Under the pieces are notes generated by a model that saw only the letters and a list, made by a program, of their open reading frames with translations, was not told where the DNA came from and did no database searches. From positions 39,331,816-39,395,815 of the forward strand of contig CP154954.1 in NCBI GenBank assembly GCA_039621445.1: a DNA stretch of 64,000 bases. Direction: 5' to 3'. This stretch comes from Euglena gracilis. Taxonomy: Eukaryota. Shown here piece by piece: positions 1 through 64,000 of the stretch; within the stretch, counting starts at the first letter, position 1; each line of letters starts with the position of its first letter. A program made the translations under genes and the position numbers.

Positions 1-56
1 GACCAATTTGTCGGTCGGCCGACCACCCAGGACCCCCCCCCCCCAGTCCCCCCCAG

Positions 57-649
57 TCAGCTGTGGAGGCGCGGGATTTCCCCTGCCCCTTAGTCTGAGG
101 CTTCGGCTGGGAGGTTCGCCCATAGCCGGAAGACGTAACCTGTGTGAATCCTTGTCTCGAGATTAATCCCCGAGCAGAGGATGCAGCACCCTGGCCGCCA
201 GTACCTCCACCGCCTTTCGGTGTGGGCTGGTCACCAGATTTCGGTGGGGGTTTACAAGGTGCGGCGCCCGGCTTTGATTTGGCCGGGGCCTTCGGGCTTC
301 CGGTTTCCGGAGGGTCCGAGGGCCGCCTGTCGGCGTGACGCTTGCTCGCCCAGGTGCGTGGTGACGCTTGGGACGGGGGTCTTTTCCCAGACACCGAGCG
401 ACGTTGCCCTTCAGCAGGGGTTTCTGGAGCTGAGGGTCGTCCTACATGTTCCTTTGCGGCGCCCATGGTTTTTCCAGGGGTGGCCTTGGGGGAGGGTGTA
501 GGAGTAGGTGTGGCCGGCGCGTTTCGCGCTGGTTGGGCCTGTGGTGGAGGCATGGACGTCCCCTCAGCCTGTTTTTCAGGTGCGCATGTCCCAGTGCCTG
601 GACGCTTAATCGTGGTGACTCTGGCTGTGCCCTGAGGTGCGGGTTGTCA
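57..649 (-). pseudogene. Distal part of accessory ORF of copy A
   Basis: Minus-strand translation has KPGAAPCKPP..PKGGGG..SSGYG, matching KPGAAPCKPPVQGG..PKGGAG..SSGYG in ORF 20715..22589. Confidence 0.75.
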
Positions 650-1562
650 GTCTTGCTGGACATACCCAACGAAACTGGTTGCTGGCTCCCAAGTGTCCTC
701 CTCGGGCCCATACCCTTTCCAGCGGACTTTCCAAAGGTACATACCTTTATCGAGTTTGTGATTGATGATTTTATCGACTACAAAATCGTCCGTCTCAGGT
801 AATCTGGGACAGGGCTTGAAATGCAAGCACGGGATGGGTATCCCATCCGGTTGTGACAGGTATGGTTTGCAGTCGTCCATATGAACGTCCTCAACACCAT
901 TCGGTAATGCAACCTTATATCGCCAGCTGGTACCTAGTCTTTCTAAAATTTCACAGGGTCCGAGCCAAGGGGGGTCCAGCTTGGAAGGCCCGCATGCGAG
1001 TACGGCTACTCCGTACCCACACGCGGTCACCGGGACTATACACAGGTGACTTGAAATGCTGCAAAAACGATTTCCGTTTATTTGCATGAATATCAGTTAT
1101 TCGCTTCTGGACTGCAGAACGTACATTTTCTACTTCCGCAAACCAGGTCTCGCAAATGACACTCTTTCGGTCGGGTCTCTCCGAAGGGACATCCCCTATA
1201 GCCGGAGCGTCCGAAAACTAGTTTATAGGGGGAGTGAGGTAAAACCAGCCCTGATAAGGTACTAATATAGAACAAAGACCATGGTAGCACTGATATCCAG
1301 TTGCTGCGCGAGTCAGCCAGTGAAAGGCGATGCATATTCACGACGGATTTCACGGCTGCCTCGGCTCTACCATCGCCTTTGGGTTGGTATATAATGGAAA
1401 AATGTTGCTCGATTCCGAGTAAACCGCATAAGGTGGTGAAAAACGTTGAAGAAATCAAATGGTGTTGATCACTCAAAATTTCATTCGGTAAAGCATTTAT
1501 GCAAATGCATTTCTCCAAAAATATAACCGCCAAACTTTGGGCAGTCAACCCTGACTTCTGGC
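650..1562 (-). pseudogene. Duplicated integrase C-terminus/chromodomain fragment
   Basis: Near-identical to 5106-6022; encodes SDQ..AEAAVK, WLGPCEI and the chromodomain [24 protein letters not shown]. Confidence 0.9.
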
Positions 1563-4500
1563 AACAGGCAACCGGAAACAGGGAGGTTGAGGCGTAATAC
1601 CTCAGGCGTGTGGGGTACCGTCTCTGTCGGGTTTTCCCGCGGAGGGGTCGGTACGCCTGTTGTACTCAGCGAGGTCGGCGAGAGCGGTACAGGTGAAAAC
1701 TCACCTGCCGGTGCTGCCGGTTCCTGGGCCATTTCCGCCACAGTATCCAGCGTCACTACCGATGGGCTACGGGTTTACCGTGCCGGAGGTTCTACTGGCT
1801 GAGGTTCAGCCTCGGCCATGGGAACTGCTTCTTCCTCCTGTTCTTCTTCCTCCTCCGCTTCCGGAGGGGATTCCTCGGTACGCAGCTGTGCTGCAGAACG
1901 CGGGCCTTCCCGGCTCTGTAGCACCCTTGTGCGTCTGACAGGCCGTAAAGGCTTATACTTTCACTCCTGTCAGAGTTCGGGTATGGCATTGGCCACGTCG
2001 CTCGTACCCAGCTTCTGGTCAGAGGGTAGGGCTCTTTGTCCTCGATCATGCAGAGGTCTTCCTACTGCTGTCGACATTTCTCGCTCGCGCCATATTCTCG
2101 TGTGTCTTCCAGGAACGCATAACGAGGGACTTCCCCTTAGTGCGCCGTGAAAAACACCTGGAAATAATCCCAGACCAGGATATTCCCGGACTTGGTGTCC
2201 AGATGTTCCTGGAGGCCGATTTCGGCCTCTTCTCAGTCTGGACCCAGGTTCATTATGCGTTGATCCGAATCATGGGGTCTCGCTTCCACCTCGGTGTAGA
2301 CCCAAGGTAACCACTTTCTGTGGATATCCACATCACCGGTCATGTGCTCCAGGAAGTAAATGTAGACCTCCTGGACGTAGGTAATCCACGCCCGGTGCCA
2401 GTATTGTTGCTGCAGAAATATTTTCTGCCGGTGCTGTTTCAGCACCTTTCGGTCTTGTGTCCCTATCTGGGGATTTCGGCACTGATGCAGGAGGAATCTC
2501 GTGGTCAGCTGGCTACCGGCATTCTCGGCAGTCGGAGGCGTTTTTCCGCGCTCCCCGAAACCCCAGAAGTCAACAGTGTGAACTTCTTCGCAGAACGGGC
2601 ATTCCAGTTTGTACCGGTAGGGGTACGCGAGGTCCACATCCAGGACCTTGAACAGCGTGCCATACATGCTGTCCAAGTATACCCTGGAGGTTGTTCGTGA
2701 ACATTACGGCAGCCTGCGCCTGGAGTTTCTCCGGCAGGGGTAATATTTCCACTGGATTCCCAGTGCTCCGACGGAGTGCATATGGTTGAACATAACCTTC
2801 AACTGCGCGACGAACGTTTCGCCGTCTTCGCATGTATTCATGCAATCGACATATGTCAGACCGTGTCGGTCGGTAAACATGCCGAAATTCTGGCAGGGGT
2901 ATCCCAACCAGAACCACAGCTCCCACAAATCGGGCATCCGGTCCAGGACAACTTCATTCGAATGAGGGTATCCCTCAAAAGCATGAAGCTCGGAGCTGTA
3001 GAAGAAACGTTTGCAGTGATCGAACATATGATCCTGCACCACTTGGAGCACCGCTTCCGGTGATCGGTGGATCACGCTTCCTACTTGCGTGTACATCTTG
3101 AGATCTTCGTCTATTTTCGACCAGATCTCATCCAGATAATTGAACACCAGGTCCACATCATAATCCTTCGTTTTCGAAGGTTCGGCGGCTTTTCTGCCTT
3201 TTCCCGCTGGGGGTCCGGCAGATTTTCCGCCTTTACCTGGAGCTGGCTAGGCGGCTTTTCCGCCTGTGCCAGGTGGGGCTTTCCCACCATTCTCCGGGGC
3301 TTTCCCACCCTTTTCCTGGCCTTTAGCTTTCCCCTTACCCTTGCCCTTTCCTTTACCATTACTCTTACCCGCCAGCCATCCGAATGTCGCCAAGTAATCT
3401 GGGTTAATGTATTCCCAGTACTCTGGGTCTTCTGGCGTCAACACAGGGTAATACACGGATTCCGTGCTTGGTGTCCGGGCAAATTCCTGCTCAGCGTCAC
3501 CACGATTCGAGTAAACCGGTGCGATAGGCGGTGGTCGGGTTTCCCGACGTGCCCGATCTGCCGCCACATCTGGCGCCGGCGAGGCTTCCTCGCCAGCGTC
3601 GAGATGCATCGCTGCGGGCGGATTTTCCGACCTCGGCGAACGGCGCTGTGGCTGCGGCGTCAGATTTTCTGGGCCGCGGTCACGCTTGCCGACGGCAGAG
3701 CTGGTGGGTCGTGCTGCTGGCGCTTCCGCACAGCAACATCCCGCTGTCGCACTGGTTGACCCGATCGTGATGGTGGGGGAACTCCTGTGAGAGCTGTCAC
3801 AGCAGCATCATACTGCTCGCGCTCCTCCCATGACATTTCCGCCCGGTCAGGTTATTCCTGTCCGGCGGAAACAGGTGGACGACGTGCGATTTGTCTCTGA
3901 ACCATCACAGCATATTCATACTGCTGACGCTCCTCTTCGGAGGTGAATTCTGGGCCAGTCCGCAGGTTCACGGGTTAATCCCGTTCCTGCTGGACCGGCG
4001 CGCGAGGCGCTGCTGCGGCTTCCGGCGAGCGAGCGCTTCGGGCACTGTCAGACGTCGCGGGAGGGTTTCCCTCCGCTGGGCGTCTTGGAATAGGGTCAGG
4101 AATGGTGGGGTGGGGTGGTGGTGGATACACATATTGATCCCGCTGGCTTGGTCTGTCCGCATAAACAGACGCAGGTGCCGTTCCCTGGGGATAATCCCCA
4201 CAGACGGCATACTGAGACACATGCTCCTGCGCGGGGTAATCCCGCCGGGGCATATGCGCTCAGGGGATCGGGAATTACCCTCCTTCTCGCGTGGGTGTTC
4301 ACTCCGGACAGGTGCTTCCCCTGTCTCTTCCTCGGGTTATCCGGGGGAGTGAGCACGAAAGTGTGCAGTGTAAGTGCCAACCGGTGGTATCTGCGGTGCT
4401 ACCTGTGGCGTGACTTCCACGCCCAGGTCACGCATAGTGATATCTTTTGTAAAGCCTGATGCAGCCGAATCGGTGTAATACACCGAATTGGTCATCATCG

Positions 4501-4882
4501 CTTGGGCGCACATACACCACAAGGCTGGAGGGGTGTGTGCGATTGTCAAAATTTGACGGCGGTGGTTATCCCACAATGCCTGTGTGAGTTGGTCTGGTGC
4601 GGGGTTTGCGCTAATACGCATCACCCGGTTCATCGTCTCCGCCGTGTGGTGTATCATCACACCAGCATACGGTGGGAGGCGACGGGGGCCTGTTGGCTGA
4701 GATGACCGCGCTTCCTCAGGCATCTGGGTCAACCTGCTACTGCTGCTGGCTTCAGGGTTTCCCTGAGCCGCAGTCCGTACAGCTGGGTGTGTACCGTATC
4801 GGTACGCATATTGGTCAGGCTGTGGGTGAGTGGTGGGGTGGTAAGGCGGTCCTCCACCTGGGTCCCTTCCACCGGGCAGCAT
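1563..4882 (-). pseudogene. Accessory ORF of copy A (frameshifted; unknown function)
   Basis: ORF pieces 4337..4882, 3247..3609, 2704..3156, 2233..2676 and 1792..2049 are colinear with the copy B accessory ORF (MLPG.., LP.YAG.MI.HT.ET, ELWFWLGYPCQN, AYP.RY, TVDFWGFG, DAQGC). Confidence 0.85.
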
Positions 4883-5050
4883 GTTACCGCCCGGGGTCGG
4901 TTCGGTTATTAGCTTAGTTGTTGGCTGTGGGGTGGTACGGGTAACTTACCCTGCTTGACAATTCACTGGTAAAAAAAATTCTTCGGAAAGAAAGAATGAG
5001 AAGAATTAATGATAAAAGAAAATAAAACAATATGGGTTTCCCATGAGTTC

Positions 5051-8036
5051 TCAAAAACTTGTTACAGAAACATAAGTTTTATGCTTCTTGTTCCACAGCT
5101 TCCACTCTTGCTGGACATACCCAACAAAACTGGTTGCTGGCTCCCAAGTGTCCTCCTCGGGCCCATACCCTTTCCAGCGGACTTTCCAAAGGTGCATACC
5201 TTTATCGAGTTTGTGATGGATGATTTTATCGACTACAAAATCGTCCGTCTCAGGTAATCTGGGACGGGGCTTGAAATGCAAGCACGGGATGGGTATCCCA
5301 TCCGGTTGTGACAGGTATGGTTTGCAGTCGTCCATATGAACGTCCTCAACACCATTCGGTAATGCAACCTTATATCGCCAGCTGGTACCTAGTCTTTCTA
5401 AAATTTCACAGGGTCCGAGCCAAGGGGGGTCCAGCTTGGAAGGCCCGCATGCGAGTACGGCTACTCCGTACCCACACGCGGTCACCGGGACTATACACAG
5501 GTGACTTGAAATGCTGCAAAAACGATTTCCGTTTATTTGCATGAATATCAGTTATTCGCTTCTGGACTGCAGAACGTACATTTTCTACTTCCGCAAACCA
5601 GGTCTCGCAAATGACACTCTTTCGGTCGGGTCTCTCCGAAGGGACATCCCATATAGCCGGAGCGTCCCGTCCGAAAACTAGTTTATAGGGGGAGTGAGGT
5701 AAAACCAGCCCTGGTAAGGTACTGATATAAAACAAAGACCATGGTAGCACTGATATCCAGTTGCTGCGCGAGTCAGCCAGTGAAAGGCGAAGCACATTCA
5801 CGACGGATTTCACGGCTGCCTCGGCTCTACCATCGCCTTTGGGTCGGTATATAATGGAAAAATGTTGCTCGATTCCGAGTAAACCGCATAAGGTGGTGAA
5901 AAACGTTGAAGAAATCAAATGGTGTTGATCACTCAAAATTTCATTCGGTAAAGCATTTATGCAAATGCATTTCTCCAAAAATATAACCGCCAAACTTTGG
6001 GCAGTCAACCCTGACTTCTGGCGTGGAATGGCTACAATGTACCCACTCCGCCGGCAGACGACAACAAAAACGTAATCATAATTTTTGTCGTCTGTTCCTT
6101 TGCACGGTTCTAATTCCAGAAAATCCATGCAGAGGGATGTAAAACTGTCAGGGGGTACGGGGAAAAAGTCCATCGTATTAGGGGGGTACCTCTGCGGGGT
6201 TTCACCGCTTGACAAATTTGACACCGTGGTGCTCTCTGCAAACAGCGTGAGTAGAGCTCTTTTTCGAGCAGGGTTGTACATTACCTGCGGTTCACCAACG
6301 AGAGAAGTTTGGGGGCCCCAGGGTGACCATGGTTGTGATAGCACAAAATCACATCATCAACCAGGTCCTGGGGGATACAATATTTGTAACCCGATTCATC
6401 GCGAAAAACCAACCGTAAAGGTGAAAGAGTGTAATTTTTCAGCACTTCGCCATTGCGAAGTCTGGTGAAAGTGGTGTCATACACCGGATCACGACTATAA
6501 TACAATTCACGAAAGAAAAGTGGGGAAGGGGACTCCGTGCGCGTAATACGCCGAGGTCCGGACGTGCTTCCACGTCGGCGCCTTCCGTGCACTGCTGCGA
6601 CCAGGAATGGTTGTGAAACGGGAAAATAATCCAAAAGATTGTCCGCATCGTCGTTTTGACGTGCGTACTCGTCAGCTTCCTGACTTCCATGAAAAGTCGC
6701 GTCTCCGTCATCCGGGTTCCCAGGTTAATACCAAGGGGCCCGACTGAGCGGATCCGCTACTTTTTGTGTATGACCAGGGGTATAAATGACAACAGGGTTG
6801 AACTGACTCAAGAACTCATGCCATCTGCATCGCCTTCCGACCGATGACATGGTTCAGATCCTCGGTGTACCAGTGTTGGAGACTCTCATGATCGGTCTTG
6901 ACGAGGATTTGGACGAGGCTGCTGGCAACCCAGCTTCGGAATTTCTGGACTAAAAGCACGATTGCGTAGGTTTCCTTCGCGCGGGTACTCCGTTTGACTT
7001 GACCTTTGCCGTCATCGCCCTGTAACTTTCTGCTGAAGAAAGCTACAGGTCAGAGTTCATTTGCCGCATTATGCTGACTAAGAACTCCGCCAACAGCGTA
7101 ATCACTGCTGTCGTATTCCAGCACATGGGGTTTGTACGGGTCCGCGATTTCGAGGACAACATTCTCCAAAAGCAAAACCTTGATTTTCTCAAGGGCCTCG
7201 CGCATTTGGTCATCCCAAATGACTTTGGTGTTGTCAACAGCCCGGTTTTTGAGCTGTTTGGTGAGGGGCACCGCGATTTTGGCGAAGTCCCTCATATAAA
7301 TCGTGTAGCATTGGGCTAATCCCAAAAATCTTTTGAGGTGAGGAATCGTTTTGATTATCTCAGGGTTCCACTTCTTAATGGCTTCTGGTTTGCTTGCCGC
7401 GGCTTTCCGCTGTCCATTGGTGAGGATGTGTCCGCAAAATTTTATAATTTTGCGAAACAGATTCATTTTCGCCCCTTTCGCGAAAAGCATATGTTTCAGA
7501 AAAAAGGTTAAGACCGCGCAAACATGGTGGAAGTGTGTGTCGAGGATATCCTCGTTCGATTTTAAGGATGGTGGTGGTCTTCCTACCAGCACATCATCAA
7601 TGTACACAGTAGCGAACGGTAAATCGCGTAAAAACCATTGAATCATCCGTTGAAACATGGCTGGGCCATTCTTAACACCCATGGGGAGTACTGTCCATTG
7701 GTACACACCCTTCGATGTCACGAATGCCGTGTATGATTGGGAGTCAGGGTGCAAGTGAATTTTGTGAAAGCCGTCATCCAGATCGAAAATTGACCACAAA
7801 CGGTTTTCCGATTGCTTGGTGATCAGATCCTCGATCAGGGGGAGCGTTAAGTGATCATACCTTGTTTGGGAGTTCAGATACCGGTAATCCAGCACCAGCC
7901 TGCATTTCTTCTGACATGATGGTTCTGGGGGTTTAGGAACGACAAATGCCTGGGATGTCCACTCGCTTTTCGAGGGTACCATCCATTTGCGCTGAATAAA
8001 CTTCTCACTCCTTTCATTGAGAGCCTGTTCGCGTTC
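5051..8036 (-). pseudogene. pol: pol of copy A: RT, RNase H, integrase, chromodomain (disrupted)
   Basis: RT motifs RLVLDYRYLN, LPMGVKNGPAMFQR, YIDD; RNase H DSSDYAVGGVL; integrase YHNHGHPG, MDF, SDQ, AE; GPY/F-like WLGPCEI; C-terminal chromodomain. Confidence 0.93.
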
Positions 8037-8064
8037 TCCTGGGCAACCCCCCTCAGCCTTCATT

Positions 8065-8066
<2 letters not shown>

Positions 8067-8126
<60 letters not shown>

Positions 8127-8128
8127 GC
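8067..8128. repeat. (TG)n microsatellite
   Basis: Directly visible. Confidence 0.97.
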
Positions 8129-8559
8129 GAGCGTTCTCCAAAAGCGTGCACATCTGCATGTCTGTAGATTATATTGCAACCTGAGGGAGGCAACAACCTC
8201 AAAAATGACCCTTCAGTGACCCCTGCAAACACCACGCTGGGGTTGAGGTGGGGGTAAACCATGCTTCCATTCCACCATCATATGCCCCCCCCACACACGT
8301 GTCCATCGCAGCGTTCAGTGCACACTCCTGGGGGTGCGTACTAGCGTCCACGGTTGAGGGCAACCCAGAACCGGTGAGATGCCGCGGGGGGGAGCAGGGG
8401 GCACTGAATTGGCTGCGATGGCAGCTGCAACAGCACCATGGCTCAAGGGTGCACTGGAGGTGGTTGTCGAGTCCAGGCCGGCCTGAGTGCACCGAGGGGG
8501 GAAAAAACAAAACAAAATTCTTAGAAAAAATTCTCGTCGTGACGCAGGGGAGATGGGCA

Positions 8560-8977
8560 CATACCTCTCTTTAAGGAATCCGGGGGGGTTTGCTGGGCTA
8601 GGGCTAGAAATTTGGGCTGGCTAGCCCGCCCCTCCCCCAGGGGGGGTATTGGCCCCGCTGGACTGAAATCGGAAAAATGCTCAAAAATGACCTGTAAAAT
8701 ATAATTTTGAAAAAATGATGCATCCGAAACCCCCCCAAAATACCCCAAACGTCCCCCAAACCCCATTTTTGGCCACTTTTGAACACAGTTTTTCAAAAAA
8801 TTTCGGCGCTTTGGCCGAAAAAATTCTGGGCTGGACCCCCAAACAAGGGGCTGGCTAGCTTGGCTAGCAACGCCCCCGTGGGGGGGGGGGGTGCTGCTGC
8901 GGCTGGGCTGGGCCCAAATCGGGGCCCGGCTGCAGGCGCCCCCCACGGGGGTTCGCAAAACCTTAGAGAGATGTATG
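8560..8977. mobile_element. 418-bp MITE with 8-bp target-site duplication (hAT- or P-type)
   Basis: Imperfect TIRs catacctctctttaagg / ccttagagagatgtatg; gatgggca duplicated at 8552-8559 and 8978-8985; empty site present at ~14060 in the paralogous repeat. Confidence 0.88.
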
Positions 8978-10529
8978 GATGGGCATCCACAAATCGCAAT
9001 GCATGATTCCCACTCAACTAGGCCGGGACTCCCCCCCGGGTCACAAATTTCAAAAAAACACTCTGGGCTAGATTTGACTGTGGGTGGAGTGGGGTGGGGG
9101 TGCGGCGGTCCTTAAGCAAATATGAAAAAAACCTCCGCTGTCCCAGGACACTCAGGGAGAATATACAGGAAATGGGCAAGAAATTTTGGCATTTCTCGGC
9201 GAGCACCAGTCAACATAACACCCAGCGTCTGAAATGTTTGCCCACGGCTGGCAAAAATATTCGCCCCAACCAGTCAGAATTTTCGCCCAGTGCCCTCAAA
9301 AAAAATTGCCCAAAAGCCTCAAATTTTTTTTACTGCACCGCCAAAAATATTTGCACTTCCTCAAAAAATATTTGCCCTCCGTCCTTTTATTTTTGAACAA
9401 TGAAAAAAAGGCCTTATTTTATTTATTTATGTTTATTGTGTTCGATCAACGTATAGTTGGTGAACACCCTATTTGCCCTAAGCCAACAGGAGGCCTTGTG
9501 CGACAGCCAAAATGGCCAAAAAGGATGGACACGGTTCAACATTTGGTCAGAAATAACCTGAAATGACACAAAAGGCCCAGAATTTCCTAGAGCTATCAAA
9601 AACATTTGATAGATTTGATATCCTAAAAATCATTGACAATCTGCCAAAAACTGTTCAAAACGAAGCCTCAACGGATCGAACATCAAAAAATCATCAAAAA
9701 ATCCAATGACCATGAATTGGTCCCCAAAAAAATTCAAAAAATGCCAAAAAAAATGCCTGAAACGGCAGAACACCAGCCAAAAATTGGCTCCAATGGCAGA
9801 AATTTTGATAATCATATCCAATTTTGGGGGGGGGGTTATGTGCAAGGTGCCCACACATGCAATGTTTTTCTTTGCAAAGAAAAATCATCACCATACATCG
9901 CGTCGCTATGTCTCTTTTTTCCAACATTGAGTGTAACAAACTACACTCAATGAGTAATGCATTTGTGATGGTCAAAATTTTTCACAACCGTGAATGCATG
10001 CGCAAAATCCAAAACAAAAATTGGCCTTTGGAAATGTTAAAAAACTCCTTTGATTTTTCGTTCTTTGGAAATGTCAAAAAAACTCCTTTCTTTGATTTTT
10101 CGCAAAACCACGTGTTGGCTGCGGCCCCAAGGAGGGGGGGTGTTGTTTTGGGGGGGTGTTATTTTTATATGGAAAATCAAAGGAAAACAGGAGGGTGTGT
10201 TATTTTGGGCGCTCAAAATCGGCATCTGAGGGGGGGGGGGTGTTATTTGGGGGGGGGTTTGGATGCTGTGGTCGAAAAAAACGGTTTTCATGAGGGGGGG
10301 CTTTGCACAAGGTGTGTCTCCAAATAAAAAGATCCGATCAGATCCGGTCCCTGCAGCCATTTTCAGCCGGTCTTTGTTGTTGGTTGGTTGGCACTTCCAC
10401 TCTGCCAAAATCCAGTCATTTACGTTGGGGGGGGGGGGACTGGGCATAGGATTTTTTTTAAAACCTATTTTCTGGGCCCGACGCCTGTCTTGAAATTCTA
10501 CTGACATTAACGGATTTCAGGCTGAAATT

Positions 10530-10742
10530 GTTTATGTCGGTCGATTTCCATTCAGGCGCCCGTTTATGTCAGTCGATTTCCATTCAGGCGCCCGTTTATG
10601 TCGGTCGATTTCCATTCAGGCGCCCGTTTATGTCGGTCGATTTCCATTCAGGCGCCCGTTTATGTCGGTCGATTTCCATTCAGGCGCCCGTTTATGTCGG
10701 TCGATTTCCATTCAGGCGCCCGTTTATGACAGTCGATTTCCA
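10530..10742. repeat. 32-bp tandem repeat, ~6.7 copies
   Basis: Unit gtttatgtcggtcgatttccattcaggcgccc, head to tail, no spacers. Confidence 0.95.
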
Positions 10743-11427
10743 CTCCATTACAATCTGTTGCTAGTCAAATTGGAAATTTTTATTCATTTTTTGGAAATTT
10801 TGTATTTCCATTTTTTTCGACATTTTTGGTCCTATGGGGTTGTGGAGGAGTTATGGATCAGACAAAAACCAAATTTACTGGCCAGGTGATCACAGCTGGC
10901 TGAACTTTGGATGGAACAGACGGAAGGACGGTACTTAAGATTATTATTTTCTGGATCTTCAGAAAAAGCATTCGGCATACTTGTCTTGAACCAGTTGTCA
11001 TCACTGGTCACCTAAGACAAAAGCTTTCGGATGAAGAGTTATTTGGCAATGTCAACCCTATTTTCTGGGCTCACCTGTATTGCAATTACATTGACATCAT
11101 CGGATTTCGGGCCAAGGCTGTGTTCATAGCAAAAAGCTGTGTTCATGGCTTTGGTCAAAATCTGTGTTTGTAATAAAACGCAGACTCTGGCCTGAGCCTT
11201 TGTTTCGAAACGCTGAGTCTGTTATCCGGCCTGAGTCTGCGTTTCGAAACGCAGACTCGGGTCAAAGTCTGCGTTTAAGAATCAGTTCTTGATATAGAGA
11301 TTCAGAAAAAGAAAAAAGAATTCCGAAAAAAAGAGACAAAATGTTGGTCGACATTAACAGGTTTCAGGCTGAAACTGTAAATGTCCCAAAACGGAACAAA
11401 AAGGCATTCAAAAAGGAAACAAAAGGT

Positions 11428-11584
11428 TGGTCGATTTCCAAGACATCGGAAACGGTTTATGTAAGTCGATTTCCATTCAGGCGCCTGTTTATGACAGTCG
11501 ATTTCCATTCAGGCGCGCCCGTTTATGTCGGTCGATTTCCATTCAGGCACCGTTTATGTCAGTCGATTTCCATTCAGGCGCCCG
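11428..11584. repeat. Second array of the 32-bp repeat (~4-5 degenerate copies)
   Basis: Same unit and orientation as 10530-10742. Confidence 0.9.
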
Positions 11585-13370
11585 TTGATGGGCCAAAAAC
11601 CACTTTTTTGACCATATTTCCATCCAGGCGGTTCGGTCAAATGAATATCAAGACAGGCGTCGGGCCCAGACAAAGTAGGTTTTTAGAAAAATCGACCGAC
11701 ACTAACAGATTCAGCAGGGGCGCCGGGCGGCTCGCTTCGCTCGGCGCAAAGCAAAGGATTTTGGCATCAGGGGGCGCGGGAAAATATTTGCTGTGCCTTT
11801 TAAGAAAATTTAGCTCTCAGGTGCCAATCTGCAGGGGCTTCCGCGGGGACTCCAATAGACCCCCCAAAAAAGTTCCGGTGCGGAGGGAGGGAGTCCAGCC
11901 CCCCGCAAAGTGAAGATAAACTACTCACACGGAAACCCAAAACTCCTCCCCACACGCACACACCTCATCTTCGCCGTTGTGGCCGGGCGCAGGCCGCTCC
12001 GGCCCGCCCGCCTCCGCCACTCTGCCGGCGGCTGCGGCGGGGCTGCCTCGCGGGGCTGCCTTCTGGCGACCCCGGCGTGGCCCATCCCAGAGTGCAAAGT
12101 TTCTCTGTGAACGGCTTCGGACCTCCTTTCAACCCATGCTGCCCCCACCAAAACATTTGACTGGCCGTTTGAAAAAAGGCCCACCCAGACTAGACACACA
12201 GCCACCACTGAGGGCCCCTTTCCCACAGGGGGCTGGGTTCTGGTGAAACCAACGTTCTTCGTTGTGGAAATGCATTGCCGCAACAAAATAAAAGACAAAA
12301 TATGCGGCGACCGTCAACGCAGCCAGCATTGTCTGCCCCGGCCCAATGCCGCCCACCACCAAACATCAGGTGACACATCAACATGGGTAAGTGGATCAAA
12401 GCAAATGCATGGCATGGCGAGGCACTTATCATCCAATGCCGGAACCTAAACCTCATCCAATGGCCTTGTTTCTGGCATGACCCAAGGAACAAACAGAGCG
12501 GCCAAAATAAAGCAGGCACAAGATGTGAGGAGCAGAAAAGCATTGGTGGAACCTCAACCTGGCCAAAACACACATTTGGCTGCCTTTACAGCCAAAGTAA
12601 GATGAGCAGGGCCCAATGCAGACAAGGTGGCCACTGCGAAGCGGAAAGAGGCCCAAAGCAGCCAAAGCTGAACCACGGCAAGTGCAGAGCCAAAGCCCTC
12701 AAGACAGGCCCAAGGTGGCAAACCTGTTTCAAAGCTGCTGAAGCGCTGCAGAACGACGCAAGACCGCGTCAAAGGAGGTGGCCAGTGTGACCGAAGGAAG
12801 AAGGGCAGAAAGAGCAAAGCAGCCGGAGGAAAGCAGGCCAAGAAAACACGGCCAGAAGCAGTTGACCATTGGCTACCACAAACCACTTTTTTCCCCCGCT
12901 GTCTGGCTCGGGATCATAAATGCATCTCCGGGACATCATGTGTCTGGTGGTGGGGTGGCATATGGGCAGGCTGCAACCGTGCCCTTATGGGGAAAAATAA
13001 AAAAAACCCTTCTCAAAATTTGACAGCATTGACTGCACCCCCCAGTGTTGTGTTTGCAACAATTTACAAAACATTGACAACAGGACAAACCACGGACAAA
13101 CTGAAAGGGGTGTGTGCCCCCCCCTCCTGCACCTTGGTGACAAATTAACCGCCTGACCCACCATGGCCTCACGACACCTCAGCCAAATGAAACCAACCCT
13201 GTAATGATTGGGACGCCAGGTGTGAAAGCGAGCGAGAGGTGCTGTTGCTCCTGCGCTCCTGTCGCTGCTGCTGCTGCCGCCGAATGCCTCCATTGCCCCT
13301 TGGCAACATGCCCCACCGGGAAAAAACGCCGACCCTGGTGGACTGCCTGTGTCATGCGTTGGACGTTGAA

Positions 13371-15252
<1,882 letters not shown>

Positions 15253-15981
15253 GTTGGAGTTTCATTGTTTCTGCTTCATAAAATTTGAAAGAAAAAAACA
15301 GATCAAGAAGGCTTGAGACGGACCAATGTGAATCATTTGTCAAAAGTTGGAATGAAATCACAAATTCTGCGGTGAACCAGCTTTTGCAGCAATGACATCT
15401 CCGCTTCAATGCGCATTCTAAACCATTTTGGTCGATTTTGGGGGGCTCCAACAAAATCATTATTCAAAGCGCAGTACTTTGGACAGAATCTCCGCCTTAA
15501 GACACAGACCTCATGCCTGAAGTCCAGCGCCTTAGATGCAGTCCTGAGACCTTGCACCCCAAACGCAGACTTAAAGCCAACTGTGCAAAACACCCGATCC
15601 GTGTGCAAAAATTTTCGGAACGGAGACAAATATTTTTGAGATAAAATGCAAACCTTTTTGAGATAAATTGCAAAAATATTCACCGGAAGTGCAAAGCAAT
15701 ACGGTGTGAATTGCGAAAGATTCGGGGGTTCGGTGTAGGGGAAAAATTGATTCCTGGCACCCTTAGACATCCACCCAAATCATCAAAAACTGTGTTTTTC
15801 GAATGTTTCTATTTTGCCCCCGTTCGAGGCCTTTAGCCGGCCCTTGGGCCGAAATGGAGAGGGGCGGTCCTTACAGAAATAAAAAAATGCTGTCCCTTAA
15901 TGCATCCCCACCCCCAAAGGACATGGTGATGCCTTGCAAAAGTTCATTTTATCATCGAGTGCCCCCCACCCTCCCAATGAA

Positions 15982-16510
15982 ATTAGAGCTCTTGACGGCA
16001 TAACAGCATTGTCACACCTGTTCGGGGAAGAACCGTGGGTGCAGCAGGGATGTATGGGAAGCCGAGGGGGAGTCCAAACCCCCCCCCCCTGCCTCCGAAG
16101 ATGGAAGGGGGAGGGATCATATGGACTGTCAAAAGGCCGGATGACAAACCAAAAATGTTCAACAGCAGTTTTTTGACTCTTCTGTAAAATAAACACAAAA
16201 AATGTTCACTTTTAACCATTTTTTCCCCTGCGGAAAACATCAGAGCACTGACAATGTGCAATATCCTGAAAAAATGAGGGGGGGGGCAAATTTTGAAATG
16301 CAGCGCTGGCAGAAAACTGTCCGATGTTTTTGGAACCAGAGGGGGCTGGACCCAACCACCTTTCCCCATTGGGGCGGGGCAGGGTTGGGACCCCCCACCC
16401 ACCATCTACCCAAATTGAAGGGCTTCCCATACATCCCTGGGGTGCGGGTACTGCACCTCCTTTTTGGGAAGCATCCAGAACATCTGGAAATTCTCAAAAC
16501 AGGGCTTGAA
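15982..16510. repeat. Dispersed ~530-bp repeat, copy 1
   Basis: tagagctcttgac...ttctcaaaacagggcttgaa, colinear with 17702-18257. Confidence 0.85.
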
Positions 16511-16545
16511 ATCCACCTGCTGCAGCCACCCAAGTCCAGTACATA

Positions 16546-16840
16546 CCATAGCTTAGCGATCCCCTGGGGGGGGGAGGGGGTCACTTCCACTCCAAAGAAA
16601 AACAGTCAGTCACTTTTTCGGGCAAGCCAGTCAGTCACTTTAACCCCCCCAGGGGGAGGTTGGCCACTCAGACAAACCAGTCACTTTTTGGCCTTTCAAA
16701 GCCATTTTTTTGGCCAACATTTTCTCTGGCGCCTTCGGGGTTGTCCACTCAGCCACTTTTGGGTGATTTCTGCCCCCCCCCCCCCAAAAAAAAACAGTCA
16801 GTCACCCCCCTGGGGGGGGGGGACAGGTGTTAAGCAATGG
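16546..16840. mobile_element. MITE-like element (~295 bp)
   Basis: Imperfect TIR ccatagcttagc / gttaagcaatgg and recurring internal cagtcagtcac motifs; no clear TSD. Confidence 0.45.
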
Positions 16841-17701
16841 TCTGGTCCAGTGACTGCTTCTTGTGGGGGAACAAAATGCGCCTCCTCCATCTGCCGTTTC
16901 TTCACCTGCGAATGGGGAGATGTATGGTGGTGGACACCATCAAAAACACATGCGAACACATTCACAGCCACCCACCAACCCCCACCCCCACCCCCACCCA
17001 CACCCCCACGTGCACGCTACCATGCTGGCGCTGACGAACACTATTGACTTTCAAAAATGAACAATCAGCCACTTTTTTTTTCAAAATCATTCAGGCCCTA
17101 GAGAGCCCCAGCTCACCCTTCTCTCCTAACTTTGTCTGCCAACCAACAACAAAGACCGGCTGAAAATGGCTGCAGGAACCGGATGTATTTATTTGGAGAC
17201 ATACCTTGTGCAAAGCCCACCTGCATGAAGATTATTTTTCGACCACAGTGTCCAATGCCTTCAGCACCTGGCAACGGAAATTTTTTTTTCGACAAACTTG
17301 CACACATTTCCCCTCCACCCTCCCCACACACATGTTCACTTCCACTCTTCAAAAAAAAACAGAAATTGACACACGGGGGGACTAAGACCGGGGGGTCCCC
17401 CCCATGGGCCCCACACACTTTTCCATGAAATTGACCAAAAAATAAAGAAAACCCTAAAAAAAAATGGCTCCTGCCTTCGGCGCCGAAAAATATATCCCGG
17501 GGGGGCGGGCGGTTGGCCAGACCCAACCACCCACCCTACCCCCCCTACTCAGGGTCCAAGACTAAAAGCACTCCAGACTGGGCAAAACAATAAAGAATCA
17601 CTTTGGAGATAAAAAACCAGTCAGTCCTCCGCCGCAAAAAAGCAGACCCAGCAATGGGGCTGGCAAGCTGGGATTCAACCCCCTCCCACCCCGCACAATC
17701 A

Positions 17702-18257
17702 AACTAGAGCTCTTGACAGCATAACAGCATTGCCACACCTTCTCGGGGAAGAACCGTTGGTGCGCAGGGATGTATGGGAAGCCGAGGGGGAGTACAACAC
17801 CCCGCCCCTGCGTCCAAAGATGGAGGGGGGAGGGATCATATGGACTGTCAAAAGGCCGGATGGCAAACAAAACCTGTTCAACAACAGTGTTTTGATTCTT
17901 CTCTAAAACAGACAGAAAGAATGCGCATTTCTAACCATTTTTTTCCCCTTCCGGAAAACATCAAAGTACTGACAATGTGGAAATTCCTGAAAAATGAGGG
18001 GGGGAGCAAATTTTGCATTTTCCTGAGATGCAGCGCTGGCAGAAAACTGTCCGATGATTTTGCAACCAGAGGGGTCTGGACCCAACCGCCTTGGGGGGCA
18101 CCCTGCAGCCCATTGGGAGGCAGGTGGTTGGGACCCCCGCCAACCCACCATCTACCCCAAAATGAAGGGCTTCCCATACATCCGTGGGGTGCGGGTACTG
18201 CGCCTTGTTGTTGGGGAACGCCCAGAGCATCGGGAAATTCTCAAAACAGGGCTTGAA
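17702..18257. repeat. Dispersed ~530-bp repeat, copy 2
   Basis: Colinear with 15982-16510. Confidence 0.85.
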
Positions 18258-18699
18258 AGCTATCCTGCCACTTCTGCCGCGCCAGCAGCCAGCGGTGGCG
18301 CTGCTCGCCGCCTGGCATCCCCCAAAGTGTGTCCCGCAGAACACAAAACCCCACAAAAAAGCACAACAAAAAGCGAAAATACCGTCTGATAACGTTGCCG
18401 AACCTGCAAGCAGAATTGCTCCGAAAACAACACAAGCGAAATATACACAAAACCACCACGGAACTTGTGGGTGGCCCAATACTGACCACCATCAAACATC
18501 AGCAGGGCTGTCAAGATGGGTCGGTTCCGTCGCAATGCAATTGCTGGCCAGGCACCTATAACCTGCACCTGAATTTTTGCACCACCTATTCAATAGAAAT
18601 CACCAAGAAGGGCATTTGCTTTGGTAATGTGGCTTGTGGCAGCGCTTTGCCAAACTGAGATCATCTCTCACAACAAACATTCTGCCGCCTTGGGCACTC

Positions 18700-19493
18700 A
18701 CCGCCCTGATTGCTTGCACCGGACCGGCCATTTGTTTGCGTCGGCCTTGCCGGTCATTTGCTTGCTTTGGCCATGCTGGCAGCCATTTGCTTGCTTCGGC
18801 CACACCACCAGACGTTTGATTGCTTCGGCCACTGGCAACCATTTGCTTCCTTGGCCACACCGGCCATTTGCTTGCTTCGGCCGCGCTAACACCCATTCAG
18901 CAACGTGCCACTAGCTTGATTCTGCCGCCCTAGCAGCCATGCTGGCAGCCATTTGCCTGCTTCGGCAGCACTAGCAACCATTTGCTTGCTTCGGCCACAC
19001 CGGCCATTTGCTTGCTTCGGCCGCACCAGCAGCCCTTTGCTTGCTTCGGCCGCAGTAGCAGCCATTTGCTTGGTTCAGCCGCACCAGCAGCCATCTGCTT
19101 GCTTCGGCCGCACTGACCAGCCATTTGCATGCTTCGGCCGCACCAGCAGCCCTTTGATTGCTTCGGCCGCAGTAGCAGCCATTTGCTTGGTTCAGCCGCA
19201 CCAGCAGCCATTTGCTTGCTTCGGCCGCACTAGCCGCCATTTAGTTGCTTCGGCCGCACTAGCAGCCATTTGCTTGCTTCGGCCGCAAGAGCAGACATTT
19301 GCTTCCTGCGGCCGCACTAGCGGCCATTTGCTTGCATCGGCCGCCGTAGCGGCCATTTTTTTTTGCTTGCTTCGGCCGCACCAGCAGTCAGGTGCTTGCT
19401 TCGGCCACACCGGCCATTTGCTTACTTCAGCCGCACCAGCGGTCATTTGCTTACTTCGGCCGCCGGTGAAGCCATTTGCTTGCTTCGGCCGCG
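18700..19493. repeat. 29-bp satellite, left part
   Basis: Degenerate tandem unit cagccatttgcttgcttcggccgcac(c/t)ag. Confidence 0.93.
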
Positions 19494-19805
19494 AGTGTAC
19501 GTCTGATTCCCAATTCCCCTTTCCCAATTCCCAAAAGCCTTCGCTTTCGCCTTGGCGCACCTACTTGGGAACTGAAAATCAGAGTAACAGAAAACCCTTT
19601 TCCCACTTCCCAAGAAGCAAAGCACAGAGCAATGCAGGGAGGATGGACTGGACATCCAAGTCCGGTCTGGAGAAAAGGAAGACAAACAGAATAAAGAATA
19701 CCACCTGTGGAGAGAGAAGGGGCACCCATTAGGAAATCCTAATAGGATCTGCTTCCATCCTAACTTCCTCAACGGAAGGGGACAGAAGCATACGCCTGGT
19801 ACACA
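19494..19805 (-). repeat. 3' LTR of copy B
   Basis: Direct repeat of 35889-36204 (about 8 substitutions and 3 small indels by eye); element-strand ends TGTGTAC...GTACACT. Confidence 0.92.
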
Positions 19806-19815
19806 TCCCCCTCCC
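19806..19815 (-). promoter_or_regulatory. Polypurine tract (PPT)
   Basis: GGGAGGGGGA immediately 5' of the 3' LTR on the element strand. Confidence 0.88.
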
Positions 19816-20294
19816 AGGGCTATGCCCGATTTCCTCTTTGGACCAGGCATTCTGGCCACAGGCCTTTCGGACACAGACCTGGTCTGTTGGAGGTGCACCC
19901 TGGCGCATCCACAGGGGCCCTTTCCGTCGCACAGGGGTCCACTCAAAAAGGGGGGCGGAAAGGAGGGGGACCCAAAAGCCCAAAACGCGCAAAATGGTTT
20001 CACCTACTTTGCGGTGGCTTATGGGTGTATAGTATACTATAGCCCACTGGTGAAAATGGGGCTGGCAGGTTTCCTTGCCAAGCAAACCCATCCACCCAGT
20101 TTGGGTGTGCTAAAGGCACTTGGGGTTGGTCCATGGGCATTCAGGGAATACCCATGGGGAGGGTGTGGAAGGAGGGGGCCTCTGACCAGTCAAACCTGGG
20201 CAGGGCGCATGGCCAGTCAAACCTGACCACGCAAAAGAAAAGTCCTACTCTACAAAACCAACTGCCGGCGACAGCATTTGTCCGGGGGGAAAGT

Positions 20295-20472
20295 AGAGAG
20301 GAGTGGGGGGTTGGCTTAGGCCAGAAAAGGTGCTGTCTCGCAGCCTTAAGGCCTCAAACGGCCGAAAAGAAAAAGGGAAAGGAAGAGAGGAGTGGGGGGT
20401 TGGCTTAGGCCAGAAAAGGTGCTGTCTCGCAGCCTTAAGGCCTCAAACGGCCGAAAAGAAAAAGGGAAAGGA
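20295..20472. repeat. 89-bp tandem duplication in the 3' UTR of copy B
   Basis: agagaggagtgggggg...aaagggaaagga occurs twice in tandem. Confidence 0.9.
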
Positions 20473-20714
20473 AAGAAAAGAGGCCTTCCCGCCCTGTGCG
20501 CTGCGTGTCGCACGCCCGCGAGAGGGGAGAGGGGAGAGGGGTGTGCATGCATGCGCACGGAATCCTGCACATGGCAGCATCCCGGTGGGAACTTACTAGC
20601 AGCGAATACCGCAAAGGGTCTTCGAAGGGTTGCTCGGGCGAATACCCGAACAAGGGTTCAGGCGAATACCTGACGAGGGTTCTGAAAGACGCCGCATTGG
20701 CGCTGACAGACACC

Positions 20715-23700
20715 TCACCTGCCTCTATCGGCTGGGCGTTCGCGTACCTCACGCCAGTAGTCGTGTTGAGGGTCCCCTAATGGGACCTCGACCAACTCCA
20801 GTTGGCGTGGGGAACGTGGTGGAGCTGATTCACTCCGAATGGTGTTGAGCTCCGGATCGTTGGCATCAAAGGAAGGGGTCTCCCATTCCTTGATCCAACT
20901 GTCCGGCAGTTTCTCCCTGGTACGGTCAGCATGATGCTGAAGGTACCGTTGGAGGTGCTCCCAGAAAATTCTGGGCAGCATCACCGGCCAGATAATGTAA
21001 TTCATCCGGGGGTGATTCGCAGGCACCTGCGGGGGCATCCCCGGGGTCTGCTTGAAGTTGACGTCATACGCCCACCTCGCTGTCCGAGCTCTTGCGGTAT
21101 GGGGCCGTAATACAGCCGCCAACCAACCTCTGAAGTCCACCAAATCGTGTTCTTCAGGAGGCCGCAGTGGCAAGGCGTATCCGCCATGCTGACGCCTGGA
21201 GAACAGGGGGTAAACCTGTGTCTCCCAGTCGCCATCAGTCCAGAGGTAAGGCACTCTTACCCTGGCGTGTTCCTCGACGGCGAGGCGCATTGCCCCAGCG
21301 TCGATCTGGTATTCACGGGCCATTCCCGTGTGGCGGTAGCTTTCTACCTTTCGGAAGTCAGAGTGCTTCAGGCGTCCTTCCACGTGCTTGTACTCCTTCT
21401 TCCACTTCTCCAGTGTCTCCCAATGCTGGGGGACAATGGTGGTGACTGCACCATCGGCAGTCTGCACGAACTTGGCACTCATACATTTGATGCACAAGGC
21501 AGGGATATCCCTGTCGTGAGCATTCCCACTGTAGGAGTAGTTCAAGTTGCGCTTCCAGGCGTTCAGGCACTCGCCACATACGAGCGCCACACAGTTTGGC
21601 ACAAATGCCCTGTGATGGAACGTCGTGGATTGAACCTGCCGCTTGCACACATGCAAAAGTGCCTGGTTGTGCCGCACATGGTGGCACACGGTGCACGTCC
21701 AGGCAAAGGTCGTGCCTTGCAGGAAATCCAACACGCAGTCCTCACCGAAGTACTGTGCCAGTACTCGGGGTGAGCGCCTGTTCCAAAATGTCCAGGTGTG
21801 TTCCGGGACATAGTGGAAAGGTTCTCCTCGGACGAAGAGGGGCTGAATCCATCGATTCAGTGCCCCTTTCTGGTGCCGAATAGCAGCCAGCTTCCTCGTC
21901 CTTTGTTCCACGGTGCCTAGGCTGGTCAGGATATATTGAGTCCAGAGCTGGGCATCCGCAGACACGGGAGGTGAAGCAGGTTCATCCTGCTCCTCATCCG
22001 TCGAACCGGCGGAAGATTGGGTCTGTCGACCACGAGCCTTACCTTTCGGTTTGCTCTGGCCGTACCCGGACGATGCAACGGCCGAATAGTCCTGCATTGT
22101 CGTAGGGCCTTTTGGCTGTCCGCCAGTCTGGCATCCAGCGCCACCTTTCGGTGGTGGTTTCCCATCACCGCCTTGGACGGGGGGCTTACAGGGTGCAGCA
22201 CCCGGCTTGCCTCCTTTCGGCTTCGCACTCCCGGAATCAGGAGGCGATGGCTGCGGCTTACTCCTGGTATCAGGAGCAGGTTTTGCTGGAGCAGACGATT
22301 GTCGTCTGGGCGAAGCGGGCATCATGACCGCTGGATCGCGCATGACGCTCCGAGGCGTTGGTACCCGTTCCTGGGGTTGTTCAGCCGGCGTCCGTCGAGC
22401 AGGTTCATCCTGCCCGTGGGGGCGTGGGACTGTGGTTGTCACCGGAATCGGTGCTTCCACAGGCGCTGACACTCCCGGAAACTCTCCCATTGTCATCGGG
22501 GTGTCAGAGGGTCTGCGCGGTGTCGGTGGTCGTGGGGGTATTTCCTCCACTTCCATTTCGACGTCTGGCCGAGGAGGTTTATCCTCCACAACCGCTGGCG
22601 CAGGTGCTACTGGAGGTTGATCCTACGTCGTAGCCGTCACGACAGATGGCTCTGTCGGCTGGGGTTCATCTCCTGATGGTGGTTGCACTGATGCCGGAGA
22701 TGGGGGTGCGGGGACACCGACATCTGGTATCTCCACGACCTCGGCGGCGGAGCTTGATGCTACGCCTCCACCTCGTGGCGTTAGTGCAGCAGCCACGGCA
22801 GTAATGCCAGTGACCACAGCGCCAAGTACTCGGCCTCCTAATGAGGTTCGTGCTGTGGGGCTGGCGGGTTCCTCGGGGATATCCTCGACGACCACACCAG
22901 TCACCTCGGCTTCAGGCTCAGCCGTCGACACAGGCGCTGCAGCCATAGGTACATCCCCTATGGGTGCTTCGTCTGGCCGAGGCTGTGCCGGAGTAGGCAG
23001 AGCAGCGTAGAGGATATCCTCGACGTTCTCGCCTTCCTCCTGGGGGAGTTCCTCGTCTCCACCTGTCGGTGGACAGACGGGAGCCGTCGCAGGGGCCCGG
23101 GAAACTGATCGTTCCCCTGCCACTCGCGGGGCAGAGACGAAGGACACTGCCGTTCCTGTCGGAGACGGCGGCGCTGCCTCCAGAATGGTGACGGAGGGGC
23201 TGCGTTCGCGTTCCTCCCGCCGCGGAATCGCGGTGGTGGAAGCGACGGACGCCTCACGTCTCCTTCGCGCCAGAGGTTCATCCTCCGGGGCGATGAAGGC
23301 GCGCAGATCCTCGAGTGAACGAGGATCGTCGGGGTGCCATCGGCATCCTTGAGCATCCGCCAGCACGTAAAAGGCCAGCGTGCTGCTGCTGGGGCGGTTG
23401 GGCCAGGGTGGTGGCCATGATGGCTGCACCCACGCATTGGCAGGCCTGTTGGGGCTCAGGAATCCGCGGTAACGCGTGTCTTCCCAGACCTCGAAAACCC
23501 CTTCCTCGAACTCCTGCACGCATGCCAAAATCGGCATACCCAGGTCGAGGATGGCCTTCGGGTAATTCATCAGCTGGAGGAATACCTCCCGGTCGAGGGT
23601 ACCGCCAAACTGTCGCCTCAAAAGTTCTTCCAGGTCGATACCGGCCAGGTGCCAGTTGGGGCGCAGGTCGGCGATGACCCGACGACGACGAGGTCCCTCA

Positions 23701-26241
23701 ACGGGGTCGCCGTAGTCTGGTGGCAGACTTTCCATACCTGGTCCATCGTCCTGGGGGTCACGGAGACGTATATACACCTCCATGACGTAGGTGGTCCAGG
23801 CTCGCCACCAGAACTGCTGCAGCATAAGAATACGCTGCTTGTGGACGCGGCGACTTCTGCCCTGGACATCCGGGGCGTCGCGGCACACATGCATAAGCAT
23901 GCGGCGTCCCATCTCCAGGCCCGGGTTATCCCGAGGCGGTGGAGGGCTTCCACGCACGCCGAATCCCCAGAAGTCGACAGTGAATTCCCTCCTGCCATTT
24001 ATTACAACAGAGGTCATACCTCTGTGGGTAAGCCAGGGAAACGCGCTGAACGCGGAAGGTTGAGCCGTAATGGCTCACCAGCCGCACCTGGAGGTTGTTC
24101 CACCACAACACCTCAATCAGGCGTCCTACTTCGGGGTGCAGTGGGAAGTATCTCCACTGGACTCCGAGGGGTCCTACTGAATGGATACATTCGAAGTAGG
24201 CCTTCAGCATCCGGGCCAACACCTGCTGGTCCCGGAACGCCAGTCCCAACTGGTGCAGATAACTGCGACCAGTGGAGTTGCTGAAGAGACCCCAGTTCTG
24301 GCAGGGGTATCCCAGCCAAAACCATAGCTCCAAAAAGCCCGGCTGGGCATCCAGAAAAGGTCTGCCACCTTCACCTTCGAAGGCGTACAGATCTATTCCG
24401 TAATGGAATAGTCTGACTCTGTTCTCGGTGTGGTGTAATACCACATCGATGACTGTCTCTGGAGGAGTGACGGGGCGGTTTCCTGCAACATGGTAATCAT
24501 GCTGCATTCGCCAGCCTTCGTCTTCCAGCTCCTCCTTGAACCTGAGCATATGCTCAAAGTCCGAGAGGACTTCTGCTGGTTCTTCCTCCTGCTCACGGGC
24601 TGTACCCTTACCCTTGCCCTCACCTTTGCCTTTGCCAGCCACGCCTTTGCCTTCTCCCTTGCCTTTGCCCTCAGCCGTACCTTTGTCCTTCCCCGTCTGG
24701 TAAATACCAGCGGGTCGGGCGCTCGGTGCGGCAGCAGTCGGTTCGGTACCTTCCCATTCCTTCTCTGGGGAGGGGCCTTGCCGTTCCGCTGCACGTCGCG
24801 GTGATGGCGTGGCTGGGCGCTGGCTAGGAGCCTGGCGTGGGCTTGGTTTCGGCGTAGGGGGTCGCAGCTCCTTCCATACCGGAGGGATCGGCGGTGGCAT
24901 GGCGTCAGCAGGACGGCTCATCGCTGCCTGTGCCTCTGCCGGTGGTTGTCTAGCCAGGGTATCCTGGCTGGCTTCCACCTGCATTGCCGAACCGCCTTCC
25001 GCGTCCCTTGGGCTGGGTCGCCTGGGCTGTGGGGTAAGGTCCTCCGTAGCCCTATGGCGCTTCAGGGTGGCAGGTAATCCTGCCGCTCCTGCCGGGGGCT
25101 CACCGGGTAATACCGGGGTTGCCACCCGCAGCTGCGGTTGGTACGGATGGTATGGGGTGTATCCACGGCCCTGAAGGGCAGCCAGCGAAGAATAATACCT
25201 CGCCCGGTGCTCTTCAGACGCGAATACTGGCTCCTGCAGGAAATGCCGAGCAAGTTCATCCTGCTCGGTTCCCGGAGGTGCCATGTGGTAGTAGGGAGCC
25301 TCCTGCCGACGCGGGACATCCCCGGTTTGGACAGGAGGTGCACTGGGCGGTCGGGTTGCCGCACGGTGGAGAGGTTCATCCTCCACCACTATGGGCTCCA
25401 CCTGCCGCCGTGGCTCAACGCCAGGGGCAGGGGCGACCGGTGATGCCTGTGGCATCCGGTGCGTGAACATGTGTTGGACGTATGCCTCAGGGGGCACGTC
25501 CAACTGTCCGGCTGGGAGTACGTGTGCGCCACGTGGGTAGTCCGCGTGCGTCGCGTACTGCGGGGCAAATTGCTCTGCTGGCGGCTCGCGCAGCGGCGTT
25601 CGCTGCGGCGAGGGCGGGCGAGCAAATATTCTCGTCATCCCAGGTGGGACATGCACAGCCTCACCTACCGGTGGGGGCGTGTGCTCACGCATGTGCACGG
25701 TGTGGTATCCCACCGGCGTCTGCGTTTGCAGCATGGGCGGCACATACACGCCCAGGTCCATCCCGGTCTCGCCAGGCTCAAATCCGGAATCGGATGCCGA
25801 CGAGAAATACCGTCTCCCTGTCATCAGGGCCTGACCACAGGGACACCACTGAGCCACAGGGGTGTTGGCTACCACCAACAACTGAGCGCAGTATGCATCC
25901 CAAAGGGCTTGCATAAAGGGCTCCGTTGGAGGGCGTGCGCACATACGCATCGCCCGCTCCAACGTCTCCGTAGTGTGGAAGATCATCTCTCCCGCATACA
26001 GGGGCAGCCGCAATCTGCGCTGCACTGGTGGCTGGGGTGCCGGCTGCTGGACGGCTGATGGATCTGGTACCGCATATGCGGACCGGCTGCTGGTAGCCGC
26101 GGCGAATACCGGGGCTGGACCCCTTTCAGCATGTGGGGCACCCGGAATCGGGACCTCACCATACTCAGGGTACTGGGAGTATGGTGCGCCCGGAGGCTGC
26201 GGCCATGGTGGACCTGGTCCTGGTCCGCGCCCAGGCAGCAT
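20715..26241 (-). pseudogene. Accessory ORF of copy B (~1,840 codons; one frameshift, one in-frame stop); Pro-rich linkers, conserved Trp-rich domain, RING-like Cys cluster
   Basis: ORFs 23926..26241, 22623..24017 and 20715..22589 join: the last two are in frame across a TAG at 22623-22625, and the ~23990 frameshift is continuous in copy A (AYPYRYKLECPFCEEVHTVDFWGFG). Confidence 0.8.
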
Positions 26242-26434
26242 GATGCTCCCCGAACGACGACGACAACGAAGGATAACCTTGTTGTCAGTCGCTTTGAGTG
26301 CTAGGCACTGAAAAAGAAGATGCTTCTATCCTTATCAAAAACTGTGTGAGAAAGACAGAAGATGCAGTGCAGGGGGGGGGTATAAACGCGGAACATTCAC
26401 ATAAAACACACACATTCTCCAAAACGAAATCGTT

Positions 26435-29400
26435 TCAGAAAGTGTTTATGTTTATGTCTATGTTATTGCGCTTGTTCCACAGCTTCCAATCCTGTTGGAC
26501 GTATCCAACAAAACTGGATGCTGGCTCCCAAGTGTCCTCCTCTGGCCCATACCCCTTCCAGCGAACTTTCCAGTAGTGCACACCCCTGTTGACCTTGTGG
26601 TCTATTATCTTATCAACCACAAAGTCGTCCGTTTCAGGTAATCTGGAACGGGGCTTGAAATATAAGCAGGGGATAGCTTTTCCGTCTGGGGGGCTTAGGT
26701 ACGGTTTGAAATCGTCCATATGGACGTCCTCAATCCCGTTGGGCAAGGCAACTTTACATCGCCCGCTACTTCCTAACCTGTTCAAAATTTCGCATGGGAC
26801 GAGCCAAAGAGGATGTAGCTTGGAAGATTGCATGCGGGTGCGGTTATTCCGTACCCACACGCGGTCACCTGGACTATACACAGGTGTGTTGAAATTTTGT
26901 AAAAACGATTTCCGTTTGTTGGAATGAATTTCTGTGATAAGTGATTGAACTGCAGAGCGGATTTGATTCCACTTCTGCAAACCACGTTTCACAGCTAACA
27001 CTACTTCGGGCGGGTCTCTCCGAGGGGATATCCCCTATGGCCGGAGGGTCTCGTCCGAAAAGAATTTTATACGGTGAGTGTGGTAATACCACCCCTGGCA
27101 AGGTATTGATGTAAAATAAACACCAATGAAGAATGGATATCCAATTCTTACCCGAGTCAGCCAGTGAAAGGCGTAGCATATTGACAACAGATTTCACGGC
27201 TGCCTCAGCTCCACCGTTGCCTTTCGGGCGGTATATAATGGACAAATGCTGCTCAATACCGAGTAAACCGCACAAAGTCGTGAAAAACCGCGACGAGATC
27301 AAGTGATCTTGATCACTCACTATTTCGTTCGGTAAACCCATTAAGCAGATACATTTTTTCAGGAATATGGATGCCAAAATTTGGGCTGTCAACCCTGCTT
27401 TCCGGCATGGAATGGCTACTATGTACCCACTCAGCCGACAGACGACAACAAAAACGTAATCGTAAATTTTGTCATCTGATCCTTTGCAAGGTTCGAGTTC
27501 GAGAAAATCCATGCAGAGGGACGTAAAAATGTCCGGTGGTACGGGGAAAGAATCCATCGTACCAGGGGGGGTACCTCTGCGCGGTTTCACAGCCTGACAA
27601 ATTGGGCACCGCTGCGAAATTCGCAAACAGCGCGAATATAAATCTTTTTCACTCAGGGTTGTGCAATATCTGCGACCCACCAGTGAAAGAAGTTTCAGGG
27701 CCCCAGGGTGACCATGGTTGTGATAGCTCAAAATCACATCATCAACCAGGTCTTGGGGTATACAATATTTATAACCAGAAGCATGCCGGAAGATAGGTCG
27801 CAATGGTGATAGAGAGTAATTCTCTATGGACTCACTATTACGGAGTCTATTCACAATGGTACTATATACAAGGTCACGCGAATAATCCCATTCGCGGAAA
27901 AATAGGGGGGTAGGAGTTTCCGTACGCGTAATGCGACGGGGTCCGGCAGTGCGTCCACGCCGGCGCCTTCCACGCAATGGTGAAATGGCAATGCTGCGAT
28001 ACACCCGGGAAACGGGTAGTGAGTCGAGCATGTTGTCCACAGCGTCGGATCGACGTGCGAACTGGTCAGCCCCATGGCTGCCATGAAAAGTCGCATCACC
28101 CTCATCCGGGTTCCCAGGATAATACCAGGGGGCTCGGCTGAGAGGATCCGCCACTTTTTGCGTATGACCTGGGGTATAAAATACCACCAGGTTAAACTGG
28201 CTCAAGAACTCATGCCATCGGCATCGTCTGCCAACTGATGACATGGCCTTGTTCAGGTCCTCGGTATACCAGTGTTGAAGGCTCTCATGATCCGTCAACA
28301 CCAGTATCTGGACCAGGCTGCTGGCTATCCAGCTGCGGAATTTCTGGAGAATAAGCACAATGGCGTATGTCTCCTTTTCGCGAACGCTCCGTTTAACCTG
28401 TCCTTTGCTGTTGTCGCCGTGTAGCTTCCTGCTAAAGAAAGCCAGAGGTCGGAGTTCATTCGCCACATTATGCTGTCTAAGAACCCCGCCAACAGCGTAA
28501 TCGCTGCTGTCGACCTCCAGGACATACGGTTTGTATGGATCCGCGATATCGAGAACCACGTTCTCGAGGAGCAAGTCCTTGATTTTATTCAAGGCCTCGC
28601 GCATTTGGTCATCCCAAATGACTTTTGCGTTATCGGGTGTCCGATTTTTGAGTTGTCGGGTTAGGGGTACCGCGATTTTCGCGAAATCTTAGATGTAAAT
28701 CGCGTAGTATTGGGCTAATCCCAAAAATCCCTTTAAATGCGTTAAGGTCTTAGTGACCTCAGGAGTCCATTTCTTAGTGGCCTCCATCTTGCTGGGTGCG
28801 GCTTGACGCTGCCCGTTGCTCAGGATATGCCCGCAAAACTCAACAATTTTGCGAAACAGGTGCATTTTGGAACCCTTCACAAAAAGCACATTGCTTTTTG
28901 AACGCGGATAATACCGCCCGCACATCGCGATAATGCGGTTCGAGGATATCCTTGCCCGATTTCGCGGATGGCGGTTGGGTTCCCACCAGTACATCATCGA
29001 TGTACACCAGAGCGAACGGTAAATCGCGCAAAACCCACTGGATCATGCGTTGAAACATGGCTGGGCCATTCTTAACACCCATAGGGAGTACCGTCCATTG
29101 GCACACACACCCTTGGATGTCACGAATGCCGTGTACGGTTGTGAATCGGGTGCAAATGCATCTGATGAAAACCGTCTTCTAGATCAAAGATTGACCACAA
29201 CCTGTTATCCGATTGTTTGGTGATCAAATCCTCGATCAGCAGTAACGGGAAGGGGTCATCCTTCGTTTGGGAGTTCAGGTACCGGTAATCCAGCACCAGT
29301 CTCCACTTCTTCTGACCAGACTGGTCAGCGGGTTTGGGCACTACAAAAGCTTGTGATGTCCATTCGCTCTTGGAAGGGATAATCCACTTCCGCTGGATGA

Positions 29401-31565
29401 GCTTCTCAATCATCTCGTTGAGAGCTTGTTCGCGTTTAACCGAACAACGGAAGAATTTCCGGTGCATGGGCTTAGCGCCATCCTTGAGCTCGATTTTGCA
29501 AACACCGAACAGAACGCGAATCGCGGGGTCGATGTCGCAGGCGTAAACTGGGTTATCCAGTACACCATGGAATTCGCGAGTAAAACGCGAACAATAGTCA
29601 GCAGACTTGGGGTGTTGGTCCGCACTCTCAATAACCGCCAGAAATCTGCGTTGAGGGTGTGGCATCCCCATTGGTACCAAGGTATCTTGGCACACGCAAA
29701 TCGGATATACCGAATGTGTCAAAGAAACAAACGCGAAAAATGATTTCTTTAACAGGTGGTAAAAATATACCACAAAAGTCCTCGAATAGTGGTACATCAG
29801 CGGGTAAATCCCACCAATGAAAACAGACATAGGATAGTTGATGAAACCAATGCGCATTCGGATTGACGGGTATGAGGAGAGATCCTCGCGCTTCATCGCG
29901 GAGGATTTTCTCCACCACATCCGGAAGAAGTTTTGGGGGAGGGTTCAACCAAAGCACCGTATCACCCAAAAATTTAAGGAATGCGTTGGAGTGTCGCGAC
30001 CAATGTCGCGAAAAGCGTGCATGCGCTTGTGATGAAAACGCATCAATTTCCAACGACAAATCGAAGGAATCAGCCAAAGCCGCGATTTTGGAGAACCATT
30101 CCTCCAAAATACGGTATTGACCAAAATTAAATGCGTTCCATACGCGTATCGCGTATGTATCGACCTGGTTTGCGGGTTGAAGAGCGGTAACGCAATTCAG
30201 GGAACCGCAAACATAGGCCAAGGGTGTGTCATCCACACTCCCAAGGGGCATTCCCAAGGAATGATGGGTTGGATGGGTGCATACCCAGGCCATAACATGC
30301 CAGATGGAGGTGGTGGAGGTGTGTGACACGGATTTCGCGGTCCCAAACAACAAGGCAATACCTCGTTGTTGTAGCACTTGATGCACGGTCGCTCATTCCA
30401 ATCCGCAACCAAGTGTGTGGTTACGCGAAATCGGGATTAGTGTTGGTGTTTGGACTAGACATCCACAATCGAAATCTGGATGGGCGTCAATTCTCCTACA
30501 GTGCACACATTGGAAGGAAGTTTCGGAGTAGTGGTCCTGGTCGCGCATGTTGGTCTGGTGGGGGTGTGTGTGAAAGTTGGAATGCGCGTTTGTAGCTGCT
30601 GGGGGGTGTACAGATGTATCTGAAAGCGATACATCTGGTGGAAAACGGGGTATTGGTGCAGCTGGGCGACTACTCGACACCGTAATTACTTCAGGCCTTT
30701 GGGCTTTCGTCTTGTAACCCAGTGGAACGAGGGGTACCGCTACTTGCTTGCCCTGCCTCGTGGGGAACGGAAGTTGGTGTGTGGATGGGCAGGGGGTGAA
30801 CTCTCTCGGTACACCCGGTGTAGAAAACGTTGGTAGGTGTGGTTGGTAACGGGGTAAAAGTTTTCGAAAACTGTGTGCAAAAATTGGTGGCTGTCGTGGT
30901 TGACGCCACGGGTGATGAGGGTTTGGGGGGCAATGAAGAGAACGGTGATGTGCGGAAACCGTGGAGGGGCAATACACTACCAGCCGGTGCTGACGTAAAA
31001 AGGGGCATCCCAGAATTACGTCAGACCCATGCATTCCGGATTCTTATCCCCAGGTATCCGGAAAATTTTGCGGTTGTGGGGGGTGTGAGTGGTGCTTGGG
31101 GATGAGGGGTAGGACTAAGTCCAAAATGCATCACAAGTCACCACCGCACATGGGGGTGTTGTCAGCCGTCGTTACTTTGATCGGCTTCTTGGCTTTCACC
31201 AAGAGGGTGGTCGGTATCAACCCGAACCCAAAAAGTAGTGCAATGCGGCAACCAGTGTCAATGAGAATTTTGACTTTTGCACAAAAATTTTTGGGTTTTG
31301 ATTTCCGCTTGGACCATAAGTTCCATGGGGGGTAAGCAAAGTGAAGGGTCTGGCGAAAATACGTTTTCTTGCCAGCTTTCCCATGAACCCTTTCCTACTT
31401 TGCACAAAAATTCCGAGCGGAAAGTTGTTGTGGGGGGTGGGGGACCCGAAAATTTTCCGCGTACCGACCAGGAAGGCAGATGGGCAGGGGGGGGCAGGGT
31501 TGATCAGGTCCTACCTCCATCTGTTCATCAGCCCAGAGGTCCGTGCCCTCCGACCTCGGGCTCCC
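26435..31565 (-). pseudogene. pol: pol of copy B: protease, Dam-like MTase, RT, RNase H, integrase, chromodomain (disrupted)
   Basis: LIDTG (~31260) and DVILGCPFL; WRLVLDYRYLN; YIDD; VDSSDYAVGGVL, EKETYAIV, TDHESL, VADPLSR; YHNHGH..CPIC; MDF/SDQD/AE; chromodomain. Confidence 0.94.
29715..30125 (-). other. Dam-like DNA N6-adenine methyltransferase domain within pol (between protease and RT)
   Basis: QYRILEEWF..EIDAFSSQAHARF..NAF....DTVLWLNPPP..VVEKILRD..LLIP....HWF follows the DAF/NA/NAF/WxNPP/LxxP..W pattern of DIRS-type and phage Dam MTases. Confidence 0.75.
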
Positions 31566-34500
31566 CTACTCCAGGTCCGAACCGGCCGAATAGCCGGCTA
31601 TGGGCCTTTTAGAGGTAAAAACGGATTTCAACGTGCGCACCGCCATGCGGGCGTCGTCAAAATCGGTATCCGTGGTCTCATCCCCCTCCCTGCCCGAAGC
31701 CGGGGTGTCATCCTCCAAACAAGATACCTTGAAACCGACTTTATGGCGGTTGGAGGAGTGACCCTTGTCACCGCGATTCATACCGCGATGACGTTGGCCA
31801 GAGCGGGGAGAACGAGAACGCGGACATTTGGATGAGTGGTGACCACTCGATCCACAAAGCGAACACCGAGATTTGTGTCGCGAATATGGATAACGGGGGG
31901 ATCGGTTTCCCGATTTCCCGTCAAACCGTCGTGGTGACCGGGTATCCCGTCGACCATGACCGGTGTATCGGGGTTTTCCCAATCAGGATCGCGAAGAGGA
32001 TGATCCGCTTCGTGAACGCGATCGCGATGTCTCGCGATAAGGATCACGCTTCTTGGCAGGGGCACCGGGTGACCTACCCCGAGGGGTACCGTGTTTCCGC
32101 TCATCGCGGAACGGGATCCGGGGGCTAATACCACCGGAACGGGGACCCGATGACCGTGAATTACCCGATTGGCGTGAAAACGCGGAGGAATCCAAACCCC
32201 GTGATGAGGTCGAGCCTCGCGGACTCTGACCACGCTTTTGTGCTTCAGGGTTAGGACATTCCCGAGACATATGCCCCGATTTGTTGCACAAAAAGCACAC
32301 TTTATCCGTGGCTTGGTCCGAAGAACGCGGGTATCGCGTTTTCGATACCGTGTTTGGTGAAGTGGGTGAAACCGGTGATTTTTGCAATGCGTTCACCGAA
32401 CCAGCCGGTAATCCCGCGGTTGGGCGTACGGTATACGCGGATTGAATCTGACCAAGGAGCTGTGATAGCTTCAACTGCTTGGAAACGTAATTCCAGCGTT
32501 GGTCAAGAGTCATGGGATGACTCGCCAACTCCTCACGGTGGATATCCTTGAGGAGGCTAGGCGTGAATGCATGAGAACAGCGTCAAACTGTTCGCGCATT
32601 TGCTTTTCACTAAGTTCATCAACTTCAACAGCAAGACCTAACCATTTGGCATACCAATGGTCAATGCACTTCCACTTGCGATCTGGTGGGGCGCATTGCC
32701 GATACTTGGTCTCTAGGGTAATCCTAGCGACCAAACTTGAACTGGTGGAAGCGTATTGCTCCACCAGGTCATCAAAGGAAACGCGATAGCGAATGACGAG
32801 TTGTCGCGCGCGCTCCTTCTCATCCCTTGGCAGGCAATCGTTGAATTCCATCGTGAGCACCTCCGGGTTTGTGTCCTGGGTTGCCCCTTCAATGCCCAGT
32901 AATACTCCCAGTCCCGGAAAAACTGTCTCAATGTGGTTGGATCACCGTCCCACTGGGGTTTCACCTTGTTCGCGATTGCGACGGTGCCTTTGAAGTCTTT
33001 CTGAGAAACCCAATGACCCTCGGTGGTATTCCGTGGAATCGGGCCCGGGTACGCTCGAGCACCAAGCGTATCCTTTCCGGATTCTTGTCGGAATAGCGAA
33101 ATTTCTGGTGAAGGTGAATCCTGGTACCGGAAATCCGTTCCCAAACCCTGTTGGTCACCCGTAATAGGGGGACACTCCGGTGTGGGGGTATGTCGCGCAT
33201 GCAACATGTGACCCACTCCCGGTGTACAGGTTTGGCTCATTCCACGCACAAGCATGGAATGATGGATTTCTTGGTGGAGACTTGGCGGAATCGCCGTGTT
33301 TTCCGAAAATTCGGTTCCCTTAAAATTCATCCGAAAACTGGTTTTGGGTTTTGGGCAAGGCCAATGGTGGCACAATTCGCGGAATCGCGGGTTGTGACAC
33401 AGTCGGGACACGGGTGGTGGTGGTGCATGTGCACCTAGATTCGGGTTGTGAAAACGCGAATCTGGAACATTTGGCGAATCTTCGGCAATGCATACTGCCG
33501 AATTTCGGTGTGAAACCCGCTGTTGGTTGGACACATTGTCCAGACCCACAGACAAGTCATGCACAGCTTTGCTCCAAATGCTCAACGAGTTGCAGTTGGC
33601 CGCAAATACGGTCAACCTCATCCTCCAAAGCGCGAATACGCTTGCGGTAACGGGAAAAGTCATCCAAGTGCGGAATCCTTTCGGAAATTCCGGTGACATC
33701 TTGGACAAGTTTCCCGTGAGACTCATCCAGTAATTGGAGTTGTCCCGTTAATGCTTTTACAGCTTTTGAGAGAATCTGCAAAGGTGGTGTCACCTCGGTT
33801 GGTGTGGTAGTGGGTACAACCGGTGCAGGGTCATCCGACAACGTGTTGTGGTACCCACGGGCAAATTTCCGGGTTGTGGCTTATCCAAAAACGCAAATTC
33901 GCTCGTCCAACCTGGTAATCTCACCATGCGTGGATCGGGCATTCCGATTCACCGATTCTTCAAGCCGTAATAGGCTGTTGCAAAAATCTTGCAAGGTTTC
34001 CTGATTGTCGGTGAGCATTTTGTCATAAAATGCCTTGAAATTAGGTTTCTAGTTCTTGGTAATCCGTGAACTGGAATCTGCTGGCAAAGACTGCATTTCC
34101 GTTAATTTGGTAGACACCGATGCATACCGGGTCTGGAGTTCCCCAATAGCTGTCTGAATACCGCTAATGTCCGGAACTCGGTGGGAAAGTGCGGAATAGC
34201 TTTGTTGCAAACCCGCAATGGCCGAGTTAATCCCGCCAACGTCGGACTGCAACTGCAACTGCAGGGATTCCTGCCGTTGTTCCATTTCCGCGACTTTCGC
34301 GCTCAGATTGGATAATCCAACCTGATTCGCGTCACAATAGCAGGTTTTCTGCTCAAAACGGGAAAGTCACTCCTCCAACTGCCGCACATACGTGTGGGGA
34401 GCAAAATTCTCGTTGGCTTGTGACTGGAATAGCCGAAAATTTACCGTTTCATCGCACAACAGCATAATGCGGTGTTGCGATTCATGGAAAGTTGCGGATA

Positions 34501-35542
34501 GGGTGGTGAAATGGTCCATAGACACAAATCCACCAGTACTGGATGTTGCAGACGAGGAATCTCGTGCATGCAACTGTTGTTGCAAATGCAACAACGCGGA
34601 TGAACAGGACTCCATTTGTCCCGATAGGTGTTGTAGTGAGTCATGCAAGTGCAGAAACTTGGAGTCATTCCGCGTTTCCGCTTCATGCATGCATTCACTA
34701 ATTTGCCGGAAGTTCTGCGGGAGTTGTTGGCACATTCTGTCAAAGGTTTCCCGAAAGTTTGCAAGGTCAATACCCGCACTTTCAAAATTCCTCTGGCAAT
34801 ATTTGCCAACTTCCTGCAAGTAATTCCAGCAGTGTTCCAGCTTGGTGAAGACATGTTTCTGGCTGTCCTCATCAAACTGAAGCACTTTGTTCAGTGCGGT
34901 TGCACATTCTGCAACGCATTGTTGCACATGGTTGAACTGCCTCACAAGTGGGTGATCCCCTGGAAGCCGAGCAACGATATCCTGCACATCCTCAGCAGTG
35001 AGGAGCTCACCAGTGCCCTTCCCTTAGCCATCCATGGGTTGGGATGTACCGGAGAATTCCGGTACCACTAGACGAGTCTCCACTTGCCAAGGCAGTGCCG
35101 GATAGCACCCAAGATCGGGTGGTGGTGGCAAAGCTCTGTAAGGGTTTGCCGGTGGAAGAGCGGGTGGGGGTTGAAAGAAACACGGTGATTCTAGTCCACC
35201 ATCACCAGAGAAGCCCGGTGGCGGAATCACCACAGGTCTCTCTGGTGTATGCAGCTGCACCATTGCCGCAAACAGAGGCGAATACCCCCGTTGTGGCAAG
35301 GTGAGTGCGGAAGAGGCCGCATTGGCCTCTGAAGCCAATAATGTGGAGGGCTCATCGCCGACCACTGTCAATGATGACAATTGTTGCAGTCTTGACAATT
35401 GAGCCAATTTTGCCTCATCGGCGTGGGAACTGGAAGCACTTTCACATAAAAGCTTCCAAACCCCTGTTTCTTGGTCAATGTCTTGCAATGATGCCTGTAA
35501 TAAGGCATAGTTGAATTGATGGCTGGGGCCTGTGCTTTGCAT
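31566..35542 (-). pseudogene. gag: gag-like ORF of copy B (coiled coil, capsid-like region, two CCHC zinc knuckles, RS-rich)
   Basis: CFLCNKSGHMSREC and CSLCGSSGHHSSKC; PQWDGDPTT..FFRDW; lies between the PBS and the protease; several frameshifts and stops. Confidence 0.85.
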
Positions 35543-35731
35543 CTTTCTGATGGCAAAAACAACAAAAACCCACAAAACTAAGCAGTTGTGCTGGCACCAG
35601 AGGGGCTGTAACGGGTAATACCGTACAGAGCCTTCCGGAGCCTGCTCGTCTGCTTAGACGTTGACTAGAAGCCGGGAGCTGACGCTGCGACCGTGTAATA
35701 ACGGTGCAGGGGCCCTCCGCTGCCAGTCAGC

Positions 35732-35888
35732 GTAGGATCGAACCAATCTGCTACCAAGTGTAAAACCTGGAAGCTTTTCTTTCTGTGAAGTATGTGTAGG
35801 ATCGTAATCAAATCTGCTACCAACTGTAAAACCTGGTAGCTTTTCTTTCTGTGAAGTATGTGTAGGATCGTAACCAAATCTGCTACCA
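35732..35888 (-). promoter_or_regulatory. Three tandem primer-binding sites (tRNA-iMet-like), 66-bp period
   Basis: TGGTAGCAGA at 35879-35888 (abutting the LTR), 35813-35822 and 35747-35756, each followed by a GGTT(A)CGATCC-like sequence. Confidence 0.85.
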
Positions 35889-36204
35889 AGTGTACGTCTG
35901 ATTCCCCAATTCCCCTTTCCCAATTCCCAAAAGCCTTCGCTTTCGCCTTGGCGCACCTACTTGGGAACTGAAAATGAGAGTAACAGAAAACCCTTTTCCC
36001 ACTTCCCAAGAAGCAAAGCACAGAGCATTACAGGGAGGACGGACTGGATATCCAAGTCCGGTCCGGAGAAAAGGAAGACAAACAGAATAAAGAATACCAC
36101 CTGTGGAGAGAGAAGGGGGGCACCCATTAGGAAATCCTAATAGGATCCGCTTCCATCCTAACTTCCTCAACGGGAAGGGGACAGAAGCGTACGCCTGGTA
36201 CACA
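35889..36204 (-). repeat. 5' LTR of copy B
   Basis: Direct repeat of 19494-19805, followed immediately by the PBS on the element strand. Confidence 0.92.
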
Positions 36205-38560
36205 CCAGCAGCCATTTGCTTGCCTCGGCCGCACCAGCAGCCATTTGCTTGCTTCGGCCGCACTAGAAGCCATTTGCTTGCTTTGGCCGCGCCAGCAGCC
36301 ATTTGCTTGCTTCGGCCGCACTAGCAGCCGTTTGCTTGCTTCGGCCTCACCGGCCATGTGCTTGCTTCGGCCACACCAGCGGCCATTTGCTTGCTTCAGC
36401 CGCCCCAGCAGCCATTTGCCTGCTTCGGACTGGCCACTTTCTTGCTTTGGTGTGCTTGCAACCATTTGCTTACTTCAGACCGGCCATTTGCATGCTTCGG
36501 CCGCGCCAGCAGGCATCTGCTTGCTTCGGCCGCACCGGCAGCCATTGGCTTGCTTCGGCCGCACTAGCAGCCATTGGCTTGCTTCGGCCGCAGTAGCAGC
36601 CATTTGCTTGCTTCGGCCGCAGTAGAAGCCATTTGCTTGCTTCGGCCACACTTACAGCCATTTGCTTGCTTCAGCAACACCAGCAGCTACTAGCTTTCTT
36701 CGGCAACACCGGCCATTTGCTAGCTTCGGCCGCCTAGCAGCCATTTGCTCGCTTCTGCAACGCTAGCAGCCATTTCCTTGCTTCGGCCACACTAGCAGCC
36801 ATTTGGTTGCTTCGTCCACACCCGCCATTAGCTTGGTTCGGCCGCACCAGCTGCCATTTGCTTGCCTTGGACCGACAATTTGCTTGCAGCCATTTGCTTG
36901 CTTCCATCACACCAGCAACCATTTGCTTGCTCCGGACCGGACATTTGCTTGCTTTGGTGCGCTTGCAGCCATTTGCTTGCTTCGGCTAAACTAGCAACCA
37001 TTTGCTTGTTTCGGCTGCACTAGCAACCATTTGCTTGCCTCGGCCGCACTAGCGGCCATTTTCTTGCATCGGCCGCCGTAGCAGCCACTTTTTTTTTGCT
37101 TGCTTCGGCCATTTTTGCTTGCTTTGGCCGTAATAGCAGCCATTTGCTTGCTTCGGCCGCACTAGCAACCATTTGCTTGCTTCGGCTACACCGGCAATTT
37201 GCTTGCTTCGGCCGCGCCAGCAGCCATTTGCCTGGCCACTTTCTTGCTTTGGTGTGCAACCATTTGCTTATTTCAGACCGGCCATTTGCTTGCCTCGGCC
37301 ACACCGGCCATTTGCTTGCTTCGGCCGCACCAGCAGCCCTTTAGTTGCTTCGGCCGCGCCAGCAGCCATTTGCTTGCTTCGGCCGCGCCAGCGGCCATTT
37401 GCTTGCTTCAGCCGCACTAGCAGCCATTGGCTTGCTTCAGCCGCCCCAGCAGCCATTTGCATGCTTCGGACTGGCCACTTTCTTGCTTTGGTGTGCTTGC
37501 AACCATTTGCTTACTTCAGACCGGCCATTTGCTTGCTTCGGCCGCGCCATCAGGCATCTGCTTGCTTCGGCCGCACTAGCAGCCATTGGCTTGCTTCGGC
37601 CGCACCAGCAGCCATTTGCTTGCTTCGGCCACACCAGCAGTCATTTGTTTGCTTCAACCGCACTCGCAGCCATAGCCAATAGCTTGCTTCGGCCGCACCA
37701 GCATTTGCTTTTTTATCACACAGGCCATTTGCTTGCTTCGGCCGCACTAGCGGCCATTTGTTTGCTTTGGCCCCGCCCGTAGCCATTTGCTTGCTTCGGC
37801 TGTGGCAGCAGCCATTTGATTGCTTCGGCCGCACTATCGGCCATTAGATTGCTTCGGCCGCACTAGCAGCCATTTGCTTGCTTCGACCACACCGGTCATT
37901 TGCTTGCTCCGGCCGCTCTAGCGGACATATGCGCGCTTCGGCAACGCTATCAGCCATCTTGCTTGCTTCGGCCGCACCAGCAGCCATTTGCTTGCTTTGG
38001 TGTGCTTACTAGCTTGTACTTGATTGAGAGTGGCCACTTGCTTGCTTCGGCCACCGTATTAGCCATTTTCTTGCTTCGTCCACACCGGCAATTTGGTTGC
38101 TTCGGCAGCACCGGCAGCCATTTGCTTGCTTCGGCCGCACTATCAGCCATTTGCTTGCTTCGGCCGCAGTAGCAGCCATTTGCTTGCGTCGGCCACACTT
38201 ACAGCCATTTGCTTGCTTCAGCAACACCAGCAGCTACTAGCTTTCTTCGGCAACTCCGGCCATTTTCTAGCTTCGGCCGCCTAGCAGCCATTTCCTTGCT
38301 TCGGCCACACTAGCAGCCATTCGCTTGCTTCGTCCAAACCCGCCATTAGCTTGGTTCGGCCGCACCAGCAGCCATTTGCTTGCTTTGGACCGACAATTTG
38401 CTTGCAGCCATTTGCTTGCTTCCATCACACCGGCAACCATTTGCTTGCTCCGGACCGGACATTTGCTTGCTTTGGTGCGCTTGCAGCCATTTGCTTGCTT
38501 CGGCTAAACTAGCAACCATTTGCTTGCTTCGGCCACACGGCCATTTTCTTGCTTCGGTCG
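36205..38560. repeat. 29-bp satellite, right part
   Basis: Same unit and orientation as 18700-19493, with higher-order duplications. Confidence 0.93.
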
Positions 38561-40123
38561 TTGCGTCATTGCGGGAAAAAAAAACATCAAGCCGGACTAA
38601 AACTTCGGGAAATGCCAATTGAACGTCAATGACAAACTTAGGAGAAAACAAACAACAAAAAACCAAAAATGTGGCAAAACCACCACCAAAGGGGACGCCC
38701 GGCAGACTGCTGCGGCAACGCTGGCCACCTTCTCCGCTGCGGCACGGCAGAAGGGGAAGGTCTGGTGGGCGGGGGTCGCCCCCCCCCAACCAATTTTGGG
38801 AAAACGGAAATTTTGGCCGGGGAAAACTGTTGAAATGCATGCTTTTTAGGTGAAGACAACAATTTTTCACAAAAATACTGGAAAAACATGGTTCAGAAAC
38901 TGGTACTTTTTGGAAAGGGGTTGAAAGAAACGAAAGACAAAAAAAAGTGAAGAAAAGCTTGGCACAATCAAATTTCACTGAGATTTATTCTCTTAAAAAA
39001 AATTTGGGATCCAGATATTGGTGCTCCTTGAAGTACAAGAAGGCGGCGGAGGGGGGGAGGAACCATCCACCGACCACCCTGGCTGTTTTGGCCGATTCCG
39101 GTTCTGCCCTACGCCGCCCTGCCGGCCCCCCGCGTCGATGCGGTGGCGGCGGCGGTGGAAGGGGGGGGAGGGTGTGGGCCGCCGGCGACGCGGGGACGTC
39201 CTCGCCCTGCACACCACCAAAGGAGTGACGGGGGGCACTGGTTCTCTGGGACGCAATGGCAAAAATGCCCTCCCGCCCGCCTGGTGCGAAACGCAAAATT
39301 ACTGAACATATGTTTCTTTTTGCCCCAGAAACAACGGGCAAATTGTGGGACGGGGATTGCCTCAATGCCAAGAACTTGGGGGGGGAGTGCCAAAATGTTG
39401 GACCAGCTGACCCCCCCAAACCCCATTAGCACAGGGTTCAACGGGCCACAAAAATGAAATCTTGGTAATTTTTTCTGTGTTAATCAGGGTGGGGGCGTGA
39501 TGGTCGTGGCCAGATTGCCCCAATGCCAAGAACTGGGGGGTGCCAAAAAAAAGGTGCCCAGCCCCCGGGCCCCGGTCGGCTGGGTTCCCCACCACCATAA
39601 CCGCTATTTTTGCCGGAACCGTTTGAACAAATGCCCCAAGGGCAATTGGGGGGGGGGGTCAATTGGGGGCAAACAGAAAAATGGCAATCGGTGAACTGGA
39701 TGAAATACTGGATCATTTTCAAGTGTGAGATTGAGGCAAATTTTCCAGGAAATGAACAGAAAAGATGTGGGTATTGGAAATTCGATCGAAGGGTGCAGAG
39801 GGGGTTGAGGTGTGCTCTTGCCCAAGGATGAGAGGTTAGCGAACATCCTCCACAGGGTTTTCCTTTTCCAGTTATCCCTCAGGGGAACGGCATCAAAAGC
39901 TTTATGACACATTTCACAAGATTTTGGTTCCCGACCAGGCTTTTGCTTAAGGACCCCCCGGGGGGGGTACCGGCTAGCCAATCGACAATACACTGGAAAA
40001 AGTGGACTAGCTAGACCCGCTCCCCCCGAGGGGGGGGGGTCCGGGGGTCCCCCGGACTGGAAAAATGAGGTTTTTAACAGGTTTTTGGCTGACTTTGTTC
40101 CACAAATTCCCATTCAAAAAATG

Positions 40124-42911
40124 CCGCAGTTGGAGGAGCGACTTTCCCGTTTGGAGGAGAAAACCTGCTATTATGACGCGAATCAGGTTGGATTATCCAA
40201 TCTGAGCGCGAAAGTCGCAAAAATGGCACAACGGCAGGAATCCCTGCAGTTGCAGTTGCAGTCCGACGTTGGCGGGATTAACTCGGCCATTGCGGGTTTG
40301 CAACAAAGCTATTCCGCAATTTCCCACCGAGTCCCGGACAAAGCGGTATTCAGACTGCTATTGGGGAACTCCAGACCCGGTATGCATCGGTGTCTACCAA
40401 AATTATGGAAATGCAGTCTTTGCCTGCAGGTTCCATTTCACGGATTACCGAGAACCCTGATTTCAAGGCATTTTATGACAAAATGCTCACTGACAATCAG
40501 GAAACTTTGCAAGATTTCTGCAACAGCCTATTACGGCTTGAGGAATCGGTGAATCGGAATGCCCGATCCACGCAAGGTGAGATTACCAGGTTGGATGAGC
40601 GAATTTACGCGTTTCTGGATAAGCCACAACCCGGAAATTTGCCTGTGGGTAGCACAACCCCGGTATCGGATAACCCTACACCGGTTGCACCCACTACCAC
40701 ACCATCCAAGGTAACACCACCTTTGCAGATTCTCTCAACAGCTGTAAAAGCATTAACGGGACAACTCCAACTATTGGATGAGTCTCACGGGAAACTTGTC
40801 CAAGATGTCACCGGAATTTCCGAAAGGATTCTGCACACAGATGATTTTTCCTGTGACCGCAAGCGTATTCGCGCTTTGGAGGATGAGGTTGACCGTATTT
40901 GCGGCCAACTCCAGCTCGTTGAGCATTTGGAGCAAAGTGGGCATCACATGTGTGTCGCGTTGGATAATGTGTCCAACCAACAGCGGGTTCCACATCGTGA
41001 TTCGACAGTATGCATTTCCGAAGACGCGCCGAATGTTCCAGAGTCGCGCCACACCCACACCCCGACTCCAGGTGCACATGCACCACCACCACCCGTGTCC
41101 CACGTGTCACAATCCGCGATTCCGCGAATTGTGCCACCATTGGCCTTGCCCACAACCCAAACCTAGTTTTCGGATGAACATCCCATTACGGGAACCGAAT
41201 TTTCGGAAAAAACGGCGATTCCGCCAAGTCTCCACCAAGAAATACATCATTCCATGCTTGTGCGTGGGATGAGCCAAACCCGTACACCGGGAGTGGGTCA
41301 CATGTTGTATGCGCGACATACCCCCACACCGGAGTGTCCCCCTATTACGGGTTACCAACAGGGTTTGCGACCGGATATCCGGTACCAGGATTCACCTTCA
41401 CCAGAAATTTCGCGATTCCGACAAGAATCCGGACAGGATACGCTTGGTGCTCGAGCGTACCCAGGCCCAAAACCGCGGAATACCACCGAGGGTCGTTGGG
41501 TTTCTCAGAAAGACTTCAAAGGCACCATCGCAATCGCGAACAAGGTGAAACCCCAATGGGATGGTGATCCAACCACATGGAGACAGTTTTTTCCGGGACT
41601 GGGTGTACTACTGGGCATTGAAGGGGCCAACCCAGGACCCAAACCCGGAGGTGATCAAGATGGAATTCATCGATTGCCTCCCAAGGGTTGAGAAGGAGCG
41701 CGCGCGACAACTCGTCATTCGCTACCGCGTTTCCTTTGATGACGTTGTAGAGCAATACGCTTCCACCAGCTCAAGTTTGGTCGCTAGGATCACCCTAGAG
41801 ACCAAGTGGCGGCAATGCGCCCCACCCGATCGCAAGTGGAAGTCCATTGACCTTTGGTATACCAAATGGTTAGGACTTGGCAAATGCACGAACAGTTTGA
41901 CGCTGTTCTCATGCATTTCACGCCTAGCCTCCTCAAGGATATCCATATCCTTGAACGCTGGATATCCATATCCACCAACGCTGGAATTACGTTTCCAAGC
42001 AGTTGAAGCTAACACAGCTTCTTGGTCACATTCAATCCGCGTATACCGTACACCCAACCGCGGGATTACCGGCTGGTTCAGTGAACGCATTGCAAAAATC
42101 ACCGGTTTCACCCACTTCACCAAACACGGTATCGAAAACGTGATACCCGCGTTCTTCGGACCAAGCCACGGATAAAGTGTGCTTTCTGTGCAACAAATCG
42201 GGGCATATGTCTCAGGAATGTCCTAACCCTGAAGCACAAAAGCGTGGTCAGAGTCCGCGAGGCTCGACCTCATCACGGGGTTTGAATTCCTCCGCGTTTT
42301 CACGCCAATCGGGCAATTCACGGTCATCGGGTCCCCGTTCCGGTGGTATTAGCCCCCGGATCCCGTTCCGCGATGAGCGGAAACACGGTACCCCTCGGGG
42401 CAGGTCACCCGGTGCCCCTGCCAAGAAGCGTGATTCTTATCGCGAGACATCGCGATCGCGTTCGCGAAGCGGATCATCCTCTTCGCGATCCTCATTGGGA
42501 AAACCCCGATACACCGGTCATGGTCGACGGGATACCCGGTCACCACGACGGTTTGACGGGAAATCGGGAAACCGATCCCCCCCCGTTCCAGATTCGCGAC
42601 ACAAATCTCAGTGTTCGCTTTGTGGATCGAGTGGTCACCACTCATCCAAGTGTCCGCGTTCTCGTTCTCCCCGCCCTAGCCAACGTCATCGCGGTATGAA
42701 TCGCGGTGACAAGGGTCATTCCTCCAACCGCCATAAAGTCGGTTTCAAGATATCTTGTTTGGAGGATGACACCCCGGCTTCGGGCAGGGAGGGGGATGAG
42801 ACCACGGATACCGATTTCGACGAGGCCCGCATGGCGGTGCACACGTTGAAATCCGTTTACACCTCTAAAAGGCCCGTAGCCGGCTATTCGGCCGGTCCGG
42901 ACCAGGAGTAG
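40124..42911 (+). pseudogene. gag: gag of copy C (partial)
   Basis: Same two CCHC knuckles (ORF 42177..42911); ends at TAG 42909-42911. Confidence 0.85.
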
Positions 42912-45900
42912 GGGAGTCCGAGGTCCGAGGGCACAAACCTGTGGGCTGATGAACAGATGGAGGTAGGACCTGATCAACCCTGCCCCCCCGGGTACCGACC
43001 TTACTGGTCGGTACCCGGAAAATTTTCGGGTCCCCCACCCCCCACTCCAACTTTCCGCTCGGAATGTTGTGCAAAGTCGGAAAGGGTTCACGGGAAAGCT
43101 GGCAAGAAAACGTATTTTCGCCAGAACCTTCACTTTGCTTACCCCCCATGGAACTTTTGGCCCAAGCGGAAATCAGAAGCCAAAATTTTTGTGCAAAAGT
43201 CAAAATTCTCATTGACACTGGTTGTCGCATTGCACTACTTTTTCGGTACGGGTTGATACCAACACCCCCCCTTGGTGAAAGCCAAGAAGCGGATCAAAAT
43301 TACAACGGCTGACAACACCCCCATGTGCGATGGTGACTTGGGATGCATTTTGGACTTAGTCCTACCCCTCATCCCCAAGCACCACTCACACCCCCCCAAC
43401 CACAAAATTTTCCGGATACCTGGGGATAAGAATCCGGAATGCATGGGTCTGACGTAATTCTGGGATGCCCCTTTTTACGTCAGCACCGGCTGGTAGTGGA
43501 TTGCCACTCCAACGGTTTCCCCCCCCCCCACCACCCCCCCCCCCAACCCCCCCCCCCCCCTCATCACCTGTGGCGTCAACCACGACAGCCACCAATTTTT
43601 CCACACCGTTTTCGAAAACTTTTTCCCCCGTTACCAACCACACCTACCAACGTTTTCCACACCGGGTGTACCGAGAAAGTTCACCCCCTGCACACTGACA
43701 CACCAACTTCCGTTCCCCATGAGGCAGGGCAAGCAAGTAGCGGTAGCCCTCGTTCCACTGGGTTACAAGACGAAATCCCAAAGGCCTAAAGTGATCACGG
43801 TGTCGAGTAGTCGCCCAGGTGCACCAATACCCCGTTTTCTGCCAGATGTATCGCTTTCAGATACACCTGTACGCCCCCCAGCAGCTACACAAGCGCAACC
43901 CAACTTTTACACACAACCCCACCAGACCAACATGCGCGACCAGGACCACTACTCCGACACTTCCTACCAATGTGTGCACTGTAGGAGAATTTCCGCCCAG
44001 CGAGATTTCGATTGTGGATGTTTAGTCCAAACATCAACACTAATCCCGATTTCGCGAACCCATACACTTGGTTGCGGATCGCAATGCGCGACCGAACATC
44101 AAGTGCTGCAACAACGAGGTATTGCCTTGTTGTTTGGGACCGCGAAATCCGTGTCGCACACCTCCCCCACCTCCATCTGGCATGTTATGGACTGGGTATG
44201 CACCCATCCAACCCATCATTCCTTGGGAATGCCCCTTAGGAGTGTGGATGACACACCCTTGGCCTATGTTTGCGGATCCCTGAATTGCATTACCGCTCTT
44301 CAACCCGCGAACCAGGTTGACACACACGCGATGCGCGTATGGAACGCATTCAATTTTGGTCAATACCGTATTCTGGAGGAATGTTTCTCCAAAATCGCGG
44401 TTTTGGCCGATTCCTTCGCTTTATTGTTGAAAATTTATGCGTTTTTATCACAAGCGCACGCGCGCTTGTCGCGATATTGGTCGCGACACTTCAACGCATT
44501 TCTTAAGTTTTGGGATGATACGGTGCTTTGGTTGAACCCTCCCCCTACACTTTTTCCGGATGTGGTGGGAAAATGCTCCGCGATGAAACGCGAGGAGCTC
44601 TCCTCACACCCGCCAATCCGAATGCGCATTGGTTTCACCAATTCTCCTATGTATGTTTTCATTGGTGGGATTTACCCGCTGATGTACCACTATTCGAGGA
44701 TTTTTGTGGTATATTATTACCACCTGTTAAAGAAATCATTTTTGGCGTTTGTTTCTTCGACGCATTCGGAATATCCGATTTGCGTGTGCCAAGATACCTT
44801 GGTACCAGTAGGGATGCCACACCCTCAACGCAGATTTCTGCGGTTATTGAGAGTGCGGACCAACACCCCAAGTCTGCTGACTATTGTTCGCGAATTACTC
44901 GCGAATTCCATGGTGTACTGGATAACCCAGTTTACGCCTGCGACATCGACCCCGCGATTCGCGGTCCGTTCGGTGTTTGCAAAATCGAGCTCAAGGATGG
45001 CGCTGAGCCCATGCACCGGAAATTCTTCCGTTGTTCGGTTAAACGCGAACAAGCTCTCAACGAGATGATTGAGAAGCTCATCCAGCGGAAGTGGATTATC
45101 CCTTCCAAGAGCGAATGGACATCACAAGCTTTTGTGGTGCCCAAACCCACTGACCAGTCTGGTCAGAAGAAGTGCAGGCTGGTGCTGGATTACCGGTACC
45201 TGAACTCCCAAACGAAGGATGACCTCTTCCCGTTACTGCTGATCGAGGATTTGATCACCAAACAATCGGATAACCGGTTGTGGTCAATCTTTGATGTAGA
45301 AGACGGTTTTCATCAGATGCACTTGCACCCTTACTCACAACCGTACACGGCATTCGTGACATCCAAGGGTGTGTACCAATGGACGGTACTCCCCATGGGT
45401 GTTAAGAATGGCCCAGCCATGTTTCGACGCATGATCCAGTGGGTTTTTTCGCGAATTACCGTTTGCTCTGGTGTACATCGATGATGTACTGGTGGGAACC
45501 CCACCGCCATCCGCGAAATCGGGCAAGGATATCCTCGATCCGCATTATCGCGATGTGCGGGCGGTATTATCCGCGTTCAAAAAGCACGTGCTTTTTGTCA
45601 AGGGTTCCAAAATGCACCTGTTTCGCAAAATTATTAAGTTTTGCGGGCATATCCTGAGCAACGGGCAGCGTAAAGCTGCACCCAGCAAGATGGAGGCCAC
45701 TAAGAAATGGACTCCTGAGGTCATTCAGACCTTAACGCATTTAAAGGGATTTTTGGGATTAGCCCAATACTACGCGATTTACATGACAGATTTCGCGAAA
45801 ATTGTGGTACCCCTAACCCGACAACTTAACAATCGGACACCCGATAACGCAAAAGTCATTTGGGATGACCAAATGCGCGAGGCCTTGAATAAAATCAAGG

Positions 45901-48044
45901 ACTTGCTCCTCGAGAACGTGGTTCTCGATATCGCGGATCCATACAAACCGTACGTGCTGGAGGTCGACAGCAGCGATTACGCTGTTGGCGGTGTTCTTAG
46001 CCAGCATAATGCGGCAAATGAACTCCGACCTGTGGCTCTCTTCAGCAGGAAGCTACAGTGCGACAATGGGAAAGGACAGGTTAAATGGAGCATTCGCGAA
46101 AAGGAGACATATGCCATTGTGCTAATTCTCCAGAAATTCCGCAGCTGGATAGCCAGCAGCCTGGTCCAGATACTGGTGTTGACAGATCATGAGAGCCTTC
46201 AACACTGGTATACCGAGGACCTGAACAAGGCCATGTCATCAGTGGGCAGAAGATGCCGATGGCATGAGTTCTTGAGCCAGTTTAACCTGGTGGTAGTATA
46301 TATCCCAGGTCATACGCAAAAAGTGGCGGATCCTCTCAGCCGAGCCCCCTGGTATTATCCTGGGAACCCGGATGAGGGTGATGCGACTTTTCATGGCAGC
46401 CATGAGGCTGACCAGTTCGCACGTCGATCCGGCGCTGCCGACAACATGCTCGATTCACTACCCGTTTCCCGGGTGTATCGAAGCGTCGCCATTTCACCAT
46501 TGCGTGGAAGGCGCCGGCGTGGACGCACACTGCCGGACCCCGTCACATTACGCTTACGGAAACTCCTACCCCCCTATTTTTCCGCGAATGGGATTATTCG
46601 CGCGACCCTGTATATAGTACCATTGTGAATAGACTCCGTAATGGTGAATCCATAGAGAACTACTCTCTATCACCATTGCGACTTTTTTTCCGGAATGATT
46701 CTGGTTATAAATATTGTATACCCCAAGACCTGGTTGATGATGTGATTTTGAGCTATCACAACCATGGTCACCCTGGGGCCCCCAAACTTCTTTCACTGGT
46801 GGGTCGCAGGTATTGCACAACCCTGAGTGAAAAAGATTTATATTCGCGCTGTTTGCGAATTTCGCAGCGGTGCCCAATTTGTCAGGCTGTGAAATCGCGC
46901 AGAGGCACCCCCCCTGGTACGATAGATTTTTTCCCTGTACCACCGGACATTTTTACGTCACTCTGCATGGATTTTCTGGAACTTGAACCTTGCAAACTAT
47001 CAGATGACAAAGTTTACGATTACGTTTTCGTTGTTGTCTGTCGGCTGAGTGGGTACATAGTAGCCATTCCATGCCGGAAAGAAGGGTTGACAGCCCAAAT
47101 TTTGGCATCCATATTCCTGGAGAAATGAATCTGCTTAATGGGTTTACCGAAAGAAATAGTGAGTGATCAAGATCACTTGATCTCGTCGCGGTTTTTCACA
47201 ACTTTGTGCGGTTTACTCGGCATTGAGCAGCATTTGTCCATTATATACCGCCCGAAAGGCAACGGTGGAGCTGAGGCAGCCGTGAAATCCGTTGTCAATA
47301 TGCTACGCCTTTCACTGGCTGACTCGGGTAAGAATTCGATACCCATTCTTCATTGGTGTTTATTTTACATCAATACCTTGCCAGGGTTGGTATTACCACA
47401 CTCACCGTATAAAATTGTTTTCGGACGAGACCCTCCGGCCATAGGAGATATCCCCTCGGAGAGACCCGCCCGAAGTAGTGTTAGCTGTGAAACGTGGTTT
47501 GCAGAAGTGGAATCAACTCCGCTCTGCAGTCCAATCACGTATCACAGAAATTCATTCCAACAAACGGAAATCGTTTTTACAAAATTTCAACACACCTGTG
47601 TATAGTCCAGGTGACCGCGTGTGGGTACGGAATAACCGCACCCGCATGCAATCTTCCAAGCTACATCCTCTTTGGCTCGGCCCATGCGAAATTTTGAACA
47701 GGTTAGGAAGTAGCGGGCGATGTAACGTTGCCTTGCCCAACGGGATTGAGGACGTCCATATGGACGATTTCAAACCGTACCTAAACCCCCTAGACGGAAA
47801 AGCTATCCCCTGCTTATATTTCAAGCCCCGTTCCAGATTACCTGAAACGGACGACTTTGTGGTCGATAAGATAATAGACCACAAGGTCGACAGGGGTGTG
47901 CACTACTGGAAAGTTCGCTGGAAAGGGTATGGGCCAGAGGAGGACACTTGGGAGCCAGCATCCAGTTTTTTTGGATATATCCAGCAGGATTGGAAGCTGT
48001 GAAACAAGCGCAATAACATAGACATAAACATTAACACTTTCTGA
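42912..48044 (+). pseudogene. pol: pol of copy C (protease, MTase-like, RT, RNase H, integrase, chromodomain; disrupted)
   Basis: KILIDTGCRIALL, WLNPPP, YIDD, RNase H, HHCC/DDE and chromodomain motifs in ORFs 43064 to 48002. Confidence 0.93.
44358..44762 (+). other. Dam-like MTase domain in pol of copy C
   Basis: QYRILEECF..IYAFLSQAHARL..NAFLKFWDDTVLWLNPPP; one frameshift at ~44570. Confidence 0.7.
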
Positions 48045-48579
48045 AACGATTTCGTTTTGGAGAATGTGTGTGTTTTATGTGAATGTTACGCGTTTATACC
48101 CCCCGGGGCAAATGCAGTCGCCGGCAGTTGGTTTTGTAGAGTAAAACTTTCCTGTTGCGTGGTCAGATTTGACTGGCCAAGCGCCCTGCCCAAATTTGAC
48201 TGGTCAGCGGCCCCCTCCTTCCAAACCCTCCCCATGGGTTTTCCTGGAACGCCCATGGACCCAACCCCAAGTGCCTCTGGCACACCCAAACTGGGTGGAT
48301 GGGTTTGCCTGGCAACGAAACCTGCCAGCCCCATTTTCCCCAGTGGGCTATAATATACTATACACCCATAAGCCACCGCAGAATAGGTGAAACCATTTTG
48401 CGCGTTTTGGGCTTTTGGGTCACCTTCCCCCCCCCCTTTTGAGTGGACCCCTGTGCGACAGAAAGGGCCCCTGTGGATGCGATAGGGTGCACCTCCAGCA
48501 GACCAGGTCCGTTTCCGAAATCCCTGTGGCCAGAATGCCTGGTCCAAAGGGGAATTCGGGCATAGCCCTTGGAGGGAGA

Positions 48580-48898
48580 TGTGTACCAGGCGTATGCTTC
48601 TGTCCCCTTCCGTTGAGGAAGTTAGGATGGAAGCAGATCCTATTAGGATCTCCTAATGGGTGCCCCTTCTTTCTGTACAGGTCCCCCTAATGGGTGCCCC
48701 TTCTTCTTATACCTTTTCCTTCCTTTTCCTTGGACCGGACTTGGATTTTCAGTCCGTCCTCCCCACATTGCTCCGTGCTTTGCTTCTTGGGAAGTGGGAA
48801 AAGGGTTTTCACTGTTACTCTTATTTTCAGTCCCCAAGTAGGTGCGACAAGGCGAAAGCGAAGGATTTTGGGGAAGGGGAATTCGGAATCAGACGTAC
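48580..48898 (+). repeat. 3' LTR of copy C (first)
   Basis: tgtgtaccagg...cagacgtac, preceded by PPT ggagggaga. Confidence 0.85.
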
Positions 48899-49287
48899 CC
48901 AGGTTTAACTTGCGAGGGGCAAACTCATTCCACACCCTCCCGGGTTTTCCTGGAATGCCCATCGAACCAACCCCACGTGCCTTGGCCACACCTAACCTGG
49001 GTGGAGGGTTTGCGTGGCAAGGAAACCTGCCTGCCCCGCTTTCCCCATTGGGCTATAATATACTATACAACAATAAGCCCCAGCAAAGTAGGTGAAACCA
49101 TTTTGCGCGTTTTGGGATTTAGGGTCTTCCTCCTTTCTGCCCCCTCCCTGAGTAGTCCCCTGTGCGACAGAAAGGGCCCCAGTGGATGGGCAAGGTTGCA
49201 CCTCCCACCGACAAGGTCTGTGTCTGAAATCCCTGTGGCCAGAATGCCTGGTCCAAAGGAGAAATCGGGCATAGCCCTGGGAGGGGA

Positions 49288-49595
49288 TGTGTACCAGGCG
49301 TATGATTCTGTCCCCTTCCGTTGAGGAAGTTAGGATGGAAGCAGACCCTATTAGGATTTCCTAATGGGTGCCCCCTCTCTCTCCATAGGTGGTATTCTTT
49401 ATTCTGGTTTGTCTTTCCTTTTCTCCGGACCGGACTTGGATATCCACTCCGTCCTTCCTGCATTGCTCCCTGCTTTGTTCTTGGGAAGTGGGAAAAGAGT
49501 TTTCACTGTTACTCTAATTTTCAGTTTCCAAGTAGGTGCGACAAGGCGAAAGTGAAGGCTTTTTGGAAACATGAATTGAAGACCAGACGTATACT
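49288..49595 (+). repeat. 3' LTR of copy C (second)
   Basis: tgtgtaccagg...cagacgtatact, preceded by PPT gggagggga and a second 3'UTR copy. Confidence 0.85.
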
Positions 49596-49599
49596 GATT

Positions 49600-50510
49600 G
49601 CCCCATGTCCCACGAGAGTGCTCACACAATTCTCCACTCGCTCGGTGTCCGAAGCTTGTTCCCTTGCAGCCGCGGACCTAGTTCTCAGGGCTGGTTGCGG
49701 TACGCCAGGCAACGCAGTCTCCTCCCAACTTTCAATGACGGCCCGTTGAAGGTACAACCTGGCGCGCTCAGCGACCTTGCGGCCAACCTGTGCCCTATGG
49801 TCTTTCCCCCCGCGCTTTAGTGGGCAAAGCTCTGCCGTTTGAAATGCCTAAAGATGATGCAGGGACACCAGTCAGCACTTGCATTTAAGTTGCGGAGGAG
49901 GGTGATGTAGGTGCACGTGACTCGCACAACGGCACCACAGGGGACGTGGACCAGCGTCGGCACGCTGTCCAGTTCAAAAAAAGGTGACAAGGTTGCTCCG
50001 CCATGTGTGAATGCACACGGGGGGAACCTGACCAATCGCCGCAGAGGAGTGCCTCGGACGCCTTGTAGCCAAGGTATTCATGCACCTCCAAGCCATCACG
50101 CAGACCCTCAAAGACCTCAGTCCTATGCAAAGCGGAGTATGGGTAGCCTCACCGCAATTGGCGTGCAACAGATGACCGATGACCTCTTCCGCAAGAATGA
50201 GGATCGTTGGTGCCTTTTAAAAATAGACCTAAGCAACGCGTTAAACAGCCTCCTCCGCAGTTCCGCATTAGACAGTGTCCGTCCGAGACGTCCTGCTGCG
50301 ATGCCATGGGTCGAAACTTGCTACAGCCAACATTCCCATCTATTTTGTGGCAAGAAAATGCTCACTTCGGCCAGAGTCGCCCAACACGGAGACCCGTGTG
50401 GCCCAGCTCTGTTGGCCTGGGGCCTGCAAGATGTCCTGGAAGAGCTGTCTGCAAACGTCGAACGGCAGGGATGGTACTTGGATGAAGGCCGTCTCCTGGG
50501 TTCGCCGCTT
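49600..50510 (+). pseudogene. CRE/SLACS-like non-LTR retrotransposon RT, N-terminal part
   Basis: LLKIDLSNALNS (DxxNAFN), QHGDPCGP (QGDPLGP), WYLDEGRLLGS (YLDDG). Confidence 0.8.
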
Positions 50511-53410
50511 GTGTGGATGGGTCCTCGGCTCAGTGGGTTAGGACAGCCCTTGTCCAATGACACTTGGGGTGACAAACTTCTTGCGCAGGCCAACCTGTAA
50601 TGTGGAATGCTGGGCAGTCTCCTAATGACGAATTGGGCCTTTCCACTGGGAATTTCACACTGAATCACTGGAGTTTCCAAAAATATTTTTCACAGCAGGG
50701 GAACAAATATTGAAGATCTTTGCCAATGCCCTTGATCAATCAAGTCCAAGCAAACTGATACACTGTTTGCCATAGGCCAATGAAATAAAGAATTATACTA
50801 AGAAATCCCATATTTAGATTTTGGTCTGAGAACCTTTTTTCTGGCAATGCCTAATTCAGAGATTCCAGGAGATTGATCGAAAAAAGGCTGTCCGCCACCC
50901 CCCCCCCCCCTTCATGAACAATTGCTGCGCAGTTGCCCAGGCATTCAGAGCACAGCGGACAGACGAGCCAGTTAGCCCCTCGCAGAACATGGAGAGGAGA
51001 CAGAAACACGCAGAAGACGAAGACGGAGAAAACGATCAAACCGTGATATTTACTGCCGCAGAACACACCATCACGCAGCACGACATCAACGTCATTGGAC
51101 AAGGGCTGTCCTAACGCACTGAGCCGAGGCCCCAACCACACACAAACTGGTATGAGCTTTTCCAGTTCAAACGATCCTGTTGGGCCACGAAGGGGATTGA
51201 CGCTAAGATTGTGATCTGGTGGAGTGACATTACATTGTCATTGGCGGACCACTAGCTGCAGCTGATGGCAGCACTTGCACTGTACATTGCTGCAGATGTC
51301 TGTGAAGATAGCATGTCATTGTCACTGAAGTGGGGATGGTGATGAGCCGTGAGGCACGTACAACAGAATCGAGCACCGGTGGATCATCCAGATGAGCCGT
51401 GAGGCACGTTCTGGAGAGAAAGATGGTGGTCATTTGGTGTCTTGGACAGCCCAGTTGTTGGCATTGCCATGGGTTGTGGGTTAACCTATGAAATCCTCTG
51501 CCGTTTCGATTTGGCATTGATGTGACACTTGGGTGACAATCTTCTGGCCCAGGCCAACCTGTAATGTGCAATGCTGGACAGTATCCTATTGCTAACTTGG
51601 GATTTTCCACTGGCAATTTTTGAGTGCCCACTCTTGGCCTGGACCCAGTGTCTCACTTTTGACTTTTCTGGCATTGAACTTTTCAAAACTTCCAGCACAG
51701 CACAAGCAAAGACAGGACTTCTTTGAGGTTCAATCAGTGACCCACGCAATCAGTGTAAGCATTTTGCTCCCTACAGAACAATTGGCATTCTTCAATGGCT
51801 TTGCAAACTTGAATTAGGAATTGCAGACTTGGCGAATCCTACACCACCTTCCTACAGAACATTCCTTGGAATGTCAATCAGCATTCGCAGGTCAAATTTG
51901 CCAATTCGAAATTCTAACCTCGCCCTGATGTGCCCGCCCCCCCCATGTGCCCGAATTGTCACCCCCCCCCCCCCTAGGCTGTCATCCCTGGGCCCTGGGG
52001 GGGCCAACAAAAATGTACCTGGAGGGAATTCGGGCAATCACGAAAAGGGGATCCTGATTTTTGTGCCCAGAAATGGGCAGCCAAAAAACGGGACTATGGG
52101 AATAAATCTGGGCAAGGCGGAAAATCTTCAGCTCCAAATGTCTTTATCCACTGGTCAGTTACGTGCCCTGCCGTACTTCTGTGCCCATGCGGGCAAACAG
52201 AGTACCCCCCTTCTTTGTGTCCTGACCCTTCCCCAACTGGGCAATTACATCCATCCCTTTGGTGCCGTCCTTGTTAAGGGGAAATCTGGTCAAATCAAAA
52301 GGGGAAGACCCAAAAGCAAAGTGCCCTACAGGGCAAATCTCTACAAATGGTGGCTGGGCAATCACAAACCAAACCAGGAAAATGCTTACACTTGAATTGC
52401 AATTAAATCCCAGCAAACACACGAGTTTAACGCACAGGGAATGGCTTCAGCGGCTCCTCCTTCTTCCCCTTCTTACATTGTAATCTCCTGATTCATCTTT
52501 CCTTGGATGTCTCTTTTTGTTTCACCTTGTCTTCAGATTGATTGTCTTATTCTTCAGCAGCTTGCAGAGCAAATTCCACTCTTGGAATGATTGTAATCAC
52601 CTCCACTTCAGCCGCCTGAGCACCAACATGTACAGATGAGATTGCCATGGCAGGGCTCTTCTGCTGCTGCAGAACTTCCAAAGCCCTGAAAACATACTCC
52701 TGCGACACAGGATGTACATGGTGATCAGCTTCACCTTCAGCCATAGTTCCTGGACAGCAGTGTACCCAAATCCGTCCACATCTGCAGCTGCTGGATTGCA
52801 TCTTCTGTACCCATTCTGTCATGGATGTGGTCCATCTTCCCAGTCCATGCTGTAGCATCTTCCTGGAAACTTCCTCAATGACATCTGGGCTGACCAAGCC
52901 CGGGAGCTGACTGATTGTACAGGGTATACACTGATTGTTCGAGTGCCCACTCTTGGCCTGGACCCAGTGTCTCACTTTTGACTTTTCTGGCATTGAACTT
53001 TTCAAAACTTCCAGCACGGCACGAGCAAAGACAGGACTTCTTTGAGGTTCAATCAGTGACCCACGCAATCAGTGTAAGCATTTTGCTCCCTACAAAACAA
53101 TTGGCATTCTTCAATGGCTTTGCAATCTTGAATTAGGAATTGCAGACTTGGCGAATCATACAAATTTCCCACTGCATCACTGGTGTTTCCAAAATCGTTC
53201 GCACAGCAGGGGAAGAAATCCTGAAGACCTTTGCCAATGCCCTTGATCAAGTCCAAGCAAACTGATACACTATTTGCTAGAGGCTGCCAATGAAATACAG
53301 AATTATACACACAAATCCCAGATTAAGATTTTGGTCTGTACCCTTTTTTCCGGCATTGCATAATTCAGAGATTCCAGGAAATTGATCGTAAAAAGGCTGT
53401 CCGCCACACA
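50511..53410. mobile_element. Internally rearranged ~2.9-kb insertion interrupting the non-LTR RT
   Basis: Internal duplications 50640-50897/53165-53407, 51620-51838/52940-53158 and 50556-50650/51520-51613; inverted copy 50511-50561/51090-51143; ends gtgtgg.../...ccacac. Confidence 0.55.
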
Positions 53411-54600
53411 CGCGATGCAACTCCTCACGGCCCTTTCCACACCGTCCATGAAGCGGGAAAAAGCGGATTGGCGGTGAACCTTGCTAAGTGCAATCCGTTG
53501 GGCCCTGCCTTCACCTCAAAATTGTGGAAGTACCCCGCAGACAGACCACTTCGCCAAGTACCCATCGTGCCGCTTCTCAAGGATTCTGGCCTCGAAGTTG
53601 TCGGGATCCCACTCTGGCATCCGGAAGGCGATACATTTGACCGGCAGATTTGGAGTAATCGTGTGAACAGTGTTATGGAGGCATGCCAATCTCTTTCCAA
53701 GCTACCACAGGCGCATCTTCATTTCACTATTCTTCGATATTGCCTCACCTCTAGAAAAGTAAACGACCTTCTGCGAGCAGCCACAAACACCCAGGGTCCC
53801 CTGGAGTGTGCAGCATTCAGCACTATCCTACGGAACTGCTTTTGAAGGACTGCTTGGTGTCCCGTGCACACCACAACAACGGGAGCAAATCTGCCTACCA
53901 ATTCGCTTGGGAGGCCTTGCCCTTTCATACCCCAGCCACATCCGCTTGAACGTTCGAATTGCTGGCTGAATTGCTGACATCGTTGACTACTTTCGCCGCG
54001 GGCCAAAGACATTGGGAATACCATCAGCTTTCCCCCGTGCTCCTGCAGACACCCTGGATTGTTTGCGAGCCGCTTTCACCATCCTCGGAACCACAGGACC
54101 CCTTCCACAATGGCTCGGGGACTTGTCTCTTATCCAAAACACTTAGAGCCCCCACACCTCAGAAACCGGTCAACTTTCCACTGCGCGGCAAGCGTTGCTA
54201 ACCCAAGAATTACCTGCACAGGATCAAGTTCGGTTTGCAAGCAAATGTCAGCCCCACATAATGGCGTGGGTTGCAGCAGCACAAAGCACCGCCAAACAAA
54301 CGCTCTTGCCTTCTGTGGAACTCGGCCGTCTCCTTCGGTGGAACATTGGCATATGCAGTTGAGCGACGTTGCTTCCACCAAAGGCTTGCACTGCCCAAAA
54401 TGCTAGGGGATTGTGGATGTCACGGGTCATCACCTGTTGTGCTGCAATTCAACAAAAAAACGAGCAACGGGCGGATGACAATATTCGCCCCGGCGATGTG
54501 TTTTTTCCGCGACTGGACGGTGGCTATCGACCCCCCCCCCGTTGTTCTAGCAGGGCTCTGAGGAGGGTGGACATCAGTGTGCGGCATTCCTGGACTAGTC
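53411..54600 (+). pseudogene. CRE/SLACS-like element, RT C-terminus, zinc finger and restriction-like endonuclease remnant
   Basis: GLAVNLAKC, GLEVVGIPL, ILRYCL..KVNDLLR, QICLPIRLGGL, CPKC..GHHLLCC, RPGD..VDISVRH. Confidence 0.78.
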
Positions 54601-55000
54601 ACCTGAAGCAGTCAATCAAGAAGGCATTGAGGCGCCGCCCCCGCCTTGCACAGGCAGCATCATATTTCCGGTGTTTTTCGGCGTCTTGCCTCTCCGGCCA
54701 GGCTAACAGCTAGGTGGTTCGTCCAAGAGGTGGCAACAACGCTAAACAGAAGCAGAGGCTGGCAAGGCCTCTCTCTGACACTAGCCAAAGAGATATAAAA
54801 ACAACTTCTGTGTTGCTTTTACACTGAACAATCCACAAGTGCCGACACCTTTTTCACAGGCCCTCGCTCTCCCTACTCAAGCTAAATGGACACCCCACTC
54901 CAAACTGTGCAAACAACGGCAAGCACGCCGCAACGGCGGGCAACAAACCTGAAACCTCAGCGCCAACACCGTTGTCCCAACAGAATACAATCCAATACAA

Positions 55001-55218
55001 GTTTTCTGGGTGTCTCTTTGGGGTAACTTTTTCTTCCTCTTCCCTCTTATCCTTGATATTTGAATGCAATGAACTTGCCAGATTGGTATGGATGAAGTGT
55101 TCAGGCTTGGAACCACCTGCAAAGGAGGCAGTCCCATTTTTAATTGAAATTAGGATCTTTCGCAAAGCAGAAGATGCCGCGCTAAGTCTTTTTGGCCCCG
55201 CCTGGCGCCACCCCCTGG
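55001..55218. repeat. ~220-bp direct repeat, copy 1
   Basis: Matches 57200-57417. Confidence 0.85.
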
Positions 55219-56301
55219 GGCCGCCCCCAACACTTCCCTCCCGGACCGCTTGCGTACCGCCTCCGCCAATACGAGGCGGCCCCAGGGAAGTGTTCGGGCC
55301 CCTTGGCCCCCGAAGCCTTCCGCTTCGGGGAAGGCCTCGGCCCATGTGGACCCGAGGCCTTGGGTTTTTAGGCCCCGAGGTCTTCGCCCTCGGGGGGGGG
55401 GGGTGTGGGGGGGAGCCTCGGCCCCGTGGGCCCGAGGCCTTGGGTTTTTGGGCCCCGAGGTCTTCGACCTTGGGGGGTGGTTGTGGTGGGTGGTGTGGGG
55501 GGTGGTGGCTTGGCGGTGTTTTTTTGGGAAGTAACATAGAGCGAATACTGAGTCTGGGGGTAAGCTCGTGGTCCAGGGTCCGCACATCCAACAATGTCCA
55601 GGTAGCGAATGATGAATGGGGGGGCAGGTAACATTGGAAGTTCACACCGCCACTCCCGAATCAAGATCCCAGGGCCACAATTCCATCATCCAGGAGGGGG
55701 CAGGTAACATGATGTTCACACTGCCACACACACACCTGTTATTCATCCAAATCTGCCTCCAAACCGCATCGAATCGAAGACGGGCAGTCAACGCAAAGTC
55801 CACACCACCTCACTTGGTCATCCATTCTGCATATTTGATCCAATTCCACTGAATTGAAAATGGGGGGCAGGCAACCCTCAAATCCACACCGCCACACTCC
55901 AACCAACCCAACGACTCATCTTCGGCGACGGGCAGCCAAACCGCCCTGAGCACCCCCCCCCCCAGGGGTGACGGGCCGTCGGTCCGCCCAGAGCATCCGA
56001 CGACAATCGACATCCAACACCTGGAATTTTCAGACATTCTTTCTGTGCTGACGCAGGCCATTTCGTGCACCATTGAAAGACATTCTGAATCCTTCAATTT
56101 CTGATCGGGGATCTTGGACACTGGCTTCACAGAGGAGGGGGATCAGACTGGGAGGGGAGGGCAGGCAACACTCGGTCCACACCGCCTCATTCCAACGTCT
56201 CCGCTAACCACTGGCACCGCTGCCGACGGTATCTCCTCCTGCGGGCCTCGGAGAGTCCACCTTCATCTTCGTTTCTCCTGCGGGCTCGGGACGTTGCTCC
56301 T

Positions 56302-57196
56302 TCATCTGCTTGCTGGGGGCATGTCCTTCAGGGTCTCCTCCTGGAATCTTCGGTATCGGACCAAACACGCCCGGACTGGCCAACGCAATGGCCCAGTCGG
56401 CTGCATCTGGCCCGCTTGCTGGTCCCAGATCTCGAAGAACCGGATTCCTTCCTCGAAGATGATGAACTTCACTGTCATCTTCTGCAGCACTGGCCACCAT
56501 GTAGTCGTACGCCACTCCGGTGCAATCAGCACCATCTCCTGCACTTGGTCCGCGATGATCTTGAGGATGACTTGGTTCATCAATGTCCATGGGGGATTGG
56601 CCCAGATCCTTTCCCATGTCCATGTCTTCGCAAACGCATTGTCCTCCTTCGTCCAGAATTTCTGCAATCTTGCATTTTCCCGTGATGCAAATGCTTCCTG
56701 CACACCTTCTCGCTGAATGTGGAACTTGTCCAGGATCAGGTCGACGAATTCCCAGCGAAAGGCTTACTCCTCCGAGATGTACTGCCTCTTGATCCTTTTG
56801 CCTCCTCCTCTTGGTCTTGGCTGGGTCTCTGGCTCGTCTACCTCGTAGTTCTCCTCATCTGCAGCTGGCCTTGATGCCGATCCTTCTTCTCCAGATCTGG
56901 TCTCCATCACCACATTCCTCCTCCTGAATGGCTGCAATGGTTCTTCCGCTTCTTCTGCTGCATCTGCATATCTTGGAGCTGGACTGCTGAATTCTTCTTC
57001 TTCTTCTTCGCCATTCCACACTGTCAATGCAGATCTCCAGTCTTCTTCGTGTAATCGGACACTCCATTTGCTCCAGCTCCAATCTGTCACTTCCTGCACT
57101 TTCTGAGATTCTTCTTCGGGCCTCCAACTGACATTCATCCCTCTTGCCTTGGAATTTTGGTAATCTGATCGTTGCATTCTGGCAAGCCTGATCACT
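56302..57196 (-). pseudogene. ORF fragment with Dam-like DNA N6-adenine methyltransferase domain
   Basis: EAFASRENARLQKFW..DNAFAKTW...IWANPPW..VILKI...MVLIAPEWRTTTWW; in frame with ORF 56764..57336 across one TAA. Confidence 0.85.
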
Positions 57197-57199
57197 TCA

Positions 57200-57417
57200 G
57201 TTTTCTGGGTGTCTCTTTGGGGTAACGTTTTCTTCCTTTTGCCTCCCATCCTTGATATTTGAATGCAATGAACTTGCCAGATTGGTATGGGTGAAGTGTT
57301 CAGGCCTGGAACCACCTGCAAAGGAGGCAGTCCCATATATAATTGAAATTAGGATCTTCCGCAAAGCAGAAGATCCCGTGCTTGGTCTTTTTGGCCCCGC
57401 CTGGCGCCACCCCCTGG
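57200..57417. repeat. ~220-bp direct repeat, copy 2 (possible DNA transposon end)
   Basis: Matches 55001-55218; the minus strand begins ggcggatccagggggtggcgccag. Confidence 0.8.
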
Positions 57418-58049
57418 ATCCGCCGCCAAAAAACAACCAAGCCAAGAGCTCTCTGCGCCACACAAACTCCCCTCCCACACACCACATATCAGACACAAAC
57501 AAGCCGCGCCAGGCAAACACCCAACACACACAGTCACTATATAAACCCCCCTAAATAACATACCCCGGCTGTTTTATTTTGGCCCCCGAACTGGGGGATG
57601 TGCAATTTGGGTGCGTGTGTTATTTTTACATGGAAAACCAACGGAAAACAGGGGGGGTGTTATTTGGGGGGGTTATTTGGGGGTTGTTATTTGGGGGGTT
57701 TTATACTGAAGATGAGCCTCGCTCATTTTCACTAACCTCTCACCCAGACACCGAAAACCCCCTCTGTAAACCCCTCAGTACCGTATCGCTCTTAAAACCT
57801 TATATTCACAGAGACCACAGGCGACCTGTGGCGGCACAGGGATTGATGAGGAGTTTCTCCTTGTGGCGAGGGCCAAACCACACGTTTCCCTGGGCACAGG
57901 GCACGGTCAAGAAGAAGTCCAGAAAAACCAGAAGTCCAAAAAATGAGACACGGACAACCTCTCATCCCCAGCTGTCCCCTTCGAAACTTTGTTGTAAAAT
58001 TTTTCACCCACCATGGACTCCTCCAAACAATCTCACAATTTTTTGAAAA

Positions 58050-58520
58050 AGATGCTGCAACGAGGGAGGAAAGCTCGCCCGATGGTCCACGTCCCGGGGA
58101 CGTTGTTGTCATGAGATACGACACGGATGGACCAGCGGCGATCGATGTCACCATCCGACACCCCTAGGCACCATCTCCGACGCGCCCTGGCACGGATGAG
58201 ACCTGAAAGTGGCACAAGGCTCAAGAGGAGGATAAGGTGAGGAAGTATGGCGAGTGGTGCCAGCGGAGAGGCTGGACATTAATCCCCTTCGTAGTGGACT
58301 GCTATTGAGAGATGGGGGACGCGGCACTCACAATCGTTACCAATTCCGTTCACCTCCTTGCCGGCCAGGCGACGCGTGGGAGAGAAGGGGAGTTGAGGGC
58401 AATTGCTGGCAAGCACTCAGTAAGGTAATGGGCAGAGAGTTGGCGGGGCAACTGGTTTTGGGGGCAGTGCGTGAGGACTCGGCCGTTGGGGGCGTTGCCG
58501 AAGCTCGTCGACCGTACGCA
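58050..58520 (+). pseudogene. Restriction-like endonuclease fragment of a CRE-like non-LTR element
   Basis: RPGDVVV..AAIDVTIRHP..EEDKVRKY..IPFVVD. Confidence 0.75.
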
Positions 58521-59359
58521 TAAAAAGAACAGCACGCCCGGCCTCTAACGCCCAGATATTTCTCAAAGCTGTGTATGCAAAGTTTTTCCAAGTGCCCATA
58601 GGGCCTGTCAGTACAACAAACTGAGGTGCGCTGGTGGAAACAACTGTTGCCTAAAGTGGACTTCGACTCACAAGTACGGCAGAGGACCTCTACAGCAGCC
58701 AAAGCAAGCAAGACTCTACACCAGTCACACTACCAAATTAACACGACGGAGCCGCAACGGCACCCCGAGGAGCCGCAAGGCAGGAAAGACAACAAGCTGA
58801 CCTGCGGCACCTGACCATTCCCCCCATAAACCTGCCGAGATGCCGCCCACACGCCACTGGAAACCGGGATCACCGGCCCACCGGTCATCAACACCCAGAC
58901 CGTAAACGGCACTGACACCCGCAACCTCCCAATTGCCTGCCCAACCACTCTTACTCACGTTGCCGAAGAAATCCGGAAGCTGAGCAACAACGGCCTCGCC
59001 TCGGGCTGTTACTATTGTAAAAGCTCTGCCCTATTACCTTCCGTCCCTTCACAAGCGTGCATAGACTGTTGCCTCTGTAATATAGCCTTACTGCACCAAG
59101 CTCCTCAAATCCAGTAGGCTGTTCCACTGGTCGGTGGACTCGGTTCGCCCAACCACCGTTCGGAAGGTTGCACAGCTCCCTATGTCTTGGGCCTGCCCGC
59201 TGCCGTGGACATCCTTTCCAAGTGCGCTAACGATTGTTTGCGACACCCCTCAACGAACTTGGCCAGATTGCACCACTGCCCCAATGGGCCAATGACAAAA
59301 CCTTGATCTTCAGGCACAGTCTCCACACAATACATAACGTTGGTGGAATCAGCAGAGCA

Positions 59360-59640
59360 TGCTTTCCCGCCAGAAAACACTTTCTGACGCATTAAATGGA
59401 CCTGAAGCTGTACGCTTTGCAAGCCAATGCCAACCACGTGCCGTGGCGTGGGCCGCTTTGACACCATCTCAAGGACTGCGCACCCTTTTACCCACAGCTG
59501 AATTCCGCTGCACACTTCGTTGGTCCCTCGGAATGACCCTCACACCAATGGAATCCTATCCCAAACTCTGTCCCAAATGCTTTGCATCATCATAAATTCT
59601 CGGACACCACCTCGTTTGCTGCAAATCAAACTTCATTACC
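59360..59640 (+). pseudogene. CRE-like non-LTR fragment (pre-endonuclease zinc finger region)
   Basis: AVAWAALTP..EFRCTLRWSLG..CPKC..LGHHLVCC. Confidence 0.7.
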
Positions 59641-61275
59641 ACAGGCAAGCTTCACAGCCTGTAAAGAAAACGACCTGAATTACCGTTTACTGCCTGGGTA
59701 CATTTGTGCGGGATAACCTTCTTTGCTTCTCGGCTTGTTCGAGGTCCATGGGGATTCCCTGCCACCGCATAGGATCGATTACCCTGTCCACTTGAGTCTC
59801 AACTCCCCGGGTGGTCTTTGTTAGAAATTGTTTCATCTCCTGTTACTTGAAAAGATCTTTTCCTTTCTCGGGGTTAGTGTGGGGTGGGCCCTTGGGTGGT
59901 CTCTGGCCACAGAACGGGTATAAAAAGCAGGCAGGTCTTGCTAAAAGCAGCGAAAGGCCTTCAAATTGCGGGTCCTGGTCAGACATTGACGCAAGGGAAC
60001 AAGCGCTCCTTAGGCACACCAGCAGCAACAATTCCTGCTTCAGAATTCACTTCAGACCACAAGACCTGTACGTGAACAGAAAATTAACTTAGAATTCAAA
60101 TGAACCTTGACAAACTTGAATTGACTTCAAACTGGAACCAGATTTGCCGTTGCAAATGTATAATCAGATTAAGGAAGGACAGAATAGTGACCGAGCCTTG
60201 TAGAAGTCAGTGTGGCCAGCCTTGTGTAAAATGTGGTCCGAGGTTAAAATTCCGTCAGGAAGGGATTATCCTTATTGTTTCGTCATTGAAACTGTAGGTC
60301 CCTGGTTAGTCCAAGTTCTCTGTTTAGTTCTGGGGCGCCTCGGTTAGCTTTTAAGGTTGGCGCCTGAGGTTAGCCAACTTGCCAGGACACTCAGCACTCC
60401 TGACTCACACACCCCTTAGAAGGAGTTGCTTACAACTCTTCTCGAATCACTTAGGAAGGGATGCGGAGTGCGTTTGTTAAAAGGGGGCTGGACCGCTCAT
60501 GTGCGGTCACAGGCCGGTCCACCGTCTTCCCTGCTCGAAGGGGGGAGCTGGCCTGGTGCTTGTTCTTTTTTTTAAGGGGCTGTCCCCCCCAGGTCCCTTG
60601 TCGAGTGGGGGAGGGGGCAGGCGCAAGGCGCCCATCACAGACCCCGCCCTTTTTTCAAAGGGGTAGCACCCGTTTGGGGGGTTCCGCCTGCACCTGCCAA
60701 GCGATCAGCCACCGGCCAGGTGCTAATTCTTACAAAAAATCAAGCGAAGGCTGAGTCAGGGTCTTCCGGTTAAAATCATGCTGTGGCAGGGTGTGAGTCA
60801 GGGGTGCTGAGTGGACAAAACAACACAACCTAACACTACCCAACCTGATGACTCCGCAGTTAGGATTATGAAAATTATATATTAGGAATTACAAATAAGC
60901 TGACTCCATCTGTCCCTGCACAGGGCTCTGTCTCTGTTTTTGTCTGTTTCAAGTTCAAGAACTGAATTATCTTGGTGGCATCAGTTATCACTCTTACCCT
61001 GGACATTACGTACCTTGGTCTGTGGATTCATTTGTACTTCATTTGTGGCTTTGCTTGCTGGATTGCTTGTGGATTTTTTTATCAAAGGAAAGGTGTGAGC
61101 CAAGGAACCCACCTGTTTTCACCCAAAAAAACCCACCCAAAACAAGAAAAATGCAATTTCTGGAACAATCCGCGAGGGGAACTGAAAACACCCTGGGCAG
61201 GGTTAAAGATCCTACGCAACGGGGTGCCGGCCCCGAGGGACTGGAAACTCAAGGGCAGGTACCACGAATACAACA

Positions 61276-61287
61276 TGGTAGCAGAGG
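61276..61287 (+). promoter_or_regulatory. Primer-binding site (tRNA-iMet-like) of another LTR element (D)
   Basis: ...tacaaCA|TGGTAGCAGAGG directly upstream of a long coiled-coil ORF; the left boundary of the 5' LTR was not determined. Confidence 0.75.
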
Positions 61288-61361
61288 TAGGTTGCCCCAT
61301 TTTTGATTCCCCTCCAACATGCGGCTACGAACAAGAAACTGAAAAACGACAAGAAACTGAA

Positions 61362-63607
61362 ATGACTGACGCTGACATGCCAGCTGCCGAAACCGCCATC
61401 GCTAGGGTGGTGGAGCCGGCGGATGGCTGTCCAGCTCTGAACCAAACACTGGATGTGCCAGCTGCCTTAACCGCCATCGCCAGGGTGGTGGAGCAGGCAG
61501 ATGGTTTCCCAGCCCTGAACCAAACACTGGAAATGCCAGCTGCCTTAACCGCCATCGCTAGGGTGGTGGAGCCGGCAGATGGCGTTGCCGCCATGTACCA
61601 GTCACTGGACAGCAACAGGTGGACTGAAACTGAACAAAACGGCACAGACATTACAGTGCCACAGGCAAGCAATGACAGCCCACGTGTCATTGCCATGGTG
61701 CACATGGACCAGAACGACACTGAAAAGACCGGTCCATCACCAGACTACACTGAACTGGACGAAAACAACGAACCGTACTTTGACGAACAGGTGTTTGCAC
61801 CACAAAACAGGCTCCAACTGCCAGAACAGGACACTCAGAACAACCAAAGCAGGCAAACCGCAACAGCACAGCAACCAGGAACCCAGAGTTTTGCTCTGGT
61901 GGCGGTGCGACAGAGCCCGGAACAACCTGACCGCCTCCAGGGTGAAACTGAAACTTCGTACCAGGAACCATCGTACAGCTCGTACGAGATTCCGCAGCTG
62001 GAACCACAGAACCAGGACACTGACTGGGACTGGTGGTCGAACTTTGCTTACGAAACTGGACAGGTGACCCAGGAATTTCAACAGTTCAGACACAAAACTG
62101 AACAGACGAACCAGCAAACGGCAGAAACACTGCAGCAGCTACAGCAAAAAACGACGGAATGGGTCAGCGAACTGCACGCAACAGTCAACAGACAGGCTGA
62201 AGCACTCCTGACAGAAATCAACGGCAGACACGAAGAACTGACAACAGTCCTCGCAACAACGCAAGCGAACATGGAACTGGTGACAGTGAACCAGAACAAC
62301 CTGTACCAGGAACATTTCAACGGAATGTCACAGCAGATCGCGGAAATCAGGGAAATGTCTGGCTCAACGGGCGAAAAACTCAGGGAATTTCACAGTTTTC
62401 TGCAGATGGCTGGTGGAAATGCACAGAACCAGGGTGAACATCTGGTTGGTTTACTGCACCGACAGCGAGAAAACGAAAAAAACAACTGCAGAACTGCAAC
62501 AGAGAACGGCTGTGGCAGAAGAACGGGTTGCAGGAATCACAGGCGGCGTCCAAGCGGTGAACAGCAAAGTGGACGAAACTGTGGCAACAGTTTTCAGAAA
62601 GGTTGAAAACCTCAGAGGCGAAATCAGCAGTGTGGTGGAAAGAATTCAGAAGGACATGGGCAGTGAAATCGGAAATCTAGCAGGACGGGTTCATCAGCAG
62701 GAAACAAAAACAACAACAACCATTCAAAACTGTGATTACCTGCACAAAAAAATGGTCGAACTGCAGAAAATACCAGATCAGCAACAGCAGGTTACACAGC
62801 TGAACGAGGAAATCGGCAGACTGAAACGACAGGTGGAAAACCTGACCTCCAACGAAGAAAAACACAAGCAACGCACTGAACGACTGAACCTGGAGGTCGG
62901 CAGCCTGGGTCACAAGGTGGACGAAACAGCCCAAACGACTCAAAAACTGCTGGGTGGACTGCAGAAAGGTGCCATTAAGACGGGAACACATGCCACAGCG
63001 GAACAAGCTAAATGGCTGGAAATGACATCTGCCACTAGCTCAATGACAACCAGGGTCGGTCAAATGGAAGCAAAACTGGCTGGTCTGACAAAAAAAAACG
63101 GCAGAACGGGAAACGCATGACAACAGCATCCCGCAGCACTTACATGCTCTGACCACGGAACTGCAAACACAGCAGAAACGGTGGACAGAACAGTTGGTGA
63201 CCCTGGACAGAAAACACAGCACAGTGACAAAAACGACTGAGTACCTGACCGGAAAACTGGAAAGGGAAAACACCCAGCAAATCACAAACCCCAGCCCTAG
63301 CCTGGCTGAAATACCCAACCTTTTTGAAAATTTAAGCATTTCTTCTCGCCCAGCCTGCACAGGGGCCTTCGGGCCGGAGACAGGGGCCGGCCCCCTGGCC
63401 AGTGGGCCTCCCGCGAGGACCCAGGCTGGACAGCCAGGGGAAGCCACGACAGCCCAACGAACGGAACAGCCCACCCAGGGGACAGACAGGGCCGCGGGCC
63501 AACGGGGATCAGGGACCGCACAACCCCAGAACCTGCCGCCAGCCCCGAGGGGCCAGCCCACTGGGCAGGGACCCCACAACCCCTGGCCCAGCCACCGCCA
63601 GCCCTGA
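61362..63607 (+). pseudogene. Probable gag-like coiled-coil ORF of element D (frameshifted, likely runs beyond the window)
   Basis: ORFs 60972..62606, 62413..63120 and 63194..63607 are Q/E/T-rich heptad-like pieces broken at A-runs; 26-aa tandem repeat at ~61378-61590; follows a PBS. Confidence 0.6.
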
Positions 63608-64000
63608 GGGGCCAGACCGTAGGAAGCCAAAGGACGGGGACCCCAGAACCCCAGGCCTGTCAAACCAGGGCGGGGACCCCACAACCTCTCACAGGTACGT
63701 TCAGCCAGAGCAGCCAGCACTGGGGGGCTGAAACACCACACCCAAAAATGGAAGGAGTAGCTGCAACACTGGGGACCGTTAACTCGGCTTCCATGGTGGG
63801 GCAGCTCATCCAGCAAAGAAAAAAAGACTGCCTTGACACCTTTAATTGCCCAACTGACTCGACAAACGGAACAACGACCGACTGCAGTGCCGACCAGCCC
63901 AGCACTCCCGACGAACACGACAAGCCCTGCACCACAGCCAACCCAGCCGACGCAGCAGACTCAACAGCCAGTGACGACACAACAAAACCCACAGTTCCGG

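Follow-up and report, generated by a model that had tools for sequence, protein, structure and literature searches.

What is encoded by the very long reading frame that follows pol in a retrotransposon of Euglena gracilis, and does it belong to the element that carries it? The frame runs from 26241 to 20715 on the minus strand of the window, the 64,000-nucleotide stretch analysed here (GCA_039621445.1 CP154954.1:39331816-39395815), and is called ORF3 below. The preferred answer, to which we assign a probability of roughly 0.6, is that ORF3 is the third gene of a Ty3/gypsy chromovirus family, once a frame of about 1,840 codons for a soluble, non-envelope accessory protein made of three modules on disordered linkers.

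The element around ORF3, here called B, was delimited as follows, with positions counted from the first letter of the window.

19494..36204, minus strand: element B, a complete LTR retrotransposon (Ty3/gypsy chromovirus type) of 16.7 kb, identified by its LTR pair, TG..CA ends, PBS, PPT and Pfam domains
35889..36204, minus strand: 5' LTR, ~312 bp, TGTGTACC...GACGTACA (LTR comparison and direct reading)
~35871-35888, minus strand: PBS-like TGGTAGCAGATTTGG after the 5' LTR
26435..35653, minus strand: gag-pol region, itself frameshifted (reading frames and Pfam)
31983-32582, minus strand: zf-CCHC of a coiled-coil/CCHC gag (Pfam)
29120-29944, minus strand: reverse transcriptase, RVT_1 (Pfam, E 3.5e-5, short of the Pfam cutoff in this copy)
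26874-28688, minus strand: RNaseH and integrase, RT_RNaseH_2 (6e-23), Integrase_H2C2 and rve (Pfam)
26435-27034, minus strand: chromodomain, PF00385 Chromo (Pfam, E 1e-10, 41.8 bits, cutoff 25.1)
20286..20463, minus strand: pair of 89-bp tandem repeats within the 3' UTR of ORF3; they end at the C-run that marks the point of rejoining in sister copy C
19806-19815, minus strand: polypurine tract GGGAGGGGGA before the 3' LTR
19494..19805, minus strand: 3' LTR

The 312-bp LTRs are 96.2% identical to each other and end in TG..CA; TGGTAGCAGA... adjoins the 5' LTR as the PBS and the polypurine tract adjoins the 3' LTR, so that B has the LTR, PBS and PPT set of a Ty3/gypsy LTR retrotransposon. The order of pol domains, RT, RNaseH and integrase, is also that of Ty3/gypsy elements, and the Chromo domain located downstream of the integrase places B among the chromoviruses. 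The element sits within an array of 29-bp satellite repeats (18707-19492 and 36203-38560), and no clear target-site duplication was found at its insertion. Flanked by pol and the PPT, ORF3 is enclosed by the LTRs and shares the minus strand with pol.

As the preliminary description had it, a very long frame does follow directly 3' of pol on pol's strand, but the single frame of about 1,840 codons that it described is, in B, divided into three frames of 799, 483 and 635 codons by a +1 frameshift and a TAG.

23929..26241, minus strand: piece 1, with its Met at 26241, a Pro-rich N-terminus, D1, a long Pro-rich linker, a KG-repeat and the first half of D2
25681..26028, minus strand: D1, a conserved island of ~115 aa, with 48.7% identity to copy A and 41% to P0006
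24601..24708, minus strand: Lys/Gly repeat (GKGKGEGKG...), of which copy A also has one
23295..24588, minus strand: D2, the central conserved domain of ~430 aa, with the frameshift inside it; holds ELWFWLGYPCQN, HSVGPLGVQW, TVDFWGFG and LQQFWWRAWTTYVMEVYI
23994..24003, minus strand: +1 frameshift between pieces 1 and 2, inside D2, placed by spacing relative to copy A
22626..24074, minus strand: piece 2, comprising the latter half of D2 and, after it, a Pro/Ala-rich linker that includes a single borderline hydrophobic segment
22623..22625, minus strand: in-frame TAG between pieces 2 and 3, in the linker
20715..22622, minus strand: piece 3, a linker followed by the C-terminal domain D3; the final stop codon occupies 20715-20717
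20853..21980, minus strand: D3, ~375 aa, with 90% identity to the 230-aa eukprot:EG_transcript_25142 (P0010)
21480..21737, minus strand: Cys/His cluster in D3, C-x2-C-x12-C-x17-C-x4-C-x2-C-x25-C-x2-C

The present B copy of ORF3 is a pseudogene. Since skipping one base at 23994-24003 keeps the spacing to copy A, the frameshift is taken as a mutation and not an intron. In the active ancestor of the element, ORF3 was probably a single frame of about 1,840 codons situated between pol and the PPT.

Copy A, at the start of the window, represents a second subfamily, in which the homologue of ORF3 occupies the same place after pol.

5051..8168, minus strand: 3' part of pol of copy A (RT, RNaseH, integrase, chromodomain), 78.5% identical to B in nucleotides
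1..4945, minus strand: decayed ORF3 homologue, with its Met at 4882
4343-4681, minus strand: D1 of copy A
~1921-3160, minus strand: D2 of copy A
648-1562: insert in copy A, a 915-bp duplicate of the 3' end of pol
2-646, minus strand: linker before D3, running off the window

RVT_1 is recognised in copy A at 7053-8168 (Pfam, E 6.6e-22), and in both copies a protein beginning MLPG[GR]... starts 170-190 nt past the pol stop. Copy A is much more decayed than B, with five in-frame stops in the two longest A-B alignments and an implied change and return of frame near the NNLQ stretch. The islands of conservation reported earlier were recovered in the B-A alignment (ELWFWLGYPCQN.G.F, HSVG.LG.QW.Y.P, AYP.RY, TVDFWGFG.RG and LQQ.W.RAW.TYV.EVYI), NNLQ appearing only in the shifted A frame, and so was the poor nucleotide similarity described with them: blastn gives no match of at least 150 nt at E<=1e-10 between A and B within ORF3, against 78.5% identity over 2,970 nt in pol.

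The codon alignment of A and B bears on whether these islands were kept by selection. Over 331 conserved codons, with 47% amino-acid identity, pN is 0.366 and pS 0.715, non-synonymous divergence being well below a synonymous divergence that is itself saturated, and the bootstrap range of pN/pS is 0.44-0.59 in blocks picked by amino-acid similarity, a choice that pushes the ratio downward. The NG86 omega of about 0.22 is an upper bound because dS is saturated; at fourfold sites 54 of 80 differ, the saturation expectation being 0.73. These values show past purifying selection on the ORF3 domains, in agreement with the preliminary description. Differences from the close relatives P0004 and P0010 amount to 6.9-10.5% in domains and 5.1-9.9% in linkers, an even spread that gives no sign of recent selection.

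The domains were also said to be unrecognised and undescribed, and this was upheld by Pfam, by PDB sequence and profile searches and by NCBIfam, none of which matched a described family. The three ORF3 pieces have no Pfam family at E<=0.01; at E<=10, D2 and D3 have none and D1 has only a chance-level GAF_2 (E 0.18). The PDB sequence search for P0002 and P0003 returned no match at E<=1, with profile matches only at E>=0.41, and NCBIfam gave only noise. Against 1.84 billion representatives, piece 1 has five matches at E<=0.001, all of them fragments (85-367 aa), the best being P0004, a 367-aa predicted protein that is 91% identical and has the same start Met; word-index searches with D3 and D2 gave 0, 0 and 1 matches. 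Across Pfam, NCBIfam, the PDB, two large protein collections and the ESM Atlas, the only relatives recovered were fragments of the same family. Judged by these searches, ORF3 has no detectable relative beyond its own family and is lineage-specific, its product resembling no known protein.

The composition of the protein (P 13.2% and A 9.8% of 1,889 residues) bears out the Pro/Ala-rich linkers, and two AlphaFold predictions are of low confidence, with mean pLDDT of 34.3 and 34.6. The Cys/His cluster of D3, whose Cys residues are all retained in P0010, is a possible two-zinc module. The RING consensus is C-x2-C ... C-x(1-3)-H-x(2-3)-C-x2-C ... C-x2-C, and D3 was rejected as a canonical RING or PHD: its eight-ligand spacing differs, Pfam gives no zinc-finger match at E<=10, RING and PHD included, and the RING clusters returned by the ESM Atlas for D3 score 0.81-0.82, values that the calibration of the Atlas tool itself assigns to chance.

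Expression was considered from the DNA upstream of the ORF3 start and from RNA reads.

26308..26363, minus strand: pair of pyrimidine tracts (26363→26342 and 26320→26308) that both terminate in CAG and precede the ORF3 ATG by 65-100 nt, by direct reading

These tracts are a candidate 3' splice or trans-splice acceptor, and copy A has an analogous feature at ~4966-5030. One of three RNA runs has reads in all 30 bins of element B, at a depth of 0.1-4.0; at the proposed acceptor, where the depth (0-3.7) was too low to reveal them, neither splice joints nor spliced-leader loose ends nor RNA 5' ends were detected. P0010 bears a transcript name from the Euglena gracilis transcriptome, and the ORF3 family is transcribed at least weakly. 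In the DNA run X1, contig word depth summed across the ORF3 bins reaches roughly two thirds of the sum for the gag-pol bins, a figure that is not a copy number.

Several other readings of the same DNA have to be weighed. That the long frames are no gene at all but a by-product of GC-rich (~62%) sequence, where stop codons are rarer, could appeal to opposite-strand ORFs of 204-287 codons in the same region, but it is effectively refuted and its probability is negligible: the longest stop-free run, 799 codons, exceeds anything in 500 composition-matched shuffles of the same 5.6 kb (median 197, maximum 472), conservation of the protein in copy A reaches E values between 1e-26 and 1e-38 while synonymous sites are saturated, and in tblastx between A and B the ORF3 frames come first, at 538+380 bits against 74-313 for other frames. 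Very improbable, too, is an env-like reading, in which ORF3 codes for a divergent envelope or fusion glycoprotein and the element would be infectious in the manner of a retrovirus; it is suggested by the position between pol and the 3' LTR and by one hydrophobic stretch. The N-terminus, MLPGRGPGPGPPWPQ, has no hydrophobic signal-like segment by direct reading, so the absence of a signal peptide claimed for ORF3 stands, and the claimed absence of a transmembrane segment needs the caveat of that one stretch, LGGRVLGAVVTGITAVAAA, the top Kyte-Doolittle 19-mer (1.60); it is Ala/Gly/Val-rich, lies in a low-complexity linker at ~22780-22840 and is barely at the usual threshold. A protein with 13% proline and long disordered linkers, no Pfam envelope family at E<=10 and neither a signal peptide with a C-terminal transmembrane anchor nor a match to a known envelope or fusion family does not qualify as a retroviral-type env. 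It is unlikely, though worth keeping in view, that there were two or more accessory genes, the TAG at 22625-22623 being a true gene end and D3 having a start of its own (ORF4). The TAG falls in a linker and not in a domain, and P0010 has as its first residue an internal Met that aligns to residue 176 of piece 3, immediately ahead of D3; nevertheless, truncation or decay of the transcript may account for that start, the frame is identical on either side of the TAG, and the linker before D3 in copy A (646→2) is stop-free for 215 codons.

The sister element C brings in the question of whether ORF3 belongs to the retrotransposon.

40122..48898, plus strand: element C, with a gag-pol 93.4% identical to that of B over 8,041 nt
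20290..26374, minus strand: segment of 6.1 kb in B that is missing from C, with both edges at C-runs and without terminal repeats

In C, pol joins the 3' region and LTR directly at 48100-48104, a clean junction at a C-run, with no ORF3 between them; C has lost ORF3 through a clean 6.1-kb deletion, and ORF3 is thus dispensable in cis for the persistence of a copy. The segment might instead be a captured cellular gene or gene fragment, a passenger of one retrotransposon lineage without a role in its life cycle, and its absence from C would suit such an origin, as would the sharp fall in A-B similarity exactly where pol ends and the frequent domain exchange among Euglena retroelements reported in the available part of a preprint (10.64898/2026.05.21.726589). 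GC3 is 0.64-0.72 in the ORF3 domains of B (0.55-0.67 in the A pieces) compared with 0.48-0.59 in gag-pol, and fourfold divergence is higher in ORF3 than in pol (54/80 vs 90/210, Fisher p=2e-4), which together indicate a history of ORF3 partly separate from that of pol. Capture is nonetheless distinctly unlikely. A passenger would not be kept for so long in the same position and orientation in two subfamilies, with synonymous sites saturated and pN far below pS; the 6.1-kb segment itself lacks terminal repeats; and neither the 1.84 billion representatives, searched with piece 1 only, nor the word-index searches (D2 and D3) yielded a full-length relative of host type, even though the word-index collection does include the Euglena transcriptome entry P0010. 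The term cargo, used in the preliminary description, is doubtful: since ORF3 occupies a shared position in both subfamilies and no parental gene of the host was found, it looks like a component of the element and not a passenger.

Under the preferred reading, that of a third gene of the chromovirus family, the product would consist of folded D1, D2 and D3, the last with its eight-Cys cluster, on Pro/Ala/Gly-rich disordered linkers. Its translation would rely on a subgenomic mRNA, for which the pyrimidine-tract/AG 5' of the ATG would serve as the acceptor in either cis-splicing or spliced-leader trans-splicing, and it could act as an element-encoded accessory factor dealing with host machinery, the Cys cluster suggesting a zinc-dependent module for binding protein or nucleic acid; no role in entry or fusion would be expected. 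The anti-silencing or targeting role put forward in the preliminary description is an unsupported guess. A bolder and quite improbable version makes ORF3 the founder of a euglenid-specific family for host manipulation, a scaffold of ~200 kDa whose divergent RING/PHD-like eight-Cys module would recruit or ubiquitinate host chromatin or silencing factors, D1 and D2 being new folds and the mRNA arising by spliced-leader trans-splicing, a mode of accessory-gene expression of which we know no description in LTR elements. If true, Euglena LTR elements would have a third means of engaging the host epigenome, in addition to their chromodomains and DNA methyltransferases.

Compared with known systems, elements A, B and C share the chromovirus backbone, with RT-RNaseH-integrase followed by a chromodomain and with LTRs, PBS and PPT, but classical chromoviruses are not known to carry genes beyond gag and pol, whereas here a giant third gene is added. 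Additional ORFs also occur in plant Ty3/gypsy lineages. ORF3 resembles retroviral and errantivirus env in its genomic position and in the possible splice acceptor upstream of its start codon, which recalls the subgenomic mRNAs of env; it differs from them in having no signal peptide, clear transmembrane anchor or envelope family match. Within the same host, the chromodomain LTR retrotransposons named 'EpiLTR'/DAM-LTR encode methyltransferase domains for DNA adenine and cytosine (bioRxiv 10.64898/2026.05.21.726589), and, on the available part of that preprint, they share with B a Ty3-like organisation with chromodomain, coding capacity beyond gag-pol and signs of module exchange; by contrast, Pfam finds no Dam or DNMT domain in ORF3 or the tested pol ORFs of element B, which does not class it as a DAM-LTR. 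A Dam domain does occur in the window at 56305-56763, in a different element. The LTR retrotransposons of bdelloid rotifers carry non-env ORF3s, in which GDSL esterase, DEDDy exonuclease and paramyxovirus-like env domains are recognisable (Rodriguez, Kenefick & Arkhipova 2017, PMC5408684). To judge from the available excerpts of that article, the Euglena ORF3 is like them and other additional ORF3s of LTR elements in being a sense-strand extra frame between pol and the 3' LTR that is lineage-specific, modular and patchy among related elements, and unlike them in that none of D1-D3 matches any family and that its ~1,840 codons roughly equal gag and pol together in length. The theme of an LTR element with an extra ORF is already known, and ORF3 is a variation on it.

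ORF3, the giant third gene behind pol, lies in element B, an LTR retrotransposon of complete structure. The two LTRs of B, each 312 bp long and 96.2% identical to one another, begin TGTGTACC and finish GACGTACA, with a PBS-like sequence (TGGTAGCAGATTTGG) just after the 5' LTR and a polypurine tract (GGGAGGGGGA) directly before the 3' LTR. Pfam finds in the element a CCHC knuckle, RT, RNaseH, the integrase zinc-binding and core domains, and a chromodomain downstream of integrase, which is the chromovirus layout; the gag-pol is also frameshifted. ORF3 fills the interval from the pol stop (26435) to the polypurine tract, the env position. A 29-bp satellite (unit about GCCATTTGCTTGCTTCGGCCGCACTAGCA) lies on both flanks of B, at 18707-19492 and 36203-38560, the right-hand array having more than 70 copies, and B was therefore apparently inserted into a satellite array. 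A sister element without ORF3, element C, begins ~1.4 kb past the satellite, head-to-head with B.

Elements B and C and the parts of ORF3 (window positions)
19494-36204, minus: element B, complete LTR retrotransposon containing ORF3
26325→23926, minus: ORF3 piece 1, 799 codons, first Met at 26241
24074→22626, minus: ORF3 piece 2, 483 codons
22622→20718, minus: ORF3 piece 3, 635 codons, stop at 20717-20715
25681-26028, minus: domain D1, after the Pro-rich N-terminus
~360 residues: Pro-rich linker between D1 and the KG repeat
23295-24588, minus: domain D2, split by the frameshift
~440 residues: Pro/Ala linker between D2 and D3
20853-21980, minus: domain D3, C-terminal
40122-48104, plus: element C, 93.4% identical to B over 8,041 nt

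The preliminary description gave ORF3 as an ORF of ~1,840 codons, a figure that is in fact the three pieces summed; the observation is real, though the frame is broken. Piece 1 alone is longer than any frame in 500 shuffled versions of the region (median 197 codons, maximum 472). Pieces 2 and 3 share one frame and are parted by a single TAG at 22625-22623, while pieces 1 and 2 overlap, offset by one base of frame. This second break falls within a conserved domain, between AYPQRYDL and REFTVDFWGFG. An intron could be imagined here, given a 28-nt GT..AG that spans the site, but its excision would remove 9 residues retained in copy A, a decayed ORF3 copy of another subfamily; skipping one base instead leaves 11 residues between the motifs, exactly as in copy A. 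Judged from the two sequences, the intron is thus rejected, and the break comes from a mutation that shifted the frame or from an error of assembly.

The case for a protein once under selection rests on the comparison of B with copy A. All the motif islands listed earlier as shared between the two are present when the B pieces are aligned to A by tblastn, and parts of all three pieces are aligned.

Alignments of B ORF3 with copy A (tblastn)
B piece 1, residues 106-217: A 4681-4343, 48.7% identity, E 5e-28
B piece 1, residues 408-774: A 3729-2599, 31.2% identity, E 2e-38
B piece 2, residues 31-244: A 2580-1921, 33.5% identity, E 1.5e-26
B piece 3, residues 127-205: A 313-59, 44% identity, E 2e-6

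Codon alignments of the two copies were scored by the Nei-Gojobori method. Over 331 codons of conserved ORF3 blocks (47% amino-acid identity), pN was 0.366 and pS 0.715, with a pN/pS bootstrap interval of 0.44-0.59; omega was about 0.22, to be read as an upper bound, with dS saturated at about 2.3 and the blocks picked by protein similarity. The pol genes of the same pair (576 codons, 80% amino-acid identity) gave pN 0.115, pS 0.537, dS 0.95 and omega 0.13. The proposal of past purifying selection is thus borne out, a dN/dS near 1 not being seen in the conserved blocks, within the limits of a saturated dS. A less biased check than these similarity-chosen blocks is the comparison of frames by tblastx, where the ORF3 frames of A and B came out on top, with 538 and 380 summed bits versus 74-313 in the other four. 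Within the B subfamily, the differences of ORF3 from two database relatives, P0004 and P0010, are evenly distributed over domains and linkers, a pattern that carries no signal of recent selection.

Composition profiles and the A-B alignment order the protein as a Pro-rich N-terminus, D1, a linker, a KG repeat, D2, a linker and D3. Eight cysteines in D3, spaced C-x2-C-x12-C-x17-C-x4-C-x2-C-x25-C-x2-C and all retained in P0010, fit two candidate zinc sites; the spacing is unlike that of RING or PHD fingers, and Pfam reports no zinc finger. No signal-like N-terminus was found in ORF3, and its sole hydrophobic stretch, with a score of 1.60, is part of a linker and rich in Ala, Gly and Val. The late-domain motifs P[TS]AP, PPxY and YPxL occur once each, a count reached by 265, 622 and 715 of 1,000 shuffles, respectively, which is the chance level. 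At E<=0.01, ORF3 contains no internal repeats and resembles neither its own gag-pol nor other ORFs of the window. AlphaFold2 single-sequence models were of low confidence, with a mean pLDDT of 34.3 for D2 (frameshift read through, X at the break) and 34.6 for D3.

After pol, element C goes straight into sequence found 3' of ORF3 in B, so that 6.1 kb of B (20290-26374) are absent from it, with C-runs at both edges in the alignment. A nested mobile element could account for such a segment; no terminal direct or inverted repeats were found on it, and this reading was rejected. Copy A, on the minus strand, has a pol 78.5% identical to that of B over 2,970 nt and a homologous ORF3 frame at the same place, starting MLPGG ~170 nt past the pol stop, compared with MLPGR ~190 nt past it in B. 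With ORF3 shared by A and B, the most parsimonious account is an ancestral ORF3 that C lost by deletion between the C-runs. The 3' region and LTR of C are also tandemly duplicated (48189-48897 vs 48898-49591, 82% identical).

The ORF3 of copy A is badly decayed, with five in-frame stops across the two longest alignments and a frame that moves off and comes back around NNLQ. Before its D3 linker lies a 915-bp insert (648-1562, minus), which duplicates the 3' end of A pol (5103-6022) at 98.2% identity, that is, its integrase/chromodomain end. The duplicate is in frame with the following ORF3 linker (646→2), with one stop alone between them, an arrangement that points to a pol-ORF3 derivative formed by recombination or internal deletion. 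Upstream of A pol, direct repeats of ~1.6-2 kb (8064-10102 vs 13540-15196, 89-91% identical) may be LTRs belonging to a further element that truncates A or is nested in it, and 32-bp tandem repeats occur at 10530-10742 and 11455-11590.

ORF3 and pol do not appear to have diverged in step. Among conserved codons, 54 of 80 fourfold-degenerate sites are different between A and B in ORF3, compared with 90 of 210 in pol (Fisher p = 2e-4). GC3, which is 0.48-0.59 in gag-pol, is 0.64-0.72 in the ORF3 domains of B and 0.55-0.67 in the pieces of A. Either pol modules were swapped between lineages later than ORF3, or ORF3 was acquired from elsewhere in the distant past. That Euglena retroelements exchange modules is an earlier proposal, made in the portion of a preprint available (10.64898/2026.05.21.726589). 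From 34386/40122 on, elements B and C share 93% identity, and their 5' gag (coiled-coil) parts, 34386-35889 in B and about 39900-40122 in C, are not aligned by blastn, which is another sign of modular exchange in the family.

At 90% likeness, three RNA runs yielded 126, 87 and 380 reads for the 16.9-kb element B. Reads of one of them, X24, fall in all 30 bins, at depths of 0.1-4.0 and in both orientations; for X21 and X22 the bins with reads number 21 and 19. Such sparse RNA is in line with the same preprint, which, as far as its available text goes, describes LTR expression in E. gracilis as low (10.64898/2026.05.21.726589). No RNA joint, start cluster or leader-like loose end of a possible subgenomic mRNA was seen at ORF3 among the alignments listed (87-380 reads per run). 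Pyrimidine tracts with a terminal AG lie 65-100 nt upstream of the ORF3 ATG in both A and B and might be acceptor-like. A dinoflagellate origin was rejected, the one match to a spliced-leader motif having 2 mismatches and being at chance level. In X21 and X22, reads pile up at 30265-30335 and 31492-31550 (pol/gag), where they agree in their variant letters and have long loose ends to either side (10-18 reads); they probably stem from a host or chimeric transcript with a short fragment of a related element. In the DNA run X1, summed contig word depth is about 0.45-0.65 million in ORF3 bins and about 0.64-1.37 million in gag-pol bins, a measure that is not a copy number and that suggests that many element copies carry ORF3.

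Relatives of ORF3 were found only as fragments. Pfam returned no family for the three pieces at E<=0.01 and, at E<=10, nothing for D2 or D3 and one chance-level row for D1 (GAF_2, E 0.18); NCBIfam gave noise only, Rfam no match at gathering thresholds, the PDB no match at E<=1 to the ORF3 query proteins P0002 and P0003, and a PDB profile search (A2, A3, A4) a best E of 0.41. Against 1.84 billion representatives, piece 1 had 5 matches at E<=0.001, each a short fragment (85-367 aa) whose source name goes no further than 'hypothetical protein'. P0004 is 91% identical to piece 1 and shares its start Met; P0006, at 41%, is built alike, with a Pro/Gln-rich N-terminus ahead of D1. Word-index searches gave 0 matches for D3 at near lengths and 0 for D2b, a part of D2, at shorter lengths; D3 at shorter lengths had 1, P0010, 90% identical over 230 aa. 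Its name, eukprot:EG_transcript_25142, carries the EG_transcript_ prefix used in the Euglena gracilis transcriptome paper, in the text of it available (PMC6366073). On the strength of this one named relative, at 90% identity, the host is probably E. gracilis or a species near to it. Two metagenome-contig scans yielded no tblastn relatives (72 pattern matches for A3, 226 for P0004), and none were found in two viral-contig scans. ESM Atlas scores of 0.82 for D3 (RING-type clusters) and 0.83 for D2a, also a part of D2 (unnamed giant-virus clusters), were discarded, as shuffled proteins reach that level a third of the time. No earlier description of ORF3 was found in the literature; Repbase, Dfam and paper supplements lay outside that search, and the supplements of the DAM-LTR preprint or the 2024 assembly repeat library may list the family. 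The DAM-LTR preprint, in its available part, is the only prior description of Euglena chromodomain elements found (10.64898/2026.05.21.726589).

Elsewhere in the window, a Dam DNA N6-adenine methyltransferase domain (PF05869, E 1.6e-11, above the Pfam cutoff) lies at 56305-56763 (minus), with neighbouring ORFs at 56204-57348 (minus). It probably belongs to one of the DAM-carrying retroelements of Euglena gracilis, separate from B; such elements were reported recently in the preprint text at hand (10.64898/2026.05.21.726589). A weak RT match (RVT_1, E 0.003) at 49914-50600 (plus) and long Gln-rich coiled-coil ORFs at 60969-63120 (plus), like the coiled-coil gag N-termini of B and C, are probably further retroelements, and the entire window thus appears repeat-derived.

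The preliminary description had proposed an undescribed cargo protein, such as an anti-silencing or targeting factor. That an unrecognised, once-selected protein is encoded is supported; the proposed function is not. Own-family fragments aside, its three domains had no match among roughly 1.8-5.8 billion sequences searched. To our knowledge, almost nothing is known of the coding content of Euglena LTR elements past gag-pol and the recently reported methyltransferases, and ORF3, an accessory gene that is conserved and ~5.5 kb long, leaves an abundant family of elements with about twice the coding load it would otherwise have. If functional, the protein would be a large, selectable piece of new biology and could bear on transposon persistence in a heavily methylated, trans-splicing genome; if ORF3 is merely a decaying lineage-specific ORF, its annotation is still useful, because such frames are otherwise called as orphan 'host' genes. 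In the 2.37-Gb genome of Euglena gracilis, LTR elements account for 22-33% of the sequence, according to the available portion of its description (PMC11252322). In kind, the ORF3 element belongs with LTR retrotransposons bearing an additional ORF, as these are presented in the accessible text of PMC5408684, but compared with them ORF3 is unusual in its size and in that all three of its domains are orphans.

Follow-up and report, generated by a model that had tools for sequence, protein, structure and literature searches.

A Dam-like, probably catalytically impaired methyltransferase-fold domain in the pol of decayed chromovirus copies from Euglena gracilis

A 64,000-nucleotide stretch of the Euglena gracilis genome (contig CP154954.1; here, the window) contains decayed copies of a chromovirus whose pol carries a Dam-like methyltransferase-fold domain. 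We consider it probable that this domain is impaired as a catalyst and is kept for a role that does not depend on efficient catalysis. That a DAM-family domain resides within the chromovirus pol is very likely in our judgement. It is a divergent homologue of the retroelement DAM or 'MT' family, related to the phage PF05869 Dam proteins. The architecture has already been described by Fernandez-Moreno et al. (bioRxiv, May 2026; 10.64898/2026.05.21.726589), who report DAM domains in Ty3/Gypsy LTR elements, some of them with a chromodomain, and call them "DAM-LTR". The window provides a further example of this type, and thus a further family, not a discovery.

Results

Domain order and state of the copies

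One chromovirus family is present as copy B on the minus strand and copy C on the plus strand, each with a domain of ~155 residues between the DTG protease and the reverse transcriptase (RT) (Table 1). In copy B the domain is part of a 254-residue ORF (29628-30392, minus strand); the span 29715-30125, singled out in a sequence-only reading of the window, corresponds to its residues 90-226. The motif series that this reading placed between protease and RT in both copies was confirmed from the ORF translations. In copy B it runs YRILEEWF, EIDAFSS..HARF, NAF, LWLNPPP, KILRD and LLIPVNPNAHWF, and the same series in copy C is spread over two frames (ORFs 43497-45068 and 44519-45484).

The domain, RVT_1, RNase H, H2C2 and rve follow each other on a single strand, in an order broken by stops and frame changes. 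ORF 26874-28688 matches the Pfam families RT_RNaseH_2 (E 6e-23), Integrase_H2C2 (E 2.1e-7) and rve (E 8.1e-8). In copy B the chromodomain follows rve and SH3 and lies at the integrase C-terminus, as expected of a chromovirus. The 87-residue protease ORF of copy B has no Pfam match, and relatives match protease families weakly. Pfam matches and the DTG motif together give the order in copy B, which bears out the proposal of a chromodomain-bearing Ty3/Gypsy pol with this domain between its protease and its RT.

Copies B and C are both dead. In copy B the reading frame is interrupted by stops at 31131, 31044 and 30393, and one additional base at 29638 marks the point at which the frame of the domain and that of RT part. 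Copy C lacks one base in domain codon 161 and has a Tyr in place of the motif-I Asp, which is kept in copy B (D117). The arms of B and C are 92–94% complementary over the domain. Their cores differ by 14 synonymous and 25 non-synonymous codons, a number too small for a selection test and confounded by decay. In copy A (about 647-8168), a CA microsatellite cuts the element off before the domain. Repeats adjoin the copies at 19509-20289, 35905-36118 and 48100-48682, with no clean LTR pair made out for B or C. Rfam and tRNA scans of the window found nothing.

The family is a very abundant chromovirus; 21,657 contigs of DNA run X1 match a 2.5-kb stretch. Contigs over the domain, of 981 nt (29420-30397) and 903 nt (29752-30654), were also found in the RNA-labelled runs X15, X16 and X17, although such contigs do not show transcription.

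Table 1 Features of chromovirus copies B and C in the window
Feature	Copy	Position	Strand	Basis
Dam-like methyltransferase-fold domain	B	29697..30161	-	Residues 78-232 of ORF 29628-30392
Dam-like domain	C	44319-44782	+	Part aligned to B residues 78-232
Motif IV NPPP (AAC CCT CCC CCA)	B	29934-29945	-	Read from sequence
Motif IV NPPP	C	44535-44546	+	Read from sequence
EIDAFSS, the family D-A-F-(A/S)-S motif, end of the fold's first strand	B	30030..30050	-	Sequence, model
Conserved Cys motif CVHCRRIDAHPDFDCGC, protease-domain linker	B	30459..30509	-	Sequence
Cys motif CVHCRRISAQRDFDCGC	C	43971..44021	+	Sequence
Protease active-site DTG within KILIDTGC	B	31251..31259	-	Sequence
Protease DTG (KILIDTGC)	C	43214..43222	+	Sequence
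Reverse transcriptase, two frames	B	about 28906-29338	-	Pfam RVT_1 E 3.5e-5 (ORF 29120-29944), E 3.3e-10 (ORF 28840-29178)
RNase H-like, integrase H2C2 zinc finger and rve core	B	27225..28616	-	Pfam, ORF 26874-28688
Integrase SH3-like domain and C-terminal chromodomain	B	26513..26869	-	Pfam Chromo E 1e-10, SH3_Tf2-1 E 3.8e-4, ORF 26435-27034
Gag CCHC zinc knuckle	B	32250..32300	-	Pfam zf-CCHC E 5.8e-6, ORF 31983-32582

Homology to the Dam family

ORF 29628-30392 itself matches no Pfam family at E<=0.1 and does not reach the PF05869 gathering score of 28.1 bits, so its membership of the Dam family rests on relatives and fold. Its nearest relatives match PF05869 Dam at E 5e-6 to 6e-3 (16.8–26.6 bits), likewise below the cut-off. 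A profile built from the B ORF and one relative retrieved 498 proteins at E<=1e-3, 97 of them at E<=1e-10, among 1.84 billion, with matches aligning to the region of residues 78-232. Pfam Dam is matched by 107 of the 150 relatives scanned (best E 2.1e-18). The homology to PF05869 therefore runs through intermediates, as the profile retrieves proteins that themselves match the family.

The window contains a second Dam-positive ORF (56302-56763), which scores 44.6 bits on PF05869 and has a canonical NPPW motif. The B ORF matches it in BLASTP at E 1e-11. No RT or recombinase family was found in the ORFs beside it. A word-indexed protein search gave one near-length relative (P0001, a garbled copy) and a longer one (P0002), and a cluster look-up yielded P0153, with uninformative names (one generic 'hypothetical protein'). 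The ESM Atlas returned unnamed eukaryotic clusters and one with PF05869 on 11% of its members, which is a lead only. Scanning metagenome contigs with a two-row alignment gave 171 pattern matches, of which 0 were confirmed.

Predicted fold

The copy B domain was modelled with AlphaFold2 from a 150-row alignment; a two-row alignment gave a mean pLDDT of 29.9 and was unusable. Residues 81-230 have block-mean pLDDT values of 92–98, with 146 residues at pLDDT>=90. Fold matches cover residues 80-233 of the ORF. In the viral structure library, phage DNA N-6-adenine-methyltransferases rank top (best E 1.5e-9), with 16 matches at E<=1e-3. Against 48,161 solved chains, VIA-align places PCIF1/CAPAM first (Z 10.8, rmsd 3.1 over 132 residues), followed by METTL5, KsgA, T4 Dam (Z 8.3), EcoDam (Z 7.9) and M.TaqI (Z 7.9). 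Foldseek against the PDB gave 0 matches at E<=0.001, the best being PCIF1 at E 1.1e-3, and a sequence search of solved structures with the 150-row profile gave 0 matches at E<=1.

The model thus predicts a Class-I (Rossmann-like) SAM-methyltransferase fold whose closest counterparts are N6-adenine enzymes. The earlier identification of a Dam-family Rossmann-fold methyltransferase holds on both counts: through the relatives that match PF05869, and through a confident model whose nearest folds are those of N6-adenine methyltransferases.

In-frame inheritance and conservation

The domain is continuous with pol in two intact proteins. P0002 (1208 residues) contains Dam at 312-383 and RVT_1 at 549-720, followed by RNase H and integrase. 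P0153 (1677 residues) contains Dam at 459-529 and RVT_1 at 712-882, followed by RNase H, integrase, SH3 and, as in copy B, a C-terminal chromodomain (1616-1651). Dam also precedes RVT_1 in P0006, P0018, P0020, P0029 and P0092, making seven Gypsy-type proteins in total. An out-of-frame position in the family, which would have spoken against the original proposal, was not found in the intact proteins.

Between B and P0002, the core is identical at 110/149 positions (73.8%), the N-terminal linker at 25/79 (31.6%) and the tail at 5/24 (20.8%). The window's copies belong to a clade of 15 members, all of which agree at 20 core positions. D117 is among the residues invariant in this clade and is present in 95% of sequences outside it. 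A C-x2-C...D-C-G-C motif upstream of the domain was found in 7 of the 15 relatives checked. By these comparisons, the domain is passed on in frame as a part of pol and is far better conserved than the flanking linkers.

Motif IV and the catalytic state

In N6-adenine methyltransferases, the target adenine is flipped out and stacks against the motif IV aromatic. The competence motif (N/D)-P-P-(F/Y/W), expected after strand 4, is absent from both B and C, which read NPPP. In the tree (FastTree, 153 columns, midpoint-rooted; clade support 0.889; 81 of 154 domain rows with <105 columns covered were excluded), [ND]PP[FYW] occurs in 0/15 members of the window's clade versus 28/58 sequences outside it. 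Asn-Pro-Pro is kept in 10 of the 15 (B, C and 8 others). The majority letter at position 29945 gives CAC (His), not Asn, in contigs of all four sequencing runs, and motif IV of the nearest intact relative, P0002, is HPPL. Because decayed copies are the source of many database proteins, these motif counts mix live and dead sequences.

The motif IV aromatic thus appears to have been lost in the window's clade, often together with the Asn. Loss of the adenine-stacking residue suggests a domain that is most likely poor or inactive as an adenine methyltransferase, although we rate catalytic impairment as only somewhat likelier than its opposite. The retention of Asn-Pro-Pro in two thirds of the clade leaves room for residual or altered activity, and a core this strongly conserved could also belong to an enzyme that is still active but has an unusual pocket. 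Of the two views offered in the sequence-only reading, the caveat that NPPP may mark a dead or repurposed domain has become the stronger one, while the idea of a 6mA writer has lost ground.

Discussion

Alternative explanations

The domain could be an active 6mA writer that methylates adenines on the cDNA, on the RNA:DNA intermediate or near insertion sites, leaving a transcriptionally permissive mark. A writer model of this kind, with a permissive mark on new copies, is proposed in the preprint (10.64898/2026.05.21.726589), which reports, for three species, more 6mA-methylated copies among DAM-LTRs than among other LTRs. The Dam-family homology with its methyltransferase fold, the Asn-Pro-Pro of B and C, the motif-I Asp of B and the conserved core all suit such an enzyme. 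They have to be set against a clade in which no member has the motif IV aromatic, against the His that replaces Asn in most genomic copies and the HPPL of P0002, and against the judgement of Iyer et al. 2016 (PMC4738411) that related DIRS1 domains are inactive. We regard an active writer as rather unlikely in this clade. Should the clade resemble the DAM-LTRs of the preprint in its 6mA excess, this would favour a role in catalysis or recruitment.

A PCIF1-like RNA module, which acts on or merely binds the capped transcript of the element, or mimics cellular PCIF1, is less probable still. PCIF1/CAPAM is the best solved-structure match by both Foldseek and VIA-align, Pfam PCIF1_WW is matched by 3 of the 150 relatives (best E 2.3e-5), and the DIRS1 domain is put in the PCIF1 clade in PMC4738411. 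The Dam matches are much stronger, however: they extend by sequence to most of the scanned relatives, and in the viral fold library phage Dam reaches E 1.5e-9 compared to 6e-5 or weaker for WW/PCIF1-named giant-virus proteins. The window ORF shows no WW domain, having no Pfam family at all, and a sequence search of solved chains with its profile was empty at E<=1. That search also brought up no solved PF05869 member, and the first rank of PCIF1 among solved structures may therefore reflect a gap. The remaining alternative is that the domain plays no part in the element, being either a DIRS fragment that happens to be nested in a single Gypsy copy or a fortuitous run of motifs. It draws on the fact that both copies are broken and that B and C, as near-identical copies of one family, amount on their own to one observation. 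It is hardly credible and, on the sequence comparisons, is already contradicted: the domain occupies the same place, in frame, in intact P0002 and P0153, with linkers of ~20–32% identity around a core of 74%; it precedes RVT_1 in seven Gypsy-type proteins; and the clade shares its invariant core positions.

A retained, probably impaired module

The absence of the NPP-aromatic motif from the clade and the predominance of His over Asn, combined with a strongly conserved core, point to a methyltransferase-fold module that is retained but probably impaired. The pol runs from protease through a Cys-motif linker and the Dam-like methyltransferase-fold domain to RT, RNase H, DDE integrase and chromodomain. 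The Dam-like domain is probably retained for some function in which efficient catalysis is not required. It may hold the RNA or the RNA:DNA replication intermediate of the element, bind S-adenosylmethionine, or serve a structural function at the N-terminal side of RT.

A bolder version, which we put forward tentatively and think doubtful as a whole, is that the window's clade is a separate, old chromovirus lineage mostly missed by the preprint screen, in which a pseudo-enzyme domain under strong purifying selection has taken on a new, non-catalytic job in retrotransposition, with thousands of copies in the host. The job named in this version is reading or holding nucleic acid or S-adenosylmethionine, by a domain joined by the conserved C-x2-C...D-C-G-C motif.

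How mobile elements adapt to the epigenomes of their hosts is illustrated by retrotransposons that bring along modules for chromatin or DNA modification. A clade in which the fold is conserved and the catalytic aromatic lost bears on whether retroelement DAM domains methylate anything. The window itself holds a natural comparison pair, the NPPP copies B and C and the NPPW ORF 56302-56763, suited to a side-by-side assay. As most of this chromovirus clade scores too low for the usual HMM cut-offs, PF05869-based surveys undercount such elements.

Comparison with known systems

The elements of the window share with the DAM-LTRs of the preprint (10.64898/2026.05.21.726589) a DIRS-type DAM domain encoded in one polyprotein with the RT of a Ty3/Gypsy-type pol and with a DDE integrase, an integrase that ends in a chromodomain, and a predicted domain built of a central β-sheet flanked by helices. 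In that study, LTRs with a chromodomain account for 30.9% of all DAM-bearing transposable elements, which does not support the sequence-only view that this methyltransferase family is not typical of DDE-integrase chromoviruses. Differences are nevertheless apparent. The window ORF and most of its clade miss the hmmsearch cut-off of the preprint (E 1e-5): Pfam Dam E-values, which depend on search size, are >0.1 for the window ORF and 7.8e-4 for P0002, and only P0003 (5.4e-6) would pass. In the preprint the NPP-aromatic pocket is described as well conserved, whereas no member of the window's clade keeps it. Five lineages are described there, and the text does not give the position of the domain in chromovirus-type elements.

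DIRS1-like elements carry the same domain family, with the consensus DAFAS ... DAF ... LW-NPPF ... VP-W-WF across matches. Their pol is ordered RT, RNase H, MT, whereas the domain of the window precedes RT in an element with a DDE integrase (rve) and a chromodomain. In Pfam, the scanned window ORFs and the 150 relatives matched neither a tyrosine recombinase nor a phage-integrase family. The function of the DIRS1 MT domain is described as unknown in PMC3266345, and the domain as likely inactive in PMC4738411.

The fold of the window's domain is shared with PCIF1/CAPAM, also an N6-adenine enzyme, and Iyer et al. 2016 (PMC4738411) assign both PCIF1 and DIRS1 MT domains to a Group-2 type. Iyer, Zhang and Aravind propose there, for the DIRS1 domain, a PCIF1-like action on the capped transcript, or binding or mimicry around it. 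PCIF1 differs in being a cellular single-copy gene, and the window ORF has neither its WW domain nor a sequence match to it at E<=1. Among predicted structures, the phage PF05869 Dam proteins come closest (E from 1.5e-9 to 7.8e-6, with an rmsd of 2.4 over 157 columns in one case) and share the motif order D-x-F/A-A-S, D-A/G-F/L and NPP after the fourth strand. Unlike these enzymes, the window's domain has Pro instead of Tyr/Phe as the fourth motif residue, lacks a direct Pfam match and is embedded in a eukaryotic retrotransposon polyprotein.

Element copies and position of the domain

One Ty3/Gypsy family is present in the window as three copies, and the arms of copies B and C are complementary at 92–97%. 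Pfam detects RVT_1, RT_RNaseH_2 (E 6e-23), Integrase_H2C2, rve, SH3_Tf2-1 and Chromo (E 1e-10) in the ORFs of copy B, as well as the CCHC knuckle of gag, and this set, including Chromo, identifies B as a chromovirus. Copy A lacks the domain because a CA microsatellite truncates it inside the RT, at about 8168. The integrase-chromodomain end of copy A is present twice at 98% identity, flanking proline-rich ORFs, and there is a second copy of the microsatellite flank.

The sequence-only reading placed a Dam-like motif series, with NPPP as motif IV, between the protease and RT of B and C. This is confirmed in both copies: the reported span corresponds to residues 90–226 of the B ORF, and copy C carries the same series, split over two frames, and in each copy the domain lies between the protease motif KILIDTGC and RT. 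Both copies are broken. Copy B contains in-frame stops at 31131, 31044 and 30393, and an extra base at 29638, at which the frame of the domain diverges from that of the RT. In copy C, codon 161 of the domain lacks one base and Tyr replaces the motif-I Asp.

The otherwise poorly conserved linker between the protease and the domain holds a Cys motif, C-x2-C-x-R-(I/V)-x3-Q-x-(D/N)-(F/Y)-D-C-G-C, which is common to 7 of the 15 relatives checked (P0002, P0004, P0005, P0006, P0008, P0011 and P0153) and could be a zinc binder.

Several further ORFs and repeats accompany the copies. A proline-rich ORF (799 aa in B) begins about 100 nt past the chromodomain in A and B. It has no Pfam match and no counterpart at the equivalent place in copy C; it may serve the element as an accessory gene or have been inserted separately. 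Upstream of gag, both B and C have coiled-coil-like ORFs that fall in no clear family and may represent the first ORF of these elements; similar-looking ORFs are found towards the right end of the window. A 29-nt unit is tandemly repeated in large arrays that adjoin stretches resembling LTR remnants. An ORF just past copy C shows a weak RVT_1 match and is likely to be a piece of some other retroelement.

Features of the window and of two related polyproteins (P0002, P0153; residue numbers)
Feature	Position	Strand	Remarks
Copy A	about 647-8168	-	Ty3/Gypsy, 76-83% like B and C
Integrase-chromodomain ends of A	647-1665, 5051-8168	-	
Second copy of microsatellite flank	13540-13786		
Copy B	about 26375-35900	-	Ty3/Gypsy
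Copy C	about 40000-48100	+	Ty3/Gypsy
Dam-like domain ORF, B	29628-30392	-	254 aa; motif series
KILIDTGC	31251-31259 (B), 43214-43222 (C)		
Cys motif	30459-30509 (B)	-	
Cys motif	43971-44021 (C)	+	
Proline-rich ORF	23926-26325 (B), 2233-4945 (A)	-	LWFWLGYPCQN common to both
29-nt repeat arrays	18919-19527, 36127-38538		
LTR-remnant-like stretches	19509-20289, 35905-36118, 48100-48682		beside 29-nt arrays
Coiled-coil-like ORF, B	34049-35023	-	
Coiled-coil-like ORF, C	39908-41166	+	
Similar-looking ORFs	60966-63120	+	
ORF past copy C	49911-50600	+	RVT_1, E 0.0029
Second DAM ORF	56302-56763	-	153 aa; QEAFAS, DNAF, IWANPPW, LIAPEWRTTTWW
NPPW of second DAM ORF	56587-56598		canonical motif IV
Direct repeats around second DAM ORF	55000-55230, 57199-57429		
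P0002	Dam 312-383, RVT_1 549-720		then RNase H, integrase zinc finger
P0153 (1677 aa)	Dam 459-529, RVT_1 712-882, Chromo 1616-1651		RNase H, H2C2, rve, SH3 between RVT_1 and Chromo

Dam-family membership and fold

Pfam reports no family for the B ORF at E<=0.1. A word-indexed search found P0002, an uninterrupted protein of 1208 aa sharing 52% identity with 98% of the ORF. A profile made from the B ORF and the matching part of P0002 was searched against 1.84 billion representatives, yielding 498 proteins at E<=1e-3, of which 97 reach E<=1e-10 and 12 reach E<=1e-30. PF05869 (Dam) is matched by 107 of the 150 scanned sequences, comprising the window ORF and 149 profile matches, with a best E of 2.1e-18; the nearest relatives reach E 5.4e-6 to 5.7e-3, under the Pfam cut-off. 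The family consensus reads DAFAS ... DAF ... LW-NPPF ... VV-KI ... P-W-WF. The PF05869 check suggested in the sequence-only reading thus fails for the ORF itself and succeeds through its relatives, which make it a member of the Dam family.

In the relatives, the domain is in frame with pol. P0002 is a single open frame, as is P0153, which has the architecture of the window element. The Dam match lies about 190–250 residues ahead of RVT_1 in P0006, P0018, P0020, P0029 and P0092, and weak protease matches precede the domain in P0004 and P0018. P0117 and P0123 are Copia-type polyproteins (Pfam RVT_2), where the DAM domain sits between integrase and RT.

A structure model computed with a two-row alignment was useless (pLDDT 29.9), while the 150-row alignment gave block-mean pLDDT values of 92–98 over residues 81–230. 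A profile sequence search of solved chains returned no match at E<=1. Foldseek against solved structures gave no match at E<=0.001; the best was PCIF1/CAPAM (E 1.1e-3), followed by KsgA/DIMT1 and DOT1L. Class-I methyltransferase folds dominate the VIA-align list (48,161 chains), with PCIF1 (Z 10.8), a putative RNA methyltransferase (10.3), METTL5 (9.1) and KsgA (8.9); T4 Dam, M.BseCI, EcoDam and M.TaqI score 8.3, 8.1, 7.9 and 7.9. In a library of predicted viral structures, 16 rows reach E<=1e-3. Phage DNA N-6-adenine-methyltransferases are on top (E 1.5e-9 to 7.8e-6), and giant-virus proteins named WW-domain or PCIF1 WW-domain are found lower (E 6e-5 and weaker). The phage matches and the PF05869 matches bear out the Dam-family N6-methyltransferase fold proposed earlier, and homology to the retroelement DAM/'MT' domain is genuine. 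Of the two outcomes that the sequence-only reading named as speaking against it, a lack of any profile or structural match to Rossmann-fold N6-methyltransferases and a domain out of frame with pol, neither was observed.

Conservation and the catalytic motif

The core of the domain (residues 80–228) is identical between B and P0002 at 110 of 149 positions (73.8%), against 25/79 (31.6%) in the linker before it and 5/24 (20.8%) after it. We consider the domain to be maintained by selection as part of pol, as judged from such sequence comparisons. A FastTree phylogeny was built from 73 domain sequences covering at least 105 of the 153 core columns (81 of 154 rows were excluded for short coverage). 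It places the window domain in a 15-tip clade with P0002-P0013, P0152 and P0153 (support 0.889), across which 20 core positions are invariant.

Characterised N6-adenine methyltransferases use the aromatic residue of motif IV for stacking against the target base. Across the 150-row alignment, motif IV is NPPF in 51 rows, NPPY in 7 and NPPW in 4. [ND]PP[FYW] is found in none of the 15 clade members versus 28 of 58 sequences outside; the clade has NPPI (four), NPPV (three), HPMF (two) and one each of NPPL, NPPP, HPPL, HPPF, NPHY and YPPI. Because the clade has lost the aromatic residue, we consider a catalytically impaired module, probably retained in an altered or non-catalytic role, more likely than an active 6mA writer. 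The writer role put forward in the sequence-only reading is unsupported.

Abundance and majority sequence

Parts of 28900-31400 are present in 20 of the 24 sequencing runs listed, of which X1, X15, X16 and X17 were compared in detail. The DNA run X1 contains 21,657 contigs on this 2.5-kb stretch, and the family must therefore be very abundant in that organism. At position 29945 another letter prevails in all four runs (324,796 of 326,566 depth units in X1), changing AAC (Asn) to CAC (His) on the coding strand. This makes B and C a minority variant: HPPP is the motif in most copies, as it is in the relative P0001. The extra base at 29638 is absent from copy C, from the single spanning contig in each of X15, X16 and X17, and from 18 X1 contigs (11,804 of 52,747 depth units). 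The domain is covered by contigs of RNA-labelled libraries, coverage that is no proof of transcription.

Copy B departs from the majority letter at many positions in 28900-31400. Near-identical contigs (about 95% alike) turn up in a leaf-litter metatranscriptome as well, and in runs whose labels name two other organisms.

A second DAM ORF

The window contains a second, different DAM ORF with a canonical motif IV. It matches PF05869 directly (E 1.6e-11, 44.6 bits; cut-off 28.1) and aligns with the B ORF at E 1e-11. Its nearest match is P0139 (45% identity). The ORF is flanked by direct repeats, and the ORFs next to it gave no match to an RT or recombinase family.

Comparison with known elements

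DIRS1-like elements have the order RT - RNase H - MT, and one account gives the function of MT as unknown (PMC3266345). Iyer et al. 2016 assign the DIRS1 domain to the PCIF1 clade and regard it as likely inactive (PMC4738411). A May 2026 bioRxiv preprint (10.64898/2026.05.21.726589) describes 10,030 eukaryotic DAM proteins, defines five DAM-LTR lineages and claims the first report of DAM domains in non-DIRS LTR elements. Chromodomain-bearing LTRs constitute 30.9% of its DAM-bearing elements, which renders out of date the earlier statement that this family is not typical of chromoviruses. Our literature search found no other paper on a DAM domain in Gypsy-type elements. In three species, the preprint finds that DAM-LTR copies carry more 6mA; it also reports no 6mA gained in E. 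coli, and a well-conserved NPP-aromatic pocket.

The window element belongs to this recently described kind and is not a new class. Most members of its clade would miss the hmmsearch threshold given there for the screen (E<1e-5), judged by our Pfam scans. The single distinctive feature of the window's domain is the clade-wide degenerate catalytic motif.
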